64,000 nucleotides of DNA from Phycisphaerales bacterium (GTDB lineage Bacteria > Planctomycetota > Phycisphaerae > Phycisphaerales > UBA1924): contig JBGAND010000020.1 in assembly GCA_044222485.1 (NCBI GenBank), positions 17,907 through 81,906 of the forward strand, in the 5' to 3' direction. The translations under genes and the position numbers were made by a program. Of this stretch, positions 1-64,000 are shown piece after piece. How positions within the stretch are numbered: the stretch's first letter is position 1; every line of letters starts with the position of its first letter. The notes beneath the pieces are model-generated. The model was given only the letters and a program-made list of their open reading frames with translations, was not told the DNA's origin and did not search any database.

Positions 1-2247
1 AGTGAGGCTGGAGATGTCCCGCAGCCCCAGCATCGACATGTGGAGTGTGCGAGGAATGGGCGTCGCCGAGAGGGTGAGGACATCCACCGTGAGGCGGAGC
101 CGGAGCAGCCGCTCCTTGTGCTCAACGCCGAACCGCTGCTCCTCATCCACAATCACCAATCCCAGGTCATTAAACTTCACATCCTGCGAGAGCAGCCGAT
201 GCGTGCCGATCACGATGTCCACGTGCCCCTTGCGGACCGCGGCCAAGATCTGGTTCGCTTCCTGGTTGGTCTTGAACCGCGACAGCGACTCGACCTTGAA
301 CGGGTAATCGGCAAACCGCGCCCGGAACGTCCGCTCATGTTGCTCGGCGAGCACGGTGGTCGGCACCAGCACCGCCACCTGTTTCCCATACTCCGCGGCC
401 TTGAACGCCGCCCGGATCGCCAGCTCCGTCTTGCCAAATCCCACATCGCCGCAGATCAGCCGATCCATGGGGCGGGTCGAAAGCATGTCCTTCTTGATCT
501 CGGCCAGGGCTGCAAGCTGGTCCTCGGTTTCCTCGTACGGAAACTCGGCCTCGAACTCTTTCTGCCAAGTGGTGTCGGGCGGGTAGTGGATACCGGGCAT
601 GTGCTCGCGTGCGGCCCGGACTCGCAGCATTTCGGCCGCGAGGTCTTTGACACTCTCGGAGACCTTCTCTTTCTGAGACTTCCACCGCTGGCCACCCAGG
701 GTCGAGAGCTGGGGCTTGCCGTGGAAGCCGCCGATGTACTTCTGGACCTGATCGATGTTCGGCGCGGGCACGTGCAGCTTGGCCTTGCCTGCAAACTCAA
801 GCGTCAGGTATTCCTGCGGCTCGATCGTGGCCCGATCGGTATGAGCTTCACGCAGCCCCGCAGGAATGTGCGACGAATCCGTCCCACCCGCCACCTCGCG
901 GTGCCGCGGCGGCTTCATGACTTTCAGCCCGATGAACTTGGCGATGCCGTGATCGGCGTGGACGACGTAGTCCCCGGGCGCGAAGTCCAGGAACGTATCC
1001 ATCGCGCGCCCGGCCTTGAGGCGCACGTTCCGCCGCCGCGCGTGGTAGCGGTGGAGAAGCTCGTGGTAAGGCACCAGCGAGAGTGACTTCTCTGCCTTCG
1101 TGCCTTCCGCCAGATCCACGACGAATCCCCGGTGGACGTACGCAACGGTGGATTCGATCTGCTTGGTGGCCTCCGGCGAGAACTCGGTCACCAGTTCCTG
1201 AAACCGCTGCAGCTCACCGGCGTTCTGGCAATACACCACTACCCGCTGCTCCGCGGCCATCACCGCGAGCTCTTTCACCGCATCCGAAGCATCCTGAGCA
1301 AACGGCGGTAACTGCGAGAAGGGCAGCTCGACCCGCGAATCCGCCGTGGCCGCGCCCGCGGAGAACTGGTTGATCTCGGCAAGGCCCCCGAACCGGTCCG
1401 CCAGAAGCTTGAAAATCGCGGGGGGGCCGTAGATGCCCCGGGGATCGGAAACGCGCTCGTAGTACCCGCGCCCCTGCTCGGTCACTTCCATCGTTTCGCT
1501 GATGACGGCGATGGCGTTGCGAGGCAGAAGCTCCAGGAAGTTCACCGACCCCTCATCGCTTGTAACGGTGCCCGGAGTTGCACAAACAAGCTCGACACGC
1601 TCCATCGAGCGCGACGACCCCATCGTCTCCGGATCAACCTCCATGATCCGCTCGACCTGATCTCCAAAGAACTCGACGCGGACCGGACCCTCACCGCCGG
1701 ATGCGGGGAAGACATCGAGCAACCCGCCGCGCACCGCAAAGTCCCCCGGCTCTTCCGCGGCCTCTACCCGCGTGTATCCGGCCTGATCCAACCAACGAAT
1801 CAGGTCGCCGTGATCGACGTTCTGCCCGCGCGACACGACCCTCGAAAGCCGCTCCAAACTGGCCGCGGCTGGAACGGACTGCATCAACCCCTGGATCGGG
1901 CAAACCACGACCGTCCCGTCCGACAGCCCCACAACCGCTCGAACAACGCTCAGCCGCTCTGCGAAGAGTTCAACACTGACACCGGTCTCGCCGGGCAATA
2001 CCTCAAGTCCGGGCAATCGCAGCACGCTCGCGCCGGCCGCGGATAACTCATCTTGAATCTCGTCAGCCTCATCCAGGTGCGCGACGACCAGAACGACGGG
2101 CCGCTTGAGCCTCTGAGCGATGGCCGCGGCCACCAAGGATGTCGAAGACCCCGACACCCCCGTCGCCACGCAACGTCGCCCCTTGGCGAGCGCATCGGAT
2201 AGCGCGCTCACCGCCGGCAACGAGGAAATGACGCTCAGAAGGTCCAT
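1..2247 (-). CDS. mfd: transcription-repair coupling factor Mfd, N-terminal 749 codons (3' end lies outside the window)
   Basis: Not in the ORF track because it runs off the window edge. Manual reverse translation from ATG at 2247 gives MDLLSVISSLPAVSALSDALAKGRRCVATGVSGSS. Further on it reads VKFNDLGLVIVDEEQRFGVE (121-180) and PIPRTLHMSMLGLRDISSLT (1-60), which are SF2 helicase motifs typical of Mfd. The frame stays open to position 1. Confidence 0.9.
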   Translation of the reverse strand, partial: MDLLSVISSLPAVSALSDALAKGRRCVATGVSGSSTSLVAAAIAQRLKRPVVLVVAHLDEADEIQDELSAAGASVLRLPGLEVLPGETGVSVELFAERLSVVRAVVGLSDGTVVVCPIQGLMQSVPAAASLERLSRVVSRGQNVDHGDLIRWLDQAGYTRVEAAEEPGDFAVRGGLLDVFPASGGEGPVRVEFFGDQVERIMEVDPETMGSSRSMERVELVCATPGTVTSDEGSVNFLELLPRNAIAVISETMEVTEQGRGYYERVSDPRGIYGPPAIFKLLADRFGGLAEINQFSAGAATADSRVELPFSQLPPFAQDASDAVKELAVMAAEQRVVVYCQNAGELQRFQELVTEFSPEATKQIESTVAYVHRGFVVDLAEGTKAEKSLSLVPYHELLHRYHARRRNVRLKAGRAMDTFLDFAPGDYVVHADHGIAKFIGLKVMKPPRHREVAGGTDSSHIPAGLREAHTDRATIEPQEYLTLEFAGKAKLHVPAPNIDQVQKYIGGFHGKPQLSTLGGQRWKSQKEKVSESVKDLAAEMLRVRAAREHMPGIHYPPDTTWQKEFEAEFPYEETEDQLAALAEIKKDMLSTRPMDRLICGDVGFGKTELAIRAAFKAAEYGKQVAVLVPTTVLAEQHERTFRARFADYPFKVESLSRFKTNQEANQILAAVRKGHVDIVIGTHRLLSQDVKFNDLGLVIVDEEQRFGVEHKERLLRLRLTVDVLTLSATPIPRTLHMSMLGLRDISSLT

Positions 2248-2343
2248 GGTCAACTCGGAGCGCGCACAAGCCTGCCCCGACTCCCACACAGGAGCCCGGG
2301 CCGAGCATTAACTGGCAAGAGTCTATGACGGAATATGCGGGAG

Positions 2344-2823
2344 TCAGTCCACGCTGACCAGCGGCCGGAGCTTCGCCATCGTCTTGGTCCCGATTCCCTT
2401 CACCGAATCGAGTTGATCTACTGAAGTGAACTTCCCGTGAGTGCTGCGATATTCCAGGATTCGTTTGGCCATCGCCGGCCCGATGCCGGGGAGAAGCTCG
2501 AGCTCCGCCTGCGTCGCGGTGTTCAGGTTGACGCGGTGGGTGGTCGGCAGCGCCACTTTGACGGCTTCCGCCGTTGGCTCGGGCGGGGTGTCCGGTGCGC
2601 CAGCGATTGGCGCGATTGGTGCGACCGGCAGGGGTTCCTTAGCCGGCTCAGTTCTAACCTGCTCAACGGGCTTCGCGGCGGGCGCGCGCTCTGGGTGGGT
2701 CACCGTCACCGGCTTGCGATTGCCGCCGAGAGACCACGCCATCCCGCCCATGGATGCCGCGGCCAGCAGAATCGCAGCGCCCCACTTGGCGGGTCCGGTT
2801 GTCCAGTCTGAAGCGATCCGCAT
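2344..2823 (-). CDS. comEA: ComEA-like helix-hairpin-helix DNA-binding protein with N-terminal membrane anchor
   Basis: C-terminus NLNTATQAELELLPGIGPAMAKRILEYRSTHGKFTSVDQLDSVKGIGTKTMAKL is the ComEA HhH signature. I take the internal ATG at 2823 (MRIASDWTTGPAKWGAAILLAAA, a TM segment) as the start. The track ORF 2344..3282 extends upstream into the neighbouring gene. Confidence 0.8.
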   Translation of the reverse strand: MRIASDWTTGPAKWGAAILLAAASMGGMAWSLGGNRKPVTVTHPERAPAAKPVEQVRTEPAKEPLPVAPIAPIAGAPDTPPEPTAEAVKVALPTTHRVNLNTATQAELELLPGIGPAMAKRILEYRSTHGKFTSVDQLDSVKGIGTKTMAKLRPLVSVD

Positions 2824-2848
2824 GAGAAGCTCCCGAGGGGGAGGGGGA

Positions 2849-4573
2849 CTACTTGCGACCGGAGACGAGTTTACGAACTTCGGCAAGTGCCAGGGCCGCG
2901 GGTTTGATGACACCGGTGTCCGAAACCAATCCGCCGCCGGGCATGTCGGAGTCGGAAGAATCGTAAAGGTCCTGCCAGCAGACGCTGTGGACGTACGGCA
3001 TGGAGGCGGCGACGGCCAAGGCCTGGGTGAGCCAGCGGGCCTGGGATTCGTTGGACCAGTTGGCGCGCCACGACCCGCCATCTTCCGGGGCGTAGGGTCG
3101 GCGTCCGGCATCTTCACCCGCGGGGCCGCGGTTGATTGGATGGCTGGGAGCACCCATTGCGGATACAGAGAGCGGCTTATCAAGTTCGGCGTACCGGTCG
3201 AGCAGGTCGGCCATGGCCATGAGGTCGCGGGTGGTGCGGCCGGGTGAGGGCTGGCCCATCTGGAGGCGGATGGCATATGCATCCACCATGATCCCGGCCT
3301 GGGGGATCATGTCGGCGTACATCTTGGGGGGCATCGACCGCTTGTTGCGAGAGAAGTACTCACCCCAGGGCTGGGCGATTTCGATTTGGACCTTGGCGTT
3401 GGGTTGCAGCTTGCGGACCAGGAGCGTGCACATCCTGGTGAGGTCCATCATCCGCTCCAGCGTCATCGCGAAGGACTCGTTGATGTGCAGGCCGGAGCAG
3501 ACGGTCCAGCGGGCGACCGTGCGGCGATAGCGGGTCACGATGGTTTTGATGTGCTCATAGACCAGTTCACGCAGCGTTTCGTAATCGTTTTCCCAGATGT
3601 AGAGCCATTCCGGGACGCAGAGCTCTCGGAAGTCGATCAGCGGGCCCGCGTGAACCGGGACTTTGGCTGTCCGCACGGCCCACTCGATCCACTTGTCGGT
3701 CTTGGCGAAGGAGTACTTCCCTTCGGTGGGTTCCATGTCGATCCATCGCATGGGCATGGTTACAAAGTCGCAGGTACCCGCGATGACCCGGGCCAGGGTC
3801 TCGTTGAACGTTCCGGGGCTGATCGCGCAGCCGACCTGCACGGGCTGGGGCAAGATGACGCCCGCGCCGTCGGGGTTTTTGGCCGCGCCATCGGGGATCG
3901 CCCGGTCGGCGGACATTCCATCGGTGGCCCGTTCCAGGGCTGCCTTGTGCATGCTGCCATCCAGGCGCGTCCGGATGAGGGTTTCGGTGTTCAAAAGGGC
4001 AAGCTGCTCCCCGGCGTCGACGGCCAGGGACAAAGCCCGCTTCGCTGCCGCATCCGCTTCCAACATGGATGCCGGGTCTGGGCCGCTGGCTGGGCCTTCA
4101 GCGTGATGGCACAGGGCGACCAGAGAGGTCGTGAACTCCGCCCGGGCCTGCTCGAACTGCTTCAGGATGGGGTGGTCGCTGGGTAGGTCAAAGAGGCTCC
4201 ACTGCTCCAGTTTGTTCAGGACCATCATGATTCGATGCCGCGCGAGCTCGAGGCTCAGGAGGTAGGGCTCGGCCCGGTCCGGGAGCAGGCATGTCCGGAG
4301 GGTGAGCAGGCCCAGGCTGGAATCGCCCTTAAGCACCCCCCCAACGGGGCGACCCGCGACGCTGGCCTTGGGGGTCACGCCGGGTGGCAGGTCCACCTGA
4401 AACTGGAGGGCCAAGCCGGAGGTATCGGTGGTCGGCTTCTCGCAGAGGATGACGCCTCGCTCAAAGGAGACATCTCCCTGCACGGGAACCTCATCGGGAC
4501 CGAAGAGGTACGCCTTGCGAAGGGGCCATTCTTTGGCCGGGCCGTTGCCATCAAAGACCGCGAACGAGAGCAT
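2849..4573 (-). CDS. GH10-like (xylanase-fold TIM barrel) protein, 574 aa, possibly non-catalytic
   Basis: Track ORF 2849..5605 trimmed to ATG 4573 (MLSFAVFDGNG), because the upstream part overlaps purC on the other strand. The block MRWIDMEPTEGKYSFAKTDKWIEWA...IVTRYRRTVARWTVCSGLHINE follows the GH10 pattern up to the acid/base Glu. Confidence 0.6.
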   Translation of the reverse strand: MLSFAVFDGNGPAKEWPLRKAYLFGPDEVPVQGDVSFERGVILCEKPTTDTSGLALQFQVDLPPGVTPKASVAGRPVGGVLKGDSSLGLLTLRTCLLPDRAEPYLLSLELARHRIMMVLNKLEQWSLFDLPSDHPILKQFEQARAEFTTSLVALCHHAEGPASGPDPASMLEADAAAKRALSLAVDAGEQLALLNTETLIRTRLDGSMHKAALERATDGMSADRAIPDGAAKNPDGAGVILPQPVQVGCAISPGTFNETLARVIAGTCDFVTMPMRWIDMEPTEGKYSFAKTDKWIEWAVRTAKVPVHAGPLIDFRELCVPEWLYIWENDYETLRELVYEHIKTIVTRYRRTVARWTVCSGLHINESFAMTLERMMDLTRMCTLLVRKLQPNAKVQIEIAQPWGEYFSRNKRSMPPKMYADMIPQAGIMVDAYAIRLQMGQPSPGRTTRDLMAMADLLDRYAELDKPLSVSAMGAPSHPINRGPAGEDAGRRPYAPEDGGSWRANWSNESQARWLTQALAVAASMPYVHSVCWQDLYDSSDSDMPGGGLVSDTGVIKPAALALAEVRKLVSGRK

Positions 4574-4726
4574 GCCGACGGGGGTCCTCCATCTGCCGGT
4601 TCCGGGGCGCGGCGAGGGTGGTGCTGGGGAGAGGGGAGCGGGGGGGTATTGTCGCGATTCCATGCTAGCCCGCAACTGGGGGTAAACGGACCCGTTTGGG
4701 AGGCCTTGACCCGTTACGATGCGGCC

Positions 4727-5653
4727 ATGCAAGCAGTTTCCCACCCGGTGTTTGCGACCCACCTGAACCTTCCCGGCCGCCGCCAGGGCAAGGTCCGGGA
4801 TATCTACGAACTGCCCGGGACCCCCCCCAAGGTTGTGATAGTGGCCTCGGACCGCATCTCGGCCTTTGACGTTGTGATGCCCTCTCCCATGACGGGGAAA
4901 GGCAAGGTTCTTACCGAGATATCCACGTTCTGGTTTCAGTTCATTCAGAAGCGGAACCTGTCGCCGACGCACCTGATCTCGACCAACGAAAGGGACATTC
5001 CGGCTTCGGCCTTGGGCGATACCACCTATGAGCAGCTTCGGGGGCGGGTCACGATTGGGAAGAAGTGTTCGGTCATCCCGGTTGAATGCGTCGTGCGCGG
5101 GTATCTGGAGGGTTCGGGGTGGAAGGATTATCAGGCGACGGGCTCGGTGTGCGGAGTAAAGCTGCCCGCGGGGCTTCGCCAGTGCGACAAGCTGCCTCAG
5201 CCCATCTTCACACCCGCGACTAAGGCTCCGCAGGGCCAGCATGATGAGAACATCAGCTTTGAGCGGGCGTGCCAGGAGGTGGGTAAGGAGCTGATGACGA
5301 CGCTGCGGGATCGGACGATCGCGATTTACACGGCCGCGGCCGATTATGCCCGGTCTCGCGGGATCATCATCGCGGACACCAAGTTCGAATTCGGGCTGGA
5401 GGGGAACTCCAAGGACCCGATCTTGATCGATGAGGCCCTGACACCGGATAGCTCGCGGTTCTGGCCGCTGGATGGGTACACACCGGGGCGGGCCCAGAAG
5501 AGCTTCGACAAGCAGTTCCTGCGGGAGTACTTGCAGGAGCTGGTGGACCAGGGCAAGTGGAACAAGCAGGCGCCGGGGCCGGAGATTCCCGAGTCGATCA
5601 TGCAAGGGACGCTGGCGAAGTACGCGGAGGCGCGGGAGAGGTTGTGCGGCTGA
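4727..5653 (+). CDS. purC: phosphoribosylaminoimidazole-succinocarboxamide (SAICAR) synthase
   Basis: From ATG 4727 the protein reads MQAVSHPVFATHLNLPGRRQGKVRDIYE...VIVASDRISAFDVV...IIIADTKFEFG...DEALTPDSSRFW, which are classic PurC motifs. The upstream part of track ORF 4235..5653 is not coding-like. Confidence 0.93.
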   Translation: MQAVSHPVFATHLNLPGRRQGKVRDIYELPGTPPKVVIVASDRISAFDVVMPSPMTGKGKVLTEISTFWFQFIQKRNLSPTHLISTNERDIPASALGDTTYEQLRGRVTIGKKCSVIPVECVVRGYLEGSGWKDYQATGSVCGVKLPAGLRQCDKLPQPIFTPATKAPQGQHDENISFERACQEVGKELMTTLRDRTIAIYTAAADYARSRGIIIADTKFEFGLEGNSKDPILIDEALTPDSSRFWPLDGYTPGRAQKSFDKQFLREYLQELVDQGKWNKQAPGPEIPESIMQGTLAKYAEARERLCG

Positions 5654-5673
5654 CGCTTTGACCTGCGACGCAC

Positions 5674-7650
5674 TTACTTCGCTTCGATCGCCGGCCTTCC
5701 CTGGGCCGCTCTAAGCCTCTCGGCCATCATCTTGCGGTGTTCCTCTAGGTGGGGGGGTGGGAGGAAGACCTGGTCAAACGGCCGGCCATCCTTGGTCTTG
5801 GCCAGGTCGTCCATGTAGTCCTTAAAGCGGTCGCGCATCAGGTCGTAGCCCCAGAGCTTCAGGTCATCGGGTGCGCCGTCGTAGACGCGCTCGGCATCAT
5901 CTGGGTCGAGGATGACGACCATGTTGGCGAACTCTTCGCCGGCGACGATCCGGAAGTCGCGGTTGAGCTGGGCCATGCGGCCGCCGTCATCGCGGCTGAC
6001 CTGCGTCTGTATGCCCTGGGTTGAGAAGTAGTATTGATGGACCAACTGGGCGTACTTGAACTGCTGCTCGAAGAGTTCTTTGTCGCCGGTGAGCAGGCCG
6101 TTGACGAACGCGCCCTGCAGGGCACCCACGCACTCTTCGCGCATCACGCTGGGACGCTTGAGAGCCTCATCCATGAGTTCACCTTTGACAAACTCATCGA
6201 TGGGTTTGGCGAGCTTGGCGGGGCGATCCGGATCGTTGGTGTTGGCGCCGACCCAGACGCCAAGTTCATCCTTGTACTTGGTCGCCAGCGCCACCTGACC
6301 ACGCCGGTAGAGGAAGCGGATGGCATCCATCATTAGGTTGTCGTACCCCGCGGAATAAAAGCTGTAGACACGGCGCGGGTTGTCAGCCCAGGACAAGCTC
6401 TTGAACCACTCCAGGTGCTGTTTGTACGACTCGATGAACGCGACGTTGGGGGAGGCGCGGTAGTTGACGTTGCGGTCATCACCGGTCTTGATGAACGAGA
6501 GGTAGTCAAACCAAAGGTCGCCGGAGCGCCAGAGTTCCTGAAGGGACTGGACCGCGACGCGGCCGGCGTTGATGAAGTCAAAGTCCTTCTTGTTGGCTTG
6601 CTGCACGCGTTCCAGGGCGTTTTCGACGCCGCGCTGAGACCAGTAGAGGCCGTGGGCCGCGAAGTGACGCCAGTCAATGGGGCCGTACGCTATGGTGTAG
6701 CGGAGCATGCGCTCCGGCTCCATGCGGTATTCATCGATGATCCAGCGCCGCCGGATGAAAGCGAGCAGGGGCGGCCATGTCTTGGCCATGGCGGGGTCTT
6801 CGATGAGATTCACGAACGACCTGCGGCGTTCATCAAAGAACTTGGACTTCTCGAAGACCTTGCGTTCGGATGAGGAGATGATGGCGCGGAGGGTGGTGTA
6901 GTTCTGGGCGACCTTCCAGTCGGGCTCGAACCCGGTCTCGGCCTTGAGGCGATCCACCAGCACGCGCACCGAGGGCTCGCGGGCGATGACCTGGTCGAGC
7001 GTGTCCGGGGATTCGGCGATGGGGCGGATCCACGCGACGTACTTATCTGAAAGTTGTTCGCGGTCGCGGTTGCGATAATCGGGCGTGGGTGGGGGACCCA
7101 GGATGTTGGTCCACTCCAGGGCCAAGCGCTTCTTGTAGTACATGTTGGCTTCGTCCATGTACCCGCCGATTTTGTGCAGGAACAGCCACCCCAGCTCTTT
7201 GTGCATGAGCAGGTCGTTTGGGTTGGCCGGGAGGCCCTCATCGCGCATGAGCTTGATGCCCGACTGCACCCAGTTCCAGCGCTCGGGCTGGGTCTGCGTC
7301 TGGACCGAGATGTTGTACGCCATGTTCCAGGCGTGGAAGACCCAGACCTGCGGATAGCGCGGCTGGAGCTTGGTGATGGCCCGGGCCAGGTCCATGGACT
7401 CGTAGAAGCGGCCATCTTCTTTGAGGTTGTTGGCGCGGATCCAGAGGAAGTTGACAAACAGGCCGCGGAACGCGCCCATCGCAATACCCACCGCGACCTG
7501 CGGCGGCTGGCCCTCAACCTCGGTGTCGGCGTAGCCCAGTTTGTATCGCCCGCCCGAGGAAGTGAGGCTGACTGCGAGCACGCCCGAAGCGGCCAGGCAG
7601 CCGACCATGACGAGCATCGCAATGAGTTGGATCCAGGTGTCGCGTTTCAT
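5674..7650 (-). CDS. conserved-looking hypothetical protein with N-terminal membrane anchor, 658 aa; last gene of the SPFH/ABC operon
   Basis: Long ORF with GC3 bias. The ATG at 7650 gives MKRDTWIQLIAMLVMVGCLAASGVLAV (a TM/signal anchor). I recognise no domain. Confidence 0.7.
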   Translation of the reverse strand: MKRDTWIQLIAMLVMVGCLAASGVLAVSLTSSGGRYKLGYADTEVEGQPPQVAVGIAMGAFRGLFVNFLWIRANNLKEDGRFYESMDLARAITKLQPRYPQVWVFHAWNMAYNISVQTQTQPERWNWVQSGIKLMRDEGLPANPNDLLMHKELGWLFLHKIGGYMDEANMYYKKRLALEWTNILGPPPTPDYRNRDREQLSDKYVAWIRPIAESPDTLDQVIAREPSVRVLVDRLKAETGFEPDWKVAQNYTTLRAIISSSERKVFEKSKFFDERRRSFVNLIEDPAMAKTWPPLLAFIRRRWIIDEYRMEPERMLRYTIAYGPIDWRHFAAHGLYWSQRGVENALERVQQANKKDFDFINAGRVAVQSLQELWRSGDLWFDYLSFIKTGDDRNVNYRASPNVAFIESYKQHLEWFKSLSWADNPRRVYSFYSAGYDNLMMDAIRFLYRRGQVALATKYKDELGVWVGANTNDPDRPAKLAKPIDEFVKGELMDEALKRPSVMREECVGALQGAFVNGLLTGDKELFEQQFKYAQLVHQYYFSTQGIQTQVSRDDGGRMAQLNRDFRIVAGEEFANMVVILDPDDAERVYDGAPDDLKLWGYDLMRDRFKDYMDDLAKTKDGRPFDQVFLPPPHLEEHRKMMAERLRAAQGRPAIEAK

Positions 7651-7656
7651 AGGGAG

Positions 7657-7790
7657 GAAGGCGCGGAGGCACGGAGGCACGAAGGCAGGGAGTGGAAGAC
7701 ACTCCGCGTTCGAGCCTTATCGCAACCGCCTTGTCTTCTGCCTTTCTGCATGCCCTTGGTGCCTTTGTGCCTCAATGCCTTCGTGCCTAC
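7657..7790. repeat. two inverted arrays of 8-nt tandem repeats in an intercistronic spacer
   Basis: Left array 7657-7688 reads GAAGGCGC GGAGGCAC GGAGGCAC GAAGGCAG. Right array 7759-7790 reads GTGCCTTT GTGCCTCA ATGCCTTC GTGCCTAC, with weaker units from 7738. The cores AGGCAC and GTGCCT are reverse complements. Confidence 0.8.
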
Positions 7791-7793
7791 TTC

Positions 7794-9854
7794 TTACTGC
7801 CCGGAATAGGTCGCCAGTTCGCGCTTCCTGAAGATCGATACCGCGACGCCGTACAGCACGAGCGTCCACGAGGCCAGAACCGTGGTGCCCCAGACCACGC
7901 TGCTCCAACTGAGGAGTTGCCCGTCGACCAGCTTGGTCGTCGGCTTGAGGTTCGCGTAGGTCTTGAACATCCACGACACGAACAAGCCGACGGCGCGGAT
8001 CACGACCTTCCAGTAGGCGATGTTGTTGTGCTCATCCGCGGCATCGTAATACTCAAGCGAAGCGGCCAGGAAGCCCGAGCCTTCGGCACAGAAGAACACC
8101 GCGAGGGCGACGAGGCATGCAACGGGAAAGCTCAAAAAGGTAGCCGCGGTGACGGCGAGCATGGAAAGGAACGCCAGCTTGACCCAGAGGACAAAGGCGA
8201 CGCGCAGGAAGTTCATCTGGAAGCTGCCGGCGGAGTAGGTGATTTCCAGGCCGCCGGCAGGTATCTGGCAGGTCTCGGGGTTGGGCTTGACCATGGTGGA
8301 CCCGTTCTGCTGCGGGACGACCGCCGCATTAAAGATGTCCATGGTCACTTCGCCGTTCTCGTCGATGACCTCCGGGAAGAGCATGAGCGTGTGCGTCGGG
8401 CCCAGGCCGACCTCTTCAGGAGGCAGCGGATGGCCACCGAACATGAACGTGAGCTTGTAGAACTGGTCGGGAGCGTTGGCACCGGCATCGATTCGGTAGC
8501 GGACCGTCAGGAGTTTGCCGGATCCGCGGGCCGCCTCCAGCCCCTTGAACGTGAACCGGCGGCCTTCTCCTGGCGGGATGCCACGGGTGCTGGCAATCGC
8601 CTGCTTATAGAAGTCGGCGACGACCTTGTCGTAGGTCAACTGGTCCTGCCCGAACTCGGGGTCGCGAATCCGCTCGCGTTCAATGAAAGGCTTGACGAAC
8701 TTGGTGAGGAATTTCTCATCCGTGATGAGGAACGGGATCTCCGGCTGAACCGACTTGCGGGCCTGGAGCACCTGGCTTTCGAGGACCATCCGATCTTCAG
8801 TCGGCGCCTCGGCGGCGACGACGGCGGCGCGTGTGCGCTCACCTTCCGCGGGCTGCTCGCGGAGATACTCCGTGAACAAGAACACGCCTGTGCAGCACAC
8901 GGCCAATAGCACCGCGTTAAGTCCGATGAGGCCCAGCCACTTGCCCAGGATGAACTGAGCGGCCGAGACCGGTTTGGTCATGGTTTGCCAGATCTGCCGG
9001 TCGCGCTGCTCAAACGCGACGGACCCCACGCCAAAGAGGAGCGTGAGCATGGCGATGAGCCAGTAGGACCCGCCGGTACCCCATTGCAGGAAACTCTGAA
9101 CGCGGTAACGCAGCGGAGTGGACTGGTCCAGCAGGAGTGGCAGGGCCGCGAGGGCGAAAATAAGCACGACGATAAAGATCAGGGAGACCTTCATCCGCAG
9201 CGCTTCGATGATTGTCTTGGTGGCGATGCCTCGAACGGAGGAGTCGGTGGGGAGAGGAAGCACCTTGCTCGAGGTGTTGCCGATGGCGGAGGTGAAGGGC
9301 TTGGTCAATGTCCCCAGCAGTTCTGACACGGGGTTGTCCGACAAGATCGCGCGAAGCCCCGCGATAAGCGCCGTGAACGCGGCCGCGAGGGACACGACGC
9401 CGACCAGCAGCGTGGCGTAGCTCTTCATCGACGGAACACGCGACATCGGGAGGGCCACGCCGATCGCCAGGGCCAGCAATGCAAGGTAGGTCAGGGCCAG
9501 GCCGAGCCAGACCACAATGAGCATGACGCCAGCGGAGACGCAGATGCCTACGGCGACATTGGTCGGGCTGCGCCGCGCCTGGGCGATCTCTTCCATGATC
9601 TTCTGAGCCGCCTGCATCGAGGACTTGAAATCGGCGATCTGCTTGAGGGTCTCGGCATCGGGTTGCTCAGCCTCGGGCGTGACGGATGCGGCGGGTTCGG
9701 GCTCTCCGGGGATGGCCGCGGGCGGACGCGAAATGACCATGTAGGTGACGAACGCCGCGACCGCGAGCGCGACGACCAAGGCCGAGGCCGCGACCTTGAA
9801 GGGCAGCGACTTCTGCACGCGGTTGCACGTACTGAGGAACTCCCGAGGCTTCAC
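7794..9854 (-). CDS. large ABC-2-type transporter permease-like membrane protein, 686 aa
   Basis: It has many hydrophobic segments. The block FEQRDRQIWQTMTKPVSAAQFILGKWLGLIGLNAVLL resembles the ABC-2/NosY-type permease core. The GTG start overlaps the upstream ATPase stop (GTGA at 9851-9854). Confidence 0.75.
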   Translation of the reverse strand: MKPREFLSTCNRVQKSLPFKVAASALVVALAVAAFVTYMVISRPPAAIPGEPEPAASVTPEAEQPDAETLKQIADFKSSMQAAQKIMEEIAQARRSPTNVAVGICVSAGVMLIVVWLGLALTYLALLALAIGVALPMSRVPSMKSYATLLVGVVSLAAAFTALIAGLRAILSDNPVSELLGTLTKPFTSAIGNTSSKVLPLPTDSSVRGIATKTIIEALRMKVSLIFIVVLIFALAALPLLLDQSTPLRYRVQSFLQWGTGGSYWLIAMLTLLFGVGSVAFEQRDRQIWQTMTKPVSAAQFILGKWLGLIGLNAVLLAVCCTGVFLFTEYLREQPAEGERTRAAVVAAEAPTEDRMVLESQVLQARKSVQPEIPFLITDEKFLTKFVKPFIERERIRDPEFGQDQLTYDKVVADFYKQAIASTRGIPPGEGRRFTFKGLEAARGSGKLLTVRYRIDAGANAPDQFYKLTFMFGGHPLPPEEVGLGPTHTLMLFPEVIDENGEVTMDIFNAAVVPQQNGSTMVKPNPETCQIPAGGLEITYSAGSFQMNFLRVAFVLWVKLAFLSMLAVTAATFLSFPVACLVALAVFFCAEGSGFLAASLEYYDAADEHNNIAYWKVVIRAVGLFVSWMFKTYANLKPTTKLVDGQLLSWSSVVWGTTVLASWTLVLYGVAVSIFRKRELATYSGQ

Positions 9855-11071
9855 CCCTTGGGCTCCGGCTTGTCGTTGGGATCAATCAGGGAGTCGATGA
9901 CGGACAGGTCCACTTCGGAAACATCGATTTTCTTGGGCGGAGGGGCCGCGGCACGGCGGGGCTCCGGGCTGGGCTCGGCCTCGCGGGTGAGTTCACCAAT
10001 GAGATCGCGTTCTGGCGTCGCGGGCGCGACGGTCGCATCGGCCTTGGCAGCCGGCGCTTCATCGGCGGCCCTCACGAGCTTGCTGATCAGCGCATCACCC
10101 TCATCGGCACGCAAGAACGAAGCGGTCTGCCCGCCGCTCTGCGCGCCCGAGGTCTCGATCCGATCGGCCTTGGCTTTTTCCACGATGTCCAGGAACAGGG
10201 CTTCGAGTGTCTGACGCGGGCGCGTGACTTTGAGAATGGCCTTGGACCCGCCCGAGCGATTGCGGATAATCCGGTCGATCTCGGACACCGTGCCCTCATC
10301 GAGCGTGTCAGCCTCGATAGATGTGCGGTTCTGGCTCTCGAGAAGTTCCGCGCATGTGCCCTCGGCTCTGGTCTTGCCGCCATAGAGAATGACCATGCGG
10401 TCTACACAGTCTTCCACATCGGCGAGCAAGTGACTGGAGAGCAGCACGGTCTTTCCGCGGCGGCCCAACTCGATGATCAGGTCTTTGACCTGGCGGGTGC
10501 CGATGGGGTCCAGGCCGGTGGTGGGCTCATCCAGGATCAGGAAGTCCGGGTCGTTAATGAGTGCCTGCGCCAGGCCGAGGCGGCGCTGCATGCCCTTGGA
10601 GTATTCGCGAACGGTGCGGAACTGGGCGGTGCCCAGGCCCACCATGTCGATCAGTTCATCGATCCGCTTCTTCCTGATGTTGCGGTCCAGTTCGAACAGC
10701 TTGCCGTAGTAGTCCAGCGTCTCGCGAGCATCGAGGAACGGGTAGAGGTATGACTCTTCGGGCAAGTAGCCGATGCGCTTCTTGGATGAAACATCGGTGG
10801 GGGGTTTGCCGAACACCGAGAGCCGGCCCGAGGACTTTTTCAGCAGCCCCAGGATCATCTTGATTGTGGTGCTCTTGCCGCTGCCGTTGGGGCCGAGCAA
10901 GCCGAAGACCTCGTGCGGGTAAATCTCAAACGAGACGTTGTCCACCGCGCGGGCTCGGTCGCGCATCCAGAAGTCTTTGAAAACCTTGGTCAGGCTTTGC
11001 GCGGCCACGATCGGCACCCCGGTCGGGGTGTCGATCGTGCGACCGGCGGATGGGGCCGCGGCGCGGGTCAC
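9851..11071 (-). CDS. ABC transporter ATP-binding protein with an Ala/Pro/Glu-rich C-terminal extension
   Basis: Walker A GPNGSGKST, signature YSKGMQRRLGLA, Walker B FLILDEPTTGLD, H-loop SSHLL. I chose the GTG at 11071 because the track ORF 9851..11326 would otherwise overlap the upstream SPFH gene. The junction is a GTGA overlap at 11068-11071. Confidence 0.88.
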   Translation of the reverse strand: MTRAAAPSAGRTIDTPTGVPIVAAQSLTKVFKDFWMRDRARAVDNVSFEIYPHEVFGLLGPNGSGKSTTIKMILGLLKKSSGRLSVFGKPPTDVSSKKRIGYLPEESYLYPFLDARETLDYYGKLFELDRNIRKKRIDELIDMVGLGTAQFRTVREYSKGMQRRLGLAQALINDPDFLILDEPTTGLDPIGTRQVKDLIIELGRRGKTVLLSSHLLADVEDCVDRMVILYGGKTRAEGTCAELLESQNRTSIEADTLDEGTVSEIDRIIRNRSGGSKAILKVTRPRQTLEALFLDIVEKAKADRIETSGAQSGGQTASFLRADEGDALISKLVRAADEAPAAKADATVAPATPERDLIGELTREAEPSPEPRRAAAPPPKKIDVSEVDLSVIDSLIDPNDKPEPKG

Positions 11072-12507
11072 CGGCCCCCTCCCGCGGCCTTGGGCGAAGT
11101 CGGCAGCTCTTGGAGGCTGGTGTCGGTCTTGAACCGCGACTGCTTCTGCGCCTCGTTTCTGGCGAGCTCCGCGGCCCGGAACTTCGCCAGCTTCGCGGCC
11201 TCGTTGGCATCCTTCAGGTAGTCCTGATCGCGATTGAGCACGACTTCCGCGGTGTCGGTGCCCGGCGGCAGGAGGAACGTTTCCACCAGCGGCTGGCGGA
11301 GGAAGTCCGTCATCGCATCGGTCCATTCACGCTGAATGACCACGTCGGGGTTGCTCTTGAACTGGGCGTACTTGGCCTGGAAGGAAGCAAGCTCGGCCTG
11401 GCGCCGGCTGACGATCGAGGTGCGGTACTGCCGCGCCTCGTTGAGCATCGCGCTGACACGCCCGGACGGGTACTTCTTGCCAGAAGTGTCACCGGCCCTG
11501 GGCGGCTCGCTCATCAGTGTTTCGTTGATCTTGGCCAGAATCTCGTCCTGCTCGGCTTTGGTGCCTTTGGCGATGGCCGCTTCATAGAGGTCGATCTGGT
11601 GGATGAGCGGCTCGTAGGCCTCGCCGGCCATTTCGTTGAGAATGTTGCGAGCCTTGGATTCGGCACCGCTGCGCTGCTGGCTAGCCTTCTGCTCCGCGGA
11701 TTGAACGCCGTTGAAGTCTGTGAAGAGGACAAACGGGGCGGTCTTCTCCTGGAGCGTGAGCTGCTTGATGTCGATCCCGGAGTTCAGGGCGTTCAAAGCA
11801 TCCTGGGCAATCTCTTTGGCACGCCGCGCAACCGAACCGTCATCTCCCTGCGACTGCTTGAGCAGGTCATCGATCTTTATGGTCGAGATCGCCTGAACCA
11901 CGCCGCGCTCCACCGCGGCCTGCACGATCTTCTTCTCATCCTCAGGCAGGATGTTCTGGACGAACTCTTTCGGGCGTTTGCGGAAGTAAATCACCTTCCA
12001 GCGGGTGTGGGCGATGTTCTCATCCCCGGTGATCAGCGAGCCATCTTCGCCGGGCTTGAGCGAGAGCTTGGTGCCCATCTGCGCGACCTGCGAGATCGGG
12101 AGCTTCCGCTGGTCGGGAGTCATGGAGGGCATGAACGAGTCATCCATTTCCAGCGTGACGGTTCCCTGATCAACGCGGATCAACTCGCCCATGGGATAAG
12201 GCGCGCTGACCTGCATCCCCGGGGGCAGGTTGTCGCCGGTGACCCGGCCGAAGAGGAGCTGGATGCCGCTCTCGGTTTCCTTGATGGACTGCACGCCGCT
12301 GGCGAGGAAGTAAACGAACAGGCCTGCCATCGCGACCTGCACGCCGCGGAACACCATCTTGAGCGCATCGGCCAACGACTGGTTGGCCGCATCCAGTTGC
12401 ATCGCCGTTTCGTCGGCCTGCGACTGGGTTTGAAGCGTGACCGAGGCCGGCCGGATGGGGCGTGCTCCGGGCTGGCCGCTGGGCTGAATGGGGCCTTCGT
12501 CGCTCAC
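11068..12507 (-). CDS. SPFH/band-7 (HflK-like) membrane protein, 479 aa
   Basis: One TM segment (FRGVQVAMAGLFVYFLASGV), then an SPFH-like core (IKETESGIQLLFGRVTG...) and a long coiled-coil-like tail. The GTG start overlaps the previous stop (GTGA at 12504-12507). Confidence 0.75.
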   Translation of the reverse strand: MSDEGPIQPSGQPGARPIRPASVTLQTQSQADETAMQLDAANQSLADALKMVFRGVQVAMAGLFVYFLASGVQSIKETESGIQLLFGRVTGDNLPPGMQVSAPYPMGELIRVDQGTVTLEMDDSFMPSMTPDQRKLPISQVAQMGTKLSLKPGEDGSLITGDENIAHTRWKVIYFRKRPKEFVQNILPEDEKKIVQAAVERGVVQAISTIKIDDLLKQSQGDDGSVARRAKEIAQDALNALNSGIDIKQLTLQEKTAPFVLFTDFNGVQSAEQKASQQRSGAESKARNILNEMAGEAYEPLIHQIDLYEAAIAKGTKAEQDEILAKINETLMSEPPRAGDTSGKKYPSGRVSAMLNEARQYRTSIVSRRQAELASFQAKYAQFKSNPDVVIQREWTDAMTDFLRQPLVETFLLPPGTDTAEVVLNRDQDYLKDANEAAKLAKFRAAELARNEAQKQSRFKTDTSLQELPTSPKAAGGGR

Positions 12508-13553
12508 CGCTGGCCTCCCGTCTTGGGGTCGGCGGCGACGGCCGCGGGCTTGTCTGCTTCAGCATTGGGGGATTCGGCGGAGGTGTCGGCCATCAGCCCC
12601 TGGATTCCGGGGACGCCGGCCCGCTTGGGGTTGGTCATCGCGCCGGGAGAGTAGTTCTCCATGCCGGGCATAGCGGTGCTGAAGATGAGCGTGATCCGCT
12701 TGGCCAGTGACTCACGGATGAAGTCCATGTTCTTGAGGAACACGGCGAGCTCGGGGCTCTGGTTCATCTGCTTCACAGAGTCCAGAGCCTCTTCATCACC
12801 CTTCTTGCGGATGTCCGCGGCCAGCGCCGCCGTGAAGTCTTCAATGCGCCGAGCGTTCTGTTGGGCTGCCGATGTGATGGCCTGGGCCGCGGAAACGCCC
12901 TTGCTCTCAAGATCGGCGACCAGCCGGGCCCGCTCAGCCTTCATGCTCTCAAAGACGGCCTTGGTGGTCTCATCGGGAAGGACGATGCGGTTGATGCCGA
13001 CGGTGACGACTTCCATGCCGTAGTCATCGAGGCTGCCCTTGTCCTGAGCCGTGGCCCGGAGGCCCGAGAGGATCTTGCCCTCCAGTTCGGCGAGCTTGGT
13101 GCTCTTGGCGTCGGTGCTGAAGAGCTCGTTGAGGCTGTACTTGCTGATTTCGCCAACAGCGCTGAGCAGGTTGCCCCGCAGTACTTCTTCGGCTTTCTTG
13201 TAGTGATCGGTGGCCCGATCGCCGGCGTTGCTGAAGCGCTGGAAGAACTTCAGCGGGTTCTTGACCCGCCAGGTGCAGAAGGACTCGACCTCGAGCTGCT
13301 TGCTGTCCTTGGTTTGCTGGGTGTGCGACCGCGTCTGCAGAATCCGGGACCGCGTGTCGTACTTGGTCACGCTTTGTATCGGGTCTGGCCACTTGAACTT
13401 CAGGCCGGGGTCGGTTTTCTCTGCGCCCGCGCCGGCGCTGCCGAACGTGGTAAGAACCGCGGCCTCGGTGAATCGGACCGTGTACGTCATGGCGCGAGAG
13501 AGCAACGCCACCGCGAACACCAGGCCCACTGCAAGAATGATCATCCGTCGCAC
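12504..13553 (-). CDS. SPFH/band-7 (HflC-like) membrane protein
   Basis: N-terminal TM segment MIILAVGLVFAVALL, then TYTVRFTEAAVLTTFG...GMEVVTVGINRIVLPDETTKAVFESMKAERARLV, typical of the prohibitin/HflC fold. I prefer the GTG at 13553 because it is preceded by AAGGAG (13563-13568) with a 9-nt spacer. ATG 13544 is the alternative start. Confidence 0.78.
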   Translation of the reverse strand: MRRMIILAVGLVFAVALLSRAMTYTVRFTEAAVLTTFGSAGAGAEKTDPGLKFKWPDPIQSVTKYDTRSRILQTRSHTQQTKDSKQLEVESFCTWRVKNPLKFFQRFSNAGDRATDHYKKAEEVLRGNLLSAVGEISKYSLNELFSTDAKSTKLAELEGKILSGLRATAQDKGSLDDYGMEVVTVGINRIVLPDETTKAVFESMKAERARLVADLESKGVSAAQAITSAAQQNARRIEDFTAALAADIRKKGDEEALDSVKQMNQSPELAVFLKNMDFIRESLAKRITLIFSTAMPGMENYSPGAMTNPKRAGVPGIQGLMADTSAESPNAEADKPAAVAADPKTGGQR

Positions 13554-13572
13554 GTGATCGCACTCCTTACCG

Positions 13573-15672
13573 TCAGTTAGTCTGCTTGGCTTGGTTGTCG
13601 AAAATCTCCGCAACGCTCTCCCGGTCCATGAAGTCGCCGCGGAAATGCAGTTTCACCTTGCCATCCACAATGAACACCCGCGAGCCGGCCATGGCCGCTT
13701 GCAAGGCGTCGAAGTACAGCGAAGCCTTGAACACCGCCGGCGCCGCCAGGTAGGTGCCCAGCTGGCCCTGGTACGCCGCAAGGCGTGCACGCTCACCCAT
13801 GTTCTTGGACCAGCGGTCGGCGCTGGCCACCTGGATCATGCTCGCGGCCCGACCTCCGGCCTGTTGAATGAGCCCCTGGACCTTGACCCGTTGCTCGGCG
13901 ACCGCCAGCTTCTGTGCCTCGGTCGGGGTCCGACCTTGTTCGTTGGTCAGTTTCTCCAGGGCGTCAATTTCGCTGACGATCTTCTCGGCCAGCTCAACAC
14001 TGCCCACAGCGTTCACCAGCGTGCGCGTCGCATCCGCTTGAGCCGTGGCGATCTTGGCGTGCAGTTTCTGCTCGGCGCCCACCACCTGCTCAAACTGCAG
14101 CGCAGTTTCCTTGGGAGGGTGAACGTCATCCATGCCCACGAACAGCACCTTCACCCCTGCCCCCATGGACCTGCCCGTCTCGCCATCGGGGTTCAACGCT
14201 TTAAAGGCCTCCTCGATGCGGCGTGTGAGTTCCTTGCGCACCTTGGGCCGATCTGCCGACAGCAGATCAGTGACCGAGAGCGTCGCGAAGTACTGCATCG
14301 TCGCCCGTTGGGCCGTCGCCTTCAGCAGGTCGTCCCGAAGTTCCGGCGGCCCCAGCATCTCATAGGTCTTGACGTCTTCAATCGCGTAGTGCAGCGGCAA
14401 CTCCGCCGCCAAGATGGACAGATCCCGTGTCTTCCCCGCGCCTGCTTCCGCTTCCGACCACGGCTGCACCAGGAAGAACACTTCCGCGTTGTGGTCGTTG
14501 GTCCACAGCACCGGCTTTTCGGGGTCCGGCGGCATAGATCCAAGATCCACCGACCGCACGCCCGTCACCGTCTGACTCGTGAAAATGACTTTTCCCTGAG
14601 CATCCTTCTTCGTGTAGACCGGGACTTCCACGGTCTCGATCGGCCACGGTAGCTTGAAGTTCAGCCCCGGTTCGATGATGCGCTCGAACTTTCCGAATCT
14701 CAGCACCATCCCCTTCTCGTGCGGACGCACAACCGCCAGGCTCGACATGGCCCACAGCACCACGATGGCCACCGGCAGGAGCACCCGGAAAACCGTCCGC
14801 GACAGCAGCCGATAGAACCAGCTTCCGGAAACGTCGTAGCCGAACTGGTAGTTGATGGCCTCGCCGATCGACTCGGCGATGCGATCCGGGGCCGCGACAA
14901 AGCCCAGCACACGCGACTCAAACGCAGGCCGGGGATATTCCCCAGCCTTCCGCGGCCGGTACAGGTCCAAAACAAAGTTCAGGAAGATCTCGGCGCCCAG
15001 GGCGATCAGAACCACGGGGAACGCCAGGATGAGGTACCGCAGCACCACATCCGGACCCATGATGTCGATGACCTGGGCGATGGGCATGGTCAGGCCCATC
15101 AAGGCCGCGCCGACGGCAAAGCCGGCTCCGCCCCGCAGGTTGGTCCAGACCTTCTGCTTGGCCATTCCCGAGATGTAGCGAGCGAACAGGAACCCGACGA
15201 ACGCCACGGCGACGCCGAACGCGATGGACCATCCGCGGGCCGTCGGCGGCTGCCAGGTGGCCATCTGGTGACGGCCCTCGGTGAACCGCCAGAACCCGAT
15301 GCCGATGAGGGCCGCGCCAACAATCAGGCTGACGACCGGGATCAGAACCTTATAAATCAGCTTGAGCCGCTGGGCGGCGACCCGGTCCGTCTGGCCCTGC
15401 TGCTCGAAGACCGAGTATGAAGCGGCATCCGACGCCGCGAACGACTCGGCCTCAATCGCCTCAATCCGCTCCCGCCGATGCTGATCAAAGAGCACGGCAA
15501 GGCACAGCCACACCGGCACACCCAGCAGGATGAAGAGCGATGCCGTAATAGAGGCATCGTCGCGCGTGAACAGCCCGTTGAGCAGGAGCAGAAGGCCCAT
15601 GGCCAACTGGATCACCAGCCCCAAAAGGCTCTTCCCCGTTGCTCGCTGGTAACTCAGGTAATCCGGTTTCAT
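13573..15672 (-). CDS. polytopic membrane domain fused to an SPFH/band-7 (HflK-like) domain, 699 aa
   Basis: Start at ATG 15672 (MKPDYLSYQ). The N-terminal ~330 aa are multi-TM. Then comes VVRPHEKGMVLRFGKFERIIEPGLNFKLPWPIETVEVPV, an SPFH core, and a long helical tail. Confidence 0.78.
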   Translation of the reverse strand: MKPDYLSYQRATGKSLLGLVIQLAMGLLLLLNGLFTRDDASITASLFILLGVPVWLCLAVLFDQHRRERIEAIEAESFAASDAASYSVFEQQGQTDRVAAQRLKLIYKVLIPVVSLIVGAALIGIGFWRFTEGRHQMATWQPPTARGWSIAFGVAVAFVGFLFARYISGMAKQKVWTNLRGGAGFAVGAALMGLTMPIAQVIDIMGPDVVLRYLILAFPVVLIALGAEIFLNFVLDLYRPRKAGEYPRPAFESRVLGFVAAPDRIAESIGEAINYQFGYDVSGSWFYRLLSRTVFRVLLPVAIVVLWAMSSLAVVRPHEKGMVLRFGKFERIIEPGLNFKLPWPIETVEVPVYTKKDAQGKVIFTSQTVTGVRSVDLGSMPPDPEKPVLWTNDHNAEVFFLVQPWSEAEAGAGKTRDLSILAAELPLHYAIEDVKTYEMLGPPELRDDLLKATAQRATMQYFATLSVTDLLSADRPKVRKELTRRIEEAFKALNPDGETGRSMGAGVKVLFVGMDDVHPPKETALQFEQVVGAEQKLHAKIATAQADATRTLVNAVGSVELAEKIVSEIDALEKLTNEQGRTPTEAQKLAVAEQRVKVQGLIQQAGGRAASMIQVASADRWSKNMGERARLAAYQGQLGTYLAAPAVFKASLYFDALQAAMAGSRVFIVDGKVKLHFRGDFMDRESVAEIFDNQAKQTN

Positions 15673-16015
15673 GCAGTGTTCCGATTCAACCGTGCGCCCT
15701 CGCGTCAGACCCCGCGCAAGACCCGCGCTCCGCGCTTCCCGCCCCAGGGCAACCTGCCAAGGGGGGCCTATTGTGCCCAACAGGGCCGCCCCTGTCCACC
15801 GATGCGCGGCCGCCGTGCCCGCACCTTACCAATCTCTCTCAGCTCCAATTTCACTCGTCCCACGAGATTCGCGCAGGGCAAGGCGAACCGGAGACCCCGG
15901 TCGCACGTTGAAGTACGGACCGCCCGGGCGTATGTTCGTCCGCCCCGGCGGAATAATTGCACCGGCCCGTTCGGGTCCAAGTCCCCCAGCCTTCCAGCCC
16001 CCTAGCGACCACCCC

Positions 16016-17362
16016 ATGCCCGCCCAGATCCTCGCCATCGCCCGCAACACCTTCATCGAGAGCATTCGTCAGCCTATTTTCTTCGTGCTGGTGATGCTTT
16101 CGGGAATCCTCCAGTTCTTCACGACCTGGGGAACCGGCTTTGCCATGGGGTACACCGAGTCCGGAGAGGTCTCGGGAGATGACAAGCTCCAGTTTGACGT
16201 GGGCCTTTCGACGGTGTTCGTTTGCGGAATGCTTTTGGCGGCCCTGACCGCAACCGCGGTCATATCCCGTGAAATCGAGAACAAGACCGTCCTGACCGTG
16301 GTGAGCAAGCCCGTCCCGCGTCCCAGCGTGGTCCTGGGCAAGTATCTGGGCGTCGCCGGGTCCCTCTTGATTGCCATCATTCCCATGATCATCTTTCTGC
16401 TCATGGGAATCCGGCACGGGGTGATGTCCACCGCCTCAGATGATCCCGATGGCCCGGTCCTGCTTTTCACGTTCCTGGCCATCTTCATTGCCCTGGGCAC
16501 GGCCGTCTGGTGCAACTTCTTCTACGGCTGGTACTTCTCTCAAACCTGCATGCTGATCCTCGCTCCGGGCATGTTGCTGGCCTTTGTGCTCGTGCTCTGC
16601 TTGAGCAAGAAATGGACATGGCAAGTTCCCCTCACCGACCTCAAGCCCCAGATCTGTTTCGCCTGCTTCTCTATGGCCACGGGCATCTTTGTGCTCGCCG
16701 CCGTGGCCACGGCGGTATCCACGCGTCTGAGCCAGGTCATGACCATTACCGTGTGCATCGGTGTGTTCATGTTCGGGCTCATGTCCAACTACCTGGTCGG
16801 CAAGCGGGTCTTTGACAACAAACAGGCCGCGATTGTCAAGTTTGCGATCCCCGCCGACGAGGTCAAACCCGGCTGGGCCGAGCCCGGCTCGACCTACAAG
16901 ATCACGACTCTTTCTGCGATGAAGATCGCCGTGCGCCCCGGCGACTCGTTCTATTACGCGGATAGTCCGACAGGCTTCCCCATGCTGGTGCCCACGTTCC
17001 CGCGTGTGGACCCCAAGGCGGACCTCTCGAGCAACCTATCTCCCCATCCCGCTCTGGTGGTCACTCAGGCCGACGGCATGGGGATAACGGTCAAGCGTAT
17101 TGGCGAAGGTCCCTTCGCCATCGAACGCCCGCCGCAGACCGGCGACTCGATTTTCATCCGGCCCACTCGCGTCAACCTCATCCCGCTGGCCATCTGGAGC
17201 GTCACCCCGAACCTCCATTACTTCTGGCTGGTGGATGCCGTCAGCCAGAACCAACTGATCCCCTTCACTCACATCGGGCTGGTTTTGCTCTACGCTTTCG
17301 CCCAAATCGGGGCCTTTTTGGCCCTCGGAGTCGCCCTCTTCCAACGCAGGGATGTCGGCTAA
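16016..17362 (+). CDS. ABC-2-type transporter permease-like membrane protein, 448 aa, divergent from the SPFH operon
   Basis: ATG 16016 gives MPAQILAIARNTFIESIRQPIFFVLVML...ISREIENKTVLTVVSKPVPRPSVVLGKYLG, an ABC-2/NosY-like motif. It has several TM segments and a soluble insert. The upstream part of the track ORF is Arg/Pro-rich and looks non-coding. Confidence 0.75.
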   Translation: MPAQILAIARNTFIESIRQPIFFVLVMLSGILQFFTTWGTGFAMGYTESGEVSGDDKLQFDVGLSTVFVCGMLLAALTATAVISREIENKTVLTVVSKPVPRPSVVLGKYLGVAGSLLIAIIPMIIFLLMGIRHGVMSTASDDPDGPVLLFTFLAIFIALGTAVWCNFFYGWYFSQTCMLILAPGMLLAFVLVLCLSKKWTWQVPLTDLKPQICFACFSMATGIFVLAAVATAVSTRLSQVMTITVCIGVFMFGLMSNYLVGKRVFDNKQAAIVKFAIPADEVKPGWAEPGSTYKITTLSAMKIAVRPGDSFYYADSPTGFPMLVPTFPRVDPKADLSSNLSPHPALVVTQADGMGITVKRIGEGPFAIERPPQTGDSIFIRPTRVNLIPLAIWSVTPNLHYFWLVDAVSQNQLIPFTHIGLVLLYAFAQIGAFLALGVALFQRRDVG

Positions 17363-17394
17363 CATATTCAGCCGGTCATTCGCCGGGCGTTTCA

Positions 17395-17703
17395 GTGGAG
17401 CAAGTCATGGCTGAGCACAATCGGTCTTCGTTGGTCGACGATTCGTTTGCATCCGTCGGCTCTGGCAAAAAATCAAAGAAATCCAGTGGCAGCGGCGGCA
17501 ACTCCGGCATGGGCCTGAAGATCGGGCTCATCGTGGTTTGCTTCATCGGCGCGGCGCTGGGCTTTGCTTACAGCCAGGGCATGTTTGAAGCCCCGCCCAA
17601 GCCCGTCGTGCGTACGGAAACCGATAATAAGGCCGCGGCCGAGTCTCAAAAGATTCAGGACGCCGTCAAGACCAAGCCCAATATTCAGACCGGCGGCAGC
17701 TGA
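17395..17703 (+). CDS. small single-pass membrane protein, hypothetical
   Basis: ORF with a Lys/Ser/Gly-rich N-terminus and TM segment GLKIGLIVVCFIGAALGFAY. The start may be GTG 17395 or ATG 17407. Confidence 0.5.
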   Translation: MEQVMAEHNRSSLVDDSFASVGSGKKSKKSSGSGGNSGMGLKIGLIVVCFIGAALGFAYSQGMFEAPPKPVVRTETDNKAAAESQKIQDAVKTKPNIQTGGS

Positions 17704-17706
17704 AAC

Positions 17707-19116
17707 TCAGGCCAGCTTTGCGGTTTTGTGCTCGTTGATGGCCTGCCCATAGGCCTTGATGCACTTTTCGGCCGCGCCGTCCCACGTCAGCCACCGCAGG
17801 TCGATCGCGCCGTGGTGCCGCAGCGTCTGTGACAGCGGCGGGTGCCTCAGCACCGCCACAATCTTGTTGGCCATCTCATCGGTGTCCCAGAAGTCAACCT
17901 TCAGCACGTGCGTGAGCACCTCCGACACGCCCGACTGCTTGGACAGAATCACCGGCACATCGTGATGGATCGCCTCAAGGGCTGAGAGCCCAAATGGCTC
18001 CGAAACGCTCGGCATCACGTAGCAGTCCGCCATGCTGAACACGCGTTCGACGTCGCGACCACGCAGGAATCCAGTGAACAGCACCTTGCTGCCGATCCCC
18101 ATCTGGGCCGCCAGTTCGATCATCCGCGTTGCCATATCTCCCGAGCCCGCGACCACGAACTTGACGTTCTTGATCTTTTCCAGCACCCGCTTGGCCGCGG
18201 CGATGAAGTACTCGGGCCCCTTCTGCATCGTGATCCGCCCCAGGAAAAGCACGATTTTGTCCTTGGACTCGATCTGAGCCCCCGGCTCGGGCTGTTCCGA
18301 ATCGCGATCAATGCCGTTGTAAACCACATCAATCTTGGAGGGCGGTACGGCGTATCTCTGCACGCAGATCGACTTGGTATACGCCGACACGGCCACAACG
18401 CGATCTGCCAGGTGCATCCCGCGCCGTTCGATGTCATAAAGCTGCTGGTGAATGTTGTCCCCAGACCGGTCAAACTCGGTCGAGTGCACGTGGACGACCA
18501 GCGGTTTGCCGGAGACGTTGGAGATCGCGATCCCCGCCGGATATGTCAGCCAGTCGTGGGCGTGGACGACGTCAAACCGCTCGTGTTGAGCAAGCGCCAC
18601 CACCAGCCGCGCATAACGGTCAGCATCACCGACCAGGTCCCCCGAATAGTGCCCGCCACCTTTGTTCGCCATTCCCACCGGAATCGGCAAAGGCGCGGCC
18701 GCTTCAAACCCCTCCGGACCGCCGCTGGCGCCCATCATCGACGGATCCGCCGCCGCGGCACCGCGCATGGATTCGTCCGCGGTGTTGAACATCGGATAAG
18801 GGCTCGAAAACGAGGCCTGCACACCCTTGAACACCACGTGCTCAAACTCGGTCGTCGTGTAATCCGGATCAAACCCTTCGGCGGCTCGCTTGGCAGACGC
18901 CTTGGTCGTCCGGCGCGGCATCCGCAGGGGACCCTTGGAGGAGTCCGGGCTCAGCAGCTTGATGTGCGAACTGTGCGACTTATCCACCGGCCGCGGCAGG
19001 ATGAACAACACCTCGCTGCCCATGCGATCCAGCGCTTTGGTCAGGCCATAACAGGCGACCCCAAGGCCGCCGGCGATAAACGGAGGAAACTCCCAACCAA
19101 GCATCAAGATCCGCAT
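17707..19116 (-). CDS. GT4-family glycosyltransferase (glycogen-synthase-like N-terminus)
   Basis: MRILMLGWEFPPFIAGGLGVACYGLTKAL... followed by FLGRITMQKGPEYFI...YVMPSVSEPFGLSALEA, the GT-B/GT4 EX7E-type region. Confidence 0.85.
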   Translation of the reverse strand: MRILMLGWEFPPFIAGGLGVACYGLTKALDRMGSEVLFILPRPVDKSHSSHIKLLSPDSSKGPLRMPRRTTKASAKRAAEGFDPDYTTTEFEHVVFKGVQASFSSPYPMFNTADESMRGAAAADPSMMGASGGPEGFEAAAPLPIPVGMANKGGGHYSGDLVGDADRYARLVVALAQHERFDVVHAHDWLTYPAGIAISNVSGKPLVVHVHSTEFDRSGDNIHQQLYDIERRGMHLADRVVAVSAYTKSICVQRYAVPPSKIDVVYNGIDRDSEQPEPGAQIESKDKIVLFLGRITMQKGPEYFIAAAKRVLEKIKNVKFVVAGSGDMATRMIELAAQMGIGSKVLFTGFLRGRDVERVFSMADCYVMPSVSEPFGLSALEAIHHDVPVILSKQSGVSEVLTHVLKVDFWDTDEMANKIVAVLRHPPLSQTLRHHGAIDLRWLTWDGAAEKCIKAYGQAINEHKTAKLA

Positions 19117-19205
19117 CGTGCGACTTCCACTTTCCTCTAATGTGGGCCTTCATCGGCCCGGCGACTTTCAATCCATTGCAAGCCGAGAACCCTGAACCGA
19201 ATCTT

Positions 19206-19373
19206 CTACTTCCGACCCTTCATCGCGTGCGTAATGGCGCTGATCAGGAACAGCACCAGGAACACAAAGAACAGGATTTTGGCGATCTCCATCGCCGTGC
19301 CCGAAAGTTGCCCGAACCCCAGAAACGCGGCGATCAGGGCGATGACCAGAAACACGACAGCATAATGAAGCAC
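19206..19373 (-). CDS. DUF1328 (UPF0391/YtjA-like) small membrane protein, 55 aa
   Basis: Too short for the ORF track. Manual translation gives (M)[54 protein letters not shown]. The GTG start is preceded by AAGGAG (19380-19385) with a 6-nt spacer. Confidence 0.8.
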
Positions 19374-19409
19374 GACGATCTCCTTGTTGATCGCGACCTT
19401 CGCTGTCGC

Positions 19410-19961
19410 CTATTCCTCAGACTCCTCCATATCCCCAAGATTCCTGAAGCACGCCTCGTAAGCCAAAAGGTACCGGGTCGCCGCATCGGCCGCGGCCGGG
19501 TCCGCCGGGTTCAGCGGCAAGGACGACCGGAACGTGAACAGGAGGTCGTCCGACCGGAAATGCTCAATTTGCAGGCTGTGACCCGTGGGGAACCCCTGCT
19601 CGGCGAGTTCCTCGGCCAGCAGGTCTTCCATTTTGTCCCCGGTGTGCAGCAGATCGGTCTCGATCGACTCGCTCAGCCACCGATCCGCCATGACCAGCGA
19701 TGCCCAGACCTTCCCGGATTCCAGAAAAAGCCGGTAAGAAGCCGGGGCCGCGGCCGCCTTGGCGTGGCACACCAGCCGTCCATCCTTCACAGCGACCGTC
19801 CCAAAGGCACCCGAGGCCCGGGCGAGGCCCTCGACCTTGGTCAAAAAGGGATGTGCGGGGGGCGAAGGTGGGGGCATGGGGAGGGGCGAACTGGGTATCT
19901 GGGTGGTGGTGGGCACGAGAAGCACAGGGTAGGTGTGAAGCATGCCGGAAGCTATGAACAT
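19410..19961 (-). CDS. hypothetical protein, 183 aa
   Basis: Track ORF 19410..20102 trimmed to ATG 19961, because the upstream part runs through the tRNA-Leu gene. It has an acidic C-terminus (NLGDMEESEE). I recognise no domain. Confidence 0.5.
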   Translation of the reverse strand: MFIASGMLHTYPVLLVPTTTQIPSSPLPMPPPSPPAHPFLTKVEGLARASGAFGTVAVKDGRLVCHAKAAAAPASYRLFLESGKVWASLVMADRWLSESIETDLLHTGDKMEDLLAEELAEQGFPTGHSLQIEHFRSDDLLFTFRSSLPLNPADPAAADAATRYLLAYEACFRNLGDMEESEE

Positions 19962-20043
19962 GGGTCGCGTGCAGTCGTCCGGGAGGGGGTAAGTCGCATA
20001 CGCTTGCCCCCACGGACTCCCGAAAGGGAGCCCGAGCACACCT

Positions 20044-20127
20044 GCCCAGGTGGCGAAATTGGCAGACGCACTACCTTGAGGTGGTAGCGCCCGCAAGGGC
20101 ATGGAGGTTCAAGTCCTCTCCTGGGCA
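20044..20127 (+). tRNA. tRNA-Leu, anticodon GAG
   Basis: GCCCAGGTGGCGAAATTGGCAGACGCACTACCTTGAGGTGGTAGCGCCCGCAAGGGCATGGAGGTTCAAGTCCTCTCCTGGGCA. The acceptor stem is GCCCAGG/CCTGGGC. The anticodon arm is CTACC-TTGAGGT-GGTAG. It has a long variable arm and a GGTTCAAGTCC T-loop. It is almost colinear with E. coli tRNA-Leu(GAG) as I remember it. CCA is not encoded. Confidence 0.93.
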
Positions 20128-20280
20128 TTTGCTTCGTTCGGCGACCGCATTTACCAATACTTGCTTCGGGGTCGCACAGGCCCGGTAATGCCCGGGAACT
20201 CTTAGAAAACAATCGACCGTTCTGCCCATAGCCGGTAATCTGGATGTCGGGTGTACTCATCGATTCAGGCCGGGGCAGCA

Positions 20281-21354
20281 ATGGGTTTTCGCCGCAATGA
20301 CATCCTGGTGAACACTCGTGCTTCCGAGAGCCAATACGCACGCGCTGCGATGTGCCTGACGGTGCTAGCGATCGCGCTATTCCCCTCGCTTCCGGCGGCT
20401 CGCGCCCAATCAGGGCAGATCGTCGTTTGGGGCAGTGTTCCTCCTTGGTTCGTTCCGCCGTCGGGCGTCTACTCCACGGTTTCTGTCGGCAGTGAACATG
20501 CGTTAGCGCTTCGTCCGGACGGGACGATGGTGGGCTGGGGCGGTAATGGGTTTGGACAGGCCACGCCGCAGCCCGGGACGTTTACCGCCGTGGCGGCGGG
20601 TGCCGACCACAGCGTTGCGCTTCGCACCGACGGCACGGCTATCTCGTGGGGCAACAACTTCGAGGGGGAGGCGAACACTCCGCCGGGAACATTTCTTCAG
20701 GTTTCCGCGGGGTACCACTGCAGTGGCGGTCTTCGGCCGGACGGGTCTATCGTCATTTGGGGTCTTTGGGAAACGACCCCCGTCCCGCCCGGAACCTTCA
20801 AGTCGGTGTGGGTGGGAGGGGACGGAAACCTCGGCGCCATCCGCGCCGACAATACGATGGTGACCTGGGTTGGCGCTCCCGCCGCAATCAGCGGTACATT
20901 CAAATCAATCAACGTCAACTGCCTCGCCGCGGCTCTCCGCGCCGATGGTTCAGTGGTGACGTTTGGCGGATGTCTTTCCCAGAACTATCCTGCTCCTCCG
21001 GGCCAGTTCGTACAGCTGAGCGCCAGTTCCAGTGGTTACCACGGCGCGCTCCGTCCGGACGGCACGATTGCTGTCTGGGGACCCCATCCTCCGAGCGTAT
21101 TGAATGTCCCCTCGGGGCCTTTCTCATTCGTGGCCATGGGACCAGGGTTCGGCATGGCGATCAAATCATGCTACGTCAACTGTGATAACAGTTCGGTCAG
21201 CCCGATGTTGAACGCCAACGACTTTCAGTGCTTCTTAAACAAATTCGCCGCCGGCAACACCGAAGCCAATTGCGACGGCAACACGTCCGGCGTGCTGCTC
21301 ACCGCCAACGACTTCCAGTGCTTCATCAACAAGTTCGCGGCCGGGTGTCCTTAG
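20281..21354 (+). CDS. secreted RCC1-like repeat (beta-propeller) protein with C-terminal tandem dockerin-like module
   Basis: Signal-like segment MCLTVLAIALFPSLPAARAQ. Repeats of the type GADHSVALRTDGTAISWGNNFEGEANTPPGTF. C-terminus CYVNCDNSSVSPMLNANDFQCFLNKFAAGNTEANCDGNTSGVLLTANDFQCFINKFAAGCP. The start may be ATG 20281 or a later internal Met. Confidence 0.8.
   Translation: MGFRRNDILVNTRASESQYARAAMCLTVLAIALFPSLPAARAQSGQIVVWGSVPPWFVPPSGVYSTVSVGSEHALALRPDGTMVGWGGNGFGQATPQPGTFTAVAAGADHSVALRTDGTAISWGNNFEGEANTPPGTFLQVSAGYHCSGGLRPDGSIVIWGLWETTPVPPGTFKSVWVGGDGNLGAIRADNTMVTWVGAPAAISGTFKSINVNCLAAALRADGSVVTFGGCLSQNYPAPPGQFVQLSASSSGYHGALRPDGTIAVWGPHPPSVLNVPSGPFSFVAMGPGFGMAIKSCYVNCDNSSVSPMLNANDFQCFLNKFAAGNTEANCDGNTSGVLLTANDFQCFINKFAAGCP
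21169..21351 (+). repeat. dockerin-like tandem module, copy 1 of 3 (2 x NCDxxxxxPxLxANDFQCFxNKFAxG)
   Basis: Two internal repeats are read directly in the translation. The same module ends the genes at 62857 and 63896. Confidence 0.85.
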
Positions 21355-21367
21355 GCAATTCCGGGGC

Positions 21368-22675
21368 TCACGCCTTCTTAATCACCGGCACCGCCTTGTA
21401 CTCACCCTCAAGAATCTTCTTGGGGTCCGCCTTCAGCCAGCCATCCAGCACGCCCGCGTACACCGACCGGAAGTCGATGTGATACTTCAGGTCACCCTCA
21501 TCAAGGTCGGTGAGTGACGGATGGTCGCCTATGACGCCCGCCTTGACCATGGGGCCAAAGAGGAACATCGGGGCCGCGGTGCCGTGGTCGGTGCCCTGGC
21601 TGGCGTTCTGCGCAACGCGTCGGCCGAACTCCGAGAAAGACATCGTCAGCACGCGGCCATCGTTCTCCTGCGCCTTGAGATCGGAGTAAAACGCCTTCAT
21701 CGCCTGCGCAAGTTGGCTCAACAGGTTGCCGTGCCGGCCGTTCCCCGCACCCTGCTGGGCGTGCGTGTCAAAACCGCCGTGCTGGACGTAATACACCCGC
21801 GTCGGCAGCCCGGCGCGGATCATGCTCGCGACCATCTGCAACTGGCGTCCCAGTTCGTTCTGCGGATACTGCACGAGCGGCTTCTGGCGAACAGCCTTGC
21901 GAATCAGGTCGCTCGACACCTGAGCATCCAGCGCCGTCCGCATCAGGAACGATGAGTTTGAATCATCACCGGTGTCCTTCACCTCGCGACGCTCAAGCTT
22001 CTGATACGGGTCCGCCAGTGACTTGTGCACATCCTGCCCGATCCACCGGAACAGGTCTTCAGACTCAAACGAAATCGGTTTGATCCGTTGCCCCTGCATC
22101 GCCAGCGGCGCGGCACGTCCAATCGCGATTCCCGGCTGATTGCCACCCGCCTTCTTCTCATCCTTGCCCGACTCACCCTTTCCGTAGCCGCAGCATTCAG
22201 CGTCAAAGTATCGCCCGAGCCAGCCATCGCCCGTCGCCGTCGTGTCCGCGGTCTGCCAGATGTCCATCGACTTGAAGTGCGAGCGATTGGGGTTGGGATA
22301 TCCCACACCCTGGATCACCGTCGCCATCCCTTTGTCGTACAGCTCCTTGATCCCCGTCATCTGCGGGTGCAGGCCGACTCCGTAGTCGCCGAGCTTCAAG
22401 ACGTCCTTGGCGGGAATGCCGATCCCCGGCCGCGCCTTGTAGTACTGGTCCATCGAATACGGAACGACCATGTTGAGCCCGTCGTTGCCGCCCGACAGTT
22501 GAACGACTACGAGGATGTGATCCTCCGGCACGCCCGGCATCGACGAGAGCCCGAACCCGGGCATCATCGCGAGCGCTGAGCGGTTCAGGAAAGCAGGCAG
22601 CGTGGCCGCGGCCGATGCCATGATCAGGCTGGAGTTCAGGAACTGCCGGCGTGTAAAGGCTGTGGGATCCGTCAT
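21368..22675 (-). CDS. DUF1501 family protein (sulfatase/alkaline-phosphatase-like fold) with Tat signal
   Basis: MTDPTAFTRRQFLNSSLIMASAAATLPAF is a twin-arginine signal. VVQLSGGNDGLN and YYVQHGGFDTHAQQ are typical DUF1501 blocks. Confidence 0.88.
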   Translation of the reverse strand: MTDPTAFTRRQFLNSSLIMASAAATLPAFLNRSALAMMPGFGLSSMPGVPEDHILVVVQLSGGNDGLNMVVPYSMDQYYKARPGIGIPAKDVLKLGDYGVGLHPQMTGIKELYDKGMATVIQGVGYPNPNRSHFKSMDIWQTADTTATGDGWLGRYFDAECCGYGKGESGKDEKKAGGNQPGIAIGRAAPLAMQGQRIKPISFESEDLFRWIGQDVHKSLADPYQKLERREVKDTGDDSNSSFLMRTALDAQVSSDLIRKAVRQKPLVQYPQNELGRQLQMVASMIRAGLPTRVYYVQHGGFDTHAQQGAGNGRHGNLLSQLAQAMKAFYSDLKAQENDGRVLTMSFSEFGRRVAQNASQGTDHGTAAPMFLFGPMVKAGVIGDHPSLTDLDEGDLKYHIDFRSVYAGVLDGWLKADPKKILEGEYKAVPVIKKA

Positions 22676-22694
22676 TGGAGAGCTCCGAAAGCGT

Positions 22695-24248
22695 TCAACA
22701 CAACTGATACTCCGGCATCGCCGTAATCAACAACAGCATCCCGACCACCAGATCATTGGTGACGCCGGTATTCAGGGATTTCGCAAAGTCCGAAAGGATG
22801 GTCTTGGCCTCATCCGGGGCGTTCCCCAGAGTGAGTTTGAGCAGGAACTCCCCGACCTTGGCCGGATCCTTCTCAGCTCCGGGATTGGCCTTGGCCAGCT
22901 CCGAGAGCAACGGCGCCGGGTCAAACTTCTCCTGATTCGCCATCGCGTCATACCCCTGCGGCTTCTTGCCCGTCAGGAGGAACGCCATGATGTTCTGGCG
23001 AACGTAGAGCGTGCTCGTGTTGATCCACGATCGTCCGCCATCCCAACCCTTCACGCTCGGCGGCATGAAGATGTTCTGCCCCATCAAGTCCGTTGCATCG
23101 TTGAGGAGCGATAGCGACCGCACCGGTGTATTCAGCGAGCGGATCGCTCCGACCACAAGCTGGATCGGCGACTTGATCTGTTCGTTGCGGATCCTGGTGC
23201 TGTAGAAGTGCTCGGACAGGAAGAGACGGCGGAGCACGGGCTTGATCGCGTACTTGTTCGTGGAAAGCGTCGTCGCCAGATCCGCGATCACCGCCCGCAT
23301 CGCCGGGTCCAACGTTCGGTCGTTGTCCGTCGCCTCCAGCGGCGGGATATCCGCGGCAAAGAACTTGTACAGCTTCCTGGCGATGTACTGCGAGCAGGCC
23401 TTCTTCTCCAGGATGATCTTGACGAACCCGTCTCCGTCAAAGTTGCCCGAAGCGCCGAGGATGTTCTTGTTGCCCGTGTCGTGGTTGTTCTTCTGGAACT
23501 GCGCCTCATCGTCGTAGAACGTGTAGCCGGTCAAAGCCCGCGCGCCTTCTTTGATGTCGCGCTCGGTGTAGTTCCCCAGCCCCAGGCTGAACAGCTCCAT
23601 GATCTCGCGAGCCAGGTTCTCGTTGGGCTTGTTCTTCCGGGACTCGTTGTTGTTCAGATACTTCAGCATCGCCGGGTCGCGGATGATGCCGTAGAGCAAG
23701 TCGCCGAAGTTTCCCAGAGCGTTCTTCCGGAACAGGTTGTTCTGGAGGAACATGTGATAGCTGTTCTCAACCGTGCGGAAACTGGTCGCAAAGTGCCCGT
23801 GCCAGAAGAGCGTCAACTTCTCTTCCAGAGGCCGCGGCGTCTCGATCAGCCGCCTCAGCCACCACTGCTGCATCTGCCGCATCTGCTCGCGGTCGGTCGC
23901 CTCGCGCTCCTGCTGCATCACGCGATAGCGCGCCAGCGTCGTCTCATCTTGGCTCTGCCGAGCTGCCCGGGCCTTGGCCTGCTCCTCAGGTGTCGGCGGC
24001 CGGATGATCGTCTTATCAAACTGAGAAAGCTTGACCTCTTCGGTCGGCACCTTGTCCGCTTCCAGCAGGTAATCGATCGACTTCTCCGGCCCCCAGCCAA
24101 CCAGCGTCTGGATCTGCTCCGGCGTCCCGCCGAATCCGGCGCGCCACAACAGATGCCGCGCCTGGTCGTACCCGAACGCATCCTTTTTAATGGGCGTCAT
24201 CGATGCCGAAAGCTTGGTTTTCAAAGCAGGTTCGGGCTGAGTGAGCAT
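22695..24248 (-). CDS. DUF1800 family protein
   Basis: ATG 24248 gives MLTQPEPALKTK. ARHLLWRAGFGGTPEQI and NENLAREIMELFSLGLGNYTERDIKEGARALTG match the DUF1800 signature as I remember it. It is the usual upstream partner of DUF1501. Confidence 0.85.
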   Translation of the reverse strand: MLTQPEPALKTKLSASMTPIKKDAFGYDQARHLLWRAGFGGTPEQIQTLVGWGPEKSIDYLLEADKVPTEEVKLSQFDKTIIRPPTPEEQAKARAARQSQDETTLARYRVMQQEREATDREQMRQMQQWWLRRLIETPRPLEEKLTLFWHGHFATSFRTVENSYHMFLQNNLFRKNALGNFGDLLYGIIRDPAMLKYLNNNESRKNKPNENLAREIMELFSLGLGNYTERDIKEGARALTGYTFYDDEAQFQKNNHDTGNKNILGASGNFDGDGFVKIILEKKACSQYIARKLYKFFAADIPPLEATDNDRTLDPAMRAVIADLATTLSTNKYAIKPVLRRLFLSEHFYSTRIRNEQIKSPIQLVVGAIRSLNTPVRSLSLLNDATDLMGQNIFMPPSVKGWDGGRSWINTSTLYVRQNIMAFLLTGKKPQGYDAMANQEKFDPAPLLSELAKANPGAEKDPAKVGEFLLKLTLGNAPDEAKTILSDFAKSLNTGVTNDLVVGMLLLITAMPEYQLC

Positions 24249-24401
24249 GTCTGCCCTCCGTGAGTCGCCCAGCAGAACGCCGCCTACGCACCGGGATTGC
24301 CCGGCGGACCTCGTCCAACGCACCTAACCCTCGATTGTCGGGGCTACTCCCCAGATTGCCAATAGATATCGGCACTCAATGGGCCAAAAGCCCCCGAATC
24401 C

Positions 24402-25724
24402 TCAGGATATCGACGCTGTGGAGACTCTCAACAGCCGCTTGGCCCAGACGAAGGTCAGGACGGTCACCGCCAGCAGCGCCGCACCGTTGGCCTGATGAAC
24501 CGTACGGAGCAGGGCCTGGCCGGGGCTATCCGCAGCCACCGCCTTCCCACCCATCGAAAAGGTCATCCATCCCAAAATGAACTGGAAAAGCACGACCACC
24601 AGCAGCCAAGTCCCACACCGCCGCATGATCTTGCCCAAACCACCATGCTCACCCGCGACCGATCGAGCCGCAAACCCCGCCGCCAGCGCGAGGATCAGGA
24701 CGACCATGGCCAAACCCATGTGCGAGAACAGCGAGTGCCTATCCCGGAAGTGCCGGTACATCGCACCGAACACGAGTTGGAGCAGCGTCGAGTGGAGTGC
24801 CGCGGTCACGAAGATCCGCAACTTCTTGGGATTAGCGATTGGATCCGTCCGCTGAACCGCCTTGAACATCGGAGACAACGCGGCCGCCAGCCCCACGATT
24901 GTCCCAAAGGTGAGTTGGGCCAAAACCCCGTGCAACATGGCCAAAAGACGCTTGTTTTCCAGCACTCGCGCCCCACCCAGCACTCCCTGGATCACCACCA
25001 AACTGAACGCGATGATCGCCAGCACCTTGACCCACTTGCGCCGTTCAGCACTCAGCGTCCAGATCATCAGCGTCAGCGTCGAAAGCCCAACCAGCGTGCC
25101 AAACAGGCGGTGCGAGTGCTCCAGAAAGACGGCAGGTCCAGCCCCTTTCAATGGGTACAAAAACATGTTGGTGCCATAAGTCTGCGGCCAATCCGGCACC
25201 GCCATCCCCGAGTTGGTGCTCGTCACCAATCCACCGATGAACAACAACGGAGCCACCGTCGCCGCCGTTGCCACCGCGAACTGCGCCAGAGTGTCGCCGC
25301 GCCGAGCCCGCGGCAACGCCCGTCCGACCACCGCTCCAACCAACCCGATGGCTGCTCCCATCGCCAGAAACGCCAAGCCAATCAGGACCGCCGAAGGAAC
25401 CGCCGCGGCCGTTTGCCCCGGCTCGATCAACTTCGCACCCAGAATCAACAGCCCAAGCAGCGCGGAAATCAGCCCACCCAGAACGCTAGTTCCGAGCGTG
25501 CAACCCCTCGAAAGCACTGCCGCCGCAACGATCCACGCAGCGATGACCCCCCCTGCCCGCATCGGCTCAGTTAGGGAAACCCACGGCAGGTGGGTCACAA
25601 ACCAAGTCGTCCAAACCACGGCGGCGGCCGCGAACCCGAATGCAAGTGCATATCCAAACGCGATTTGCATCCCTGGACCAGAACGAATGTTAGCATTTTG
25701 ATTGGTATTGGAAACGCCGCCCAT
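24402..25724 (-). CDS. ctaA: haem A synthase (COX15/CtaA family) with N-terminal extra TM segments
   Basis: GGLVTSTNSGMAVPDWPQTYG...FLEHSHRLFGTLVG and a second His-containing half (MLHGVLAQL, YRHFRDRH). Polytopic, 440 aa. Confidence 0.88.
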   Translation of the reverse strand: MGGVSNTNQNANIRSGPGMQIAFGYALAFGFAAAAVVWTTWFVTHLPWVSLTEPMRAGGVIAAWIVAAAVLSRGCTLGTSVLGGLISALLGLLILGAKLIEPGQTAAAVPSAVLIGLAFLAMGAAIGLVGAVVGRALPRARRGDTLAQFAVATAATVAPLLFIGGLVTSTNSGMAVPDWPQTYGTNMFLYPLKGAGPAVFLEHSHRLFGTLVGLSTLTLMIWTLSAERRKWVKVLAIIAFSLVVIQGVLGGARVLENKRLLAMLHGVLAQLTFGTIVGLAAALSPMFKAVQRTDPIANPKKLRIFVTAALHSTLLQLVFGAMYRHFRDRHSLFSHMGLAMVVLILALAAGFAARSVAGEHGGLGKIMRRCGTWLLVVVLFQFILGWMTFSMGGKAVAADSPGQALLRTVHQANGAALLAVTVLTFVWAKRLLRVSTASIS

Positions 25725-25738
25725 GGCTCAGGCTCCGG

Positions 25739-25752
25739 TTGACCTCTGTCAG
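25739..25752. promoter_or_regulatory. candidate CRP/FNR-family operator TTGAC-N4-GTCAG in the ctaA/actA divergent region
   Basis: The palindrome TTGACCTCTGTCAG lies 15 nt upstream of the ctaA start. A second site with the same half-sites but N7 spacing (TTGACAGACAGGGTCAA) lies at 25816-25832. Confidence 0.2.
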
Positions 25753-25934
25753 GTATTGATCGAGTTACACCGTTCCTGTCGATTGTACGAGATTGCGGTC
25801 GAACAGTAACGCGGCTTGACAGACAGGGTCAAACTTGCACAAATTGCGGCCCCACAGGAAATCTGTGGGGTGCGAGTAATACGCTGTTGGCCATACCGGG
25901 CCCCAGGAGATACGCCGTGATCTTTGGTAAGTGG

Positions 25935-26621
25935 ATGAACATGATCCCAACAATGGGAGCGATCGGCGCCATTGGTGGCCTTTGCACGGTAATTGGGGGG
26001 TTCTGGTACTACGCCACCCCCAAGTACTGGCGAGTGGGCTACATGCCGACTCAGCCCTCAACCGGTTTCAACCACCAGATCCATGCCGGAAAGCTGGGCT
26101 TGGATTGTCGCTATTGCCACACCAAAGTTGAGAAGTCTCCCGAAGCCAACATCCCGAATGTGGCGACCTGCTACGGCTGCCACGCCGAAAACCACGTCTC
26201 AGCGCTGATCGTTCCCGATGAGCGGACCAAGTTCATTCGCGACGCTTACGCGAAGGATGAGTCTATCGAATGGCGTCGCGTGCACAAGGTTCCGGACTAC
26301 GTCCGCAACTTCCCGCACAACGCCCACGTCCGCGCTGGTGTGAGCTGCTATTCATGCCACGGGCTCATCCCCGGGCAGCCGGTGGTCAACGTCACGCAGC
26401 CCATGAGCATGGGTTGGTGCCTGACCTGCCACCGGGACATGAAGGACAACCCCGGCGCTCACATTGTGCCGCAGGACAAAGTGACCAACCTGTTCTGGGT
26501 TGATGAGCAAATGAAGAAGATCGCGGCCGGCCAGAAGGCCGCGGACGGCTTTGATGCAGTGCTGCAGGCGCAGAAGTTGAAGTTGGTCGCCCCTGAAAAC
26601 TGCGGCGCGTGCCACTACTAG
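25935..26621 (+). CDS. actA: alternative complex III subunit ActA, pentahaem cytochrome c
   Basis: Five CxxCH motifs (CRYCH, CYGCH, CYSCH, CLTCH, CGACH), an N-terminal TM anchor, and position at the head of an actBCDEF series. ATG 25935 (MNMIPTMGAIG) chosen within track ORF 25887..26621. Confidence 0.88.
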   Translation: MNMIPTMGAIGAIGGLCTVIGGFWYYATPKYWRVGYMPTQPSTGFNHQIHAGKLGLDCRYCHTKVEKSPEANIPNVATCYGCHAENHVSALIVPDERTKFIRDAYAKDESIEWRRVHKVPDYVRNFPHNAHVRAGVSCYSCHGLIPGQPVVNVTQPMSMGWCLTCHRDMKDNPGAHIVPQDKVTNLFWVDEQMKKIAAGQKAADGFDAVLQAQKLKLVAPENCGACHY

Positions 26622-26670
26622 TAGAGATCGAGTGAGCCGGGGCCACCCCCGGATGCGGGAAGCTTGAACG

Positions 26671-29600
26671 ATGTCAGACCAATGCCCGTCGTCGAAGAAG
26701 GAAGGGAAGGCCGGTAAAGCGGAGCTCGCCGCGAGTTCGCGCGAGCTGGGCCGCTTGGCCGGAAGCGCCGAGAGTGCGCGCGTGTGGCGCAGCCTTGAAG
26801 AGGTTGCCGACACCACCGACTTCCGCGACTGGATCGAGAAAGAGTTCCCGGCCGGCGCTTCTGAACTCAACGACTCGACGACTCGCCGCTCATTCCTCAA
26901 GATCATGGGCGCCTCGGTCGCCCTCGCCGGCGCAGCGACGCTTCCCGGCTGCCGCCGTCCGGATCACAAGATTCTGACCTACTCGGCGAAGGTTCCCGAG
27001 GACACGATCCCCGGCAAGCCGACGTATTACGCGACCAGCATGCCCCTCCCCGGCGGCGGCGCTGAGGGCCTCCTCGTCGAGACTCACGAAGGCCGCCCGA
27101 CCAAGGTCGAAGGCAACCCGCTCCATCCCAACAACCGCGGCAAGAGCACCGTCTGGTCGCAGGCCAGCGTGCTCAACATGTACGACCCTGACCGGCTCAA
27201 GTACCCGGTCTTCCGTGGAGCCGGCGATACCCGCGTCGCAAGCTGGGACGACTTCAAGAACTGGGCCAAGGAGAACTTCGCCCGCTTTGACAGCGTCCGC
27301 GGCAAGGGCATGGCCTTCATCGTCGAGAAGAAGACCAGTATCGCCCGCGATGCCATGCGCGACCGCATCAAGACCCGCTTCCCCCAGGCGATGTGGGTTC
27401 CTTACGAAGCCGTTGACAGTGACAGCAAGGTCGCCGGCGCCAGCGCCGCCTTCGGCCAGCCGATGCGTGAGTTGCTGACGTTCTCCGCCGCCGGCAAGGT
27501 CGCGGCCAAGGTCATCGTCTCTCTGGATCGCGACTTCCTCGAGCAGTCCGACCCCGGTTGCCTCACCAACAGCCGCGAGTTCGCCAACACACGCCGCGCC
27601 CTCACCGTCAAGGATGAGATGAGTCGCCTCTACGTGGTCGAGACCGGCTTCTCGATCACCGGCGGTGCCGCGGATCACCGCCTGCGCTTGGCTCCGACAC
27701 GCATCGCGGCCTTCGCGGTGATGCTCGCCAAGGCAGTGTTGGCCAAGGTCCAGGGACCCGACGCGGCGATACTCGCAGGCGCCATCAAGGACTTCGCGGC
27801 TCCCACGGGTGAAGACATCCCGACCAAGTTCGTTGACGCCGTCGCCGACGATCTCCTCACGGAATCCGACGGACACGGCGGTGGCCGCACCCGCGCGGGC
27901 GAAACGCTCATCCTCGCCGGCGACAGCCAGCCCGCGGCCGTTCACGCTCTCTGCCACGCCCTCAACGCCGTCCTGGGCAACGTCGGTAAGACCGTCAAGT
28001 ACTACCCGATGCGTGCCGACGAGGCCGCGAGTTCGACGGCAGGGCTTGCCTCCGTCTGTAAGGCCATGGATGCCGCCATCGCCGCCCACGAACCGAGCAT
28101 CGTCATTTGCATCGGCGTCAACCCCGTTTACGACGCCCCCGCCGAGCTCGACTTCGCCGCTAAGTATAAGAAGATCGACAAGACCGTCTGCCTCTCGGTC
28201 GGCGACAGCGAAACCGCCGCGGCCTCGACATGGTCGCTCAACGGCGCCCACTACCTCGAGAGCTGGGGCGACACCGAGTCCTACGACGGCACGATCTCTC
28301 CGATCCAACCCATGATCGCCCCGCTCTACGACCCCGCAAAGAGCGACATCGAACTCCTCGCGATCATCGCCGACCCCGAAGCCGCCATCGTCAAGTCCGA
28401 CCCGGCGGCTACGCCCGTCGCCGCGACTCCAAATGCCCCCGCCCCACCCAAGATGCAGCGCGTCGATGACGGCCACGTCATCGTCCAGGCCGCCTGGCGC
28501 GCCATGCTCGGCGGCAGCGTAAATCAGGCCGCGTTCGATAAGAAGTGGAAGCGGGCCCTGCACGATGGCGTGCTCGAAAACTCCGCCAAGCCCGCGGCCA
28601 CTCCGAAGTGCAACTACGGTGCGGTCGCCGCCGAGGTCTCCAAGCTCACCCTCTCCGGCCCGCCCACCGAGGCCTCACTCGATGTGCTGTTCTCCATCGG
28701 CCGTCTCCACGACGGTCGCTACACCAACAACGCCTGGCTCCAGGAGCTCCCCGCCACCGGCACCCGCGTGGTTTGGGACAACCCGGCCCTCATGAGCCCC
28801 AAGACCGCCGAGAAACTCGGTCTCGCGCCCGAGCGTTTCTCCAGCAAGGAAGGCGGCGCGGAAAAGATCTACACCCAGAAATATCCCGAAGCGCAGGTCG
28901 CTTCGGTGAAGCTCAACGGTCGCACCGTCGAAGTCGCCGTCTGGATCATGCCCGGCATGGCCGACAACACGGTCATCCTGCCGCTGGGCTACGGCCGCCA
29001 AAACTGCGGCCGCGTCGGCGATGGCGTCGGTCACAACGTTTACCCGCTCCGCGAAACCGCCTCCCGCCAGTTCGCCCGCGGTGCCACGATCACCAAGCTC
29101 CCCAAGAGCTACCCGATCACCAGCACGCAGAACCACTGGTCCCTCGAAGGCCGCACCGCCTTGCTCCGCCAGGTCGATCTGGTCGCCTGGCAGACGCACG
29201 GCGACAAGCCCAATCACAAAGAAAAGGACCGCCTCTACGGCACCGCGAAGGAACTCAACTTCGCCGAGCAGGTCGGCGGCCGCTACGGCGACCTCAAAGA
29301 AGGCCCGCCCACGCTCAACATCTATCCCCACCCCTACAACCTCGGCGAGCCCAAGCCCGGCGAAAAGTCCCTCGGTGGCCGCGGCATGACGCCCGAGCCC
29401 GGCTCGGCCTACTCCAAGGGCCCGCAGTGGGGCATGTCGATCGATCTCTCCACCTGCACCGGCTGCGGCGCATGCACGACCGCCTGCCAATCCGAGAACA
29501 ACATCGCGGTCATCGGCAAGAAGGAAGTGGCCAAGGGCCGCGAGATGTCTTGGATCCGCGTCGATCGCTACTTCGTCAGCGATTCCTCCGGCGAACTGGG

Positions 29601-30513
29601 CAACATCAACGAACCCACGCAGATGCTCCACCAGCCGGTGGCCTGCGTTCACTGCGAAAACGCCCCGTGCGAAACGGTGTGCCCGGTGAACGCAACCGTC
29701 CACGGCCCCGAGGGTGTCAACTACATGACGTACAACCGCTGCATCGGCACGCGGTATTGTGCGAACAACTGCCCCTACAAGGTCCGCCGGTTCAACTTCT
29801 TCGACTACGGCGTCACCAAGTTCAACGGTGACTACATCGGTAAGGACACGGTCGAGTCCGTGGCGCCCGACCGCGGCGGCGTCACCGGCTCCGGTCAGCA
29901 CAACAAGGTCAACGTCAACCTCATCCCGCCGCGGCTCCGCCAGAAGCTCGATGAGATCACGCGGATGCAGAAGAACCCCGACGTCACGGTCCGCTCCCGC
30001 GGCGTGATGGAGAAGTGCTCGTACTGCATCCAGCGCATCAACGAAGCCCGGATCGAGATGAAGGTCCAGGACCTGGGCACCGACACGATTCCCGAAGGCT
30101 TCCTGCAGAGCGCCTGCCAGCAGGCCTGCCCGTCCAACGCGATCGTATTCGGCGACATCCTCGACAAGACCAGTAACGGCGGCAAGGGCAGCGCGGCCTA
30201 CCAGATGCGAGAGCATCAGCGGTCCTACCTGCTCCTGGGCTACCTCAACACCCGCCCGCGCACTACTCACATGGTCCGCGTCGCCAATCCCAACCCCAAG
30301 CTCCGCACACCCGTCGAAAACCCCTTCGAGCATCACAGCGAAGGCGGGCACGAAGAGCACAAGGAAGGTGGCGGTGCGGAGAAGAAGCCGGGCGGTCACG
30401 CTATGTTGGAGGATGGGGAAGTCTCACGGTCGACCTTCCTGCGTGACGGTGCCAAACGAATCGCGGACAAGGGATATGCACTGAGCCTCCGGGTACTCGG
30501 GGGGATGGCCTAA
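26671..30513 (+). CDS. actB: alternative complex III subunit ActB (molybdopterin-oxidoreductase-like domain fused to a 4Fe-4S ferredoxin domain), 1280 aa
   Basis: Tat signal TRRSFLKIMGASVALAGAATLPGC. Fe-S cluster motifs CTGCGACTTACQSENN, CVHCENAPCETVCP, CIGTRYCANNCPYKVRRF and CSYCIQRI. Confidence 0.92.
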   Translation: MSDQCPSSKKEGKAGKAELAASSRELGRLAGSAESARVWRSLEEVADTTDFRDWIEKEFPAGASELNDSTTRRSFLKIMGASVALAGAATLPGCRRPDHKILTYSAKVPEDTIPGKPTYYATSMPLPGGGAEGLLVETHEGRPTKVEGNPLHPNNRGKSTVWSQASVLNMYDPDRLKYPVFRGAGDTRVASWDDFKNWAKENFARFDSVRGKGMAFIVEKKTSIARDAMRDRIKTRFPQAMWVPYEAVDSDSKVAGASAAFGQPMRELLTFSAAGKVAAKVIVSLDRDFLEQSDPGCLTNSREFANTRRALTVKDEMSRLYVVETGFSITGGAADHRLRLAPTRIAAFAVMLAKAVLAKVQGPDAAILAGAIKDFAAPTGEDIPTKFVDAVADDLLTESDGHGGGRTRAGETLILAGDSQPAAVHALCHALNAVLGNVGKTVKYYPMRADEAASSTAGLASVCKAMDAAIAAHEPSIVICIGVNPVYDAPAELDFAAKYKKIDKTVCLSVGDSETAAASTWSLNGAHYLESWGDTESYDGTISPIQPMIAPLYDPAKSDIELLAIIADPEAAIVKSDPAATPVAATPNAPAPPKMQRVDDGHVIVQAAWRAMLGGSVNQAAFDKKWKRALHDGVLENSAKPAATPKCNYGAVAAEVSKLTLSGPPTEASLDVLFSIGRLHDGRYTNNAWLQELPATGTRVVWDNPALMSPKTAEKLGLAPERFSSKEGGAEKIYTQKYPEAQVASVKLNGRTVEVAVWIMPGMADNTVILPLGYGRQNCGRVGDGVGHNVYPLRETASRQFARGATITKLPKSYPITSTQNHWSLEGRTALLRQVDLVAWQTHGDKPNHKEKDRLYGTAKELNFAEQVGGRYGDLKEGPPTLNIYPHPYNLGEPKPGEKSLGGRGMTPEPGSAYSKGPQWGMSIDLSTCTGCGACTTACQSENNIAVIGKKEVAKGREMSWIRVDRYFVSDSSGELGNINEPTQMLHQPVACVHCENAPCETVCPVNATVHGPEGVNYMTYNRCIGTRYCANNCPYKVRRFNFFDYGVTKFNGDYIGKDTVESVAPDRGGVTGSGQHNKVNVNLIPPRLRQKLDEITRMQKNPDVTVRSRGVMEKCSYCIQRINEARIEMKVQDLGTDTIPEGFLQSACQQACPSNAIVFGDILDKTSNGGKGSAAYQMREHQRSYLLLGYLNTRPRTTHMVRVANPNPKLRTPVENPFEHHSEGGHEEHKEGGGAEKKPGGHAMLEDGEVSRSTFLRDGAKRIADKGYALSLRVLGGMA

Positions 30514-30516
30514 CAC

Positions 30517-32067
30517 ATGACCAGCATCAATCCAGACAAGACGACAGCGGAGCGGCTCGCAGGCCTGGCGACAGCGCCCGGCATGACCCTCCCCGCCCCG
30601 GGCACCGGCGACGGCTCGCTCGTGGATGATCCGGCGAATCGGGCGCCCCTGGTGCTCAGTAACCGGACGTTCACCGAGGTCACCGACATCATCTGCGGTT
30701 ACGCCGAGAACAAGCCCGGGCGCTGGTGGCTGCCGGTCTTCGGCATGGTCAACGGCTTGGCCGCCCTGGGCACCGGCCTCATCCTCTACCTGATCATCAC
30801 CGGCGTAGGCACCTGGGGCCTCAACAACCAGGTCGACTGGGCCTGGGACATCACCAACTTCGTGTTCTGGATCGGTATCGGCCACGCAGGAACGCTGATC
30901 TCCGCGATCTTGTGCCTCTTCAAGCAGAAGTGGCGTACGGCCGTGAACCGCTCCGCCGAGGCGATGACGATCTTCGCGGTTATCTGTGCCGCGATGTTCC
31001 CCGGCATCCACGTCGGCCGCGTGTGGATGGCCTGGATGCTCTTCCCCATCCCCAACGCCAACAAGATCTGGCCCAACTTCCGCTCCCCGCTCCTCTGGGA
31101 CGTCTTCGCGGTGAGCACGTACGGAACCGTCTCCCTCCTCTTCTGGTACATGGGCATGATCCCCGACTTCGCGACCCTCCGCGACCGGGCCGATCAGCGC
31201 CTCCGCAAGGGCGGCACCGTCCAGACACTCCCCTTTGTCGGCATCCGTGTCGACATGCTCCGCGCCCGCATCTACGGCTTCCTCGCCCTGGGCTGGCGCT
31301 TCAGCAGCCGCCACTGGCACCGCTATGAGAAGGCCTACATGCTCCTCGCCGGTATCTCAACACCGCTGGTGCTCTCGGTGCACTCGATCGTGTCTTTCGA
31401 CTTCGCCACATCGGTCCTGCCCGGCTGGCACACGACCATCTTCCCGCCCTACTTCGTGGCCGGCGCCATCTTCGGCGGCTTTGCGATGGTGCTCTTGCTG
31501 CTGATCCCGGCACGCGAGCTCTATCCCAACATGAAGGACTTCATCACCCTTCGCCACCTGGAAAACATGGCCAAGATCATCCTGCTCACGGGCATGATGG
31601 TCGGCTTTGCCTACTCGATGGAGTTCTTCATCGCCTTCTACGGCGGCAACAAGAACGAACTCTTCGCGTTCAAGAACCGCGCGGGCGGCCCCTACTGGTG
31701 GGCCTACTGGACCATGATCAGTTGCAACGTCATCAGCCCCCAGGTCTTCTGGAGCAAGTTCTGCCGCCAGAGCCCGGTGGTCATCTTCATCGTCAGCTTC
31801 CTGGTCACCATCGGCATGTGGTTCGAGCGATTCGTGATCATCGTGACCAGCCTCCACCGCGCCTTCATTCCCGGCGAGTGGGGCATGTTCTGGCCCACCC
31901 CCGTCGACATTGGCATCTTCATCGGGTCCATCGGGATCTTCCTCACCCTGTTCATGCTCTTCCTGCGGTTCCTCCCCGTTTTCGCGATGGCCGAACTCAA
32001 GGCCGTCATGCCGCAGGCTGATCCGCACGCCCATGATGAACACGATCACGCAAAGGGAGGGCACTAA
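30517..32067 (+). CDS. actC: alternative complex III subunit ActC (NrfD/PsrC-like quinol-interacting membrane subunit)
   Basis: Polytopic membrane protein, 516 aa, immediately after actB, with NrfD-like segments ([23 protein letters not shown]). Confidence 0.88.
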
Positions 32068-32658
32068 ATGTCAGCCTTTGATTACTTCCCGTTCCTGAAG
32101 CGCCCGCCCGCGAAGTTTGTCACCGAGAGTGGCGCTGAGGTCTACGGCGTCATGGCCGAGTTCCACACGCCGTCCGCTGTCTACAAGGCCGCGGAAAAGG
32201 TCCGCGATGCGGGCTTCAGCAAGTGGGATGTTTACACCCCGTTCCCCATCCACGGCATCGAAGAGGCCATGGGTGTCAAACGCACCATCCTGCCCGTGCT
32301 CGTCGCCTGCGGCGCGTTCACCGGCACCTTCTGTGCCTTCCTCATGCAGTGGTGGATGTCCGACAACTACCAGCTCCCCGTGCAGGGCAAGCCCGCCAAC
32401 GCGTGGGAGCCCTACATGCCCATCGGCTTTGAACTCTCAGTCCTCTTCGCTGCGTTCACGTGCCTCTTGGGCATGTTCGCCCTGAACGGCCTGCCCCGCT
32501 GGCACCACCCCCTCTTCGCTAAAGACCGCTTCCTCCGCATCAGCCAGGACCGCTTCGCCATCGCGATCGAATCCTGCGACCCCAAGTTCGATCCGCAGGG
32601 TGTCCGCAAGCTGCTCGAAGGCGCCGGCGCCAAGGCCGTGGAGCTCGTTGAAGAATAA
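32068..32658 (+). CDS. actD: alternative complex III subunit ActD (DUF3341)
   Basis: VYGVMAEFHTPSAVYKAAEKVRDAGFSKWDVYTPFPIHGIEEAMG followed by two TM segments. The ATG directly abuts the actC stop. Confidence 0.85.
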   Translation: MSAFDYFPFLKRPPAKFVTESGAEVYGVMAEFHTPSAVYKAAEKVRDAGFSKWDVYTPFPIHGIEEAMGVKRTILPVLVACGAFTGTFCAFLMQWWMSDNYQLPVQGKPANAWEPYMPIGFELSVLFAAFTCLLGMFALNGLPRWHHPLFAKDRFLRISQDRFAIAIESCDPKFDPQGVRKLLEGAGAKAVELVEE

Positions 32659-32665
32659 CCCTCCC

Positions 32666-33520
32666 ATGAAGACACACAGCACAACCCGATTCGCGGCGAG
32701 CGCAGGCCTCTTGGCCGCCGCGCTCCTGGGCGCCAACGGTTGCCACGGCGACCGCGAAGACAAGCCCCCGCACCAGTTCCTGCCCGACATGGATGACTCC
32801 CCCAAGTGGAAGCCGCAGGTGCAGACCGAGTTCTACACCGACAAGCGCTCCATGCGCCAGCCGGTCCAGGGCACCATCGCCTACGGCCACTGGGACTTCG
32901 ATGCCGAAGCCCACGCCAAGTCCGATTGGGCCGCGCCCTTCATCGCCGAACGGGCCGACATGCTCAAGGGTGATGAAGCCTTCTACCGCGGCGTCGATGA
33001 GTCCGGTCGCTACGTCAAGAAGATCCCCACCACGGTGGATGCCAAGCTCATCGCCCGCGGCCAGGAACGCTTCGGAATCTATTGCTCCGTCTGCCACGGC
33101 TTGGCCGGCGATGGCGCGGGCATGGTCGCCGCCAAGTGGAGCGTCGCGGTCCCTAGCTTCCACGATCCCAAGTACAGCAACCCCACCGAGCCCGACCAGA
33201 AGGGCTCCGACGGCTTCCTGTTCTACACGGCGATGCACGGCGTCCCGGGCGCAGAAGGCAACATCCTTCCCACCGATGACGATGCGATCGTGATGCGAAA
33301 GACCGCCGCCCTCAAGATGCCCGGCTACGCACACGCCCTCTCCGAGCGTGACGCCTGGGCCATCGTCGCCTACGTCCGCGTTCTCCAGGAGTCGCAGCGC
33401 GGCACGCTCAACGATGTCCCCGCGGATGTCCGCTCCAAGCTGGAAGACTACAAGGCCAAGCTGCCACCGCCGCCCGCGCCAACGCCGCCGGCCGCGCCCG
33501 CACCGAAAGGAAAGTCATGA
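32666..33520 (+). CDS. actE: alternative complex III subunit ActE, monohaem cytochrome c lipoprotein
   Basis: ATG 32666 gives MKTHSTTRFAASAGLLAAALLGANGC (a lipobox). There is a single CSVCH motif and MPGYAHALSERDAWAIVAYVRVLQ. Confidence 0.85.
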   Translation: MKTHSTTRFAASAGLLAAALLGANGCHGDREDKPPHQFLPDMDDSPKWKPQVQTEFYTDKRSMRQPVQGTIAYGHWDFDAEAHAKSDWAAPFIAERADMLKGDEAFYRGVDESGRYVKKIPTTVDAKLIARGQERFGIYCSVCHGLAGDGAGMVAAKWSVAVPSFHDPKYSNPTEPDQKGSDGFLFYTAMHGVPGAEGNILPTDDDAIVMRKTAALKMPGYAHALSERDAWAIVAYVRVLQESQRGTLNDVPADVRSKLEDYKAKLPPPPAPTPPAAPAPKGKS

Positions 33521-34842
33521 GCCAACTCACGGCACACGCGGGTGGGCATGGGCACGGTCACGATGGCCACGCCGATCTCTCCCCGGCCAACATCACGCTG
33601 AACCGCAGCAAGGGCACCGCCCTGTCCATGTTCTTCTTCGTGGTCGGCTTGGTCGGCCTGGGTCTCACAATCTTCACCGGTGTCACCAACCACGCACTGC
33701 TCAAGCAGTCCCTGGGCGCGTACCACATGGGCGCGATGACCGCCCTGGCGATGAGCCTGGGCGCCATGTTCTTCGTCATGGCCTTCCACCTCACCGGTGC
33801 GGGCTGGAGCGTCACGGTCCGCCGCCAGTTTGAAAACGTCATGAGCCTGGTATGGCTCCCCGCGGGCTTCGCGGTGCTCACCTACGTCATCGAGGTCTTC
33901 ACCGGCGGCAACCTCTACGCCTGGCTGAACAAGGCCAACGCCGACGATGAGCTGCTCAAGGCCAAGAGCGCGTACCTGAACCCCATGTTCTTCGGCATCC
34001 GCGCCGCGGTCTACTTCATGGTCTGGACGTACCTCGCCTGGCGCATGTGGGGCTATTCCACCGAGCAGGACAAAACCGGCGACAAGTGGCTCACCAACCG
34101 CGCCCGCTTCACCTCAAGCTGGGGCATGCCGCTGTTTGCCCTCTGCACCGCCTTCGCCGCCTTCGACTGGCTCAAGTCGATGGACTATCGCTTCTTCTCC
34201 ACCATGTGGGGCGTGTACTACTTCGCCGGCTCCCTCTTCTGCTCAGTCCCGGTCGTCGTGATCATCCTCACGTTCGTCAAGGGCCAAGGCCGCTTGAAGG
34301 GCCTGGTCACCGAAGAGCACTACCACGATCTTGGCAAGCTCATGTTCGGCTTCACGGTCTTCTGGGCCTACATCGGTTTCAGCCAGTACTTCCTGATCTG
34401 GTACGCCAACATCCCCGAAGAGACTTCCTACATCCTGGCCCGCAAGCACGCCGGCTGGCAAGACTGGACCAAGCTCCTGATGTTCGGCCACTTCGTCGGG
34501 CCGTTCCTCATCCTGCTCTGGTACAAGATGCGTCGCACTCCGATCCTGCTCTCCATCATGGCCGTCTGGGCCATCCTGATGCAGATCACCGACATGGTGT
34601 GGATCGTCCGCCCCATGATCTACGCCAACGAAATCGGCGACTACCTCCGCCAGCTCGATGCCGGCGGCACCATCACCGCCGACCCCATCAAGCTCAAGTA
34701 CGTGTGGCTGGATGTCGCCGGAATCGTCGGCGTCCTGGGAATCTACTTCGGCCTGCTCACGCGAAAGGTCTATGGCGGCCAGCTCATCCCCACTCGTGAC
34801 CCCCGCCTGGCCGAAGCTCTGCATCACAAGAACTATGTCTGA
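33517..34842 (+). CDS. actF: alternative complex III subunit ActF (second NrfD-like membrane subunit)
   Basis: Polytopic, 441 aa. ATGA overlap with actE at 33517-33520. Canonical position after actE. Confidence 0.85.
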   Translation: MSQLTAHAGGHGHGHDGHADLSPANITLNRSKGTALSMFFFVVGLVGLGLTIFTGVTNHALLKQSLGAYHMGAMTALAMSLGAMFFVMAFHLTGAGWSVTVRRQFENVMSLVWLPAGFAVLTYVIEVFTGGNLYAWLNKANADDELLKAKSAYLNPMFFGIRAAVYFMVWTYLAWRMWGYSTEQDKTGDKWLTNRARFTSSWGMPLFALCTAFAAFDWLKSMDYRFFSTMWGVYYFAGSLFCSVPVVVIILTFVKGQGRLKGLVTEEHYHDLGKLMFGFTVFWAYIGFSQYFLIWYANIPEETSYILARKHAGWQDWTKLLMFGHFVGPFLILLWYKMRRTPILLSIMAVWAILMQITDMVWIVRPMIYANEIGDYLRQLDAGGTITADPIKLKYVWLDVAGIVGVLGIYFGLLTRKVYGGQLIPTRDPRLAEALHHKNYV

Positions 34843-34880
34843 TTTTGGGTCTGATTCTGATCCGGTCCGGGAAACTCAGC

Positions 34881-35273
34881 ATGTCTCATAAACCGCACTA
34901 CACCCCGCATCCACACGAGCACGCCGACGACTGGCACCACCACTCCGCCGAGGAAGGTGTGCCACAGGCTGAGCACGGTGAGAAGCCCAACATCCCCATT
35001 CTCATGGGCGCGTTCCTCGCCAGCGTCGCCTTCGTTGGCGCCACCATCCTCGCCACCTATCTCTACTTCGGTGTTTACACCCAGACCCTCCGCGCTGAGC
35101 GCATGGAAAACACCGCCCTTGCCAAAGACTTCCTCCAGTACCGCGACCACACCAACTCCAAGCTCGCGGCCGCCAACGAGTGGCTCAACGATGATGCGGC
35201 CCGCGCCGGCCAAGCCCCCATCCCGCTCGACAAAGCCAAAGAGAAAGTAATCGCTAAGTACTCCGCCAAGTGA
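34881..35273 (+). CDS. small His-rich single-pass membrane protein in the actG position
   Basis: ATG 34881 gives MSHKPHYTPHPHEHADDWHHHSAEEG, then TM segment ILMGAFLASVAFVGATILATYLYFGVY. I recognise no family. Confidence 0.6.
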   Translation: MSHKPHYTPHPHEHADDWHHHSAEEGVPQAEHGEKPNIPILMGAFLASVAFVGATILATYLYFGVYTQTLRAERMENTALAKDFLQYRDHTNSKLAAANEWLNDDAARAGQAPIPLDKAKEKVIAKYSAK

Positions 35274-35288
35274 TCAAGTAAGGACCTC

Positions 35289-36203
35289 ATGCGTCGATGG
35301 GCAGGAAAACTCGGGCAGACACTCGCGACCCTTGTGGGGGCCGCGGCGATGTCGCTCGCTTCCTCCGCATCCGCCCAGCTCATCATGAAGGATGTCCCGC
35401 CCGAGGCCCAGGGTGTTGACCTGGTCAGCAAGCTCGGCGAGAAGGTCCCCATGGACCTTGAGTTCGTCAACGCCGACGGCAAAACCGTCCAACTCGGCGA
35501 CTACTTCAAGGCCGGCAAGCCCGTCATCCTCTGCCTGGCCTATTACCGCTGCCCCATGACCTGTCCCCTGGTGCTCGAGCGCCTCCAACAGGGCATGAAC
35601 GGCCTGCCCTACATCGTCGGTGAAGACTACAAGACCCTGGTCATCAGCTTTGATCCCACCGAAGGAACCAAGGCCGCGGCCGATGCAAAGGTCGCCTACC
35701 TCGGCGGGTACACCAAGCCCGTCACCCCCGTCGTCAAGTCCGGCTGGGAGTTTCACTCCTCTGCAACTGCCGCAACCCGCACCCTCGCCACCGCCGTGGG
35801 CTTCAACTACAAGCTCATCCCCGAGACCGGCCAGTACTCGCATCCCGTCACCCTCGTCGTTCTTACGCCCGAGGGCAAGGTCGCGCGATACGTCTCAGGC
35901 CTGGACTACACACCCGAAGACTTGCGGATGGCCCTGCTTGAGGCCTCCCAAGGCAAGATCGCCGCGTCCATCGGGGATTGGGCCAAGTTCACCTGCTTCG
36001 TCTACGACGACAAACACGGGCGCTACACACTGAGCGCTGTTCGCGTCATGCGGATCGGCGGCCTGCTGACGCTCACGGGCGTCGCGACCCTGATCGCCGG
36101 TCTCCGTGCCGGTGAGCGCCTGCGGGCCATGCGTCGGGAAAAGTCACAAGTTCACGGGGGCAATCCGGCCCCGATCGCTGCGAAGCTGGGGCACGCCAGA
36201 TGA
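35289..36203 (+). CDS. SCO1/SenC family copper chaperone with C-terminal TM segment
   Basis: Signal peptide, thioredoxin-like core with CPMTCP (a CxxxC copper site), and a downstream conserved His (QYSHPVTLVVLTPEG). Confidence 0.85.
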   Translation: MRRWAGKLGQTLATLVGAAAMSLASSASAQLIMKDVPPEAQGVDLVSKLGEKVPMDLEFVNADGKTVQLGDYFKAGKPVILCLAYYRCPMTCPLVLERLQQGMNGLPYIVGEDYKTLVISFDPTEGTKAAADAKVAYLGGYTKPVTPVVKSGWEFHSSATAATRTLATAVGFNYKLIPETGQYSHPVTLVVLTPEGKVARYVSGLDYTPEDLRMALLEASQGKIAASIGDWAKFTCFVYDDKHGRYTLSAVRVMRIGGLLTLTGVATLIAGLRAGERLRAMRREKSQVHGGNPAPIAAKLGHAR

Positions 36204-37396
36204 GTGAGTATCCAACCATGATGTCCTTCGTCACGCTCGCCGGAGCGTTCAAAGACTGGTTCCTGAAGTTCAACTTCCGCAAGCCGGGAGTCTCGACCTT
36301 CTCCGCCGCCAGCGATGACATGTTCTACTTCATCTACCTGCTCAGCGCGATCTTCTTCGTGCTGCTTATGGCGATGATGGTCGTCTTCACCTTCAAGTAC
36401 CGCAAACGCGCCGGCGTCATCCCGCAGCGCAGCGCCGGCCACAACACGATGCTCGAGCTCTCCTGGTCGGTCATCCCCACCATCCTCCTCACCTGGATGT
36501 TCTTCAAGGGCTTCTGGGGCTTTGCCGACGCGGTCATCGCCCCGTCCAATGCCCCCGAGCTGCTCCTCACCGCCAAGAAGTGGCAGTGGACCGTCACCTA
36601 TCCCAACGGCGCTGCCAGTGATGAGGTCACCCGTACCCGCGACCTGGACAAGCCCGAGAACGAGAACTCCGTCGCCGAATCGCCCATCTTCTACGTCCCC
36701 GAAGGTGAGCCCGTGAAGTTCCGCATGACCAGCGAAGATGTGATCCACAGCTTCTGGGTCCCCGACATGCGGGCCAAGTTCGACGTCTTCCCCAATCGCT
36801 ACACCAACGTCTGGTTCGAGCCTCAGGCCATCAAGCCCAACGCCCCGGTCCTCAAAGACAAGAAAACCGGCGCGGTCCTGACCACCTACGAAGACCACTG
36901 GGTCGCCTGCGCTGAATACTGCGGGTCCAACCACTCCGAAATGGCCGCGGTCATCCGCGTCGTCCCCAAGGCCTACTACGCCAAGTGGGTCGATGAGGCC
37001 GCCAAGCCCAAGGGTGAACTCTGGGAGCGCGGCAAGAAGTACTTCCGCATCAAGGGCTGCAACTCCTGCCACACCGTCGACGGCACCCGCGGCACAGGAC
37101 CCACCTGGAAGAACATGTACGGCCACGAGGTCGAGTTCACCGACGGGACCACACTCAGCGCTGAAAAGATGACCGGCGCCGAGTTTGCCAACTACATCCG
37201 CGAGTCGGTCTACACGCCCGCGGCCAAGATCGTTAAGGGCTTCCCTAACCAGATGCAGTCCTTCCAAGGCCGCCTCAGCGAGGAAGAACTCGCCTGCCTC
37301 ATCGCCTACATGAGCTGCAAGGAAGTTACCGACAAGCCCGCACCGCAAGTCGGCGAAGAACCCAAGCCCGAAGCACCGGCCCCCCAGAAGAAGTAA
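36200..37396 (+). CDS. coxB: cytochrome c oxidase subunit II with fused C-terminal cytochrome c domain (caa3 type)
   Basis: CuA site HSFWVPD...CAEYCGSNHSEM and C-terminal CNSCH. ATGA overlap with the SCO1 gene. Confidence 0.93.
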   Translation: MSEYPTMMSFVTLAGAFKDWFLKFNFRKPGVSTFSAASDDMFYFIYLLSAIFFVLLMAMMVVFTFKYRKRAGVIPQRSAGHNTMLELSWSVIPTILLTWMFFKGFWGFADAVIAPSNAPELLLTAKKWQWTVTYPNGAASDEVTRTRDLDKPENENSVAESPIFYVPEGEPVKFRMTSEDVIHSFWVPDMRAKFDVFPNRYTNVWFEPQAIKPNAPVLKDKKTGAVLTTYEDHWVACAEYCGSNHSEMAAVIRVVPKAYYAKWVDEAAKPKGELWERGKKYFRIKGCNSCHTVDGTRGTGPTWKNMYGHEVEFTDGTTLSAEKMTGAEFANYIRESVYTPAAKIVKGFPNQMQSFQGRLSEEELACLIAYMSCKEVTDKPAPQVGEEPKPEAPAPQKK

Positions 37397-37409
37397 CGGA
37401 GTTTGAGAA

Positions 37410-37429
37410 CTGAGGGCCCGAGCCCTCAG
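37410..37429 (+). promoter_or_regulatory. perfect 8-bp hairpin between coxB and coxA overlapping the coxA Shine-Dalgarno
   Basis: CTGAGGGC-CCGA-GCCCTCAG. The AGGAG at 37428-37432 shares its first 2 nt with the 3' arm and lies 6 nt before ATG 37439. Confidence 0.5.
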
Positions 37430-37438
37430 GAGTAAGCC

Positions 37439-39235
37439 ATGACCACGATTGATACAAGAGATGCAGGACACGCAGGACACGGCGGCGGTCACGGTGGCCA
37501 TGGTGGCCACGGCGACGAGAGCTACCTGACCCCCAAGGGCGGCTTCATCGCCACCGTCTGGTCCTGGGCCACGACCATCGATCACAAGAAGATCGGTGTC
37601 ATGTACCTGTTCGCCACCATGTTCATGTTCTTCCTGGGCGGCATGGCGGCCCTCGCCGTGCGCCTTGAACTGTGGGAGCCTGCCCGCCAGATCACCACCG
37701 GCGGCGTCACCAAGACCGTCGGCCAGATGTTCGGCGATGCCGCCAAGAGCGCTGCCGAAAACAACGACACCTACAACCGCATGTTCACCCTGCACGGGGC
37801 GATCATGGTCTTCATGTTCATCATCCCCGCTGTCCCCGCGGCCCTGGGTAACTTCCTTTTGCCCCTGATGATCGGGGCCAAGGATGTTGCCTTCCCCAAG
37901 CTCAACCTCCTCAGTTGGTACATCTACATCACCGGCTCGATTTTCGCCGTCAGCGCGATCATCCTCGGTGGTGTCGATACCGGCTGGACCTTCTACACCC
38001 CCTACTCAACCACCACCGACGCCAACCAGATGCGCGTCGTCCTGATGGTTCTGGGTGTGTTCATCCTGGGCTTCAGCTCGATTCTGACCGGCCTGAACTT
38101 CGTCGTCACCGTCCACAAGCTCCGTGCCCCGGGCATGGGCTGGTTCGATATGCCCCTGTTCGTCTGGGCCATCTACTCCAGCGCCGTCATCCAGGTCCTC
38201 GCGACCCCCGTATTGGCAATCACGCTGATCCTGCTCGCGTTCGAGCGTGCCTTCAACGTCGGTATCTTCGATCCGCGCATGGGTGGCGACCCGGTCCTCT
38301 TCCAGCACTTCTTCTGGTTCTACAGCCACCCAGCGGTGTACATCATGATTCTGCCGGGCATGGCCATCATCAATGAGACGATCGCGGTTCACTGCCGCAA
38401 GAGGATCTTCGGCTATCGCGCGGTGGCGTTCAGCTCCCTCTCGATCGCGGCCATCAGCTTCCTGGTCTGGGGCCACCACATGTTCACCAGCCAGGGTGAA
38501 CTCGCCTCGGTCATCTTCTCCGCACTCACCTTCCTGGTCGCCATCCCGACGGCCGTGAAGATGTTCAACTGGACGACCACCCTCTACAAGGGCACCATCA
38601 GCCTCACGACGCCGATGTTGTACTCGCTGGCGTTCCTCTTCCTCTTCACCATCGGCGGGCTGACCGGCCTGCCTTTGGCCACGCTCAGCACCGACATCCA
38701 CCTCACCGACTCCTACTTCGTCGTCGCCCACTTCCACTACGTCATGATGGGCGGAACCGTGATCGCGGTTCTCGGCGGCCTCCACCACTGGTGGCCCAAG
38801 ATGTTCGGCAAGATGTACTGGGAAACCGGCGGCCGCATCGGCGCTGTCCTGGTCTTCATCGGTTTCAACACGACCTTCTTCATCCAGTTCATTCTCGGCA
38901 CCCGCGGCATGCCGCGCCGGTATGCGTCCTACATCGATGAGTTCCAGTGGATGCACCAGATCAGCACCGTCGGCGCGTTCATCATCTTCGCCGGCATGCT
39001 GGTACACCTGTTCGTGTTCATCCACTCCTTGATCGCCGGAGCAAAGGCCCCCGCCAACCCCTGGGGTGGCCTCAGCCTCGAGTGGGAGGCCGCCAGCCCG
39101 CCCATCGAGCACAACTTCCACCACGAGCCCGTTGTCAAGTACGGACCCTACGACTACGACGACCACGTGCCCCCGCACTGCGACCCGCGCGACTTCCCCC
39201 TGCCCCCGCCCCTCCCGGGCGGCGCCAAGCACTGA
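37439..39235 (+). CDS. coxA: cytochrome c oxidase subunit I
   Basis: [40 protein letters not shown]; 598 aa, polytopic. Confidence 0.95.
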
Positions 39236-39255
39236 TCCGATTCCCTTCTCTGTCC

Positions 39256-39276
39256 TCAGCACTCAGCACTCAGCAC
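39256..39276. repeat. (TCAGCAC)x3 perfect heptanucleotide tandem repeat in the coxA-coxC spacer
   Basis: Read directly: tcagcac tcagcac tcagcac. Confidence 0.9.
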
Positions 39277-39286
39277 TGGACGACCC

Positions 39287-39961
39287 ATGACAACGATCGA
39301 CGCAAGACAAGGTGGGGGGGCGTACCACGAGCGGTACAAGCACGCCTCGCACTTCCGCACGGCCGATGCCGAGTTCGACGCCTGCAAGCTGGGCATGTGG
39401 CTCTTCATCGCCACCGAGATCCTCACGTTCTCGGGCATGTTCTGTGCCTACGCCGTATTCCGCATGCTCTACCCCCAGGCCTTCGCCAACGGTTCGCACT
39501 ACCTGGATCCCAAGTGGGGCGGCCTGAATACCGTCGTGCTGCTCTACTCCAGCTTCACGATCGCCATGAGCATCCGCAACGCCCAGAAGAACCAGCAGTT
39601 CTGGCTCAAGGTCAACCTGTTCCAGACCATCGTTTGTGCGGTTCTCTTTATCGCGATCAAGCTGACCTTTGAATACATCCCCAAGTGGGGCGCGGGCAAG
39701 CGGCCCGGCTCCTGGTTCACCTACCCCTACGCCGACAACGCCTACGAACCCATCTGGTGGGGCATCTACTACGGCGCCACCGGCATCCACGCCCTGCACG
39801 TGGCCATCGGAATCGTCCTCATCTCCTGGCTCCTCCTGCGGGCCCAGAAAAAGCACTTCGGCCCGACGCACTACACGGCCGTCGAACTGGTCGGCCTGTT
39901 CTGGCACGTGGTCGATATCGTCTGGATTTTCCTGTTCCCCTTGTTGTATCTCATTGACTGA
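39287..39961 (+). CDS. coxC: cytochrome c oxidase subunit III
   Basis: GMWLFIATEILTFSGMFCAY...HALHVAIGIVLISWLL...GLFWHVVDIVWIFLFPLLYL. Confidence 0.92.
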   Translation: MTTIDARQGGGAYHERYKHASHFRTADAEFDACKLGMWLFIATEILTFSGMFCAYAVFRMLYPQAFANGSHYLDPKWGGLNTVVLLYSSFTIAMSIRNAQKNQQFWLKVNLFQTIVCAVLFIAIKLTFEYIPKWGAGKRPGSWFTYPYADNAYEPIWWGIYYGATGIHALHVAIGIVLISWLLLRAQKKHFGPTHYTAVELVGLFWHVVDIVWIFLFPLLYLID

Positions 39962-39973
39962 CTTCTTCTCCTT

Positions 39974-39997
39974 CTCTGCGTCCTCTGCGCCTCTGCG
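39974..39997. repeat. three copies of CTCTGCG at 9/8-nt spacing in the coxC-coxD spacer
   Basis: Read directly: ctctgcg tc ctctgcg c ctctgcg. Confidence 0.85.
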
Positions 39998-40017
39998 GTG
40001 AATCTCGGATCTGAACC

Positions 40018-40776
40018 ATGACACACGCTGCACAACATCTCGACGAACTCGACCCTCACCACGAGGCTCACGAGCACGGGCACACGATCCTCGGTGCCAG
40101 CACGCTTGTCGGCGTGCTCGTCGCCCTCCTGTTCCTCACCGGCATCACCGTCGGCGCGGCCCAGCTCGAGGGGTGGGTCGCCGAGACCTGGCACATCCAC
40201 ATTCCCTCGATCTTCAACGCCTGCGTCGCGCTCTCCATCGCGGTCGTCAAAGCCATCCTCGTCTTCGCGTTCTTCATGCAGCTCCGCTACGACAACCCGC
40301 TGAACTCCATCCTCATGGGGTTCTGTTTCTTTGCCGTGGGCCTGTTCCTCTTCTTCAGCATGATGGACCTGGGCAACCGTGCGTACCTCTACCCGTACAA
40401 GAGCGGCGAAATTCAGGTCGGCGGACAGGGCATCAACACGGTCGTTACCGACAAAGCCAACAACCCCATCGGCGGCATCAACACCTCCAACAAGCCCATC
40501 GTCGAGTGGGCCAAGCAAGCACGCATGGACAAAATCGGCGAACTCCAGGCCCAAGGCAAGCTCGTCCCGCCCCTGAAGCCGACCGAAACCATCGAACAGC
40601 GCTACCAGACCGAACGGGCCGAAGCCCACGCCCACGCCCGCGGCGGGCACCACGAGTCCGGCCCGGAGTTGAGCAACGCTGACAAGAGCCGCGCACCCGC
40701 ATCCGTCGGCCCGGCTCTCTACGCCGAGCGCAAAGCTGAACCCAAGGCCGCCGAGCACGGGGGCGGGGGGCACTAA
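40018..40776 (+). CDS. coxD: cytochrome c oxidase subunit IV (bacterial caa3/CoxD-type) with long hydrophilic C-terminal extension
   Basis: N-terminal 120 aa with three TM segments (LVGVLVALLFLTGITV, ALSIAVVKAILVFAFFMQLRYDNPLN, GFCFFAVGLFLFFSMM) fit the prokaryotic subunit IV family. It has a His-rich N-terminus. The C-terminal ~130 aa are extra. Confidence 0.8.
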   Translation: MTHAAQHLDELDPHHEAHEHGHTILGASTLVGVLVALLFLTGITVGAAQLEGWVAETWHIHIPSIFNACVALSIAVVKAILVFAFFMQLRYDNPLNSILMGFCFFAVGLFLFFSMMDLGNRAYLYPYKSGEIQVGGQGINTVVTDKANNPIGGINTSNKPIVEWAKQARMDKIGELQAQGKLVPPLKPTETIEQRYQTERAEAHAHARGGHHESGPELSNADKSRAPASVGPALYAERKAEPKAAEHGGGGH

Positions 40777-40777
40777 A

Positions 40778-41566
40778 GTGAACCGCGCCCGCTGGTTTAT
40801 CGTCGCGGGCGTCATGTTCGTTGGGTTGGGATTCAGCATTTACGCCATGGCCGGTCGCGTCAGCGAGTTCAACGCCCGCGCCGACCGCAAGCTGTGGGCC
40901 TTCAAAACACCCATCGACACCCGCACGTTCCGCTTCGCCGGGCGAGACGTTTCCATCACGGACACCACCGCCGCGGACGGCAGCGACTTGGTCGTCGTAA
41001 CCTACGGCGACCGCGAACTCAAGCTCACGCCCGGTGTAAAGCCAAAGGACCCCAAGCTCCCGGGCCTCTTCCGGCACTCCGACTGGCTCAAGGTCCTCCG
41101 TTTCGCCGAGTACCCCAAGAACGCCTCCATCCAGGAGTTCAAGGACCAGCTTGAGGATGGCAAGGACCGCCTGGTATTCGCGGCCCGCCACCCGCTGACA
41201 ACCGCCGACCCACGCACTGGCGACGTCTGGGGCCGCGACTGGACCTTTGACTTCCACGAGTTGGTGCCCGATGGCACGATCCGCACCGAGGGCCTTCGCC
41301 TGCCCAAAACCAAGGGCGACCGCAAGACCCCCCAGCCCAACGAACTCCGGCCCGGAACCTGGCAGATGGAGGCGGCCCTCCTGGTCATGCCGCAGACTCC
41401 CGCCGACTCACTGAACCTGGGGCGTCCCACGGCCTCCTTCAAGGGAGATGCGGTGAGCGTGATGGGTTGGACACTTCCGGTCGCCACCGTGACCGCACTG
41501 GGCCTCATGGTGTCTCTGGCCCTGGGCGCTGCCCCGCGGCGTTACAAGAGCGCCGCGATCTCCTGA
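40778..41566 (+). CDS. hypothetical membrane-anchored protein, last gene of the respiratory cluster
   Basis: The GTG start is 1 nt after the coxD stop. It has an N-terminal TM segment (WFIVAGVMFVGLGFSIYAMA) and a C-terminal TM segment. I recognise no domain. Confidence 0.6.
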   Translation: MNRARWFIVAGVMFVGLGFSIYAMAGRVSEFNARADRKLWAFKTPIDTRTFRFAGRDVSITDTTAADGSDLVVVTYGDRELKLTPGVKPKDPKLPGLFRHSDWLKVLRFAEYPKNASIQEFKDQLEDGKDRLVFAARHPLTTADPRTGDVWGRDWTFDFHELVPDGTIRTEGLRLPKTKGDRKTPQPNELRPGTWQMEAALLVMPQTPADSLNLGRPTASFKGDAVSVMGWTLPVATVTALGLMVSLALGAAPRRYKSAAIS

Positions 41567-42198
41567 GCCATCAACGCCGCCGCGGCCGCGCGGTGGCTGA
41601 GGCGGTTCTTCTCCTCCGTCGGCAACTCCGCGCTGGACCTCTGGTCCGGCAGCGGCAACAGAAACAGCGGGTCGTACCCAAACCCATTGACCCCCCGCGG
41701 CACATCCCCGGGCAATCCGATGCGACCTTCGAAGGTGCCGCGGCAGAGGGCAAGGACTCTTGGCTGGGTTGCTTCCCCCAAGCGAGGAGAAGCCAAACCC
41801 ATCACGCATACGAACCTCGCGTTGCGGCTTTCCTCCGGCACCTGCTCCAGGTCCTTAAGTAACTTGGTGTTGTTGGCCAAGTCCCGTTGTTCCCGCGTCA
41901 ATCCCATCTCTCGCCCGCCTGACGAGTAGTGCGAAGAGATCACACCCGGCGCACCGGCCAGCGCATCCACTTCCAACCCAGAGTCGTCTGCGAGGCACAC
42001 CCGCCCCGTCTGCTGCGCGTACGACAGAGCCTTGATCGTGGCGTTTTCCTCGAACGTGGTGCCGGTCTCGGACGGCTCGTGGAATGAGCCTCCCAGGTCC
42101 TTGAGCCCGATCACGGCGATGCCTTTGCGGTCAAAAATCGCCCGCATTTCGTCCACTTTGTGGGGGTTTCCGGTGGCGATGACAATGGGTTCTTTCAT
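41542..42198 (-). CDS. rdgB: dITP/XTP pyrophosphatase (RdgB/HAM1 family)
   Basis: ATG 42198 gives MKEPIVIATGNPHKVDEM...LADDSGLEVDALAGAPGV...GFGYDPLFLLP...SHRAAA. Confidence 0.9.
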   Translation of the reverse strand: MKEPIVIATGNPHKVDEMRAIFDRKGIAVIGLKDLGGSFHEPSETGTTFEENATIKALSYAQQTGRVCLADDSGLEVDALAGAPGVISSHYSSGGREMGLTREQRDLANNTKLLKDLEQVPEESRNARFVCVMGLASPRLGEATQPRVLALCRGTFEGRIGLPGDVPRGVNGFGYDPLFLLPLPDQRSSAELPTEEKNRLSHRAAAAALMAQEIAALL

Positions 42199-42521
42199 GG
42201 CGCATCGCCCTTGGTTCGCTTTCGCGCGCGGGCGGGAAAGAAGAGATCCCGCACTAGGCCGAACACCGCCTTGGCGAGCCACAGCCACAGAATCAGCATG
42301 ACCACGCCGAGGCAGACCGCCACCCAAACCACGTTGGCTTTGTAGTTGCCGCCGGAGAGCAGGATCGCCCCGAGGACTCCAACGCCGGCGATGGCCAGCG
42401 TGACGATCCCGCGGATCACCAGGGCGCGGACGTATTGACCGCGCGTTACACCCGGCTTCCGCGCAAAGAAGTCCAGGAGATTTCCGAGGTGATACAGGGC
42501 TTTGAGGAAGAACTCGGCCAT
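42195..42521 (-). CDS. small two-TM membrane protein, hypothetical
   Basis: This is the only coding-like part of track ORF 42195..44216. It reads MAEFFLKALYHLGNLLDFFARKPG...IVTLAIAGVGVLGAILL...VWVAVCLGVVMLILWLWLA. Its stop overlaps the rdgB ATG (ATGA). Confidence 0.55.
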   Translation of the reverse strand: MAEFFLKALYHLGNLLDFFARKPGVTRGQYVRALVIRGIVTLAIAGVGVLGAILLSGGNYKANVVWVAVCLGVVMLILWLWLAKAVFGLVRDLFFPARARKRTKGDAP

Positions 42522-42560
42522 GGCTCGTGCAGATGATAGTGTCCGGTCTGGAGCCTTTGA

Positions 42561-43709
42561 ATGAACGATCGTCCTGCCACCCGTGCCGCGGCCAAACTCG
42601 CGGCCGCCACCATTCCTTCCGCCGTCGTTGGCTTTGACGGCTTTATCGACGAGATCATCGACGTCGTCGATCAACGCCACGACATGTCCCCAGGCGGCTA
42701 CTCGCGCATCAAGACCATCTCCGAGTTCGCGGCCCGCACCGGTGCGGCCGCGGGCAAGTCCACGAATATTGAGATGGTGGTGAAGGAAGTTCGGTGGGGT
42801 GGAAACGGGCCGCTGATGGCGGGGGGCCTGGCCAGTCTTGGTTCGAGCGTTACGTACATCGGCTCGGTCGGCACCGAGGATGGCACGCTCGACCAGCGCT
42901 ACGCCGAGCTTGCCCGCCGGTGCAAGACAGTCATCCCGATCGCGCCACCGGCGCACACCGATGCCCTTGAGTTTGAAGATGGCAAAGTGATGCTCGGCAA
43001 GCCGGGGAACGTGCAGGTCCCCACGTGGGCTCGGATCGTCGAGAAGGTCGGTATCGATGCGATGGCGGGTCTCCTGAATAACGCGGGACTGCTGGGGATG
43101 GTGAACTGGGTGATGATGGGCGGGGTCGAAGGGATCTGGGAGGGGCTGATCCGCGATGTGCTTCCGAAGGTGCGGCGCGGCCGTCTGCGTGTGTTCATCG
43201 ATCTGGCTGACCCGGCTAAGCGGACCGACAACGACATCCTGCGCGCGATGGCGCTCCTGAAGCGGATGAACGGGCTGGTGCCGGTCACGCTTGGGCTGAA
43301 CTTGTCCGAAGCGGAACGCACGGCCGCGGCGGTGGGGGTGGGGGTTCTGAATCAGGGCCAGCATCGAACCTTGGGTTCCGCGGTTCAGGCCGCGGCCGTC
43401 GCGTTGCGGGAGAAGTTGGACCTGGCGTGCGTGGTGATCCATCCGCGTGAGGGTGCCGGAGCTGCGGTGGTGGGGGCCCAGGGAATTGAATCCGCGTGGT
43501 TTGATGGGCCCTTCACGCCCACGCCGCGGCTTTCTACAGGGGCCGGAGACCACTTCAACGCAGGCTTCGCGCTCGGGCAGATGGTGGGGATGGAAGTCGA
43601 GGAATGCCTGGCGGTTGGGTGTGGCGTTTCGGGGGCGTATGTGAGGGATGCCCAGTCGCCATCCCGCGATCGACTTGTAGGCTTCTTGAAGTCCCTGGCC
43701 TCGCAGTAG
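42561..43709 (+). CDS. PfkB/ribokinase-superfamily sugar kinase-like protein
   Basis: VVGFDGFIDEIIDVV at the N-terminus and TGAGDHFNAGF near the C-terminus (the GAGD anion-hole motif of the PfkB fold). Confidence 0.65.
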   Translation: MNDRPATRAAAKLAAATIPSAVVGFDGFIDEIIDVVDQRHDMSPGGYSRIKTISEFAARTGAAAGKSTNIEMVVKEVRWGGNGPLMAGGLASLGSSVTYIGSVGTEDGTLDQRYAELARRCKTVIPIAPPAHTDALEFEDGKVMLGKPGNVQVPTWARIVEKVGIDAMAGLLNNAGLLGMVNWVMMGGVEGIWEGLIRDVLPKVRRGRLRVFIDLADPAKRTDNDILRAMALLKRMNGLVPVTLGLNLSEAERTAAAVGVGVLNQGQHRTLGSAVQAAAVALREKLDLACVVIHPREGAGAAVVGAQGIESAWFDGPFTPTPRLSTGAGDHFNAGFALGQMVGMEVEECLAVGCGVSGAYVRDAQSPSRDRLVGFLKSLASQ

Positions 43710-43717
43710 CGATCGGG

Positions 43718-43760
43718 CGAAGAGCGAGCCGTGGCGTGTCGCCACGATGGATCGCCAATC
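43718..43760 (+). repeat. REP-like palindromic element, copy A
   Basis: GAAGAGCGAGCCGTGGCGTGTCGCCACGATGGATCGCCAATC. The core hairpin CGTGGCG-TGT-CGCCACG is at 43730-43746. It starts 9 nt after the kinase stop. Confidence 0.8.
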
Positions 43761-43806
43761 AGCCGAGGCGGCGTGGCGACTTGGCGGCCAAGTGAAGTCT
43801 GGGGGC

Positions 43807-43836
43807 CGCCGTGGTGACACACCACGGCTCGCTCTT
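43807..43836 (-). repeat. REP-like palindromic element, copy B (inverted relative to copy A)
   Basis: CCGCCGTGGTGACACACCACGGCTCGCTCTT. Its reverse complement AAGAGCGAGCCGTGGTGTGTCACCACGG matches copy A apart from compensated stem changes. Confidence 0.8.
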
Positions 43837-43865
43837 GTATGTGTTAGGCCCTTATCGTTCCGCCA

Positions 43866-44831
43866 ATGACGGCCGGCCCCGAAGATATCTCGGAAGCAGT
43901 GGCATGCCTGCGCAAAGGCGGGATGGTCGCGTTTCCGACCGAGACGGTGTATGGGCTGGGGGCGGATGCGTTTGATGCCGCGGCGGTGGGTCGCGTTTTT
44001 GAACTGAAGGGGCGGCCGGCAACCAATCCTCTCATCGTGCATGTAAGCGGCGAGGCGATGGCGCGGGGAGTGGTGGGGGAGTGGACGCGCGATGCCGCGA
44101 CTCTGGCGAGGGCGTTCTGGCCGGGGCCGCTGACGATCGTGCTGCCCAAAGCGCAGCGCGTGCCGGCAATCGTGACGGCGGGTGGGCAGAGTGTGGGGGT
44201 TCGGTGTCCGGATCATCTGGTCACACTGTCGCTGCTGGAGGCGTTTGGGCCGCTGGTGGGGCCGAGTGCGAATCCGTCAGGTCGGGTTTCGCCGACGACC
44301 GCGGCCCATGTGCGGGCTTCGTTTTCGCCGGAACAAGTGATGGTGCTGGATGGTGGGCCGTGCCGGGCGGGGATTGAGTCCACGGTGGTTTCGCTGGTGG
44401 AGGCGACGCCGCGGGTGCTGCGGCCCGGGGTTGTGTCGGCGGAGGAACTGTCGGCTGTGCTGAAGCGGCCGGTGATGCCGCACAAGCCGGGTGAAGTCGC
44501 GACGGGCGCGGCGATAAGTCCGGGGATGTTGGAGTCGCACTATTCACCGGCGACTCCGGCGAAGTTGGTCGATCGGAAAGAGATCGAGGCGGCGATGCGC
44601 AGCGGAACTCCCGCGGTGGCGGCGATTGTGTTTGAGCCGCTGGTTGTCGCGACTCCGCATGCGGTGATTCTGATGCCGCGATCGCCGGACCAGTATGCGG
44701 CGCGGCTGTACGCGGCGCTGCGGGAGGCGGATGAGCTTGCGCCGGGGGTGATCCTGATTGAGCGGCCGCCGGCGTCGGGGCGGGTGTGGGAGGCGGTTGC
44801 GGATCGACTTTCGCGGGCCGCGTCGCGTTGA
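43866..44831 (+). CDS. tsaC: L-threonylcarbamoyladenylate synthase (Sua5/YwlC/TsaC type, with Sua5 C-terminal domain)
   Basis: VAFPTETVYGLGADA, KGRPATNPLIVHV, GPSANPSG; 321 aa. Confidence 0.9.
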   Translation: MTAGPEDISEAVACLRKGGMVAFPTETVYGLGADAFDAAAVGRVFELKGRPATNPLIVHVSGEAMARGVVGEWTRDAATLARAFWPGPLTIVLPKAQRVPAIVTAGGQSVGVRCPDHLVTLSLLEAFGPLVGPSANPSGRVSPTTAAHVRASFSPEQVMVLDGGPCRAGIESTVVSLVEATPRVLRPGVVSAEELSAVLKRPVMPHKPGEVATGAAISPGMLESHYSPATPAKLVDRKEIEAAMRSGTPAVAAIVFEPLVVATPHAVILMPRSPDQYAARLYAALREADELAPGVILIERPPASGRVWEAVADRLSRAASR

Positions 44832-44934
44832 TCGGGGCCGAAGGGCCAGCGCGATTCAGCCGATAACCAGTGCGGCCTGCATCGCGGTTCCTACTACCTA
44901 TATTTGCCTCCCAGCACCCATCGGAGTTTTTGAG

Positions 44935-46419
44935 ATGCCCAGTATGCGAATCGCCCTTGCCAGCGGCGACGGAATTGGTCCTGAGATCATGGCCGCGACC
45001 TTGGAGCTGTTTAAGGCGGCGGGGGTGCAGGAGCATGTGGAGTTTGTGCCCGTTGAGATGGGGCGGGCGGTGTTTGACCAGGGCAATACGCGCGGCATGA
45101 CGGATGAGGCGATCCGGGTGACCGAGGATTGCGGGATCCTGTTCAAGGGTCCGCTGGAGACTCCGAAGGGCTCGGGCGGCAAGTCGATTAACGTCACGGC
45201 CCGCAAAATCTGGAACGCGTTTGCGAACCTGCGGCACTTCATGGCGCTGCCGGGCGTGGAGACGGTGTATTCGCGGGCGGGGATTCCGGTCAGCTTTTAC
45301 ATCGTGCGTGAGAATATTGAGGACACGTATGGCGGGGTTGAGCATCGGCTGAGCAACGACACGATCCAGTGCAAGCGGTTGATTTCGGCGCCAGGGTCGG
45401 ACCAGGTGCACCGGTTTGCGTTTCAGACGGCGCGCCGGCTGGGGATTACCAAGGTTCACTGTGGCCACAAGGCCAACATCATGAAGATGACCGATGGCCT
45501 GTTTCTGGACCGGTTCAAGGCCGCGGCCAAGGACTTTCCGGAGATTGAGACGGCGGACGTCATTATCGATGCGCTGTGCATGAACCTGGTGGTGAAGCCG
45601 CAGCAGTACCAGATGATCGTGCTGCCGAACCTGCAGGGGGACATTGTGTCTGACCTGGCGGCGGGGCTGGTGGGCGGGCTCGGATTCGCGCCAAGTGCGA
45701 ATATCGGCAAGCACATTTCGATCTTTGAGGCGGTACATGGGACTGCGCCGGATATCGCGGGGCGCGGGATAGCGAACCCAACTTCGCTGGTGTTGTCGGG
45801 GTTGATGATGCTGCGGCATATTGGCATGACGAAGGCCGCGGCGACGATTCACAATGCGTTGATGGCGGCGCTGGAGGCGGGCGTTCGGACGGGGGACTTT
45901 GGGGATAAGAGCAAGCCGGCGCTGGGGACCAAGGACTTCACCAAGGGGATCATCGATCGGCTGGGGCAGAAGCCCAAGACGGTGCCGCCGACGGTGGTGG
46001 ATGAAGGCGCGGCCCCGACGTTCAAGCGGCCGGAGCGGCCGGCGCATCAGGAGATCATCCGGACGTTTACGAATGTGGTGACGCAGGTGACGGGGTGCGA
46101 TCTGTATCTGGATTCGCCGCTGTCGCCGATTGCACTGGCGGATGAGATGTCGCGGGCGGCGCATGACACGCCTTTCAAGTTGACGCTGATTTCCAATCGC
46201 GGGACGCAGGTGTGGCCGACGGGGAGCATTTACACCGAGTGTGTGGACTATTACCGGGTGCGGTTTGAGCTGCGGGATGGGGTGGTGGCGGGGAGCTTTG
46301 GGCAGTCGCGGTGCATTGCGCTGTTGGATAAGGTGGCGGAGAAGTTCACGGTGTGCAGCTATGAGCTTTTGCGGACGTTTGATGGGGTGAAGGGATACAG
46401 CCTTGCCCAAGGGCAGTGA
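44935..46419 (+). CDS. icd: isocitrate/isopropylmalate dehydrogenase family enzyme, probably isocitrate dehydrogenase, with ~140-aa C-terminal extension
   Basis: ATG 44935 gives MPSMRIALASGDGIGPEI; also YIVRENIEDTYGG, LPNLQGDIVSDLAAGLVGGLG, FEAVHGTAPDIAG. The extension begins around GQKPKTVPP. Confidence 0.8.
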   Translation: MPSMRIALASGDGIGPEIMAATLELFKAAGVQEHVEFVPVEMGRAVFDQGNTRGMTDEAIRVTEDCGILFKGPLETPKGSGGKSINVTARKIWNAFANLRHFMALPGVETVYSRAGIPVSFYIVRENIEDTYGGVEHRLSNDTIQCKRLISAPGSDQVHRFAFQTARRLGITKVHCGHKANIMKMTDGLFLDRFKAAAKDFPEIETADVIIDALCMNLVVKPQQYQMIVLPNLQGDIVSDLAAGLVGGLGFAPSANIGKHISIFEAVHGTAPDIAGRGIANPTSLVLSGLMMLRHIGMTKAAATIHNALMAALEAGVRTGDFGDKSKPALGTKDFTKGIIDRLGQKPKTVPPTVVDEGAAPTFKRPERPAHQEIIRTFTNVVTQVTGCDLYLDSPLSPIALADEMSRAAHDTPFKLTLISNRGTQVWPTGSIYTECVDYYRVRFELRDGVVAGSFGQSRCIALLDKVAEKFTVCSYELLRTFDGVKGYSLAQGQ

Positions 46420-46825
46420 GCCAGGTCCGAAGGATATTGTGCGGCTTCATCGAGAGGCGTTCTGTCAGGCTTTCTTGATCCCTCGGGTTCGTGACCGCAA
46501 GATGCTCAAACCCGATGAGCTGGCTGACGAGTTCTATCACAACTTACCTTCGATGTTGAGAGCAAATCGCCGCGTTGCGCTGACACCGCCTGTGCTCACC
46601 TCGAATCTGATCCGGCTAATTCAGAAGCTATCCAAGGAGACCAAAGCGGTCTACCTCGGTCACTCGATGGATGAATGGCCGTGTGAACTGGCCGAGGTTG
46701 TGGATGCGATTTCGCGCGACCACGGCGCGGTGGCATCGATTGAAGCGGGGACGCTGGCGATCTATGCGACCGAGGGATGTCCACGGCCGGATTGGTACTT
46801 GCTGTGCAGCGACCCGGGATGTTGA
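46403..46825 (+). CDS. hypothetical protein with atypical codon usage
   Basis: The ORF starts at TTG 46403 (overlapping the icd end) or, more likely, at ATG 46502 (MLKPDELADEF). It uses TTA, AGA, AAT, CTA and ATT codons that are rare elsewhere in the window. I recognise no domain. Confidence 0.45.
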   Translation: MPKGSEPGPKDIVRLHREAFCQAFLIPRVRDRKMLKPDELADEFYHNLPSMLRANRRVALTPPVLTSNLIRLIQKLSKETKAVYLGHSMDEWPCELAEVVDAISRDHGAVASIEAGTLAIYATEGCPRPDWYLLCSDPGC

Positions 46826-46874
46826 AGCAGGGGCAGGCCATTTGGCGGGGGTTTCAAAGGGGACATTGACGGTC

Positions 46875-47201
46875 ATGGTTCAGTTACTGGTGTTCTTCGC
46901 GTTTCTTGTCGCGGTTGTGGTACTGAATCGCGCTTGGGTTCGGTTTCGCGTGGTCTCCATCATCAGGGTGTGGGCCAAAGAGCAGGGCTTTGAGTTGGTT
47001 TCTGCGCAGTTGCGAGGCTTGAGGCAGGGGCCGTTTCTTATGCAAGGTGGCCGTAGCGATACGGTGCATCGCATTGTCGTCCGGGAGCGTTCGGGCGGTA
47101 CCCGGGCTGGGTGGGTCCTTTGTCGTAACGGAGTGTTTGCGATGATTCACGATCGCGAGCTGGTCGTGAAATGGGATCACGAATCGAGCGGCTCGGCTTG
47201 A
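46875..47201 (+). CDS. small membrane-anchored hypothetical protein, 108 aa
   Basis: ATG 46875 gives MVQLLVFFAFLVAVVVLNRAW (a TM segment), then a soluble domain. The upstream part of track ORF 46671..47201 overlaps the preceding ORF. Confidence 0.5.
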   Translation: MVQLLVFFAFLVAVVVLNRAWVRFRVVSIIRVWAKEQGFELVSAQLRGLRQGPFLMQGGRSDTVHRIVVRERSGGTRAGWVLCRNGVFAMIHDRELVVKWDHESSGSA

Positions 47202-47787
47202 TACCGGTGCGTGGGGTGGACGGTCCGCTCGCTGCGCTCGGGGCTCGAAGGGGAACGGCCTTGGTGCAAGTGGACGCGATGGGTGCGCGGCACTGCTGCG
47301 CCGCGGCGTGGTGTGTGTGAGCGTGGGATGTTCGTGCGGCGAGCAGTGGCACCTCCGGATGCTGAGTACTTGGTTCATCTGACTTCCGCTCGTGCGTGGG
47401 CCGGTTGGCTGCCTGCGCAGTTGGGCCTTGGGGGCTTGAGCTGCGCCGAGATCGGGCGGTCCACGTCGATGCGACCGAGGGTGAGTTCGCTTTCGTGAAC
47501 TCACTTGCGGTAGAGGTTCGCCCAAACTTCTCCGGAATATGAAGCGTCGGAGCCAACACGGGGTTTCCGCCCCGAATCCGCGGCCTCATCAATCCGGGGT
47601 TGCTTGAGCAGCCCCTCTACCTATGGGCCAAAGACACGTTTTGCGCGCAAAAACTGTGTCGAAAACGGAGGCGGTTCTTCAGAAAGTGCTTGAAATAGGG
47701 CGCGGATTTGATGTGTGGATTTCGCAGAAATCGTGTCGTGCCCGAGCACTTTCGTGCGCACAAATCGTGTCCAAACGCCGGGAGAGG

Positions 47788-47826
47788 TTGGGCGACCCAT
47801 CGTGGCGACACGCCACGGCTCGCTGA
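47788..47826 (-). repeat. REP-like palindromic element, copy C
   Basis: The plus strand reads GTTGGGCGACCCATCGTGGCGACACGCCACGGCTCGCTGAAG. Its reverse complement matches copy A (GAGCGAGCCGTGGCGTGTCGCCACGATGG-TCGCC). It lies 9 nt downstream of the rpiA stop, in the same orientation relative to transcription as copy A. Confidence 0.8.
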
Positions 47827-47834
47827 AGCGGGGC

Positions 47835-48527
47835 TTAGTCTTGGCGGCGGATCATCTTCTCGATGCCGCGGGGGGTGTCTACGAGGATCTCGTCGGCTTC
47901 ATCCAGGAAGATGCCGTGGTCGATGACTCCGGCGACATCGTTGAGTTCGCAGGCGAGTTCGGCGGGGTCGCGGTCTTCGAGTTGGACATCGATGATGAGG
48001 CTGCCGTTGTCGGTGAGGAAGAGGTGGCCGTCGAGCGTGCGGCGGACGACCCCGTGGAGGGCGATGTCACGCAGGCGAGCCCGGACGCTGGCCAGGCCGA
48101 AGGCCAGGACGGCGATGGATAGGGTGATGCGCTGGCCGAGGCGATCGACGAGCTTGGATTCGTCGACGATGTAGACGCGTTTGCCCGAGGCTCGGGCGAC
48201 CATGCGCTCGCGGACGATGGCGCCGCCGGCGCCCTTGATCATGCGCATCTGGGGATCGACTTCGTCCGCGCCGTCGAAGAGATAGTCGATGTGCTCGAGC
48301 ATGGCGAAGTCCACGAGCTCGAGTTGTTGGGAGCGGGCGAGGGTTTCGGTGGCGTGGCTGGTGGGCACGCACTTGATCTTGAGGTTTTCGTTGCGAACAC
48401 GTTCAGCGAGGGCCAGGACGCCGCGGGAGGCGGTCCTGCCGGTGCCAAGGCCGACGATCATCCCTGACTGGATTTCGGCGACGGCCGCCTCGGCCAACGC
48501 GTCCGCAACTTTCGGCTCGCTACTCAA
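47835..48527 (-). CDS. rpiA: ribose-5-phosphate isomerase A
   Basis: GMIVGLGTGRTAS, FDGADEVD, KGAGGAIVRE. I propose a TTG start at 48527 (LSSEPKVADALAEAAVAEIQSG), overlapping the upstream ALDH stop by 8 nt. The only in-frame ATG downstream of the ALDH stop (MIVGLGTG) would remove the conserved N-terminus, and the track's own start at 48674 lies inside the ALDH gene. Confidence 0.85.
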   Translation of the reverse strand: MSSEPKVADALAEAAVAEIQSGMIVGLGTGRTASRGVLALAERVRNENLKIKCVPTSHATETLARSQQLELVDFAMLEHIDYLFDGADEVDPQMRMIKGAGGAIVRERMVARASGKRVYIVDESKLVDRLGQRITLSIAVLAFGLASVRARLRDIALHGVVRRTLDGHLFLTDNGSLIIDVQLEDRDPAELACELNDVAGVIDHGIFLDEADEILVDTPRGIEKMIRRQD

Positions 48528-50034
48528 AGCGGATCCCCTGTGCAAGCTTGAACTCTCTTCCGTAATTGATCGTGCACGACTGACGCCGCATGTACGCCTT
48601 CCAGGAGTCGCTGCCCGACTCGCGGCCGCCCCCTGTATCTTTCTCACCTCCGAAGGCTCCGCCAATCTCGGCACCGGAGGTTCCCAGATTTACGTAGGCC
48701 AGGCCGCAATCGCTGCCGGCGGGGCTGATGAACTTCTGACCTTCGCGGAGGTCGTTGGTGAAGATGGCAGAGGCTAGGCCTTGATCAACGCCGTTGTGCA
48801 TGGCGAGGGCTTGATCGAGGGTTTTGTAGGTGAAGATGTAGAGGATGGGGGCGAAGGTTTCTTCGGAGGCGATTGGAAGGGTGTTGTTCGCAGGGGCGCG
48901 GATGATGGTGGGCTGGACGTAGTGGCCCTTGCCGGCGCCTTGGTGGCGGTCGCCACCGACGAGGACCTTGCCGCCTTGTTGCTTGGCGGTGGCGATGGCG
49001 CCGAGGAAGCCTTCGACGGCGCGGGCGTTGATGAGCGGGCCGACGAGGGTGCCCTCGGCGAGGGGGTCGCCGATGCGGACGGTCTTGTAAGCCGCGACGA
49101 GCTTGGTGATGAAGGCATCCGCGATGGACTCGTGGATGATGAGGCGGCGGGTGGTGGTGCAGCGCTGGCCGGCGGTGCCGACGGCGCCGAAGACGACGCT
49201 CTTCAAGGCCAGATCGAGGTCGGCGGATTCGGAGACGATCAAGCCGTTGTTGCCGCCGAGTTCGAGGAGTGCGCGGCCGAGGCGCTCGGCGACGACCTGT
49301 CCGACGGCGCGGCCCATGCGGCAGGAGCCGGTGGCGGAGATCAGGGGGATGCGGCGGTCGGCGACGAGTTTCTTTCCGATGACGTCATCGTTTCCGATGA
49401 GGAGGCGGAAGATGCCGGGGTGGCCCATGGAGGCCGCGACCTTCTCGCAGATGTCGTTGGTGGCGATGGCCGTGAGGGGGGCCATGAGGCTGGGCTTCCA
49501 GATCGTCACATCGCCGCACACCGCGGCCAACATGGCGTTCCAGCCCCAGACGGCGTTGGGGAAGTTGAAGGCGGTGATGACGCCGACCAGGCCGAGCGGG
49601 TGCCAGTTTTCATACATGGCGTGGTCGGGGCGTTCGCTGGAGAGGACAGGGCCGCCGAGGTTGCGGGAGAGGCCGACGGCGTAGTCGGCGATGTCGATGG
49701 TTTCCTGGACTTCGCCGAGGCCTTCGGCACGGATCTTGCCGACTTCGAGGGAGACCAGCTCGCCCAGGGCTTCTTTGTTTTTGCGGAGTTCATCGCCGAT
49801 GGCGCGGACGACTTGGCCGCGGACCGGGGCGGGGACCAGGCGCCATTTCTTGAAGGTTTCGGCGGCTTCGGAGATGGTTTTTTCGTAGGCCGCGGCATCG
49901 TCGAGGCGGATGCCGGCGATGGGTTCGCCGGTGGCGGGGTTTTCGCTGATGGCGAGGTTGGCGTCGGCAGCGCGGGCGCTGAGGATGACGCGTGGGTGCT
50001 TGGTGAGTCCGGCTCTCTCGAGGATTCCCTGCAT
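48520..50034 (-). CDS. aldehyde dehydrogenase, ALDH7/piperideine-6-carboxylate (alpha-aminoadipic semialdehyde) dehydrogenase-like
   Basis: ATG 50034 gives MQGILERAG. LELGGNN, catalytic GTAGQRCTT, and the tail GAFGGEKDTGGGRESGSDSWKAYMRRQSCTINY are characteristic of the ALDH7 group. Confidence 0.85.
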   Translation of the reverse strand: MQGILERAGLTKHPRVILSARAADANLAISENPATGEPIAGIRLDDAAAYEKTISEAAETFKKWRLVPAPVRGQVVRAIGDELRKNKEALGELVSLEVGKIRAEGLGEVQETIDIADYAVGLSRNLGGPVLSSERPDHAMYENWHPLGLVGVITAFNFPNAVWGWNAMLAAVCGDVTIWKPSLMAPLTAIATNDICEKVAASMGHPGIFRLLIGNDDVIGKKLVADRRIPLISATGSCRMGRAVGQVVAERLGRALLELGGNNGLIVSESADLDLALKSVVFGAVGTAGQRCTTTRRLIIHESIADAFITKLVAAYKTVRIGDPLAEGTLVGPLINARAVEGFLGAIATAKQQGGKVLVGGDRHQGAGKGHYVQPTIIRAPANNTLPIASEETFAPILYIFTYKTLDQALAMHNGVDQGLASAIFTNDLREGQKFISPAGSDCGLAYVNLGTSGAEIGGAFGGEKDTGGGRESGSDSWKAYMRRQSCTINYGREFKLAQGIRFE

Positions 50035-50141
50035 AGAGAGAACTCTAGCGCGGCACGAGAACCAAAGGCACACTGGCCATGCGGAGCATGACCAGAGCCA
50101 CCAAAGCGGAAGCGATGGATCGATTGACTCCCTCCCCCCAA

Positions 50142-50162
50142 CCCCCTCCCTCAGGGAGGGGG
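50142..50162 (-). terminator. GC-rich 9-bp hairpin downstream of the TolC-like gene (possible terminator without U-tract)
   Basis: CCCCCTCCC-TCA-GGGAGGGGG, 14 nt after the stop at 50176. No T-run follows on either strand. Confidence 0.3.
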
Positions 50163-50175
50163 AGCGGGAAGCGAA

Positions 50176-52098
50176 TTACTTGGTGGGTTTCTTTTCGCGC
50201 TCGCCGCCGAAGATGGGGAGGGTCTTGGGGCCGACGGGGGCGGTGTTGGGGATCGGGGCATCCTTAGGGACGACCTTGCCATCGGGTGGGTTGTCGAGGC
50301 CGCCTTGGTTCAGGGGGTCATCGGCGTCGGGGATTTTGAAGTCGATCTTGTTGTGTTCGAGGGCGGTGCCCATGGCCGCATAAAGCTGAGCGAGGGCGAT
50401 GTTGTATTCGACGAGGGCCTGGATTTCGAGTTGCTCGGCCTGGGAGAGGGCTTCTTGGCGGCGGAGCTTGAGGTCCAGGGACTGGGCATCCATGCCGCGA
50501 TTGATTTCCATTTCGACTTCGAGAGAGCGGAGGTTTTCGGCCGCGGCGTAGCGGCCGACGCGGCGCTGTTCGATGAGACGGTAGTTGGTGACGACGGAGC
50601 GGAGGGCGCGCTTGCACTCGAGGACGACGTTCTGGACGGTGTTGCGGTAGGCGATGGTGGCCTGCATGCGTTCGAGGCGGCGCTGGCGGTATTGGGCTTC
50701 GGCGGGGCGGTTGCCGATCGGGATCTCGAACTGGAGGCCGACGAGGTAGTCGATGAAGCGGCCGTCTAAGGTTTGGTCGTAGGCGGCGGTGTAGTCATCT
50801 TCGAGGCCGGAGAACTTGGTTTGAAGTCGGAGGTCGAGCTTGGGGAGGCGGGCGTTGTCGGCGACCTGCTGGCGGATGGAAGTGTTGTCGATGGAGAGGA
50901 TGGCCTGCTGGACCTCGGAGCGGTTGCGGACGGCGGCCAGGAGGACATCGAGCAGGCTGAAGGTAATGGGGGCGTCCAGAGCGTCATCAACGGGGACCAG
51001 GAGGGTTTCATCGCCGATGGGGTGATCGGGGTCGTTGACGAGGATCTTGAGGGCATCGCTGGCGGCGCGGAAAGTGTTCTGGCCCTGGATGACATCGCCG
51101 CGGCGGCTGGCGACGTTGGCCTTGGCGTCGGCAATCTGGGCGGGATTGGCGTCGAGACCTTCGCGGGCGTTGACCTGCTGGCTGGTTTTGACGCCGCGCT
51201 CGTAGAGACGCTGGACGATGAGGAGGTTGCGCTGGGCCTGGACGAGCTGCCAGTAGGCTTTTTCGGTGTCGGAGACGGTTTTGATGAGGTTGGTCTTGAG
51301 CTGGCAGACCTGATCGCGTTCGGAGTTTTTATTGAGGCGGACCTGGGCGAGGGTGACGTCGGAACCGAAGCCGCGGAGGAGGGGTTGTTCGAGGCGGAGG
51401 ATCCAGCCGACTTCCTTGGTGGGGTCGGGGATGTTGGAAGCGGTGGGGGTGTCGATGGCGGTGTAGGTGACGTCGTGCTGGAAGGTGACGGCGCCGCCGG
51501 AAGTGAGGGCACGCTTAAGGCCGGTGGAGTTGGTGATGACCTGGCGGTTGTCGGTGGGGAGGCCGAAGGTGGAGAAGCCTTGGCGGGAGAGGGCCCGGGG
51601 CTCATCCACGTTGTTCCACTCGGAGTTGTTGAAGAAGACGGTGTCGAAGGTGCCTTGGGCGGCGACGACCTGCGATTCGGAGATGGCCGGGGCGAGGCGT
51701 GCGAACTGGACCTGGAGGTTGTTGACGGCGGCGGTGCGGATGGCGCGTTCGAGGGTGATGGGGGCGAAGGCCTGGGGCTGGCCCAGGAGGTCCAGGTCCA
51801 TGGGAAAGGTGTTTTTGTCGTAGGAGGCGGGGCCGGCGATTCCTTCAAGCTGGGGGAGTAGTTCGGGCTTGAGCTTGAGTTGTTCCAAGCCGTTTTCGCG
51901 TTCGGTGGTGCGGATGGCGGGGAACTTTTGGGCTTGGGCGGTTTCGCGGCGCACGGAATCGAGGACGGACCGTTTGAGGTCGCGTTCTGTCTGGATGGCG
52001 AGGGGGGAGGAGCAGCCGGAGAGGGCCGCGGCCAGCAGGAGACAACCGACAGGCCCCGCGAAGTAATGAAGGGCCGTTGGTCGGGAGGGGTCTGGCAT
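50176..52098 (-). CDS. TolC-family outer membrane efflux lipoprotein
   Basis: ATG 52098 gives MPDPSRPTALHYFAGPVGCLLLAAALSGCSS (a lipobox). Two long helical repeats have the typical OEP pattern (AQLNVARAEV-like; LEIQALVEYNIALAQLYAAMG). No adjacent MFP or pump gene. Confidence 0.8.
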   Translation of the reverse strand: MPDPSRPTALHYFAGPVGCLLLAAALSGCSSPLAIQTERDLKRSVLDSVRRETAQAQKFPAIRTTERENGLEQLKLKPELLPQLEGIAGPASYDKNTFPMDLDLLGQPQAFAPITLERAIRTAAVNNLQVQFARLAPAISESQVVAAQGTFDTVFFNNSEWNNVDEPRALSRQGFSTFGLPTDNRQVITNSTGLKRALTSGGAVTFQHDVTYTAIDTPTASNIPDPTKEVGWILRLEQPLLRGFGSDVTLAQVRLNKNSERDQVCQLKTNLIKTVSDTEKAYWQLVQAQRNLLIVQRLYERGVKTSQQVNAREGLDANPAQIADAKANVASRRGDVIQGQNTFRAASDALKILVNDPDHPIGDETLLVPVDDALDAPITFSLLDVLLAAVRNRSEVQQAILSIDNTSIRQQVADNARLPKLDLRLQTKFSGLEDDYTAAYDQTLDGRFIDYLVGLQFEIPIGNRPAEAQYRQRRLERMQATIAYRNTVQNVVLECKRALRSVVTNYRLIEQRRVGRYAAAENLRSLEVEMEINRGMDAQSLDLKLRRQEALSQAEQLEIQALVEYNIALAQLYAAMGTALEHNKIDFKIPDADDPLNQGGLDNPPDGKVVPKDAPIPNTAPVGPKTLPIFGGEREKKPTK

Positions 52099-52342
52099 GG
52101 GCGGGTAGAAGGTACACCTGAGGGGAGGCGGGGTCAAAGCGGGGCGGGGTGACAAGGAGGGGGTGCGGGCCGCGACGGACCGACGCCGATGCACTACACT
52201 TGTCCCCACTTGCGGGTCGAAGGGGCACCACAGGGAGGTGGGAGCCCGAGCCGGTCGATGCGCAAGAATGATCGGGAACAGCCGGGGAAGCGTTGCCGTC
52301 AAGGGTTGCGCGAATGCATGGATGCAACGAAGGAGTATTGTC

Positions 52343-53743
52343 ATGACCGTCGCGTCGCTTCGTGATTCGGCAGTGGGTGCGGTTCTGAAAGTCTTGTGTG
52401 CGATGCTGCTGGTGGTCCCGGTGGCCCGGGCACAGGTGCAGCCAGTCACGGCCTACTTCGCGGTTGTCTCAGCGGATGAGGCACCACTTCGTAGCGGCGA
52501 GGGAGACCTTCTCTATCCCGTCGCCAAGCTGGCGAAGGGTACGCTGCTCAGGGTCGATGGGCAGGGCAAGGGGTATCTGCGGGTGGCCTACCCGGCGGGG
52601 ACCTCGTGCTTTGTGCCGGCGGACTCGGTGCAGGTGGATGGCAAGTCGGCAACGATTACCAAGGCGACGCGGCTGAAGGCTCTCAACATGACCACTGGCT
52701 TCAAGGGAAGCTGGAAGGATGTCTTGGAGCAGCCCCTGAACCCCGGGGCGAAGTTGACGTTGGCCGAAGCGGAGCCGGTGAACGATGGGCGCGGGAACGC
52801 GGCGTATCGCGTGGTGCCGATCGAGCAGGCCCGGGCGTACGTCCAGGAGAGCGCGGTCGTTAAGGCGACGCAGGAGCAGATCAACGACTACATGGCGAAG
52901 GCGCCATCCAAGGCGGGTGACAAGCCAGAGACACAAGCAACCAAGCCGCCGGAGAAGCCCAAGACGGGTGACAAGCCAGCCACGGAGAAGCCCGCGGATG
53001 ACGGAACGAACATCGCGCAGCCCAAGGTGACCCCGAAGGAGGGCGACAAGCCGGCGGAGACCACTCAGGCGAACAAGCCCGAGGTGAAGCAGCCGGAGGC
53101 TCCCAAGAATCCTTACGAGAAGCTGGAGTTGGCGTTTGATTCGGTTCGCAAGCAGCCGGTGGAAAGCGCGGAGTTCACAGCGCTGATGGGAGAGTTCCAG
53201 GCCGCGATCGATGGGTTGAAGGATGAGCCACTGAATGCGTCGGCCAAGCGTCGGCTGACGCAGCGGCGGGACTATCTGAAGTTGCAGATCGATATCCAGG
53301 CCAAGCAGCGGGAGATCGCCGAGGCCGCGCAGAATCTCAATGTTGATGAGCAGAAGCTGGCCGCGCGGATGAAGGATGTCGAGAAGACGCGGCAATACAC
53401 GATTGTGGGGCGGCTCTCGGCGAGCACGATTTATGATGGCAAGCGGTTGCCGCTGATGTTCCGGATCATGGCGATCGGCGGCCAGTCGTCGCGGACGCTG
53501 GCGTACCTGAAGCCTGACGAGAAGATGAAAGTTGAGAACAAGCTTGGGCAGGTGGTGGGGATCGTGGGCGAGTCGCGCCTGGACCCGACGCTCAAGAGCA
53601 ACGTGATCACGCCGATTCGGGTGGACACGCTGGAGGCGGCCCCTGCGACGCCGCCGACACCCGCGCCGGCTCCGGCTACGGAGCCCGCGCCTCCTGAGAC
53701 CAAGCCGTCGGCCGAAGTGCCCGCGACAGGGCCGGGACGCTGA
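52343..53743 (+). CDS. secreted protein with SH3-like N- and C-terminal domains, a Lys/Pro/Glu-rich linker and a coiled coil
   Basis: AAGGAG at 52330-52335 precedes ATG 52343. Signal peptide MTVASLRDSAVGAVLKVLCAMLLVVPVARAQ. It has a low-complexity region KPETQATKPPEKPKTGDKPATEKP. Confidence 0.65.
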   Translation: MTVASLRDSAVGAVLKVLCAMLLVVPVARAQVQPVTAYFAVVSADEAPLRSGEGDLLYPVAKLAKGTLLRVDGQGKGYLRVAYPAGTSCFVPADSVQVDGKSATITKATRLKALNMTTGFKGSWKDVLEQPLNPGAKLTLAEAEPVNDGRGNAAYRVVPIEQARAYVQESAVVKATQEQINDYMAKAPSKAGDKPETQATKPPEKPKTGDKPATEKPADDGTNIAQPKVTPKEGDKPAETTQANKPEVKQPEAPKNPYEKLELAFDSVRKQPVESAEFTALMGEFQAAIDGLKDEPLNASAKRRLTQRRDYLKLQIDIQAKQREIAEAAQNLNVDEQKLAARMKDVEKTRQYTIVGRLSASTIYDGKRLPLMFRIMAIGGQSSRTLAYLKPDEKMKVENKLGQVVGIVGESRLDPTLKSNVITPIRVDTLEAAPATPPTPAPAPATEPAPPETKPSAEVPATGPGR

Positions 53744-53765
53744 TCAGGATTGAGTGAAGTTCAAG

Positions 53766-53800
53766 CGGCCCACCTTTCTGGGGTGGGTCGCTGTGTTTTT
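53766..53800 (+). terminator. intrinsic terminator
   Basis: Stem CGGCCCACC / GGTGGGTCG with a 7-nt loop, followed by CTGTGTTTTT, 23 nt after the stop at 53743. Confidence 0.7.
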
Positions 53801-53889
53801 GGGGTTGATTGGGGGATTGGCGGGGGCGGCGCGGGCGGTGGCGCGGTATCGTCATCTTGAGGCCGCGGGTGTGGCCGGGAGGCGTGTGC

Positions 53890-56718
53890 ATGCGCTTGAG
53901 CGGAACGGTTGTGGCGTGGTTGGCGGTGATGGCGGGGGGCTGTGGGCCATCGAGCGAGCCCAGCGCGAAGAAGGCGCCGGCCGCAAGTGCGCCGGCGGTG
54001 GCTGCTGCCAAACCCGAGGGTGAGCAGGTCAAGCCGGAGGAGGATGCCAAGGCGGTGCCTGCGGGGCCGAAGGGGTGGTTGGCGGTGTATTCGACCCCGG
54101 AGGGGGCCGATGGTCAGTCGATCCGTACCTGGAGCCCCGGCGCGGCGTTCATGCTGAGTGAGGGGCAGACGATTCATCCGGCGGTGCCCGCGTCGGGATT
54201 GGTTGCGTCGTACACGGGGGATGTGGAGATTGAGCAGCCGGGGCGGTATCGGTTCAGCGCGCAGATGCAGGGTGGGGTGGCGACGCTGGCGGTGACCAAG
54301 GGTGGGGCGTCGGTGGGGCAGGGGGCGTTGACGTCGGACCAGAGCATGGTCCGGACGGCGTGGTTGAGCCTGGGTGCGGGCCCGGTGCAGTTGTCGGTGA
54401 GCATGTCGCGGAACGGGTCGGGAGCGACGCGGCTGAGAACGATGTGGGAGAAAGAGGGGGTGGGCGAAGCCGGATTTCGAGAGGAGCCGCTGCCGCCGAG
54501 CGCGGTGAGGGTGGTGAAGTACGGGATCAAGGATGCGGAGACGGGGCAGAGTTCGCTGCGCGGGCGGGTGCTGCTGGGAGAGCTCAACTGCGTGGCGTGT
54601 CATAGTGCGGATGCGGGGTCGGTGACGCCGCGGCCTGCGCCGCTGATGGGGGAGATTGCACGCCGGGCATCTGCGGAGTGGTTGACCAAGTGGGTGCGGG
54701 ACCCGCAAGGCATGAAGCCTGGGTGCGGGATGCCGACGGTGTTTGCGGATGAGGACAAGGATCAGGTTGACGCAATTGTGCACTACCTGATGAGCCTGGG
54801 AAGCACGCCGGAGTGGCAAGCGCCGGCGACGGAGGCGGACGGGCTGGAACAGGGCAAGAAGCTGTATCACACGCTGGGGTGTGTGGCGTGCCATGGGGTG
54901 CTGGACAACCCGGCGAAGATTTTCGGCGATGCGGGCGCGCCGGCGACGGCTGCGGCGACGATTTCGACGCCGAGTGCGCCGTTTGGGAAGATGTCTAAGA
55001 AGTGGAGGGCCGCGGGGCTTTCGGAGTTCTTGAAGGACCCGTTGCGGACGCACCCGGGCGGGCGGATGCCATCGATGGCACTGACCGCGCTGGAGGCTGA
55101 CTTGGTCGCGACGTACTTGGTGAACAACTGGGATGCGGGCGGGTTCAAGCCGGCGGAGTTCAAGTCGGACCCGGCAAAGGTGGAGATCGGGAAGGCGGCG
55201 TTTGCCAGCCGCGGGTGTGCGTCGTGCCATCAGACGGGGCATCAGTTGCCGGATGTGGCTTCGACGCTGACGGCAAAGCCGTTGAACGAGTTGAAGGTGG
55301 GTGCGGGGTGCATGGATCCGGCGAGTACGACGACGCCGCGGTACACGCTGAGTGATGGGGATCGAGCGGACTTGGCGGCGGGGATGGCGGAGGTGAAGCG
55401 AGTCACGGGTCCGGCGGGGCCGGCGCCGATTGATGTGGGGCAGCGGACGATTCTGGCGTTGTCGTGTCGGAACTGTCATCAGTACAACGAGACGGGCGGG
55501 TTGCCGGATGATTTGAAGACGTGTTTCCGCACGGCGGATGAGACGGAGCTTGGGGATGAGGGGCGTTTTCCGCCGCGGCTTACGGGTGTGGGGATGAAGC
55601 TCAACACGCCGTGGATCAAGCAGGTGTTGACGGAGGCGGCGCGTGCGCGGCCGTATATGGCGACGCGGATGCCGCAGTTTGGGAGCAAGATTGTCGGTGA
55701 GCTGCCAGCTGCGCTGGCTCAGACGGATGGAGTTGCGCCCGATAGCGACTTGCACGCGGCTCCCGTGAACGACACGCAGGTGGTGGCGGGGCGGACGTTG
55801 GTGGGCGAGAAGGGGATGAACTGCATTTCGTGCCATGTGTTTGGCGGCAAGGCGGCGGGGACGCGCGGACCCGAGATCACGAAGTTTGCCGAGCGGATTC
55901 GGTATGAGTGGTGGCGGGTGTACCTGATGGCGCCGGGGCGGTTCAAACCGGGGACGCGCATGTCGGCGTTTTATGCGACGCCGGATGGGAAGGGGAGCGT
56001 GAAGGATGTGCTGGGTGGGGACCCGGATCGGCAGAGTGAGGCGCTGTGGTCGTACTTCGTCACCAGCAATGGTGCGATGCCGCCGGAGGGGTTGCCGAGT
56101 GCGGGTGGATTGCCGCTGGTGGTGGGGGACAGGCCGGTGGTGTTCCGGACGTTCTTGAAGGATGCGGGGAGCCGCGGCATTGCGGTGGGGTATCCGATTG
56201 GGGTTCACTTTGGATTTGACGCGACGGGTGTGAGGCTCGTGAGCGCGTGGAAGGGCGAGTTCATTGATGCGACCAACGTTTGGAAGGGGCGCGGCGGGAG
56301 CGAGGCAACGGGGCAGGGGGCGACGATCTGGAAGGCGCCGGCGGGGCCGTCACTGGTGATCGGCGTGAAGCCCGCGGCCTGGCCGGAGAAGGCGACGCGG
56401 GAGGCGGGGTACCGGTTCCAAGGGTATCGACTGGATAACAAGGGGATGCCGACGTTCCTTTACAAGGTGGGAACATCGGATGTGGAGGAGCGGTTTGAGC
56501 CGGGCGAGAACGGGCAGATCAAGAGGACGTTCACGATCGCGAATGTTCCGACGGGCGCGATCGTGTGGTTCAACGCTGGGCCGGGATTGGTGAGCAGCAC
56601 GGTGCTGGCGAATATTTCGGAGGACCGGGCCGCGGGAGATGGGAAAGTGAAGCTGGAGGCGTACACGCCTAAGGATGCGAGCCAGCCGGTGTCGTTTTCT
56701 GTGGTGATCAAGCCATGA
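53890..56718 (+). CDS. multi-domain c-type cytochrome lipoprotein (five CxxCH) with PA14-like N-terminal domain
   Basis: ATG 53890 gives MRLSGTVVAWLAVMAGGCG (a lipobox). CxxCH motifs are CVACH (twice), CASCH, CRNCH and CISCH. The N-terminal block YTGDVEIEQPGRYRFSAQMQGGVATLAV is PA14-like. Confidence 0.8.
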   Translation: MRLSGTVVAWLAVMAGGCGPSSEPSAKKAPAASAPAVAAAKPEGEQVKPEEDAKAVPAGPKGWLAVYSTPEGADGQSIRTWSPGAAFMLSEGQTIHPAVPASGLVASYTGDVEIEQPGRYRFSAQMQGGVATLAVTKGGASVGQGALTSDQSMVRTAWLSLGAGPVQLSVSMSRNGSGATRLRTMWEKEGVGEAGFREEPLPPSAVRVVKYGIKDAETGQSSLRGRVLLGELNCVACHSADAGSVTPRPAPLMGEIARRASAEWLTKWVRDPQGMKPGCGMPTVFADEDKDQVDAIVHYLMSLGSTPEWQAPATEADGLEQGKKLYHTLGCVACHGVLDNPAKIFGDAGAPATAAATISTPSAPFGKMSKKWRAAGLSEFLKDPLRTHPGGRMPSMALTALEADLVATYLVNNWDAGGFKPAEFKSDPAKVEIGKAAFASRGCASCHQTGHQLPDVASTLTAKPLNELKVGAGCMDPASTTTPRYTLSDGDRADLAAGMAEVKRVTGPAGPAPIDVGQRTILALSCRNCHQYNETGGLPDDLKTCFRTADETELGDEGRFPPRLTGVGMKLNTPWIKQVLTEAARARPYMATRMPQFGSKIVGELPAALAQTDGVAPDSDLHAAPVNDTQVVAGRTLVGEKGMNCISCHVFGGKAAGTRGPEITKFAERIRYEWWRVYLMAPGRFKPGTRMSAFYATPDGKGSVKDVLGGDPDRQSEALWSYFVTSNGAMPPEGLPSAGGLPLVVGDRPVVFRTFLKDAGSRGIAVGYPIGVHFGFDATGVRLVSAWKGEFIDATNVWKGRGGSEATGQGATIWKAPAGPSLVIGVKPAAWPEKATREAGYRFQGYRLDNKGMPTFLYKVGTSDVEERFEPGENGQIKRTFTIANVPTGAIVWFNAGPGLVSSTVLANISEDRAAGDGKVKLEAYTPKDASQPVSFSVVIKP

Positions 56719-58874
56719 TGCGGCGAGGCGTCATTGTGTGGGGTGCGTTGGCGGCATTCGGAGCCGCGGCGGCGCAGGCCCAGGTGCTGATCGCAGGGAA
56801 GCCGTATCAGAAGCTGGAGACGCGGGGGCAGACGCGTGATGCGTTGATGAAGCAGTTGACAGGTGTGAGCGCGGATTGGGGTGCGTGGAACTTGCTGGCG
56901 CCGCTGGATCATCCGCAAGGTGCGAAGAACATCGATGCGAAGTTTCCCGTTGAGGACCAACTGGGGAAGATGAAGGTGGGTGGTGCGGGGCCGGACTTGC
57001 GTTCGGAGTACGTGGGCAAGGGTGGAAAGCAGCTTGCGTGGAAGACGGTGGATGTGTCGAACGCGATCGGTGGGAACGGGGGCGCGGGGCCGGTGAATTT
57101 GGCCGCGGGATTGGCGAAGGAGGAGTCGGGGAACGCGATGGGGTACCTGTATCGAGCGATCGCTGCGGATCGGGATATGGAGATGCCGGTGGTGATCGGG
57201 GCGGATGATGGGTTGCGGCTGTGGCTCAACGGCGAACTGCTGGTGGATGAGAACAAAGAGCAGGCGCTGGACCCGCAGGCGTATCGGCGGGTGCTGAAAC
57301 TCAAGAAGGGTGTGAACCACCTGCTGGTGAAGGTGAGCCAGGGGAATGGGGAGTGGCAGTTTCAGATGGCGCAGGAACTGGAGCTGGACCCGATCGCGGA
57401 TGCGGCGCTTGAGTATCAGCTTGATCAGGACTTTCCGGATGCGGAGTCCAAGTACTACAAGCTGGTGACGATCGCGGCCCCAAAGGGTGTGAGCCTGGAG
57501 GTTGGGGGAATCGACCTCTTGCCGTCGGGCGATCCGATCGTGTGCACGCGGCGGGGGGATGTGTACGTGGTGCGCGGGGCGTATGGGATTCCGGCGCTCT
57601 CTGCGAAGTTTGAGCTGTTTGCGTCGGGGTTGCAGGAGCCGCTGGGGCTGTCGGTGCGACCGGGAGATGCGGGCGGCACGGATGTGTACATGGCTCAGCG
57701 GAGTGAGCTGACGCTATTGAGAGATACGGATGGCGACGGCCGCGCGGATGTGTTCAAGACGGTGTGCGACGCGTGGCAGATCTCGGGGAACTATCACGAG
57801 TACGCGTTCGGGCCGAAGTTCGATCGCGACGGGTTTGCGCGGGTGAACCTGAACCTGGCGCACACGGGTGGCGAGACGGTGATGGGGACGAAGATCCCGA
57901 CGCGTGGCTGCACCGTCAAGGTCGATGTGAAGTCGGGGGAGATGACGATTGTTGGGGATGGGCTGCGGTCACCGGATGGGATCGGCATGAACGCGGCTGG
58001 CGATGTGTTTTACACAGACAACCAGGGGGATTACGTCGCGACCAACAAGCTGTGCCATGTGAAGCAGGGGGCATTCTTTGGACACCAGGCGAGTTTGAAG
58101 TATCGCGAGGGTTGGGAGAATTGGAAGAAGGATGGCAAGGCGGTGCCGGAGATTACGGTGCCGGCGGTGTGGTTTCCGTATAAGAAGATGGGGCAGAGTG
58201 CGTCGGACATCGTGTTCGATAATTCGCAGTGGAAGTTCGGTCCCTTTAGCGGACAGGCGTTCGTTGGAGATCAGACCACTGCCGAGATCTTCCGTGTGTT
58301 CTTGGAGCAGGTGACGGATGCATCGGGGCGGACGGAGTATCAGGGGGCGTGTTTCCCGTTCCGGCGCGGGCTGGCGTCGGGCGTGCATCGGATGGTGTTT
58401 AACCGGCCGCCGGAGTTGTCCGGAGAGTTGGCCCCGGCTTCGCTCTTTGTGGGACTGACGGATCGCGGGTGGGGCTCGACGGGACCCAAGCGTGAGGGGT
58501 TGCAGCGGCTGATGTGGACCGGGCAAGTGCCGTTTGAGATTCAGGAAATGAAGGTAAGACCGGATGGGTTTGAGCTGGTGTACACGCTGGAAGTGGGGGA
58601 AGAGGCATTGCAGGCCGCGGCGTATCGGATGACGAGCTATACGTATGAGTATCACCCGGACTACGGCTCGGATGAGAAAGACACGGCCGAGGTGAAGATC
58701 ACGAGTGTGGAGCGGACGGGGGCCAACTCGGTGAGGCTTCATGTGGAGAAGTTACGGACGGGGCCAATGGGATACGTGCACGAGCTGCACGCGAGCGGGG
58801 TGAAGGCGGCGGGCGGCGAGGCGTTGCTGCACGATGTGGCGTATTACACGATTCAGCGGGTGCCGGTGAAGTAG
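56715..58874 (+). CDS. exported PA14-domain plus beta-propeller (dehydrogenase-like) protein, paralog 1
   Basis: Signal peptide MMRRGVIVWGALAAFGAAAAQAQ. PA14-like IGADDGLRLWLNGELLVDE. Propeller-like FASGLQEPLGLSV...LLRDTDGDGRADVF...SGNYHEYAFGPKFDRDG...DGLRSPDGIGMNAAGDVFYTDNQGDY. ATGA overlap with the cytochrome gene. Confidence 0.8.
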   Translation: MMRRGVIVWGALAAFGAAAAQAQVLIAGKPYQKLETRGQTRDALMKQLTGVSADWGAWNLLAPLDHPQGAKNIDAKFPVEDQLGKMKVGGAGPDLRSEYVGKGGKQLAWKTVDVSNAIGGNGGAGPVNLAAGLAKEESGNAMGYLYRAIAADRDMEMPVVIGADDGLRLWLNGELLVDENKEQALDPQAYRRVLKLKKGVNHLLVKVSQGNGEWQFQMAQELELDPIADAALEYQLDQDFPDAESKYYKLVTIAAPKGVSLEVGGIDLLPSGDPIVCTRRGDVYVVRGAYGIPALSAKFELFASGLQEPLGLSVRPGDAGGTDVYMAQRSELTLLRDTDGDGRADVFKTVCDAWQISGNYHEYAFGPKFDRDGFARVNLNLAHTGGETVMGTKIPTRGCTVKVDVKSGEMTIVGDGLRSPDGIGMNAAGDVFYTDNQGDYVATNKLCHVKQGAFFGHQASLKYREGWENWKKDGKAVPEITVPAVWFPYKKMGQSASDIVFDNSQWKFGPFSGQAFVGDQTTAEIFRVFLEQVTDASGRTEYQGACFPFRRGLASGVHRMVFNRPPELSGELAPASLFVGLTDRGWGSTGPKREGLQRLMWTGQVPFEIQEMKVRPDGFELVYTLEVGEEALQAAAYRMTSYTYEYHPDYGSDEKDTAEVKITSVERTGANSVRLHVEKLRTGPMGYVHELHASGVKAAGGEALLHDVAYYTIQRVPVK

Positions 58875-58884
58875 GGGATCGCAG

Positions 58885-61047
58885 ATGAACGGACGCATGG
58901 TGGGTGTGGTCGCGGCGATGCTGGGCGTGTGCGCGGCGGCGGTTGCCCAGGGGCCCGAGACGATCAAGGTCGGCAAGGTTGAGTACAAGAAGCTCGGCTC
59001 GCGCGAGGCGACTGAGAAGCGGATGATGCAGCTCTTGAACCCGTCGCCGGCGCACTGGGGCGATTGGTACATGCTGACACCGTTCCCGTACGACCCCAAG
59101 GGTCCCAAGCTGGCGGATGCGGCGCCGCCGGAGGCGGAGCTTGTGAAGATGAAGGCGGGCGGGCCCGGGCCGGACTTGAAGAAGGAATACGTCGGCAAGA
59201 AGAACACGCCGGTGGTATGGCGGCCAGTGGGCGATATCTCTAATCGCGTCATCGACTTCAAGATTTTCGACGACAAGGAGCTGGGGGATTACTGCGCCGG
59301 GTATCTCTACGGCACCGTCGAGTGTGAGAAGGCGATGACGGTGGATGTGACGATGGGTTCAGATGACGGGCTGCGGTTCTGGCTCAATGGCAGGCTGCTG
59401 GTGGATAAGGATGTGCCGCGGGGTCTGGATGCGGAGGAGGACAAGGTTCGGCTGGATTTTCAACAGGGTGTGAACCACATCCTGCTGAAGGTGTCGCAGA
59501 TCAAGGGCGGGTACGAGTACCAGATCAACAGCAAGGTGCCGATGGATGGGTTTCTGGAGACGCAGCTTCAGTACTTGCTGGATCGGGACTTTCCGCGCGC
59601 TTCGGAGGATCGATACTACAGGGCGTTGACGATCGCGACGCCGCCGGAGGTCGTGCTGGAAGTGGGGGGCATGGATGTGCTGCCGCCCAATGAGAAGGGT
59701 GAGTGCCTGCCGATCGTGTGTACGCGGCGGGGGGATGTGTTCATTGTCGAGGGGGCGTACGACGATCCGCCGTTTGGTGCGAAGTTCAAGAAGTTTGCCT
59801 CGGGATTGCACGAGCCGCTGGGGTTGGCGGTGCGCGTTGAGAATGGCGTGACCGCGGTGTATTGCACGCAGCGCGGCGAGATCACGCGGATGACGGATAC
59901 GAACGGGGATGGTGTCGCGGATAGGTACAGCACGTTCGCGGATGGATGGGGCGTGTCGGGCAACTATCACGAGTTCGCGTTCGGGCCGAAGTTCGATCGC
60001 GAGGGCAACGCGTGGGTGACGCTGAACGTGGGGTTCTGCGATGCGCTGGGCAAGTCGATCGTGCCGTACCGGGGATGGTCGCTGAGGTTCTCGCCGGATG
60101 GGAAGATGACGCCCGTGAGCGATGGGCTGCGGTCACCCAATGGGATGGGAGAGTTCACGGATGGTGCGATGTTCTACCTGGACAACCAGGGGGATTACGT
60201 CGGCACGAATCGGATGACGCAGCTTGTGCCGGGGTCGTTCGCGGGGCATCCGGCGACTTTGGGTTGGCGATCAAACTGGAAGAAGGGTGATCCGATGCCG
60301 CCCATTCAGCCCGCATCGGTCTGGTTCCCGTATAAGAAGATGGGGCAGTCGGTGGCGGACTTCCTGCTGTATGACACGGCGGGGAATCAGGCTTCGGCGA
60401 GCGTTAACGCGGCCTTGAAGGCGGAGAAGTTCGGGCCGTTTGCGGGCCAGGTTTTCTGCGGCGATCAGACGTTGTGCATGGTGAACCGAGTGTGTCTGGA
60501 GAAAGTGGACGGCCACTATCAGGGTGCCTGCATCCCGTTCCGTTGGAACCTGGACTGCGGTGTGAACCGTCTGTGCTGGGCGGGCGACGGATCCATGTTC
60601 GTTGGCCAGACCGATCGCGGGTGGGGTTCCACAGGTCGCCTGCGGCAGGGTCTGCAGCGGATTGTGTGGACAGGTCAGACCCCGTTTGAACTGCTGACCA
60701 TGAAGATCACGGATGACGGGTTTCTGTTGAACTTCACCGAAGACGTCGATGCCGCGGCCGCGGGAAGCCCGGATTCATATGCCATGGTCAGCTACACGTA
60801 CGAGCACCACCCCGAATACGGCTCTGACGAAATGGACAAGGCGAGGCAAAAGATCGCGGCGGTTGATGTGGTGGATGCCCGGACGGTGAAACTGCACGTG
60901 GACAAACTGCGTGGCGGGGGGATGGGGTACGTCCACGAGTTGGCGCTGCCGGGTGTGAAAAACGCCAAGGGAAACACCCTGCTTCACCCCGTGGCGTACT
61001 ACACGGTGCAGAAGATTCCCGGCCGGGCGGCCGCCAACGCGAACTAA
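58885..61047 (+). CDS. exported PA14-domain plus beta-propeller (dehydrogenase-like) protein, paralog 2
   Basis: Colinear with paralog 1: MGSDDGLRFWLNGRLLVDK, FASGLHEPLGLAV, MTDTNGDGVADRY, SGNYHEFAFGPKFDREG, DGLRSPNGMGEFTDGAMFYLDNQGDY. Confidence 0.8.
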   Translation: MNGRMVGVVAAMLGVCAAAVAQGPETIKVGKVEYKKLGSREATEKRMMQLLNPSPAHWGDWYMLTPFPYDPKGPKLADAAPPEAELVKMKAGGPGPDLKKEYVGKKNTPVVWRPVGDISNRVIDFKIFDDKELGDYCAGYLYGTVECEKAMTVDVTMGSDDGLRFWLNGRLLVDKDVPRGLDAEEDKVRLDFQQGVNHILLKVSQIKGGYEYQINSKVPMDGFLETQLQYLLDRDFPRASEDRYYRALTIATPPEVVLEVGGMDVLPPNEKGECLPIVCTRRGDVFIVEGAYDDPPFGAKFKKFASGLHEPLGLAVRVENGVTAVYCTQRGEITRMTDTNGDGVADRYSTFADGWGVSGNYHEFAFGPKFDREGNAWVTLNVGFCDALGKSIVPYRGWSLRFSPDGKMTPVSDGLRSPNGMGEFTDGAMFYLDNQGDYVGTNRMTQLVPGSFAGHPATLGWRSNWKKGDPMPPIQPASVWFPYKKMGQSVADFLLYDTAGNQASASVNAALKAEKFGPFAGQVFCGDQTLCMVNRVCLEKVDGHYQGACIPFRWNLDCGVNRLCWAGDGSMFVGQTDRGWGSTGRLRQGLQRIVWTGQTPFELLTMKITDDGFLLNFTEDVDAAAAGSPDSYAMVSYTYEHHPEYGSDEMDKARQKIAAVDVVDARTVKLHVDKLRGGGMGYVHELALPGVKNAKGNTLLHPVAYYTVQKIPGRAAANAN

Positions 61048-61144
61048 CTGATGGGTGGGGCTGAATAGGTATTGCTCTGAGAGCAGTTGTTGCTATCTTG
61101 GAAGCGTCGTGCGCCCAGCGAGCGTCGGCACAGGGAGCTTGAAC

Positions 61145-62857
61145 ATGAAACTGAATCGAGTTGTGGCGGCGGCCGCGGTTGCGGCGCTGGCGGGTACGGC
61201 GTTTGGACAGACGGACCTGGTGACCAATGGTGATTTTGAGACCGGGAGTTTTTCCGGTTGGACGCAGTTTGGAGACCTCCAGTACACGGCCGTGCAGACG
61301 GCTACCCGGCACAGCGGGACGTACGGAGGGCAGTTTGGCCCGGTGATTCTGGGCGGCGGCGGCATCACCCAGACGATCGCGGCGACGGCGGGTCAGCAGG
61401 TTTTGGTGAGCTTCTGGTATCAGGCGCAGGTTGGGGGAACGGCAAACAACTCGTTTGACTGCACGTTTGACGGCGTGTCGCTGGTGAACTACGTCAACGA
61501 CACCACGCACACGGCGTGGACTGAGCACAACTTTCTGGTGACAGTCGCCAACAACAACCCGGCCCTGCAGTTCACATTCCTCAACGTGCCGTCATACGAC
61601 TATCTGGACGATGTGCATGTGTACTCGGACGGGTTCGGCTCGTGCTGCCTGGGGGATGGGACGTGCACGGTGAAGACCGCGGCGGGCTGCACGGCGGCCG
61701 CGGGCACGTACGCGGGCAACGGCTCTTCGTGCGCGACGACGGTGTGCCACACCGGCGCGTGCTGTCTGGCGGATGGCTCGTGTGTGGTGACCGGGGCGGG
61801 CGGTTGCCAAGCTCGGAACGGAATCTACCGGGGTGACGACACGAGTTGCGGCTCGGCCAACTGTGTGCCGCAGACGTTTGTGTCTGTGGGGCTGAACTGG
61901 AACTTCAACGGGATGGTGCACGGGTCGGCCGAGCAGGGACAGGCCAACCACGACAATCCCAACGGGTACCGGTCGGTTGCGGATCGCGGGCTGCTGCTTG
62001 ATGGGGCCGCGGGCGCGATCAACGCGGGGCCGATCGTGGATGCGGACTTCATGCCGTTCACGCTGGTGTCGCAGTCGGGCGTGCTGGACATCGTGCACTT
62101 GGGTGACCGGCAGTACGTGGCCAACAGTGCGCGGGCCTGGGGCACGGGGACAGAGAACGGCCTGCAGCCGACGTGGCTGCCTGTGTCGAACCAGGAAGGG
62201 CCGCAGGTCAGCAACGTGCTGGCCATGAACGCGACGTTTACGCCGCAGGCGAGCCTGGGTGTGCTGTATCAGATTTCTGACTCCGGCGGTCGGTTTGACA
62301 TGGTGCTGACGTTTGCCGACAGCTCGACAGCGACGGTCACGCTTCGGGCTCCGGATTGGTACGGTGACCAGAGCCCGCCCGCTCCTGCCGTTGGCTCAGG
62401 CCTGGCGGCGCAGCGGAAGTTGGGTGTGTACACCGGGACCGGTCAGACGGACCTGGCCAATGCGAACAACCCGCTGAACGTGACCGAAGCGGTGGTGAAT
62501 GTGAACAGCCTGCAGGCCGCGGGGCTGGGGAACTTTGCGGGTAAGAAGCTCGCGTCGATCACGTTCCAAAACCCGGTGTCGAACGCCAACTACGCGAACT
62601 CGACACCGGCGAACGGGTCGGGGATTGCGATCATCGCGGCGAGCCTGGGCGGCGTGACCACGTCCGCCGCGTGCTACGCCAACTGCGACGGGAGCACATC
62701 CAACCCGCTGCTGACGGCCAATGACTTCCAGTGTTTCCTGAACTTCTACGCCGCAGCCAACCCGATCGCCAACTGCGACGGCAGCACGGGGAATCCGCTG
62801 TTGACGGCCAACGATTTCCAGTGCTTCTTGAACAAGTACGCGATTGGGTGCTCGTGA
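61145..62857 (+). CDS. secreted protein: CBM-like jelly-roll N-domain, two Cys-rich repeats, unknown middle domain, C-terminal dockerin-like module
   Basis: ATG 61145 gives MKLNRVVAAAAVAALAGTAFGQ (a signal peptide). LVTNGDFETGSFSGWTQFG is typical of CBM4/9-like modules. Cys-rich repeats at 61643-61864. The tail ends ...ANCDGSTGNPLLTANDFQCFLNKYAIGCS. Confidence 0.8.
   Translation: MKLNRVVAAAAVAALAGTAFGQTDLVTNGDFETGSFSGWTQFGDLQYTAVQTATRHSGTYGGQFGPVILGGGGITQTIAATAGQQVLVSFWYQAQVGGTANNSFDCTFDGVSLVNYVNDTTHTAWTEHNFLVTVANNNPALQFTFLNVPSYDYLDDVHVYSDGFGSCCLGDGTCTVKTAAGCTAAAGTYAGNGSSCATTVCHTGACCLADGSCVVTGAGGCQARNGIYRGDDTSCGSANCVPQTFVSVGLNWNFNGMVHGSAEQGQANHDNPNGYRSVADRGLLLDGAAGAINAGPIVDADFMPFTLVSQSGVLDIVHLGDRQYVANSARAWGTGTENGLQPTWLPVSNQEGPQVSNVLAMNATFTPQASLGVLYQISDSGGRFDMVLTFADSSTATVTLRAPDWYGDQSPPAPAVGSGLAAQRKLGVYTGTGQTDLANANNPLNVTEAVVNVNSLQAAGLGNFAGKKLASITFQNPVSNANYANSTPANGSGIAIIAASLGGVTTSAACYANCDGSTSNPLLTANDFQCFLNFYAAANPIANCDGSTGNPLLTANDFQCFLNKYAIGCS
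62672..62854 (+). repeat. dockerin-like tandem module, copy 2 of 3
   Basis: CYANCDGSTSNPLLTANDFQCFLNFYAAANPIANCDGSTGNPLLTANDFQCFLNKYAIGCS. Confidence 0.85.
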
Positions 62858-62861
62858 TGGA

Positions 62862-63896
62862 GTGACCGTGCAGACCAAGCTCCGAGAATTCGCATCATTG
62901 GCGGCAGGCCTTTTCGCGGCGGCAGGGGCGTGTTTGGCCCAACCCGCGGGTCCGATCGTGGGCTTTGGCGAAAACACATGGGGCCAACTGAATATCCCGC
63001 CGGGTAACTTCGTCGCCGTGACGGGGACTGCGGGTACCGTCGTCGGGATCCGCGCCGACCGGACATTGCAGGCTTGGGGAGCGGCCACCCCGCCGGAGCT
63101 CAACGTCCCTTCCGGGACTTTCAAGGCCATCGATGGCGGGGCCAATCACTACCTGGGAATTCGGACCGATGGCACCCTGGTCGGCTGGGGATACAACTTT
63201 TTCGGCGAGGCTTCCGTCCCACCGGGTACCTTCATAAAGGTGTCAGCGGGGAACAAGCACGGCGTGGGAGTGCGCACCGACGGATCGATCGCCTATTGGG
63301 GGCTCTCGTACGGCGGCACGATCCCGACGGGGAACGACTTTGTCGATGTGGCCGCGGGGCTGGAGTTCAGCGCTGCGCTTCATGCCAACGGCACGATCGA
63401 GGTGTGGGGCTCCGGTTCGCCCGGTGTCCCGGCCGGCGGCCCGTTCGTGCAGATTGGTGCGGGACATGTGTTCCTAGCTGGGCTTGGTGTCGATGGCATT
63501 GTCAGGATGATTGGGAATGGGCCAGCGCTGGGAAATTTGGCGTCAACCCCTGTGGTGACGATGGCAACGATGGAGTTTGCGATCCTAGCTCTCAAGCCGA
63601 ACGGCGAGCTTACGGGCGATTCGTCGACGGTGACGATAGTGCCTGCAGGCACCTTTGTGGCGATCGGATTGAATGCTGGGGATAGCAATTTTGCTATCTC
63701 TGGCAGGCCCTGTTACGCGAATTGCGATGGTAACACAAATTCGCCTCTACTTACCGCGAATGATTTTCAGTGCTTCCTCAATGCGTTTGCTTCTTCGTTG
63801 GCAATTGCAAACTGCGACAACAGCACGGTTTCGCCGGTTCTGACCGCGAATGATTTTCAGTGCTTCTTGGACAAGTACGCGATTGGGTGCTCGTAA
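62862..63896 (+). CDS. secreted RCC1-like repeat (beta-propeller) protein with C-terminal dockerin-like module
   Basis: GTG 62862 lies 4 nt after the previous stop and gives (M)TVQTKLREFASLAAGLFAAAGACLAQP (a signal peptide). Repeats such as GGANHYLGIRTDGTLVGWGYNFFGEASVPPGTF. The tail ends ...ANCDNSTVSPVLTANDFQCFLDKYAIGCS. Confidence 0.8.
   Translation: MTVQTKLREFASLAAGLFAAAGACLAQPAGPIVGFGENTWGQLNIPPGNFVAVTGTAGTVVGIRADRTLQAWGAATPPELNVPSGTFKAIDGGANHYLGIRTDGTLVGWGYNFFGEASVPPGTFIKVSAGNKHGVGVRTDGSIAYWGLSYGGTIPTGNDFVDVAAGLEFSAALHANGTIEVWGSGSPGVPAGGPFVQIGAGHVFLAGLGVDGIVRMIGNGPALGNLASTPVVTMATMEFAILALKPNGELTGDSSTVTIVPAGTFVAIGLNAGDSNFAISGRPCYANCDGNTNSPLLTANDFQCFLNAFASSLAIANCDNSTVSPVLTANDFQCFLDKYAIGCS
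63711..63893 (+). repeat. dockerin-like tandem module, copy 3 of 3
   Basis: CYANCDGNTNSPLLTANDFQCFLNAFASSLAIANCDNSTVSPVLTANDFQCFLDKYAIGCS. The last ~25 nt (aagtacgcgattgggtgctcgt) are identical to the end of the preceding gene. Confidence 0.85.
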
Positions 63897-63930
63897 TCGG
63901 CAAATGAGTTTTCGATAACCTGAAACCGCG

Positions 63931-63959
63931 CCCGCGACTCGCATGTCGCGGGTGTTTTT
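63931..63959 (+). terminator. intrinsic terminator
   Basis: CCCGCGAC-TCGCAT-GTCGCGGG followed by TGTTTTT, 35 nt after the stop at 63896. Confidence 0.8.
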
Positions 63960-64000
63960 CATTGCCAAGGAAGGCCCGGGGCCTACACTGGCTTGATGCA

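Follow-up and report, generated by a model that had tools for sequence, protein, structure and literature searches.

Organization of the locus

Do the five exported genes that follow one another on the plus strand of this Phycisphaerales genome form a single functional system, and which reaction would that system serve? The window considered here is the whole 64,000-nt stretch of DNA that was analysed, and it was compared with related loci from other genomes. A sequence-only reading had described a terminator-bracketed block of five genes with junctions of -4, 10, 97 and 4 nt, and both hairpin folding and the gene calls bear this out (Table 1). Folded as RNA, the 5' hairpin reaches -23.8 kcal/mol (z = -4.2) and the 3' hairpin -25.4 kcal/mol (z = -5.2), with 0 of 200 shuffles equally stable in either case. 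Terminator-like motifs are not enriched across the region as such (7 found, 7.2 expected from shuffles); it is stem length together with stability that sets these two hairpins apart from the others. The 5' hairpin is probably the intrinsic terminator of the upstream gene and the 5' limit of the block, and the 3' hairpin is probably an intrinsic terminator located 3' of G5. The spacer between G3 and G4 shows no terminator-like hairpin and no significant RNA structure (z = +1.2), so that G4 and G5 could be co-expressed with the genes before them and functionally recruited here. The starts of G4 and G5 were placed at the first start codon ahead of a signal-like hydrophobic stretch; gene calls in near-identical strains have the G3-G4 gap at 97 nt and the G4-G5 gap at 4 nt in one call and 10 nt in two.

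Export of all five products, likewise part of the initial description, is upheld by signal peptides assigned by eye. The N-terminus of G1, MRLSGTVVAWLAVMAGGC, is lipobox-like, and putative signal peptides end at ...AAAAQA/Q in G2, ...AAVA/QG in G3, ...GTAFG/Q in G4 and ...AAGACLA/QP in G5. No cytoplasmic gene is interleaved among G1-G5.

Table 1. Features of the locus and of its wider surroundings; positions refer to the window, residues to the respective protein
Feature	Position	Strand	Description
G5 paralogue	20251-21354		full-length RCC1-dockerin protein, 41 kb off
ACIII-caa3 cluster	25887-40773		placed by Pfam; CoxII with cytochrome c domain
Upstream gene	52343-53743
5' hairpin + T-run	53764..53802 (stem part 53764-53792)	+	13 bp stem, 8 GC pairs, then GTGTTTTTGG; probable terminator
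G1	53890-56718	+	942 aa
G1, N-terminus	residues 1-52		signal/lipobox and disordered tether
G1, PA14 fold	residues ~60-208		fold matches Epa1A, MpAFP, RsgI
G1, haem region	residues ~210-725		helical class-I cytochrome c region, 5 CxxCH
G1, beta-sandwich	residues ~750-940		weak DUF6797 match, 22 bits, below cut-off 24.9
G2	56715-58874	+	719 aa; ATG overlaps G1 stop (ATGA)
G2, PA14-like domain	residues ~25-225		match E 7e-5
G2, propeller	residues ~245-600		six-bladed, sGDH-like
G2, C-terminus	residues ~605-719		beta-sandwich
G3	58885-61047	+	720 aa
G3-G4 spacer	61048..61144	+	97 nt
G4	61145-62857	+	570 aa
G4, after N-terminal domain			two Cys-rich repeats, ~250-aa region of no known type
G4, tail	residues 510-570		GC-type dockerin
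G5	62862-63896	+	344 aa; RCC1-repeat propeller
G5, tail	residues 284-344		GC-type dockerin
3' hairpin + T-run	63928..63960 (stem part 63928-63955)	+	11 bp stem, then TTTTTCATT; probable terminator

Domain architecture of cytochrome and propellers

Profile and structure matches agree with the domains first called, namely a c-type cytochrome, PA14 with a TIGR02604/DUF7133-like propeller, GC-type dockerin tails and RCC1 repeats. G1 is probably a membrane-tethered, penta-haem c-type cytochrome lipoprotein: it scores 99 bits against Pfam Cytochrom_C, its five CxxCH motifs are invariant across 30 homologues, as are four Met-Pro motifs, and its AF2 model has a pLDDT of 85. That the haem module is a protein of its own was also seen correctly, for CxxCH is absent from G2 and G3, and the fifth haem domain of G1 weakly resembles TIGR02603.

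G3 shares its architecture with its paralogue G2, to which it is 47% identical from end to end. Both pass the gathering score of DUF7133 (G2 31 bits, G3 41.6 bits; cut-off 27) and both fall below the TIGR02604 cut-off of 122, G2 with 50 bits. Foldseek places the G2 propeller (model pLDDT 87) closest to PQQ sugar dehydrogenases (3a9g, 2ism, 3das, 1cq1) and to the fungal AA12 entry 6jt5, with E from 4e-13 to 4e-9 and TMt of at most 0.74; further matches are propellers of the SMP30, lactonase and paraoxonase types. Alignment by hhalign to the sGDH family gives 91% probability (E 1.3e-7), and Pfam GSDH matches neither G2 nor G3. By the alignment, the PQQ/Ca ligand set of the G2 propeller is only partly kept. 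Arg228, Gln246, Gly247 and Arg406 of sGDH are retained as R418, Q437, G438 and R559, and equivalents of Asn229, Gln231, Pro248, Glu253 and Arg408 are not. The catalytic His pairs with Ala364; an invariant His361-Glu362 sits 3 residues upstream of that alanine, where alignment confidence is low.

A conserved cytochrome-propeller cassette

Related loci, 82 in number, were collected from Planctomycetota, Acidobacteriota, Hydrogenedentota and Verrucomicrobiota, 71 of them with enough flank to count upstream cytochromes. A G1-like multi-haem cytochrome c gene lies directly upstream of a G2/G3-like propeller gene in 69 of these 71, and the two overlap by 4 nt or 1 nt in every called relative. Tandem propellers, G2-type followed by G3-type, occur in 10 Phycisphaerae loci; most relatives carry a single propeller of G3 type. 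Judged from gene neighbourhoods, the true conserved unit is cytochrome plus propeller (G1-G3 here), autonomous and uncharacterised as a cassette, in which translation of one or two propeller proteins is coupled to that of G1. The neighbourhood conservation envisaged for five genes thus holds for cytochrome and propeller and fails for G4 and G5, which are absent from the related loci.

Proposed function and electron route

At least 19 relatives have the propeller fused or adjacent to ThuA and 3-keto-disaccharide-hydrolase (DUF1080) domains. All 10 C-terminal propeller extensions tested carry ThuA with or without the hydrolase, as also seen in database homologues; the ThuA + DUF1080 fusions involve the G3-type propeller, and the relatives bearing them are mostly labelled only Planctomycetota. 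In 7 of 63 loci the immediate upstream neighbours are stand-alone ThuA/DUF1080 genes, GFO or TIM-barrel genes lie near the cassette in several, and one operon (L006) also holds GFO and xylose-isomerase-like genes. The 64-kb window itself contains no ThuA, DUF1080 or GFO gene. These links, the PA14 domain of G1 and the standing of cytochrome plus propeller as a conserved unit had been overlooked in the initial reading. Hydrolysis of 3-keto-disaccharides has been proven for the DUF1080 protein BT2157, and the literature describes ThuAB and LacABC as periplasmic 3-ketoglycoside dehydrogenases that depend on cytochrome c (PMC8121099; PMC9007349).

Based on this evidence, G1-G3 probably act in the periplasm as an oxidoreductase for sugars or glycosides that supplies the respiratory chain, and the cassette is best read as a variant of the PVC-type haem dehydrogenases that is split and decorated with PA14. 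The propeller's periplasmic substrate would be a sugar or glycoside, perhaps oxidised to the 3-keto-glycoside, a product proposed because ThuA and 3-keto-disaccharide-hydrolase domains are so frequent as fusion partners of propeller orthologues. In the suggested direction of flow, electrons would move across G1 by way of its five haems and enter the caa3 oxidase at its cytochrome c domain; the aerobic ACIII-caa3 chain noted early on is indeed nearby, with the oxidase 16 kb upstream. Periplasmic cytochrome c genes are common next to six-bladed PQQ propellers (bioRxiv 10.64898/2026.07.10.737718). The two propellers, at 47% identity, might provide two substrate specificities that share one cytochrome, the PA14 domains of G1, G2 and G3 may hold the proteins on the glycan, and the cofactor could be PQQ or another. 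The reading as a whole, in which a sugar- or glycoside-oxidising G1-G3 cassette feeds respiration and G4/G5 are inserted outside the conserved system, commands about half of our confidence. Weighing on the other side are the alignment of the catalytic His to Ala364, the ligand equivalents that are not kept, the missing Pfam GSDH match, the lack of ThuA, DUF1080 and GFO genes in the window and, as regards the exclusion of G4/G5, the lack of a terminator between G3 and G4.

The alternative that survives best, unlikely in our judgement, takes the propeller for a glycan-binding or hydrolytic/lyase module (lactonase-like, or of the kind of a reported 'novel beta-galactosidase') instead of a dehydrogenase. 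The cytochrome would feed electrons to the propeller or to an oxidative partner enzyme for polysaccharide chemistry of a reductive or oxygen-activating kind, by analogy to Cbp2D/E-type cytochromes, which are proposed to feed LPMOs. The merely partial retention of sGDH catalytic and Ca residues and the SMP30, lactonase and paraoxonase folds among the Foldseek matches both speak for it. So does precedent: the cytochrome-linked pf08450-X173 propeller of Teredinibacter neither bound PQQ nor oxidised glucose (PMC10916295); the sole assayed TIGR02604 protein, Lac161_ORF7 (TIGR02604 + HEAT + cytochrome c), was reported as a lactose hydrolase (Km 1.8 mM) and not as a dehydrogenase (bioRxiv 10.1101/047167); and an LPMO can be reduced by a C-type cytochrome domain (PMC8981238). 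However, PQQ dehydrogenases lead lactonases by several orders of magnitude in Foldseek E-value, the strict pairing with a five-haem wire fits substrate oxidation delivering electrons to respiration, the cassette neighbourhoods show no recurrent LPMO or oxygenase gene, and the ThuA + DUF1080 fusion partners belong to an oxidative (3-keto) pathway.

Oxidation of a non-carbohydrate (alcohol, aldehyde, metal or other small molecule), with PA14 as envelope anchor only, appears improbable. Active-site residues unlike those of the sugar-specific sGDH would suit it, as would the lack of an adjacent sugar gene in about three quarters of loci, but the ThuA/DUF1080 links and the GFO or TIM-barrel genes point to sugars, and the PA14 domains solved so far (the fold-search matches of G1) bind sugar. 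To our knowledge, every characterised six-bladed sGDH-fold enzyme acts on sugars.

G4 and G5 as a probable lineage-specific insertion

G4 begins with a jelly-roll that weakly matches CBM_4_9 / NTTRR-F1, and its tail is 77% identical to that of G5 across 61 aa; against NCBIfam dockerin_GC (cut-off 29) the tails score 32.0 bits in G4 and 26.8 in G5. Homologues of G4 number only 39, of which 3 are full length. A FIST gene is the immediate downstream neighbour in six loci, among them L002 and L004, where it directly follows the propellers; in near-identical strains it lies 3' of G5. G4 and G5 adjoin the cassette only in strains with a 98%-identical G4. They appear to be a lineage-specific insertion between propellers and FIST gene that may be co-transcribed with the cassette here, and, by their genomic distribution, the pair belongs to a dispersed family and is outside the conserved system. 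The original proposal that G1-G5 join through dockerin-like tails in one glycan-binding and -oxidising envelope complex draws on the shared strand, the confinement of strong terminators to the two ends, general export, the CBM-like start of G4 and a G2-G3-G4-G5 order common to three near-identical strains, but is very improbable given that no dockerin, CBM or RCC1 gene adjoins the cassette in the 82 related loci, that a 61% identical G4 orthologue occurs in an unrelated context without G5, that the G5 paralogue stands beside unrelated genes, that the propeller-FIST position filled here is empty in relatives, that GC skew drops over G4-G5 and that G1-G3 have no dockerin-like tail.

Relationship to known systems

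Systems of comparable kind, combining carbohydrate binding, propeller and cytochrome, have already been described (PMC10916295; bioRxiv 10.64898/2026.07.10.737718). The PVC-type haem-binding CxxCH proteins (TIGR02604 + TIGR02603; DUF7133), or 'membrane-bound dehydrogenase', share a homologous propeller, a c-type haem partner and the same phyla; here, in contrast, the haems reside in a protein of their own, a 942-aa five-haem lipoprotein with PA14 and DUF6797-like domains, and the propeller carries an N-terminal PA14, lacks CxxCH and stays below the TIGR02604 cut-off. Six-bladed PQQ sugar dehydrogenases (sGDH, Asd/YliI, AA12) have the same propeller fold as G2 and likewise an adjacent cytochrome c gene, the proposed electron carrier to a terminal oxidase (bioRxiv 10.64898/2026.07.10.737718), but their partner is mono- or di-haem, not a penta-haem PA14 lipoprotein, and they differ from G2 in its partial PQQ/metal signature, missing Pfam GSDH match and extra PA14 and C-terminal domains. 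The pyranose dehydrogenase CcPDH of Coprinopsis cinerea also unites a carbohydrate-binding module, an sGDH-fold propeller and a cytochrome (PMC4332668, PMC5960967), and the related entry 6jt5 is among the best G2 fold matches; it differs as a fungal single polypeptide (AA8 cytochrome b, AA12 PQQ propeller and CBM1) with one haem b and proven PQQ. TERTU_3803/2913 of Teredinibacter turnerae and Cbp2D/E of Cellvibrio similarly combine exported CBMs, a c-type cytochrome and an sGDH-like propeller (PMC10916295; PMC8981238), yet these gammaproteobacterial proteins each unite their domains in a single chain, with X183/X132 cytochromes, other CBM families and a propeller without PQQ binding. LacABC and ThuAB, finally, oxidise glycosides in the periplasm, linked to cytochrome c and in concert with DUF1080 and ThuA, the domains also linked to relatives of the propeller (PMC9007349; PMC8121099); their dehydrogenases are FAD (GMC) or Gfo/Idh/MocA enzymes, whereas the present cassette employs propellers in a window without ThuA/DUF1080.

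Results

Based on the gene neighbourhoods of its relatives, the conserved system in this region is the cytochrome–propeller cassette, formed by a five-haem cytochrome c (G1) and the PA14/propeller paralogues encoded downstream of it (G2 and G3, 47% identical to each other). Among the 82 non-redundant loci (from 78 genome loci and several metagenome loci), searched by tblastn with all five proteins of the block, a G1-like cytochrome is found directly upstream of the propeller in 69. In eleven of the 13 loci devoid of it, the contig breaks off less than 1.3 kb upstream, so that true absence is limited to L024 and L033 and 69 of the 71 loci that are informative have the pair. The start and stop of the two genes overlap by 4 nt or 1 nt in every called relative. 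The pair is distributed over Phycisphaerae, other Planctomycetota, Acidobacteriota, Hydrogenedentota and Chthoniobacterales, with the PA14 parts missing in the last three. Tandem propellers, G2-type followed by G3-type, occur in 10 Phycisphaerae loci; elsewhere the propeller is single and usually of G3-type. One and the same MAG (JBFWWU01) encodes a cytochrome with a G2-type propeller (L013) and a lone G3-type propeller without cytochrome, downstream of ExbB/ExbD (L033). G2 homologues number 2,809 in a word-index search (E ≤ 1e-5), and the G2-family profile retrieves 13,644 cluster representatives at E ≤ 1e-3 and 1,671 at E ≤ 1e-30, the latter being clusters at 50% identity. The split, translationally coupled pair is a very stable two-gene module from a family of thousands of proteins. 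At seven loci with a PA14-less propeller (six labelled Acidobacteriota, Hydrogenedentota, Chthoniobacterales or Rubripirellula, and one truncated Planctomycetota contig), PA14 is undetectable in the cytochrome too; joint gain or loss of the two domains was not counted as evidence, because tblastn fails to find the N-domain of the cytochrome also in several Planctomycetota loci with a PA14-bearing propeller.

In the window, the cassette stands in the terminator-bracketed block of five same-strand genes that a sequence-only reading had described, and the layout is confirmed, with junctions of -4, 10, 97 and 4 nt between consecutive genes from G1 to G5. As that reading had also noted, every product has an export-type start: assessed by eye, all five show signal-like hydrophobic N-termini, and G1 a lipobox-like MAGGC. 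Terminator-like motifs are not in excess across the region (7 observed, 7.2 expected). A promoter scan found a sigma-70-like site upstream of neither G1 nor G4, folding against shuffles detected no significant RNA structure in the 97-nt G3–G4 spacer, and a tRNA was the sole Rfam match in the window. The dockerin-tailed genes G4 and G5 may be co-transcribed with the cassette in this species.

Features of the cytochrome–propeller region and related elements in the window
Feature	Position	Strand	Remark
tRNA-Leu(gag)	20043-20128		
Third dockerin_GC gene	20251-21354	+	367 aa, RCC1 repeats
Its dockerin_GC tail	21169-21351		39.2 bits
ACIII-caa3 cluster	25887-40773		
Central sugar-metabolism genes	42561-43709	+	Genes named in the text, with next row
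Central sugar-metabolism genes, continued	44758-50073		
Conserved gene without Pfam match	52343-53743	+	
Hairpin + T-run, 5' boundary	53764-53792		RNA fold z = -4.2, 0/200 shuffles as stable
G1 ORF	53890-56718	+	Five-haem cytochrome c
G2 ORF	56715-58874	+	PA14/propeller
G3 ORF	58885-61047	+	PA14/propeller
G4 ORF	61145-62857	+	Dockerin-tailed
G5 ORF	62862-63896	+	Dockerin-tailed
Hairpin + T-run, 3' boundary	63928-63955		RNA fold z = -5.2, 0/200 shuffles as stable

The idea of a five-protein, dockerin-assembled complex finds no support in conservation: over the 82 loci, G4 and G5 are absent beside the cassette in relatives, and none of the 63 upstream and 71 downstream positions inspected is occupied by a dockerin, CBM or RCC1 gene. 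In related loci the dockerin tail turns up only twice, in each case at a distance of over 7 kb from the cassette, and none of G1–G3 has such a tail. The tail proposed for G4 and G5 is indeed shared (77% identity), with G4 passing the GC-type dockerin model NF041540 (32.0 bits, cut-off 29) and G5 falling just under it (26.8 bits); the RCC1 repeats expected in G5 are present ahead of its tail, and the CBM-like N-terminus of G4 stays below cut-off for CBM_4_9 (PF02018; 18.5 bits, cut-off 25.9), as it does for NTTRR-F1 (29.9 bits, cut-off 70). From gene order, G4–G5 look like an insertion between the propellers and a FIST gene, because FIST lies directly 3' of the propellers in L002 and L004 but follows G5 (order G2-G3-G4-G5-FIST) in strains with a 98%-identical G4. 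Deprived of its tail, G4 has 39 homologues in 5.8 billion sequences, three of them full length, and an orthologue of 61% identity is flanked by S41 peptidase and 2-phosphosulfolactate phosphatase genes, without cassette and without G5. A third dockerin_GC protein, encoded directly after tRNA-Leu(gag), is a G5 paralogue over its full length (39% identity); with three members in 64 kb, the dockerin_GC family is dispersed here. The composition of five genes is accidental, a matter of local gene order, and the dockerin-tailed genes are a separate, much narrower story.

GC skew drops over G4–G5. Divergence from three near-identical strains (L087-L089) is uneven, G4 being 98% and the adjacent G5 just 82% identical to its counterpart there. 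On a larger scale, the + strand GC skew changes from about -0.15 at 24-40 kb to +0.2 to +0.3 at 44-60 kb, its cumulative curve reaching a minimum near 40-44 kb; genes of both strands lie in the positive part, which hence is no simple coding-strand effect, and the switch could be replication-related or an assembly join.

As modelled, the propeller fold is clearly similar to that of soluble glucose dehydrogenases (sGDH). In the G2 model (pLDDT 87), a six-bladed propeller stands between PA14 and a C-terminal beta-sandwich, and the best PDB matches of the model are the PQQ-dependent sugar dehydrogenases 3a9g, 2ism, 3das, 7cdy and 1cq1, together with the fungal AA12 enzyme 6jt5 (Foldseek E 4e-13 to 4e-9, TMt 0.54-0.74). 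Aligned by hhalign to an sGDH alignment rebuilt from five members (YliI, 7cdy, 2ism, 3a9g, 3das), the propeller part of the family profile A1 matched at 91% probability (E 1.3e-7); the match emerged only with this five-sequence alignment, YliI alone giving 0.5%. Searched against the PDB, the G2 sequence matched nothing beyond designed 'Pizza' NHL propellers and, weakly, PA14, and A1 reached no propeller, only PA14 (RsgI3 domain, E 7e-5). Pfam GSDH (PF07995) gave no match in G2 or G3 at E ≤ 0.01; the homologue P0065 bears a precomputed one. Both propellers pass DUF7133 (PF23500; G2 31.3 and G3 41.6 bits, cut-off 27), with partial coverage of the 385-position profile (75-212 in G2, 75-307 in G3), and the likeness to TIGR02604 suggested earlier is present below cut-off (50.1 and 26.9 bits, cut-off 122.2).

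G1 passes the class I c-type cytochrome model PF00034 (Cytochrom_C; 99.2 bits, cut-off 21.3), its five CxxCH and four Met-Pro motifs are invariant among 30 homologues, and its fifth haem domain (residues 633-682) is weakly similar to TIGR02603 (23.8 bits, cut-off 68). In the AF2 model (pLDDT 85), a disordered tether of 52 residues leads into a beta domain (~60-208), which is followed by a helical haem region and, at ~750-940, by a beta-sandwich that matches DUF6797 weakly (22 bits). Full-length G1 gave PA14 matches only in Foldseek, none for the haem region or the DUF6797-like domain. The N-terminal beta domain has a PA14 fold, matching the PA14 lectins Epa1A, MpAFP and RsgI (E 3.5e-5 and weaker), and Pfam PA14 is present in more distant G1 homologues; therefore, all three core proteins carry PA14. 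The earlier PA14 calls on G2 and G3 stand (PF07691 in G2 at 20.6-23.0 bits, just under the cut-off of 24), and the domain on G1 had been overlooked. BLASTP found no similarity between the PA14 domains, or between the C-terminal beta-sandwiches, of G1 and G2.

Residues were compared in the numbering of A. calcoaceticus sGDH, with the general base His144 (H-x-G-G-R motif), Arg228, Asn229, Gln231, Gln246, Gly247, Pro248, Glu253, Arg406 and Arg408. The equivalents of Arg228, Gln246, Gly247 and Arg406 are kept and invariant in 30 sequences (R418, Q437, G438, R559); Asn229, Gln231 and Pro248 are replaced by S419, N/D and D439, and the equivalents of Glu253 and Arg408 are not conserved in the family. 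D439, H457 and C546 are further invariant positions. The His144 position aligns with Ala364 in a low-confidence stretch that also holds the invariant His361-Glu362, 3 and 2 residues upstream. The PQQ/Ca signature is thus preserved only in part, and the propeller may or may not use PQQ/Ca.

The immediate neighbours of the cassette are highly variable among loci. Upstream, the commonest families are 3keto-disac_hyd (7/63) and ThuA (6/63); downstream they are FIST (6/71), DNA ligase (4/71) and GFO_IDH_MocA (3/71), of which FIST and DNA ligase look like lineage synteny. The propeller ORF itself is extended by 125-478 residues in 17 loci. All ten extensions tested are ThuA, followed in nine by a 3-keto-disaccharide-hydrolase domain; two further ThuA-type extensions are backed by tblastn, and the same fusion is seen in database homologues. 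With these fusions and adjacent genes counted together, the cassette is tied to 3-keto-sugar enzymes in at least 19 of the 82 loci. The fullest context of this type is a co-directional run in a Phycisphaeraceae MAG (L006, 2813-12112), composed of AP_endonuc_2, GFO_IDH_MocA, DUF1080+ThuA, cytochrome and propeller. For the DUF1080 protein BT2157, activity as a 3-keto-disaccharide hydrolase has been proven (PMC8121099; PMC9007349). In the window, no ThuA, DUF1080 or other such 3-keto-sugar gene was found; genes of central sugar metabolism (prokaryotic ketohexokinase, isocitrate dehydrogenase, ribose-5-phosphate isomerase A, aldehyde dehydrogenase) lie in the interval that separates the oxidase cluster from the cassette. 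The product of the conserved gene preceding the block begins with a signal peptide and an N-terminal beta domain, joined by a Pro/Lys/Glu-rich linker to a coiled coil that makes up the C-terminal half. Because the gene keeps its place in front of the cytochrome in Phycisphaerales relatives alone (L002, L004, L010, L014-L016, L027, L037, L039; 36-59% identity) and is separated from G1 by a terminator, it was judged lineage synteny and excluded from the cassette.

Discussion

The sequence-only reading proposed an envelope complex of five proteins that binds and oxidises glycans and could pass electrons to the ACIII-caa3 chain; it is partly supported, and the ACIII-caa3 cluster that it invoked is real. 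In the mechanism that we consider likely, the propeller would oxidise a sugar or glycoside, electrons would travel over the five haems of G1 to the caa3 oxidase, and the PA14 domains would tether the proteins to a glycan. The main competing explanation is a propeller without redox activity, or one that receives electrons from the cytochrome. Consistent with this are the incomplete PQQ signature, the comparable cytochrome-linked propeller of Teredinibacter, which binds no PQQ (PMC10916295), and the TIGR02604 protein Lac161_ORF7, reported to hydrolyse lactose (bioRxiv 10.1101/047167).

The importance of an oxidative role of the cassette lies in the many uncharacterised 'PVC-type' haem/propeller proteins of Planctomycetota and relatives. 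The fusions with ThuA and 3-keto-disaccharide hydrolase provide a concrete, testable functional hypothesis for a widespread uncharacterised cassette, and the module could couple periplasmic oxidation of glycans or glycosides directly to cytochrome c oxidase. If true, this would represent a new enzyme type for oxidative (non-Koshland) glycan breakdown and assign a function to Pfam DUF7133 and DUF6797; literature searches returned nothing on DUF7133 or on ThuA together with Planctomycetes and cytochrome c.

Among known systems, ThuAB and LacABC are described as periplasmic, cytochrome c-dependent 3-ketoglycoside dehydrogenases (PMC8121099; PMC9007349). It is conceivable, if rather improbable in our estimate, that the cassette adds to these two a third type of cytochrome c-linked periplasmic glycoside dehydrogenase, one built on a propeller, which would supply both respiration and the 3-keto-glycoside pathway across Planctomycetota and several further phyla, with an active site, and perhaps a cofactor, unlike those of canonical PQQ/Ca sGDH. 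PVC-type TIGR02604 proteins carry a CxxCH haem domain (TIGR02603) on the propeller polypeptide, whereas the haems here reside on the separate G1 and CxxCH is absent from the G2 and G3 sequences. sGDH-like propellers with an adjacent cytochrome c have recently been described (bioRxiv 10.64898/2026.07.10.737718), and we read the cassette as a split, PA14-decorated variant both of these and of the PVC-type haem dehydrogenases.
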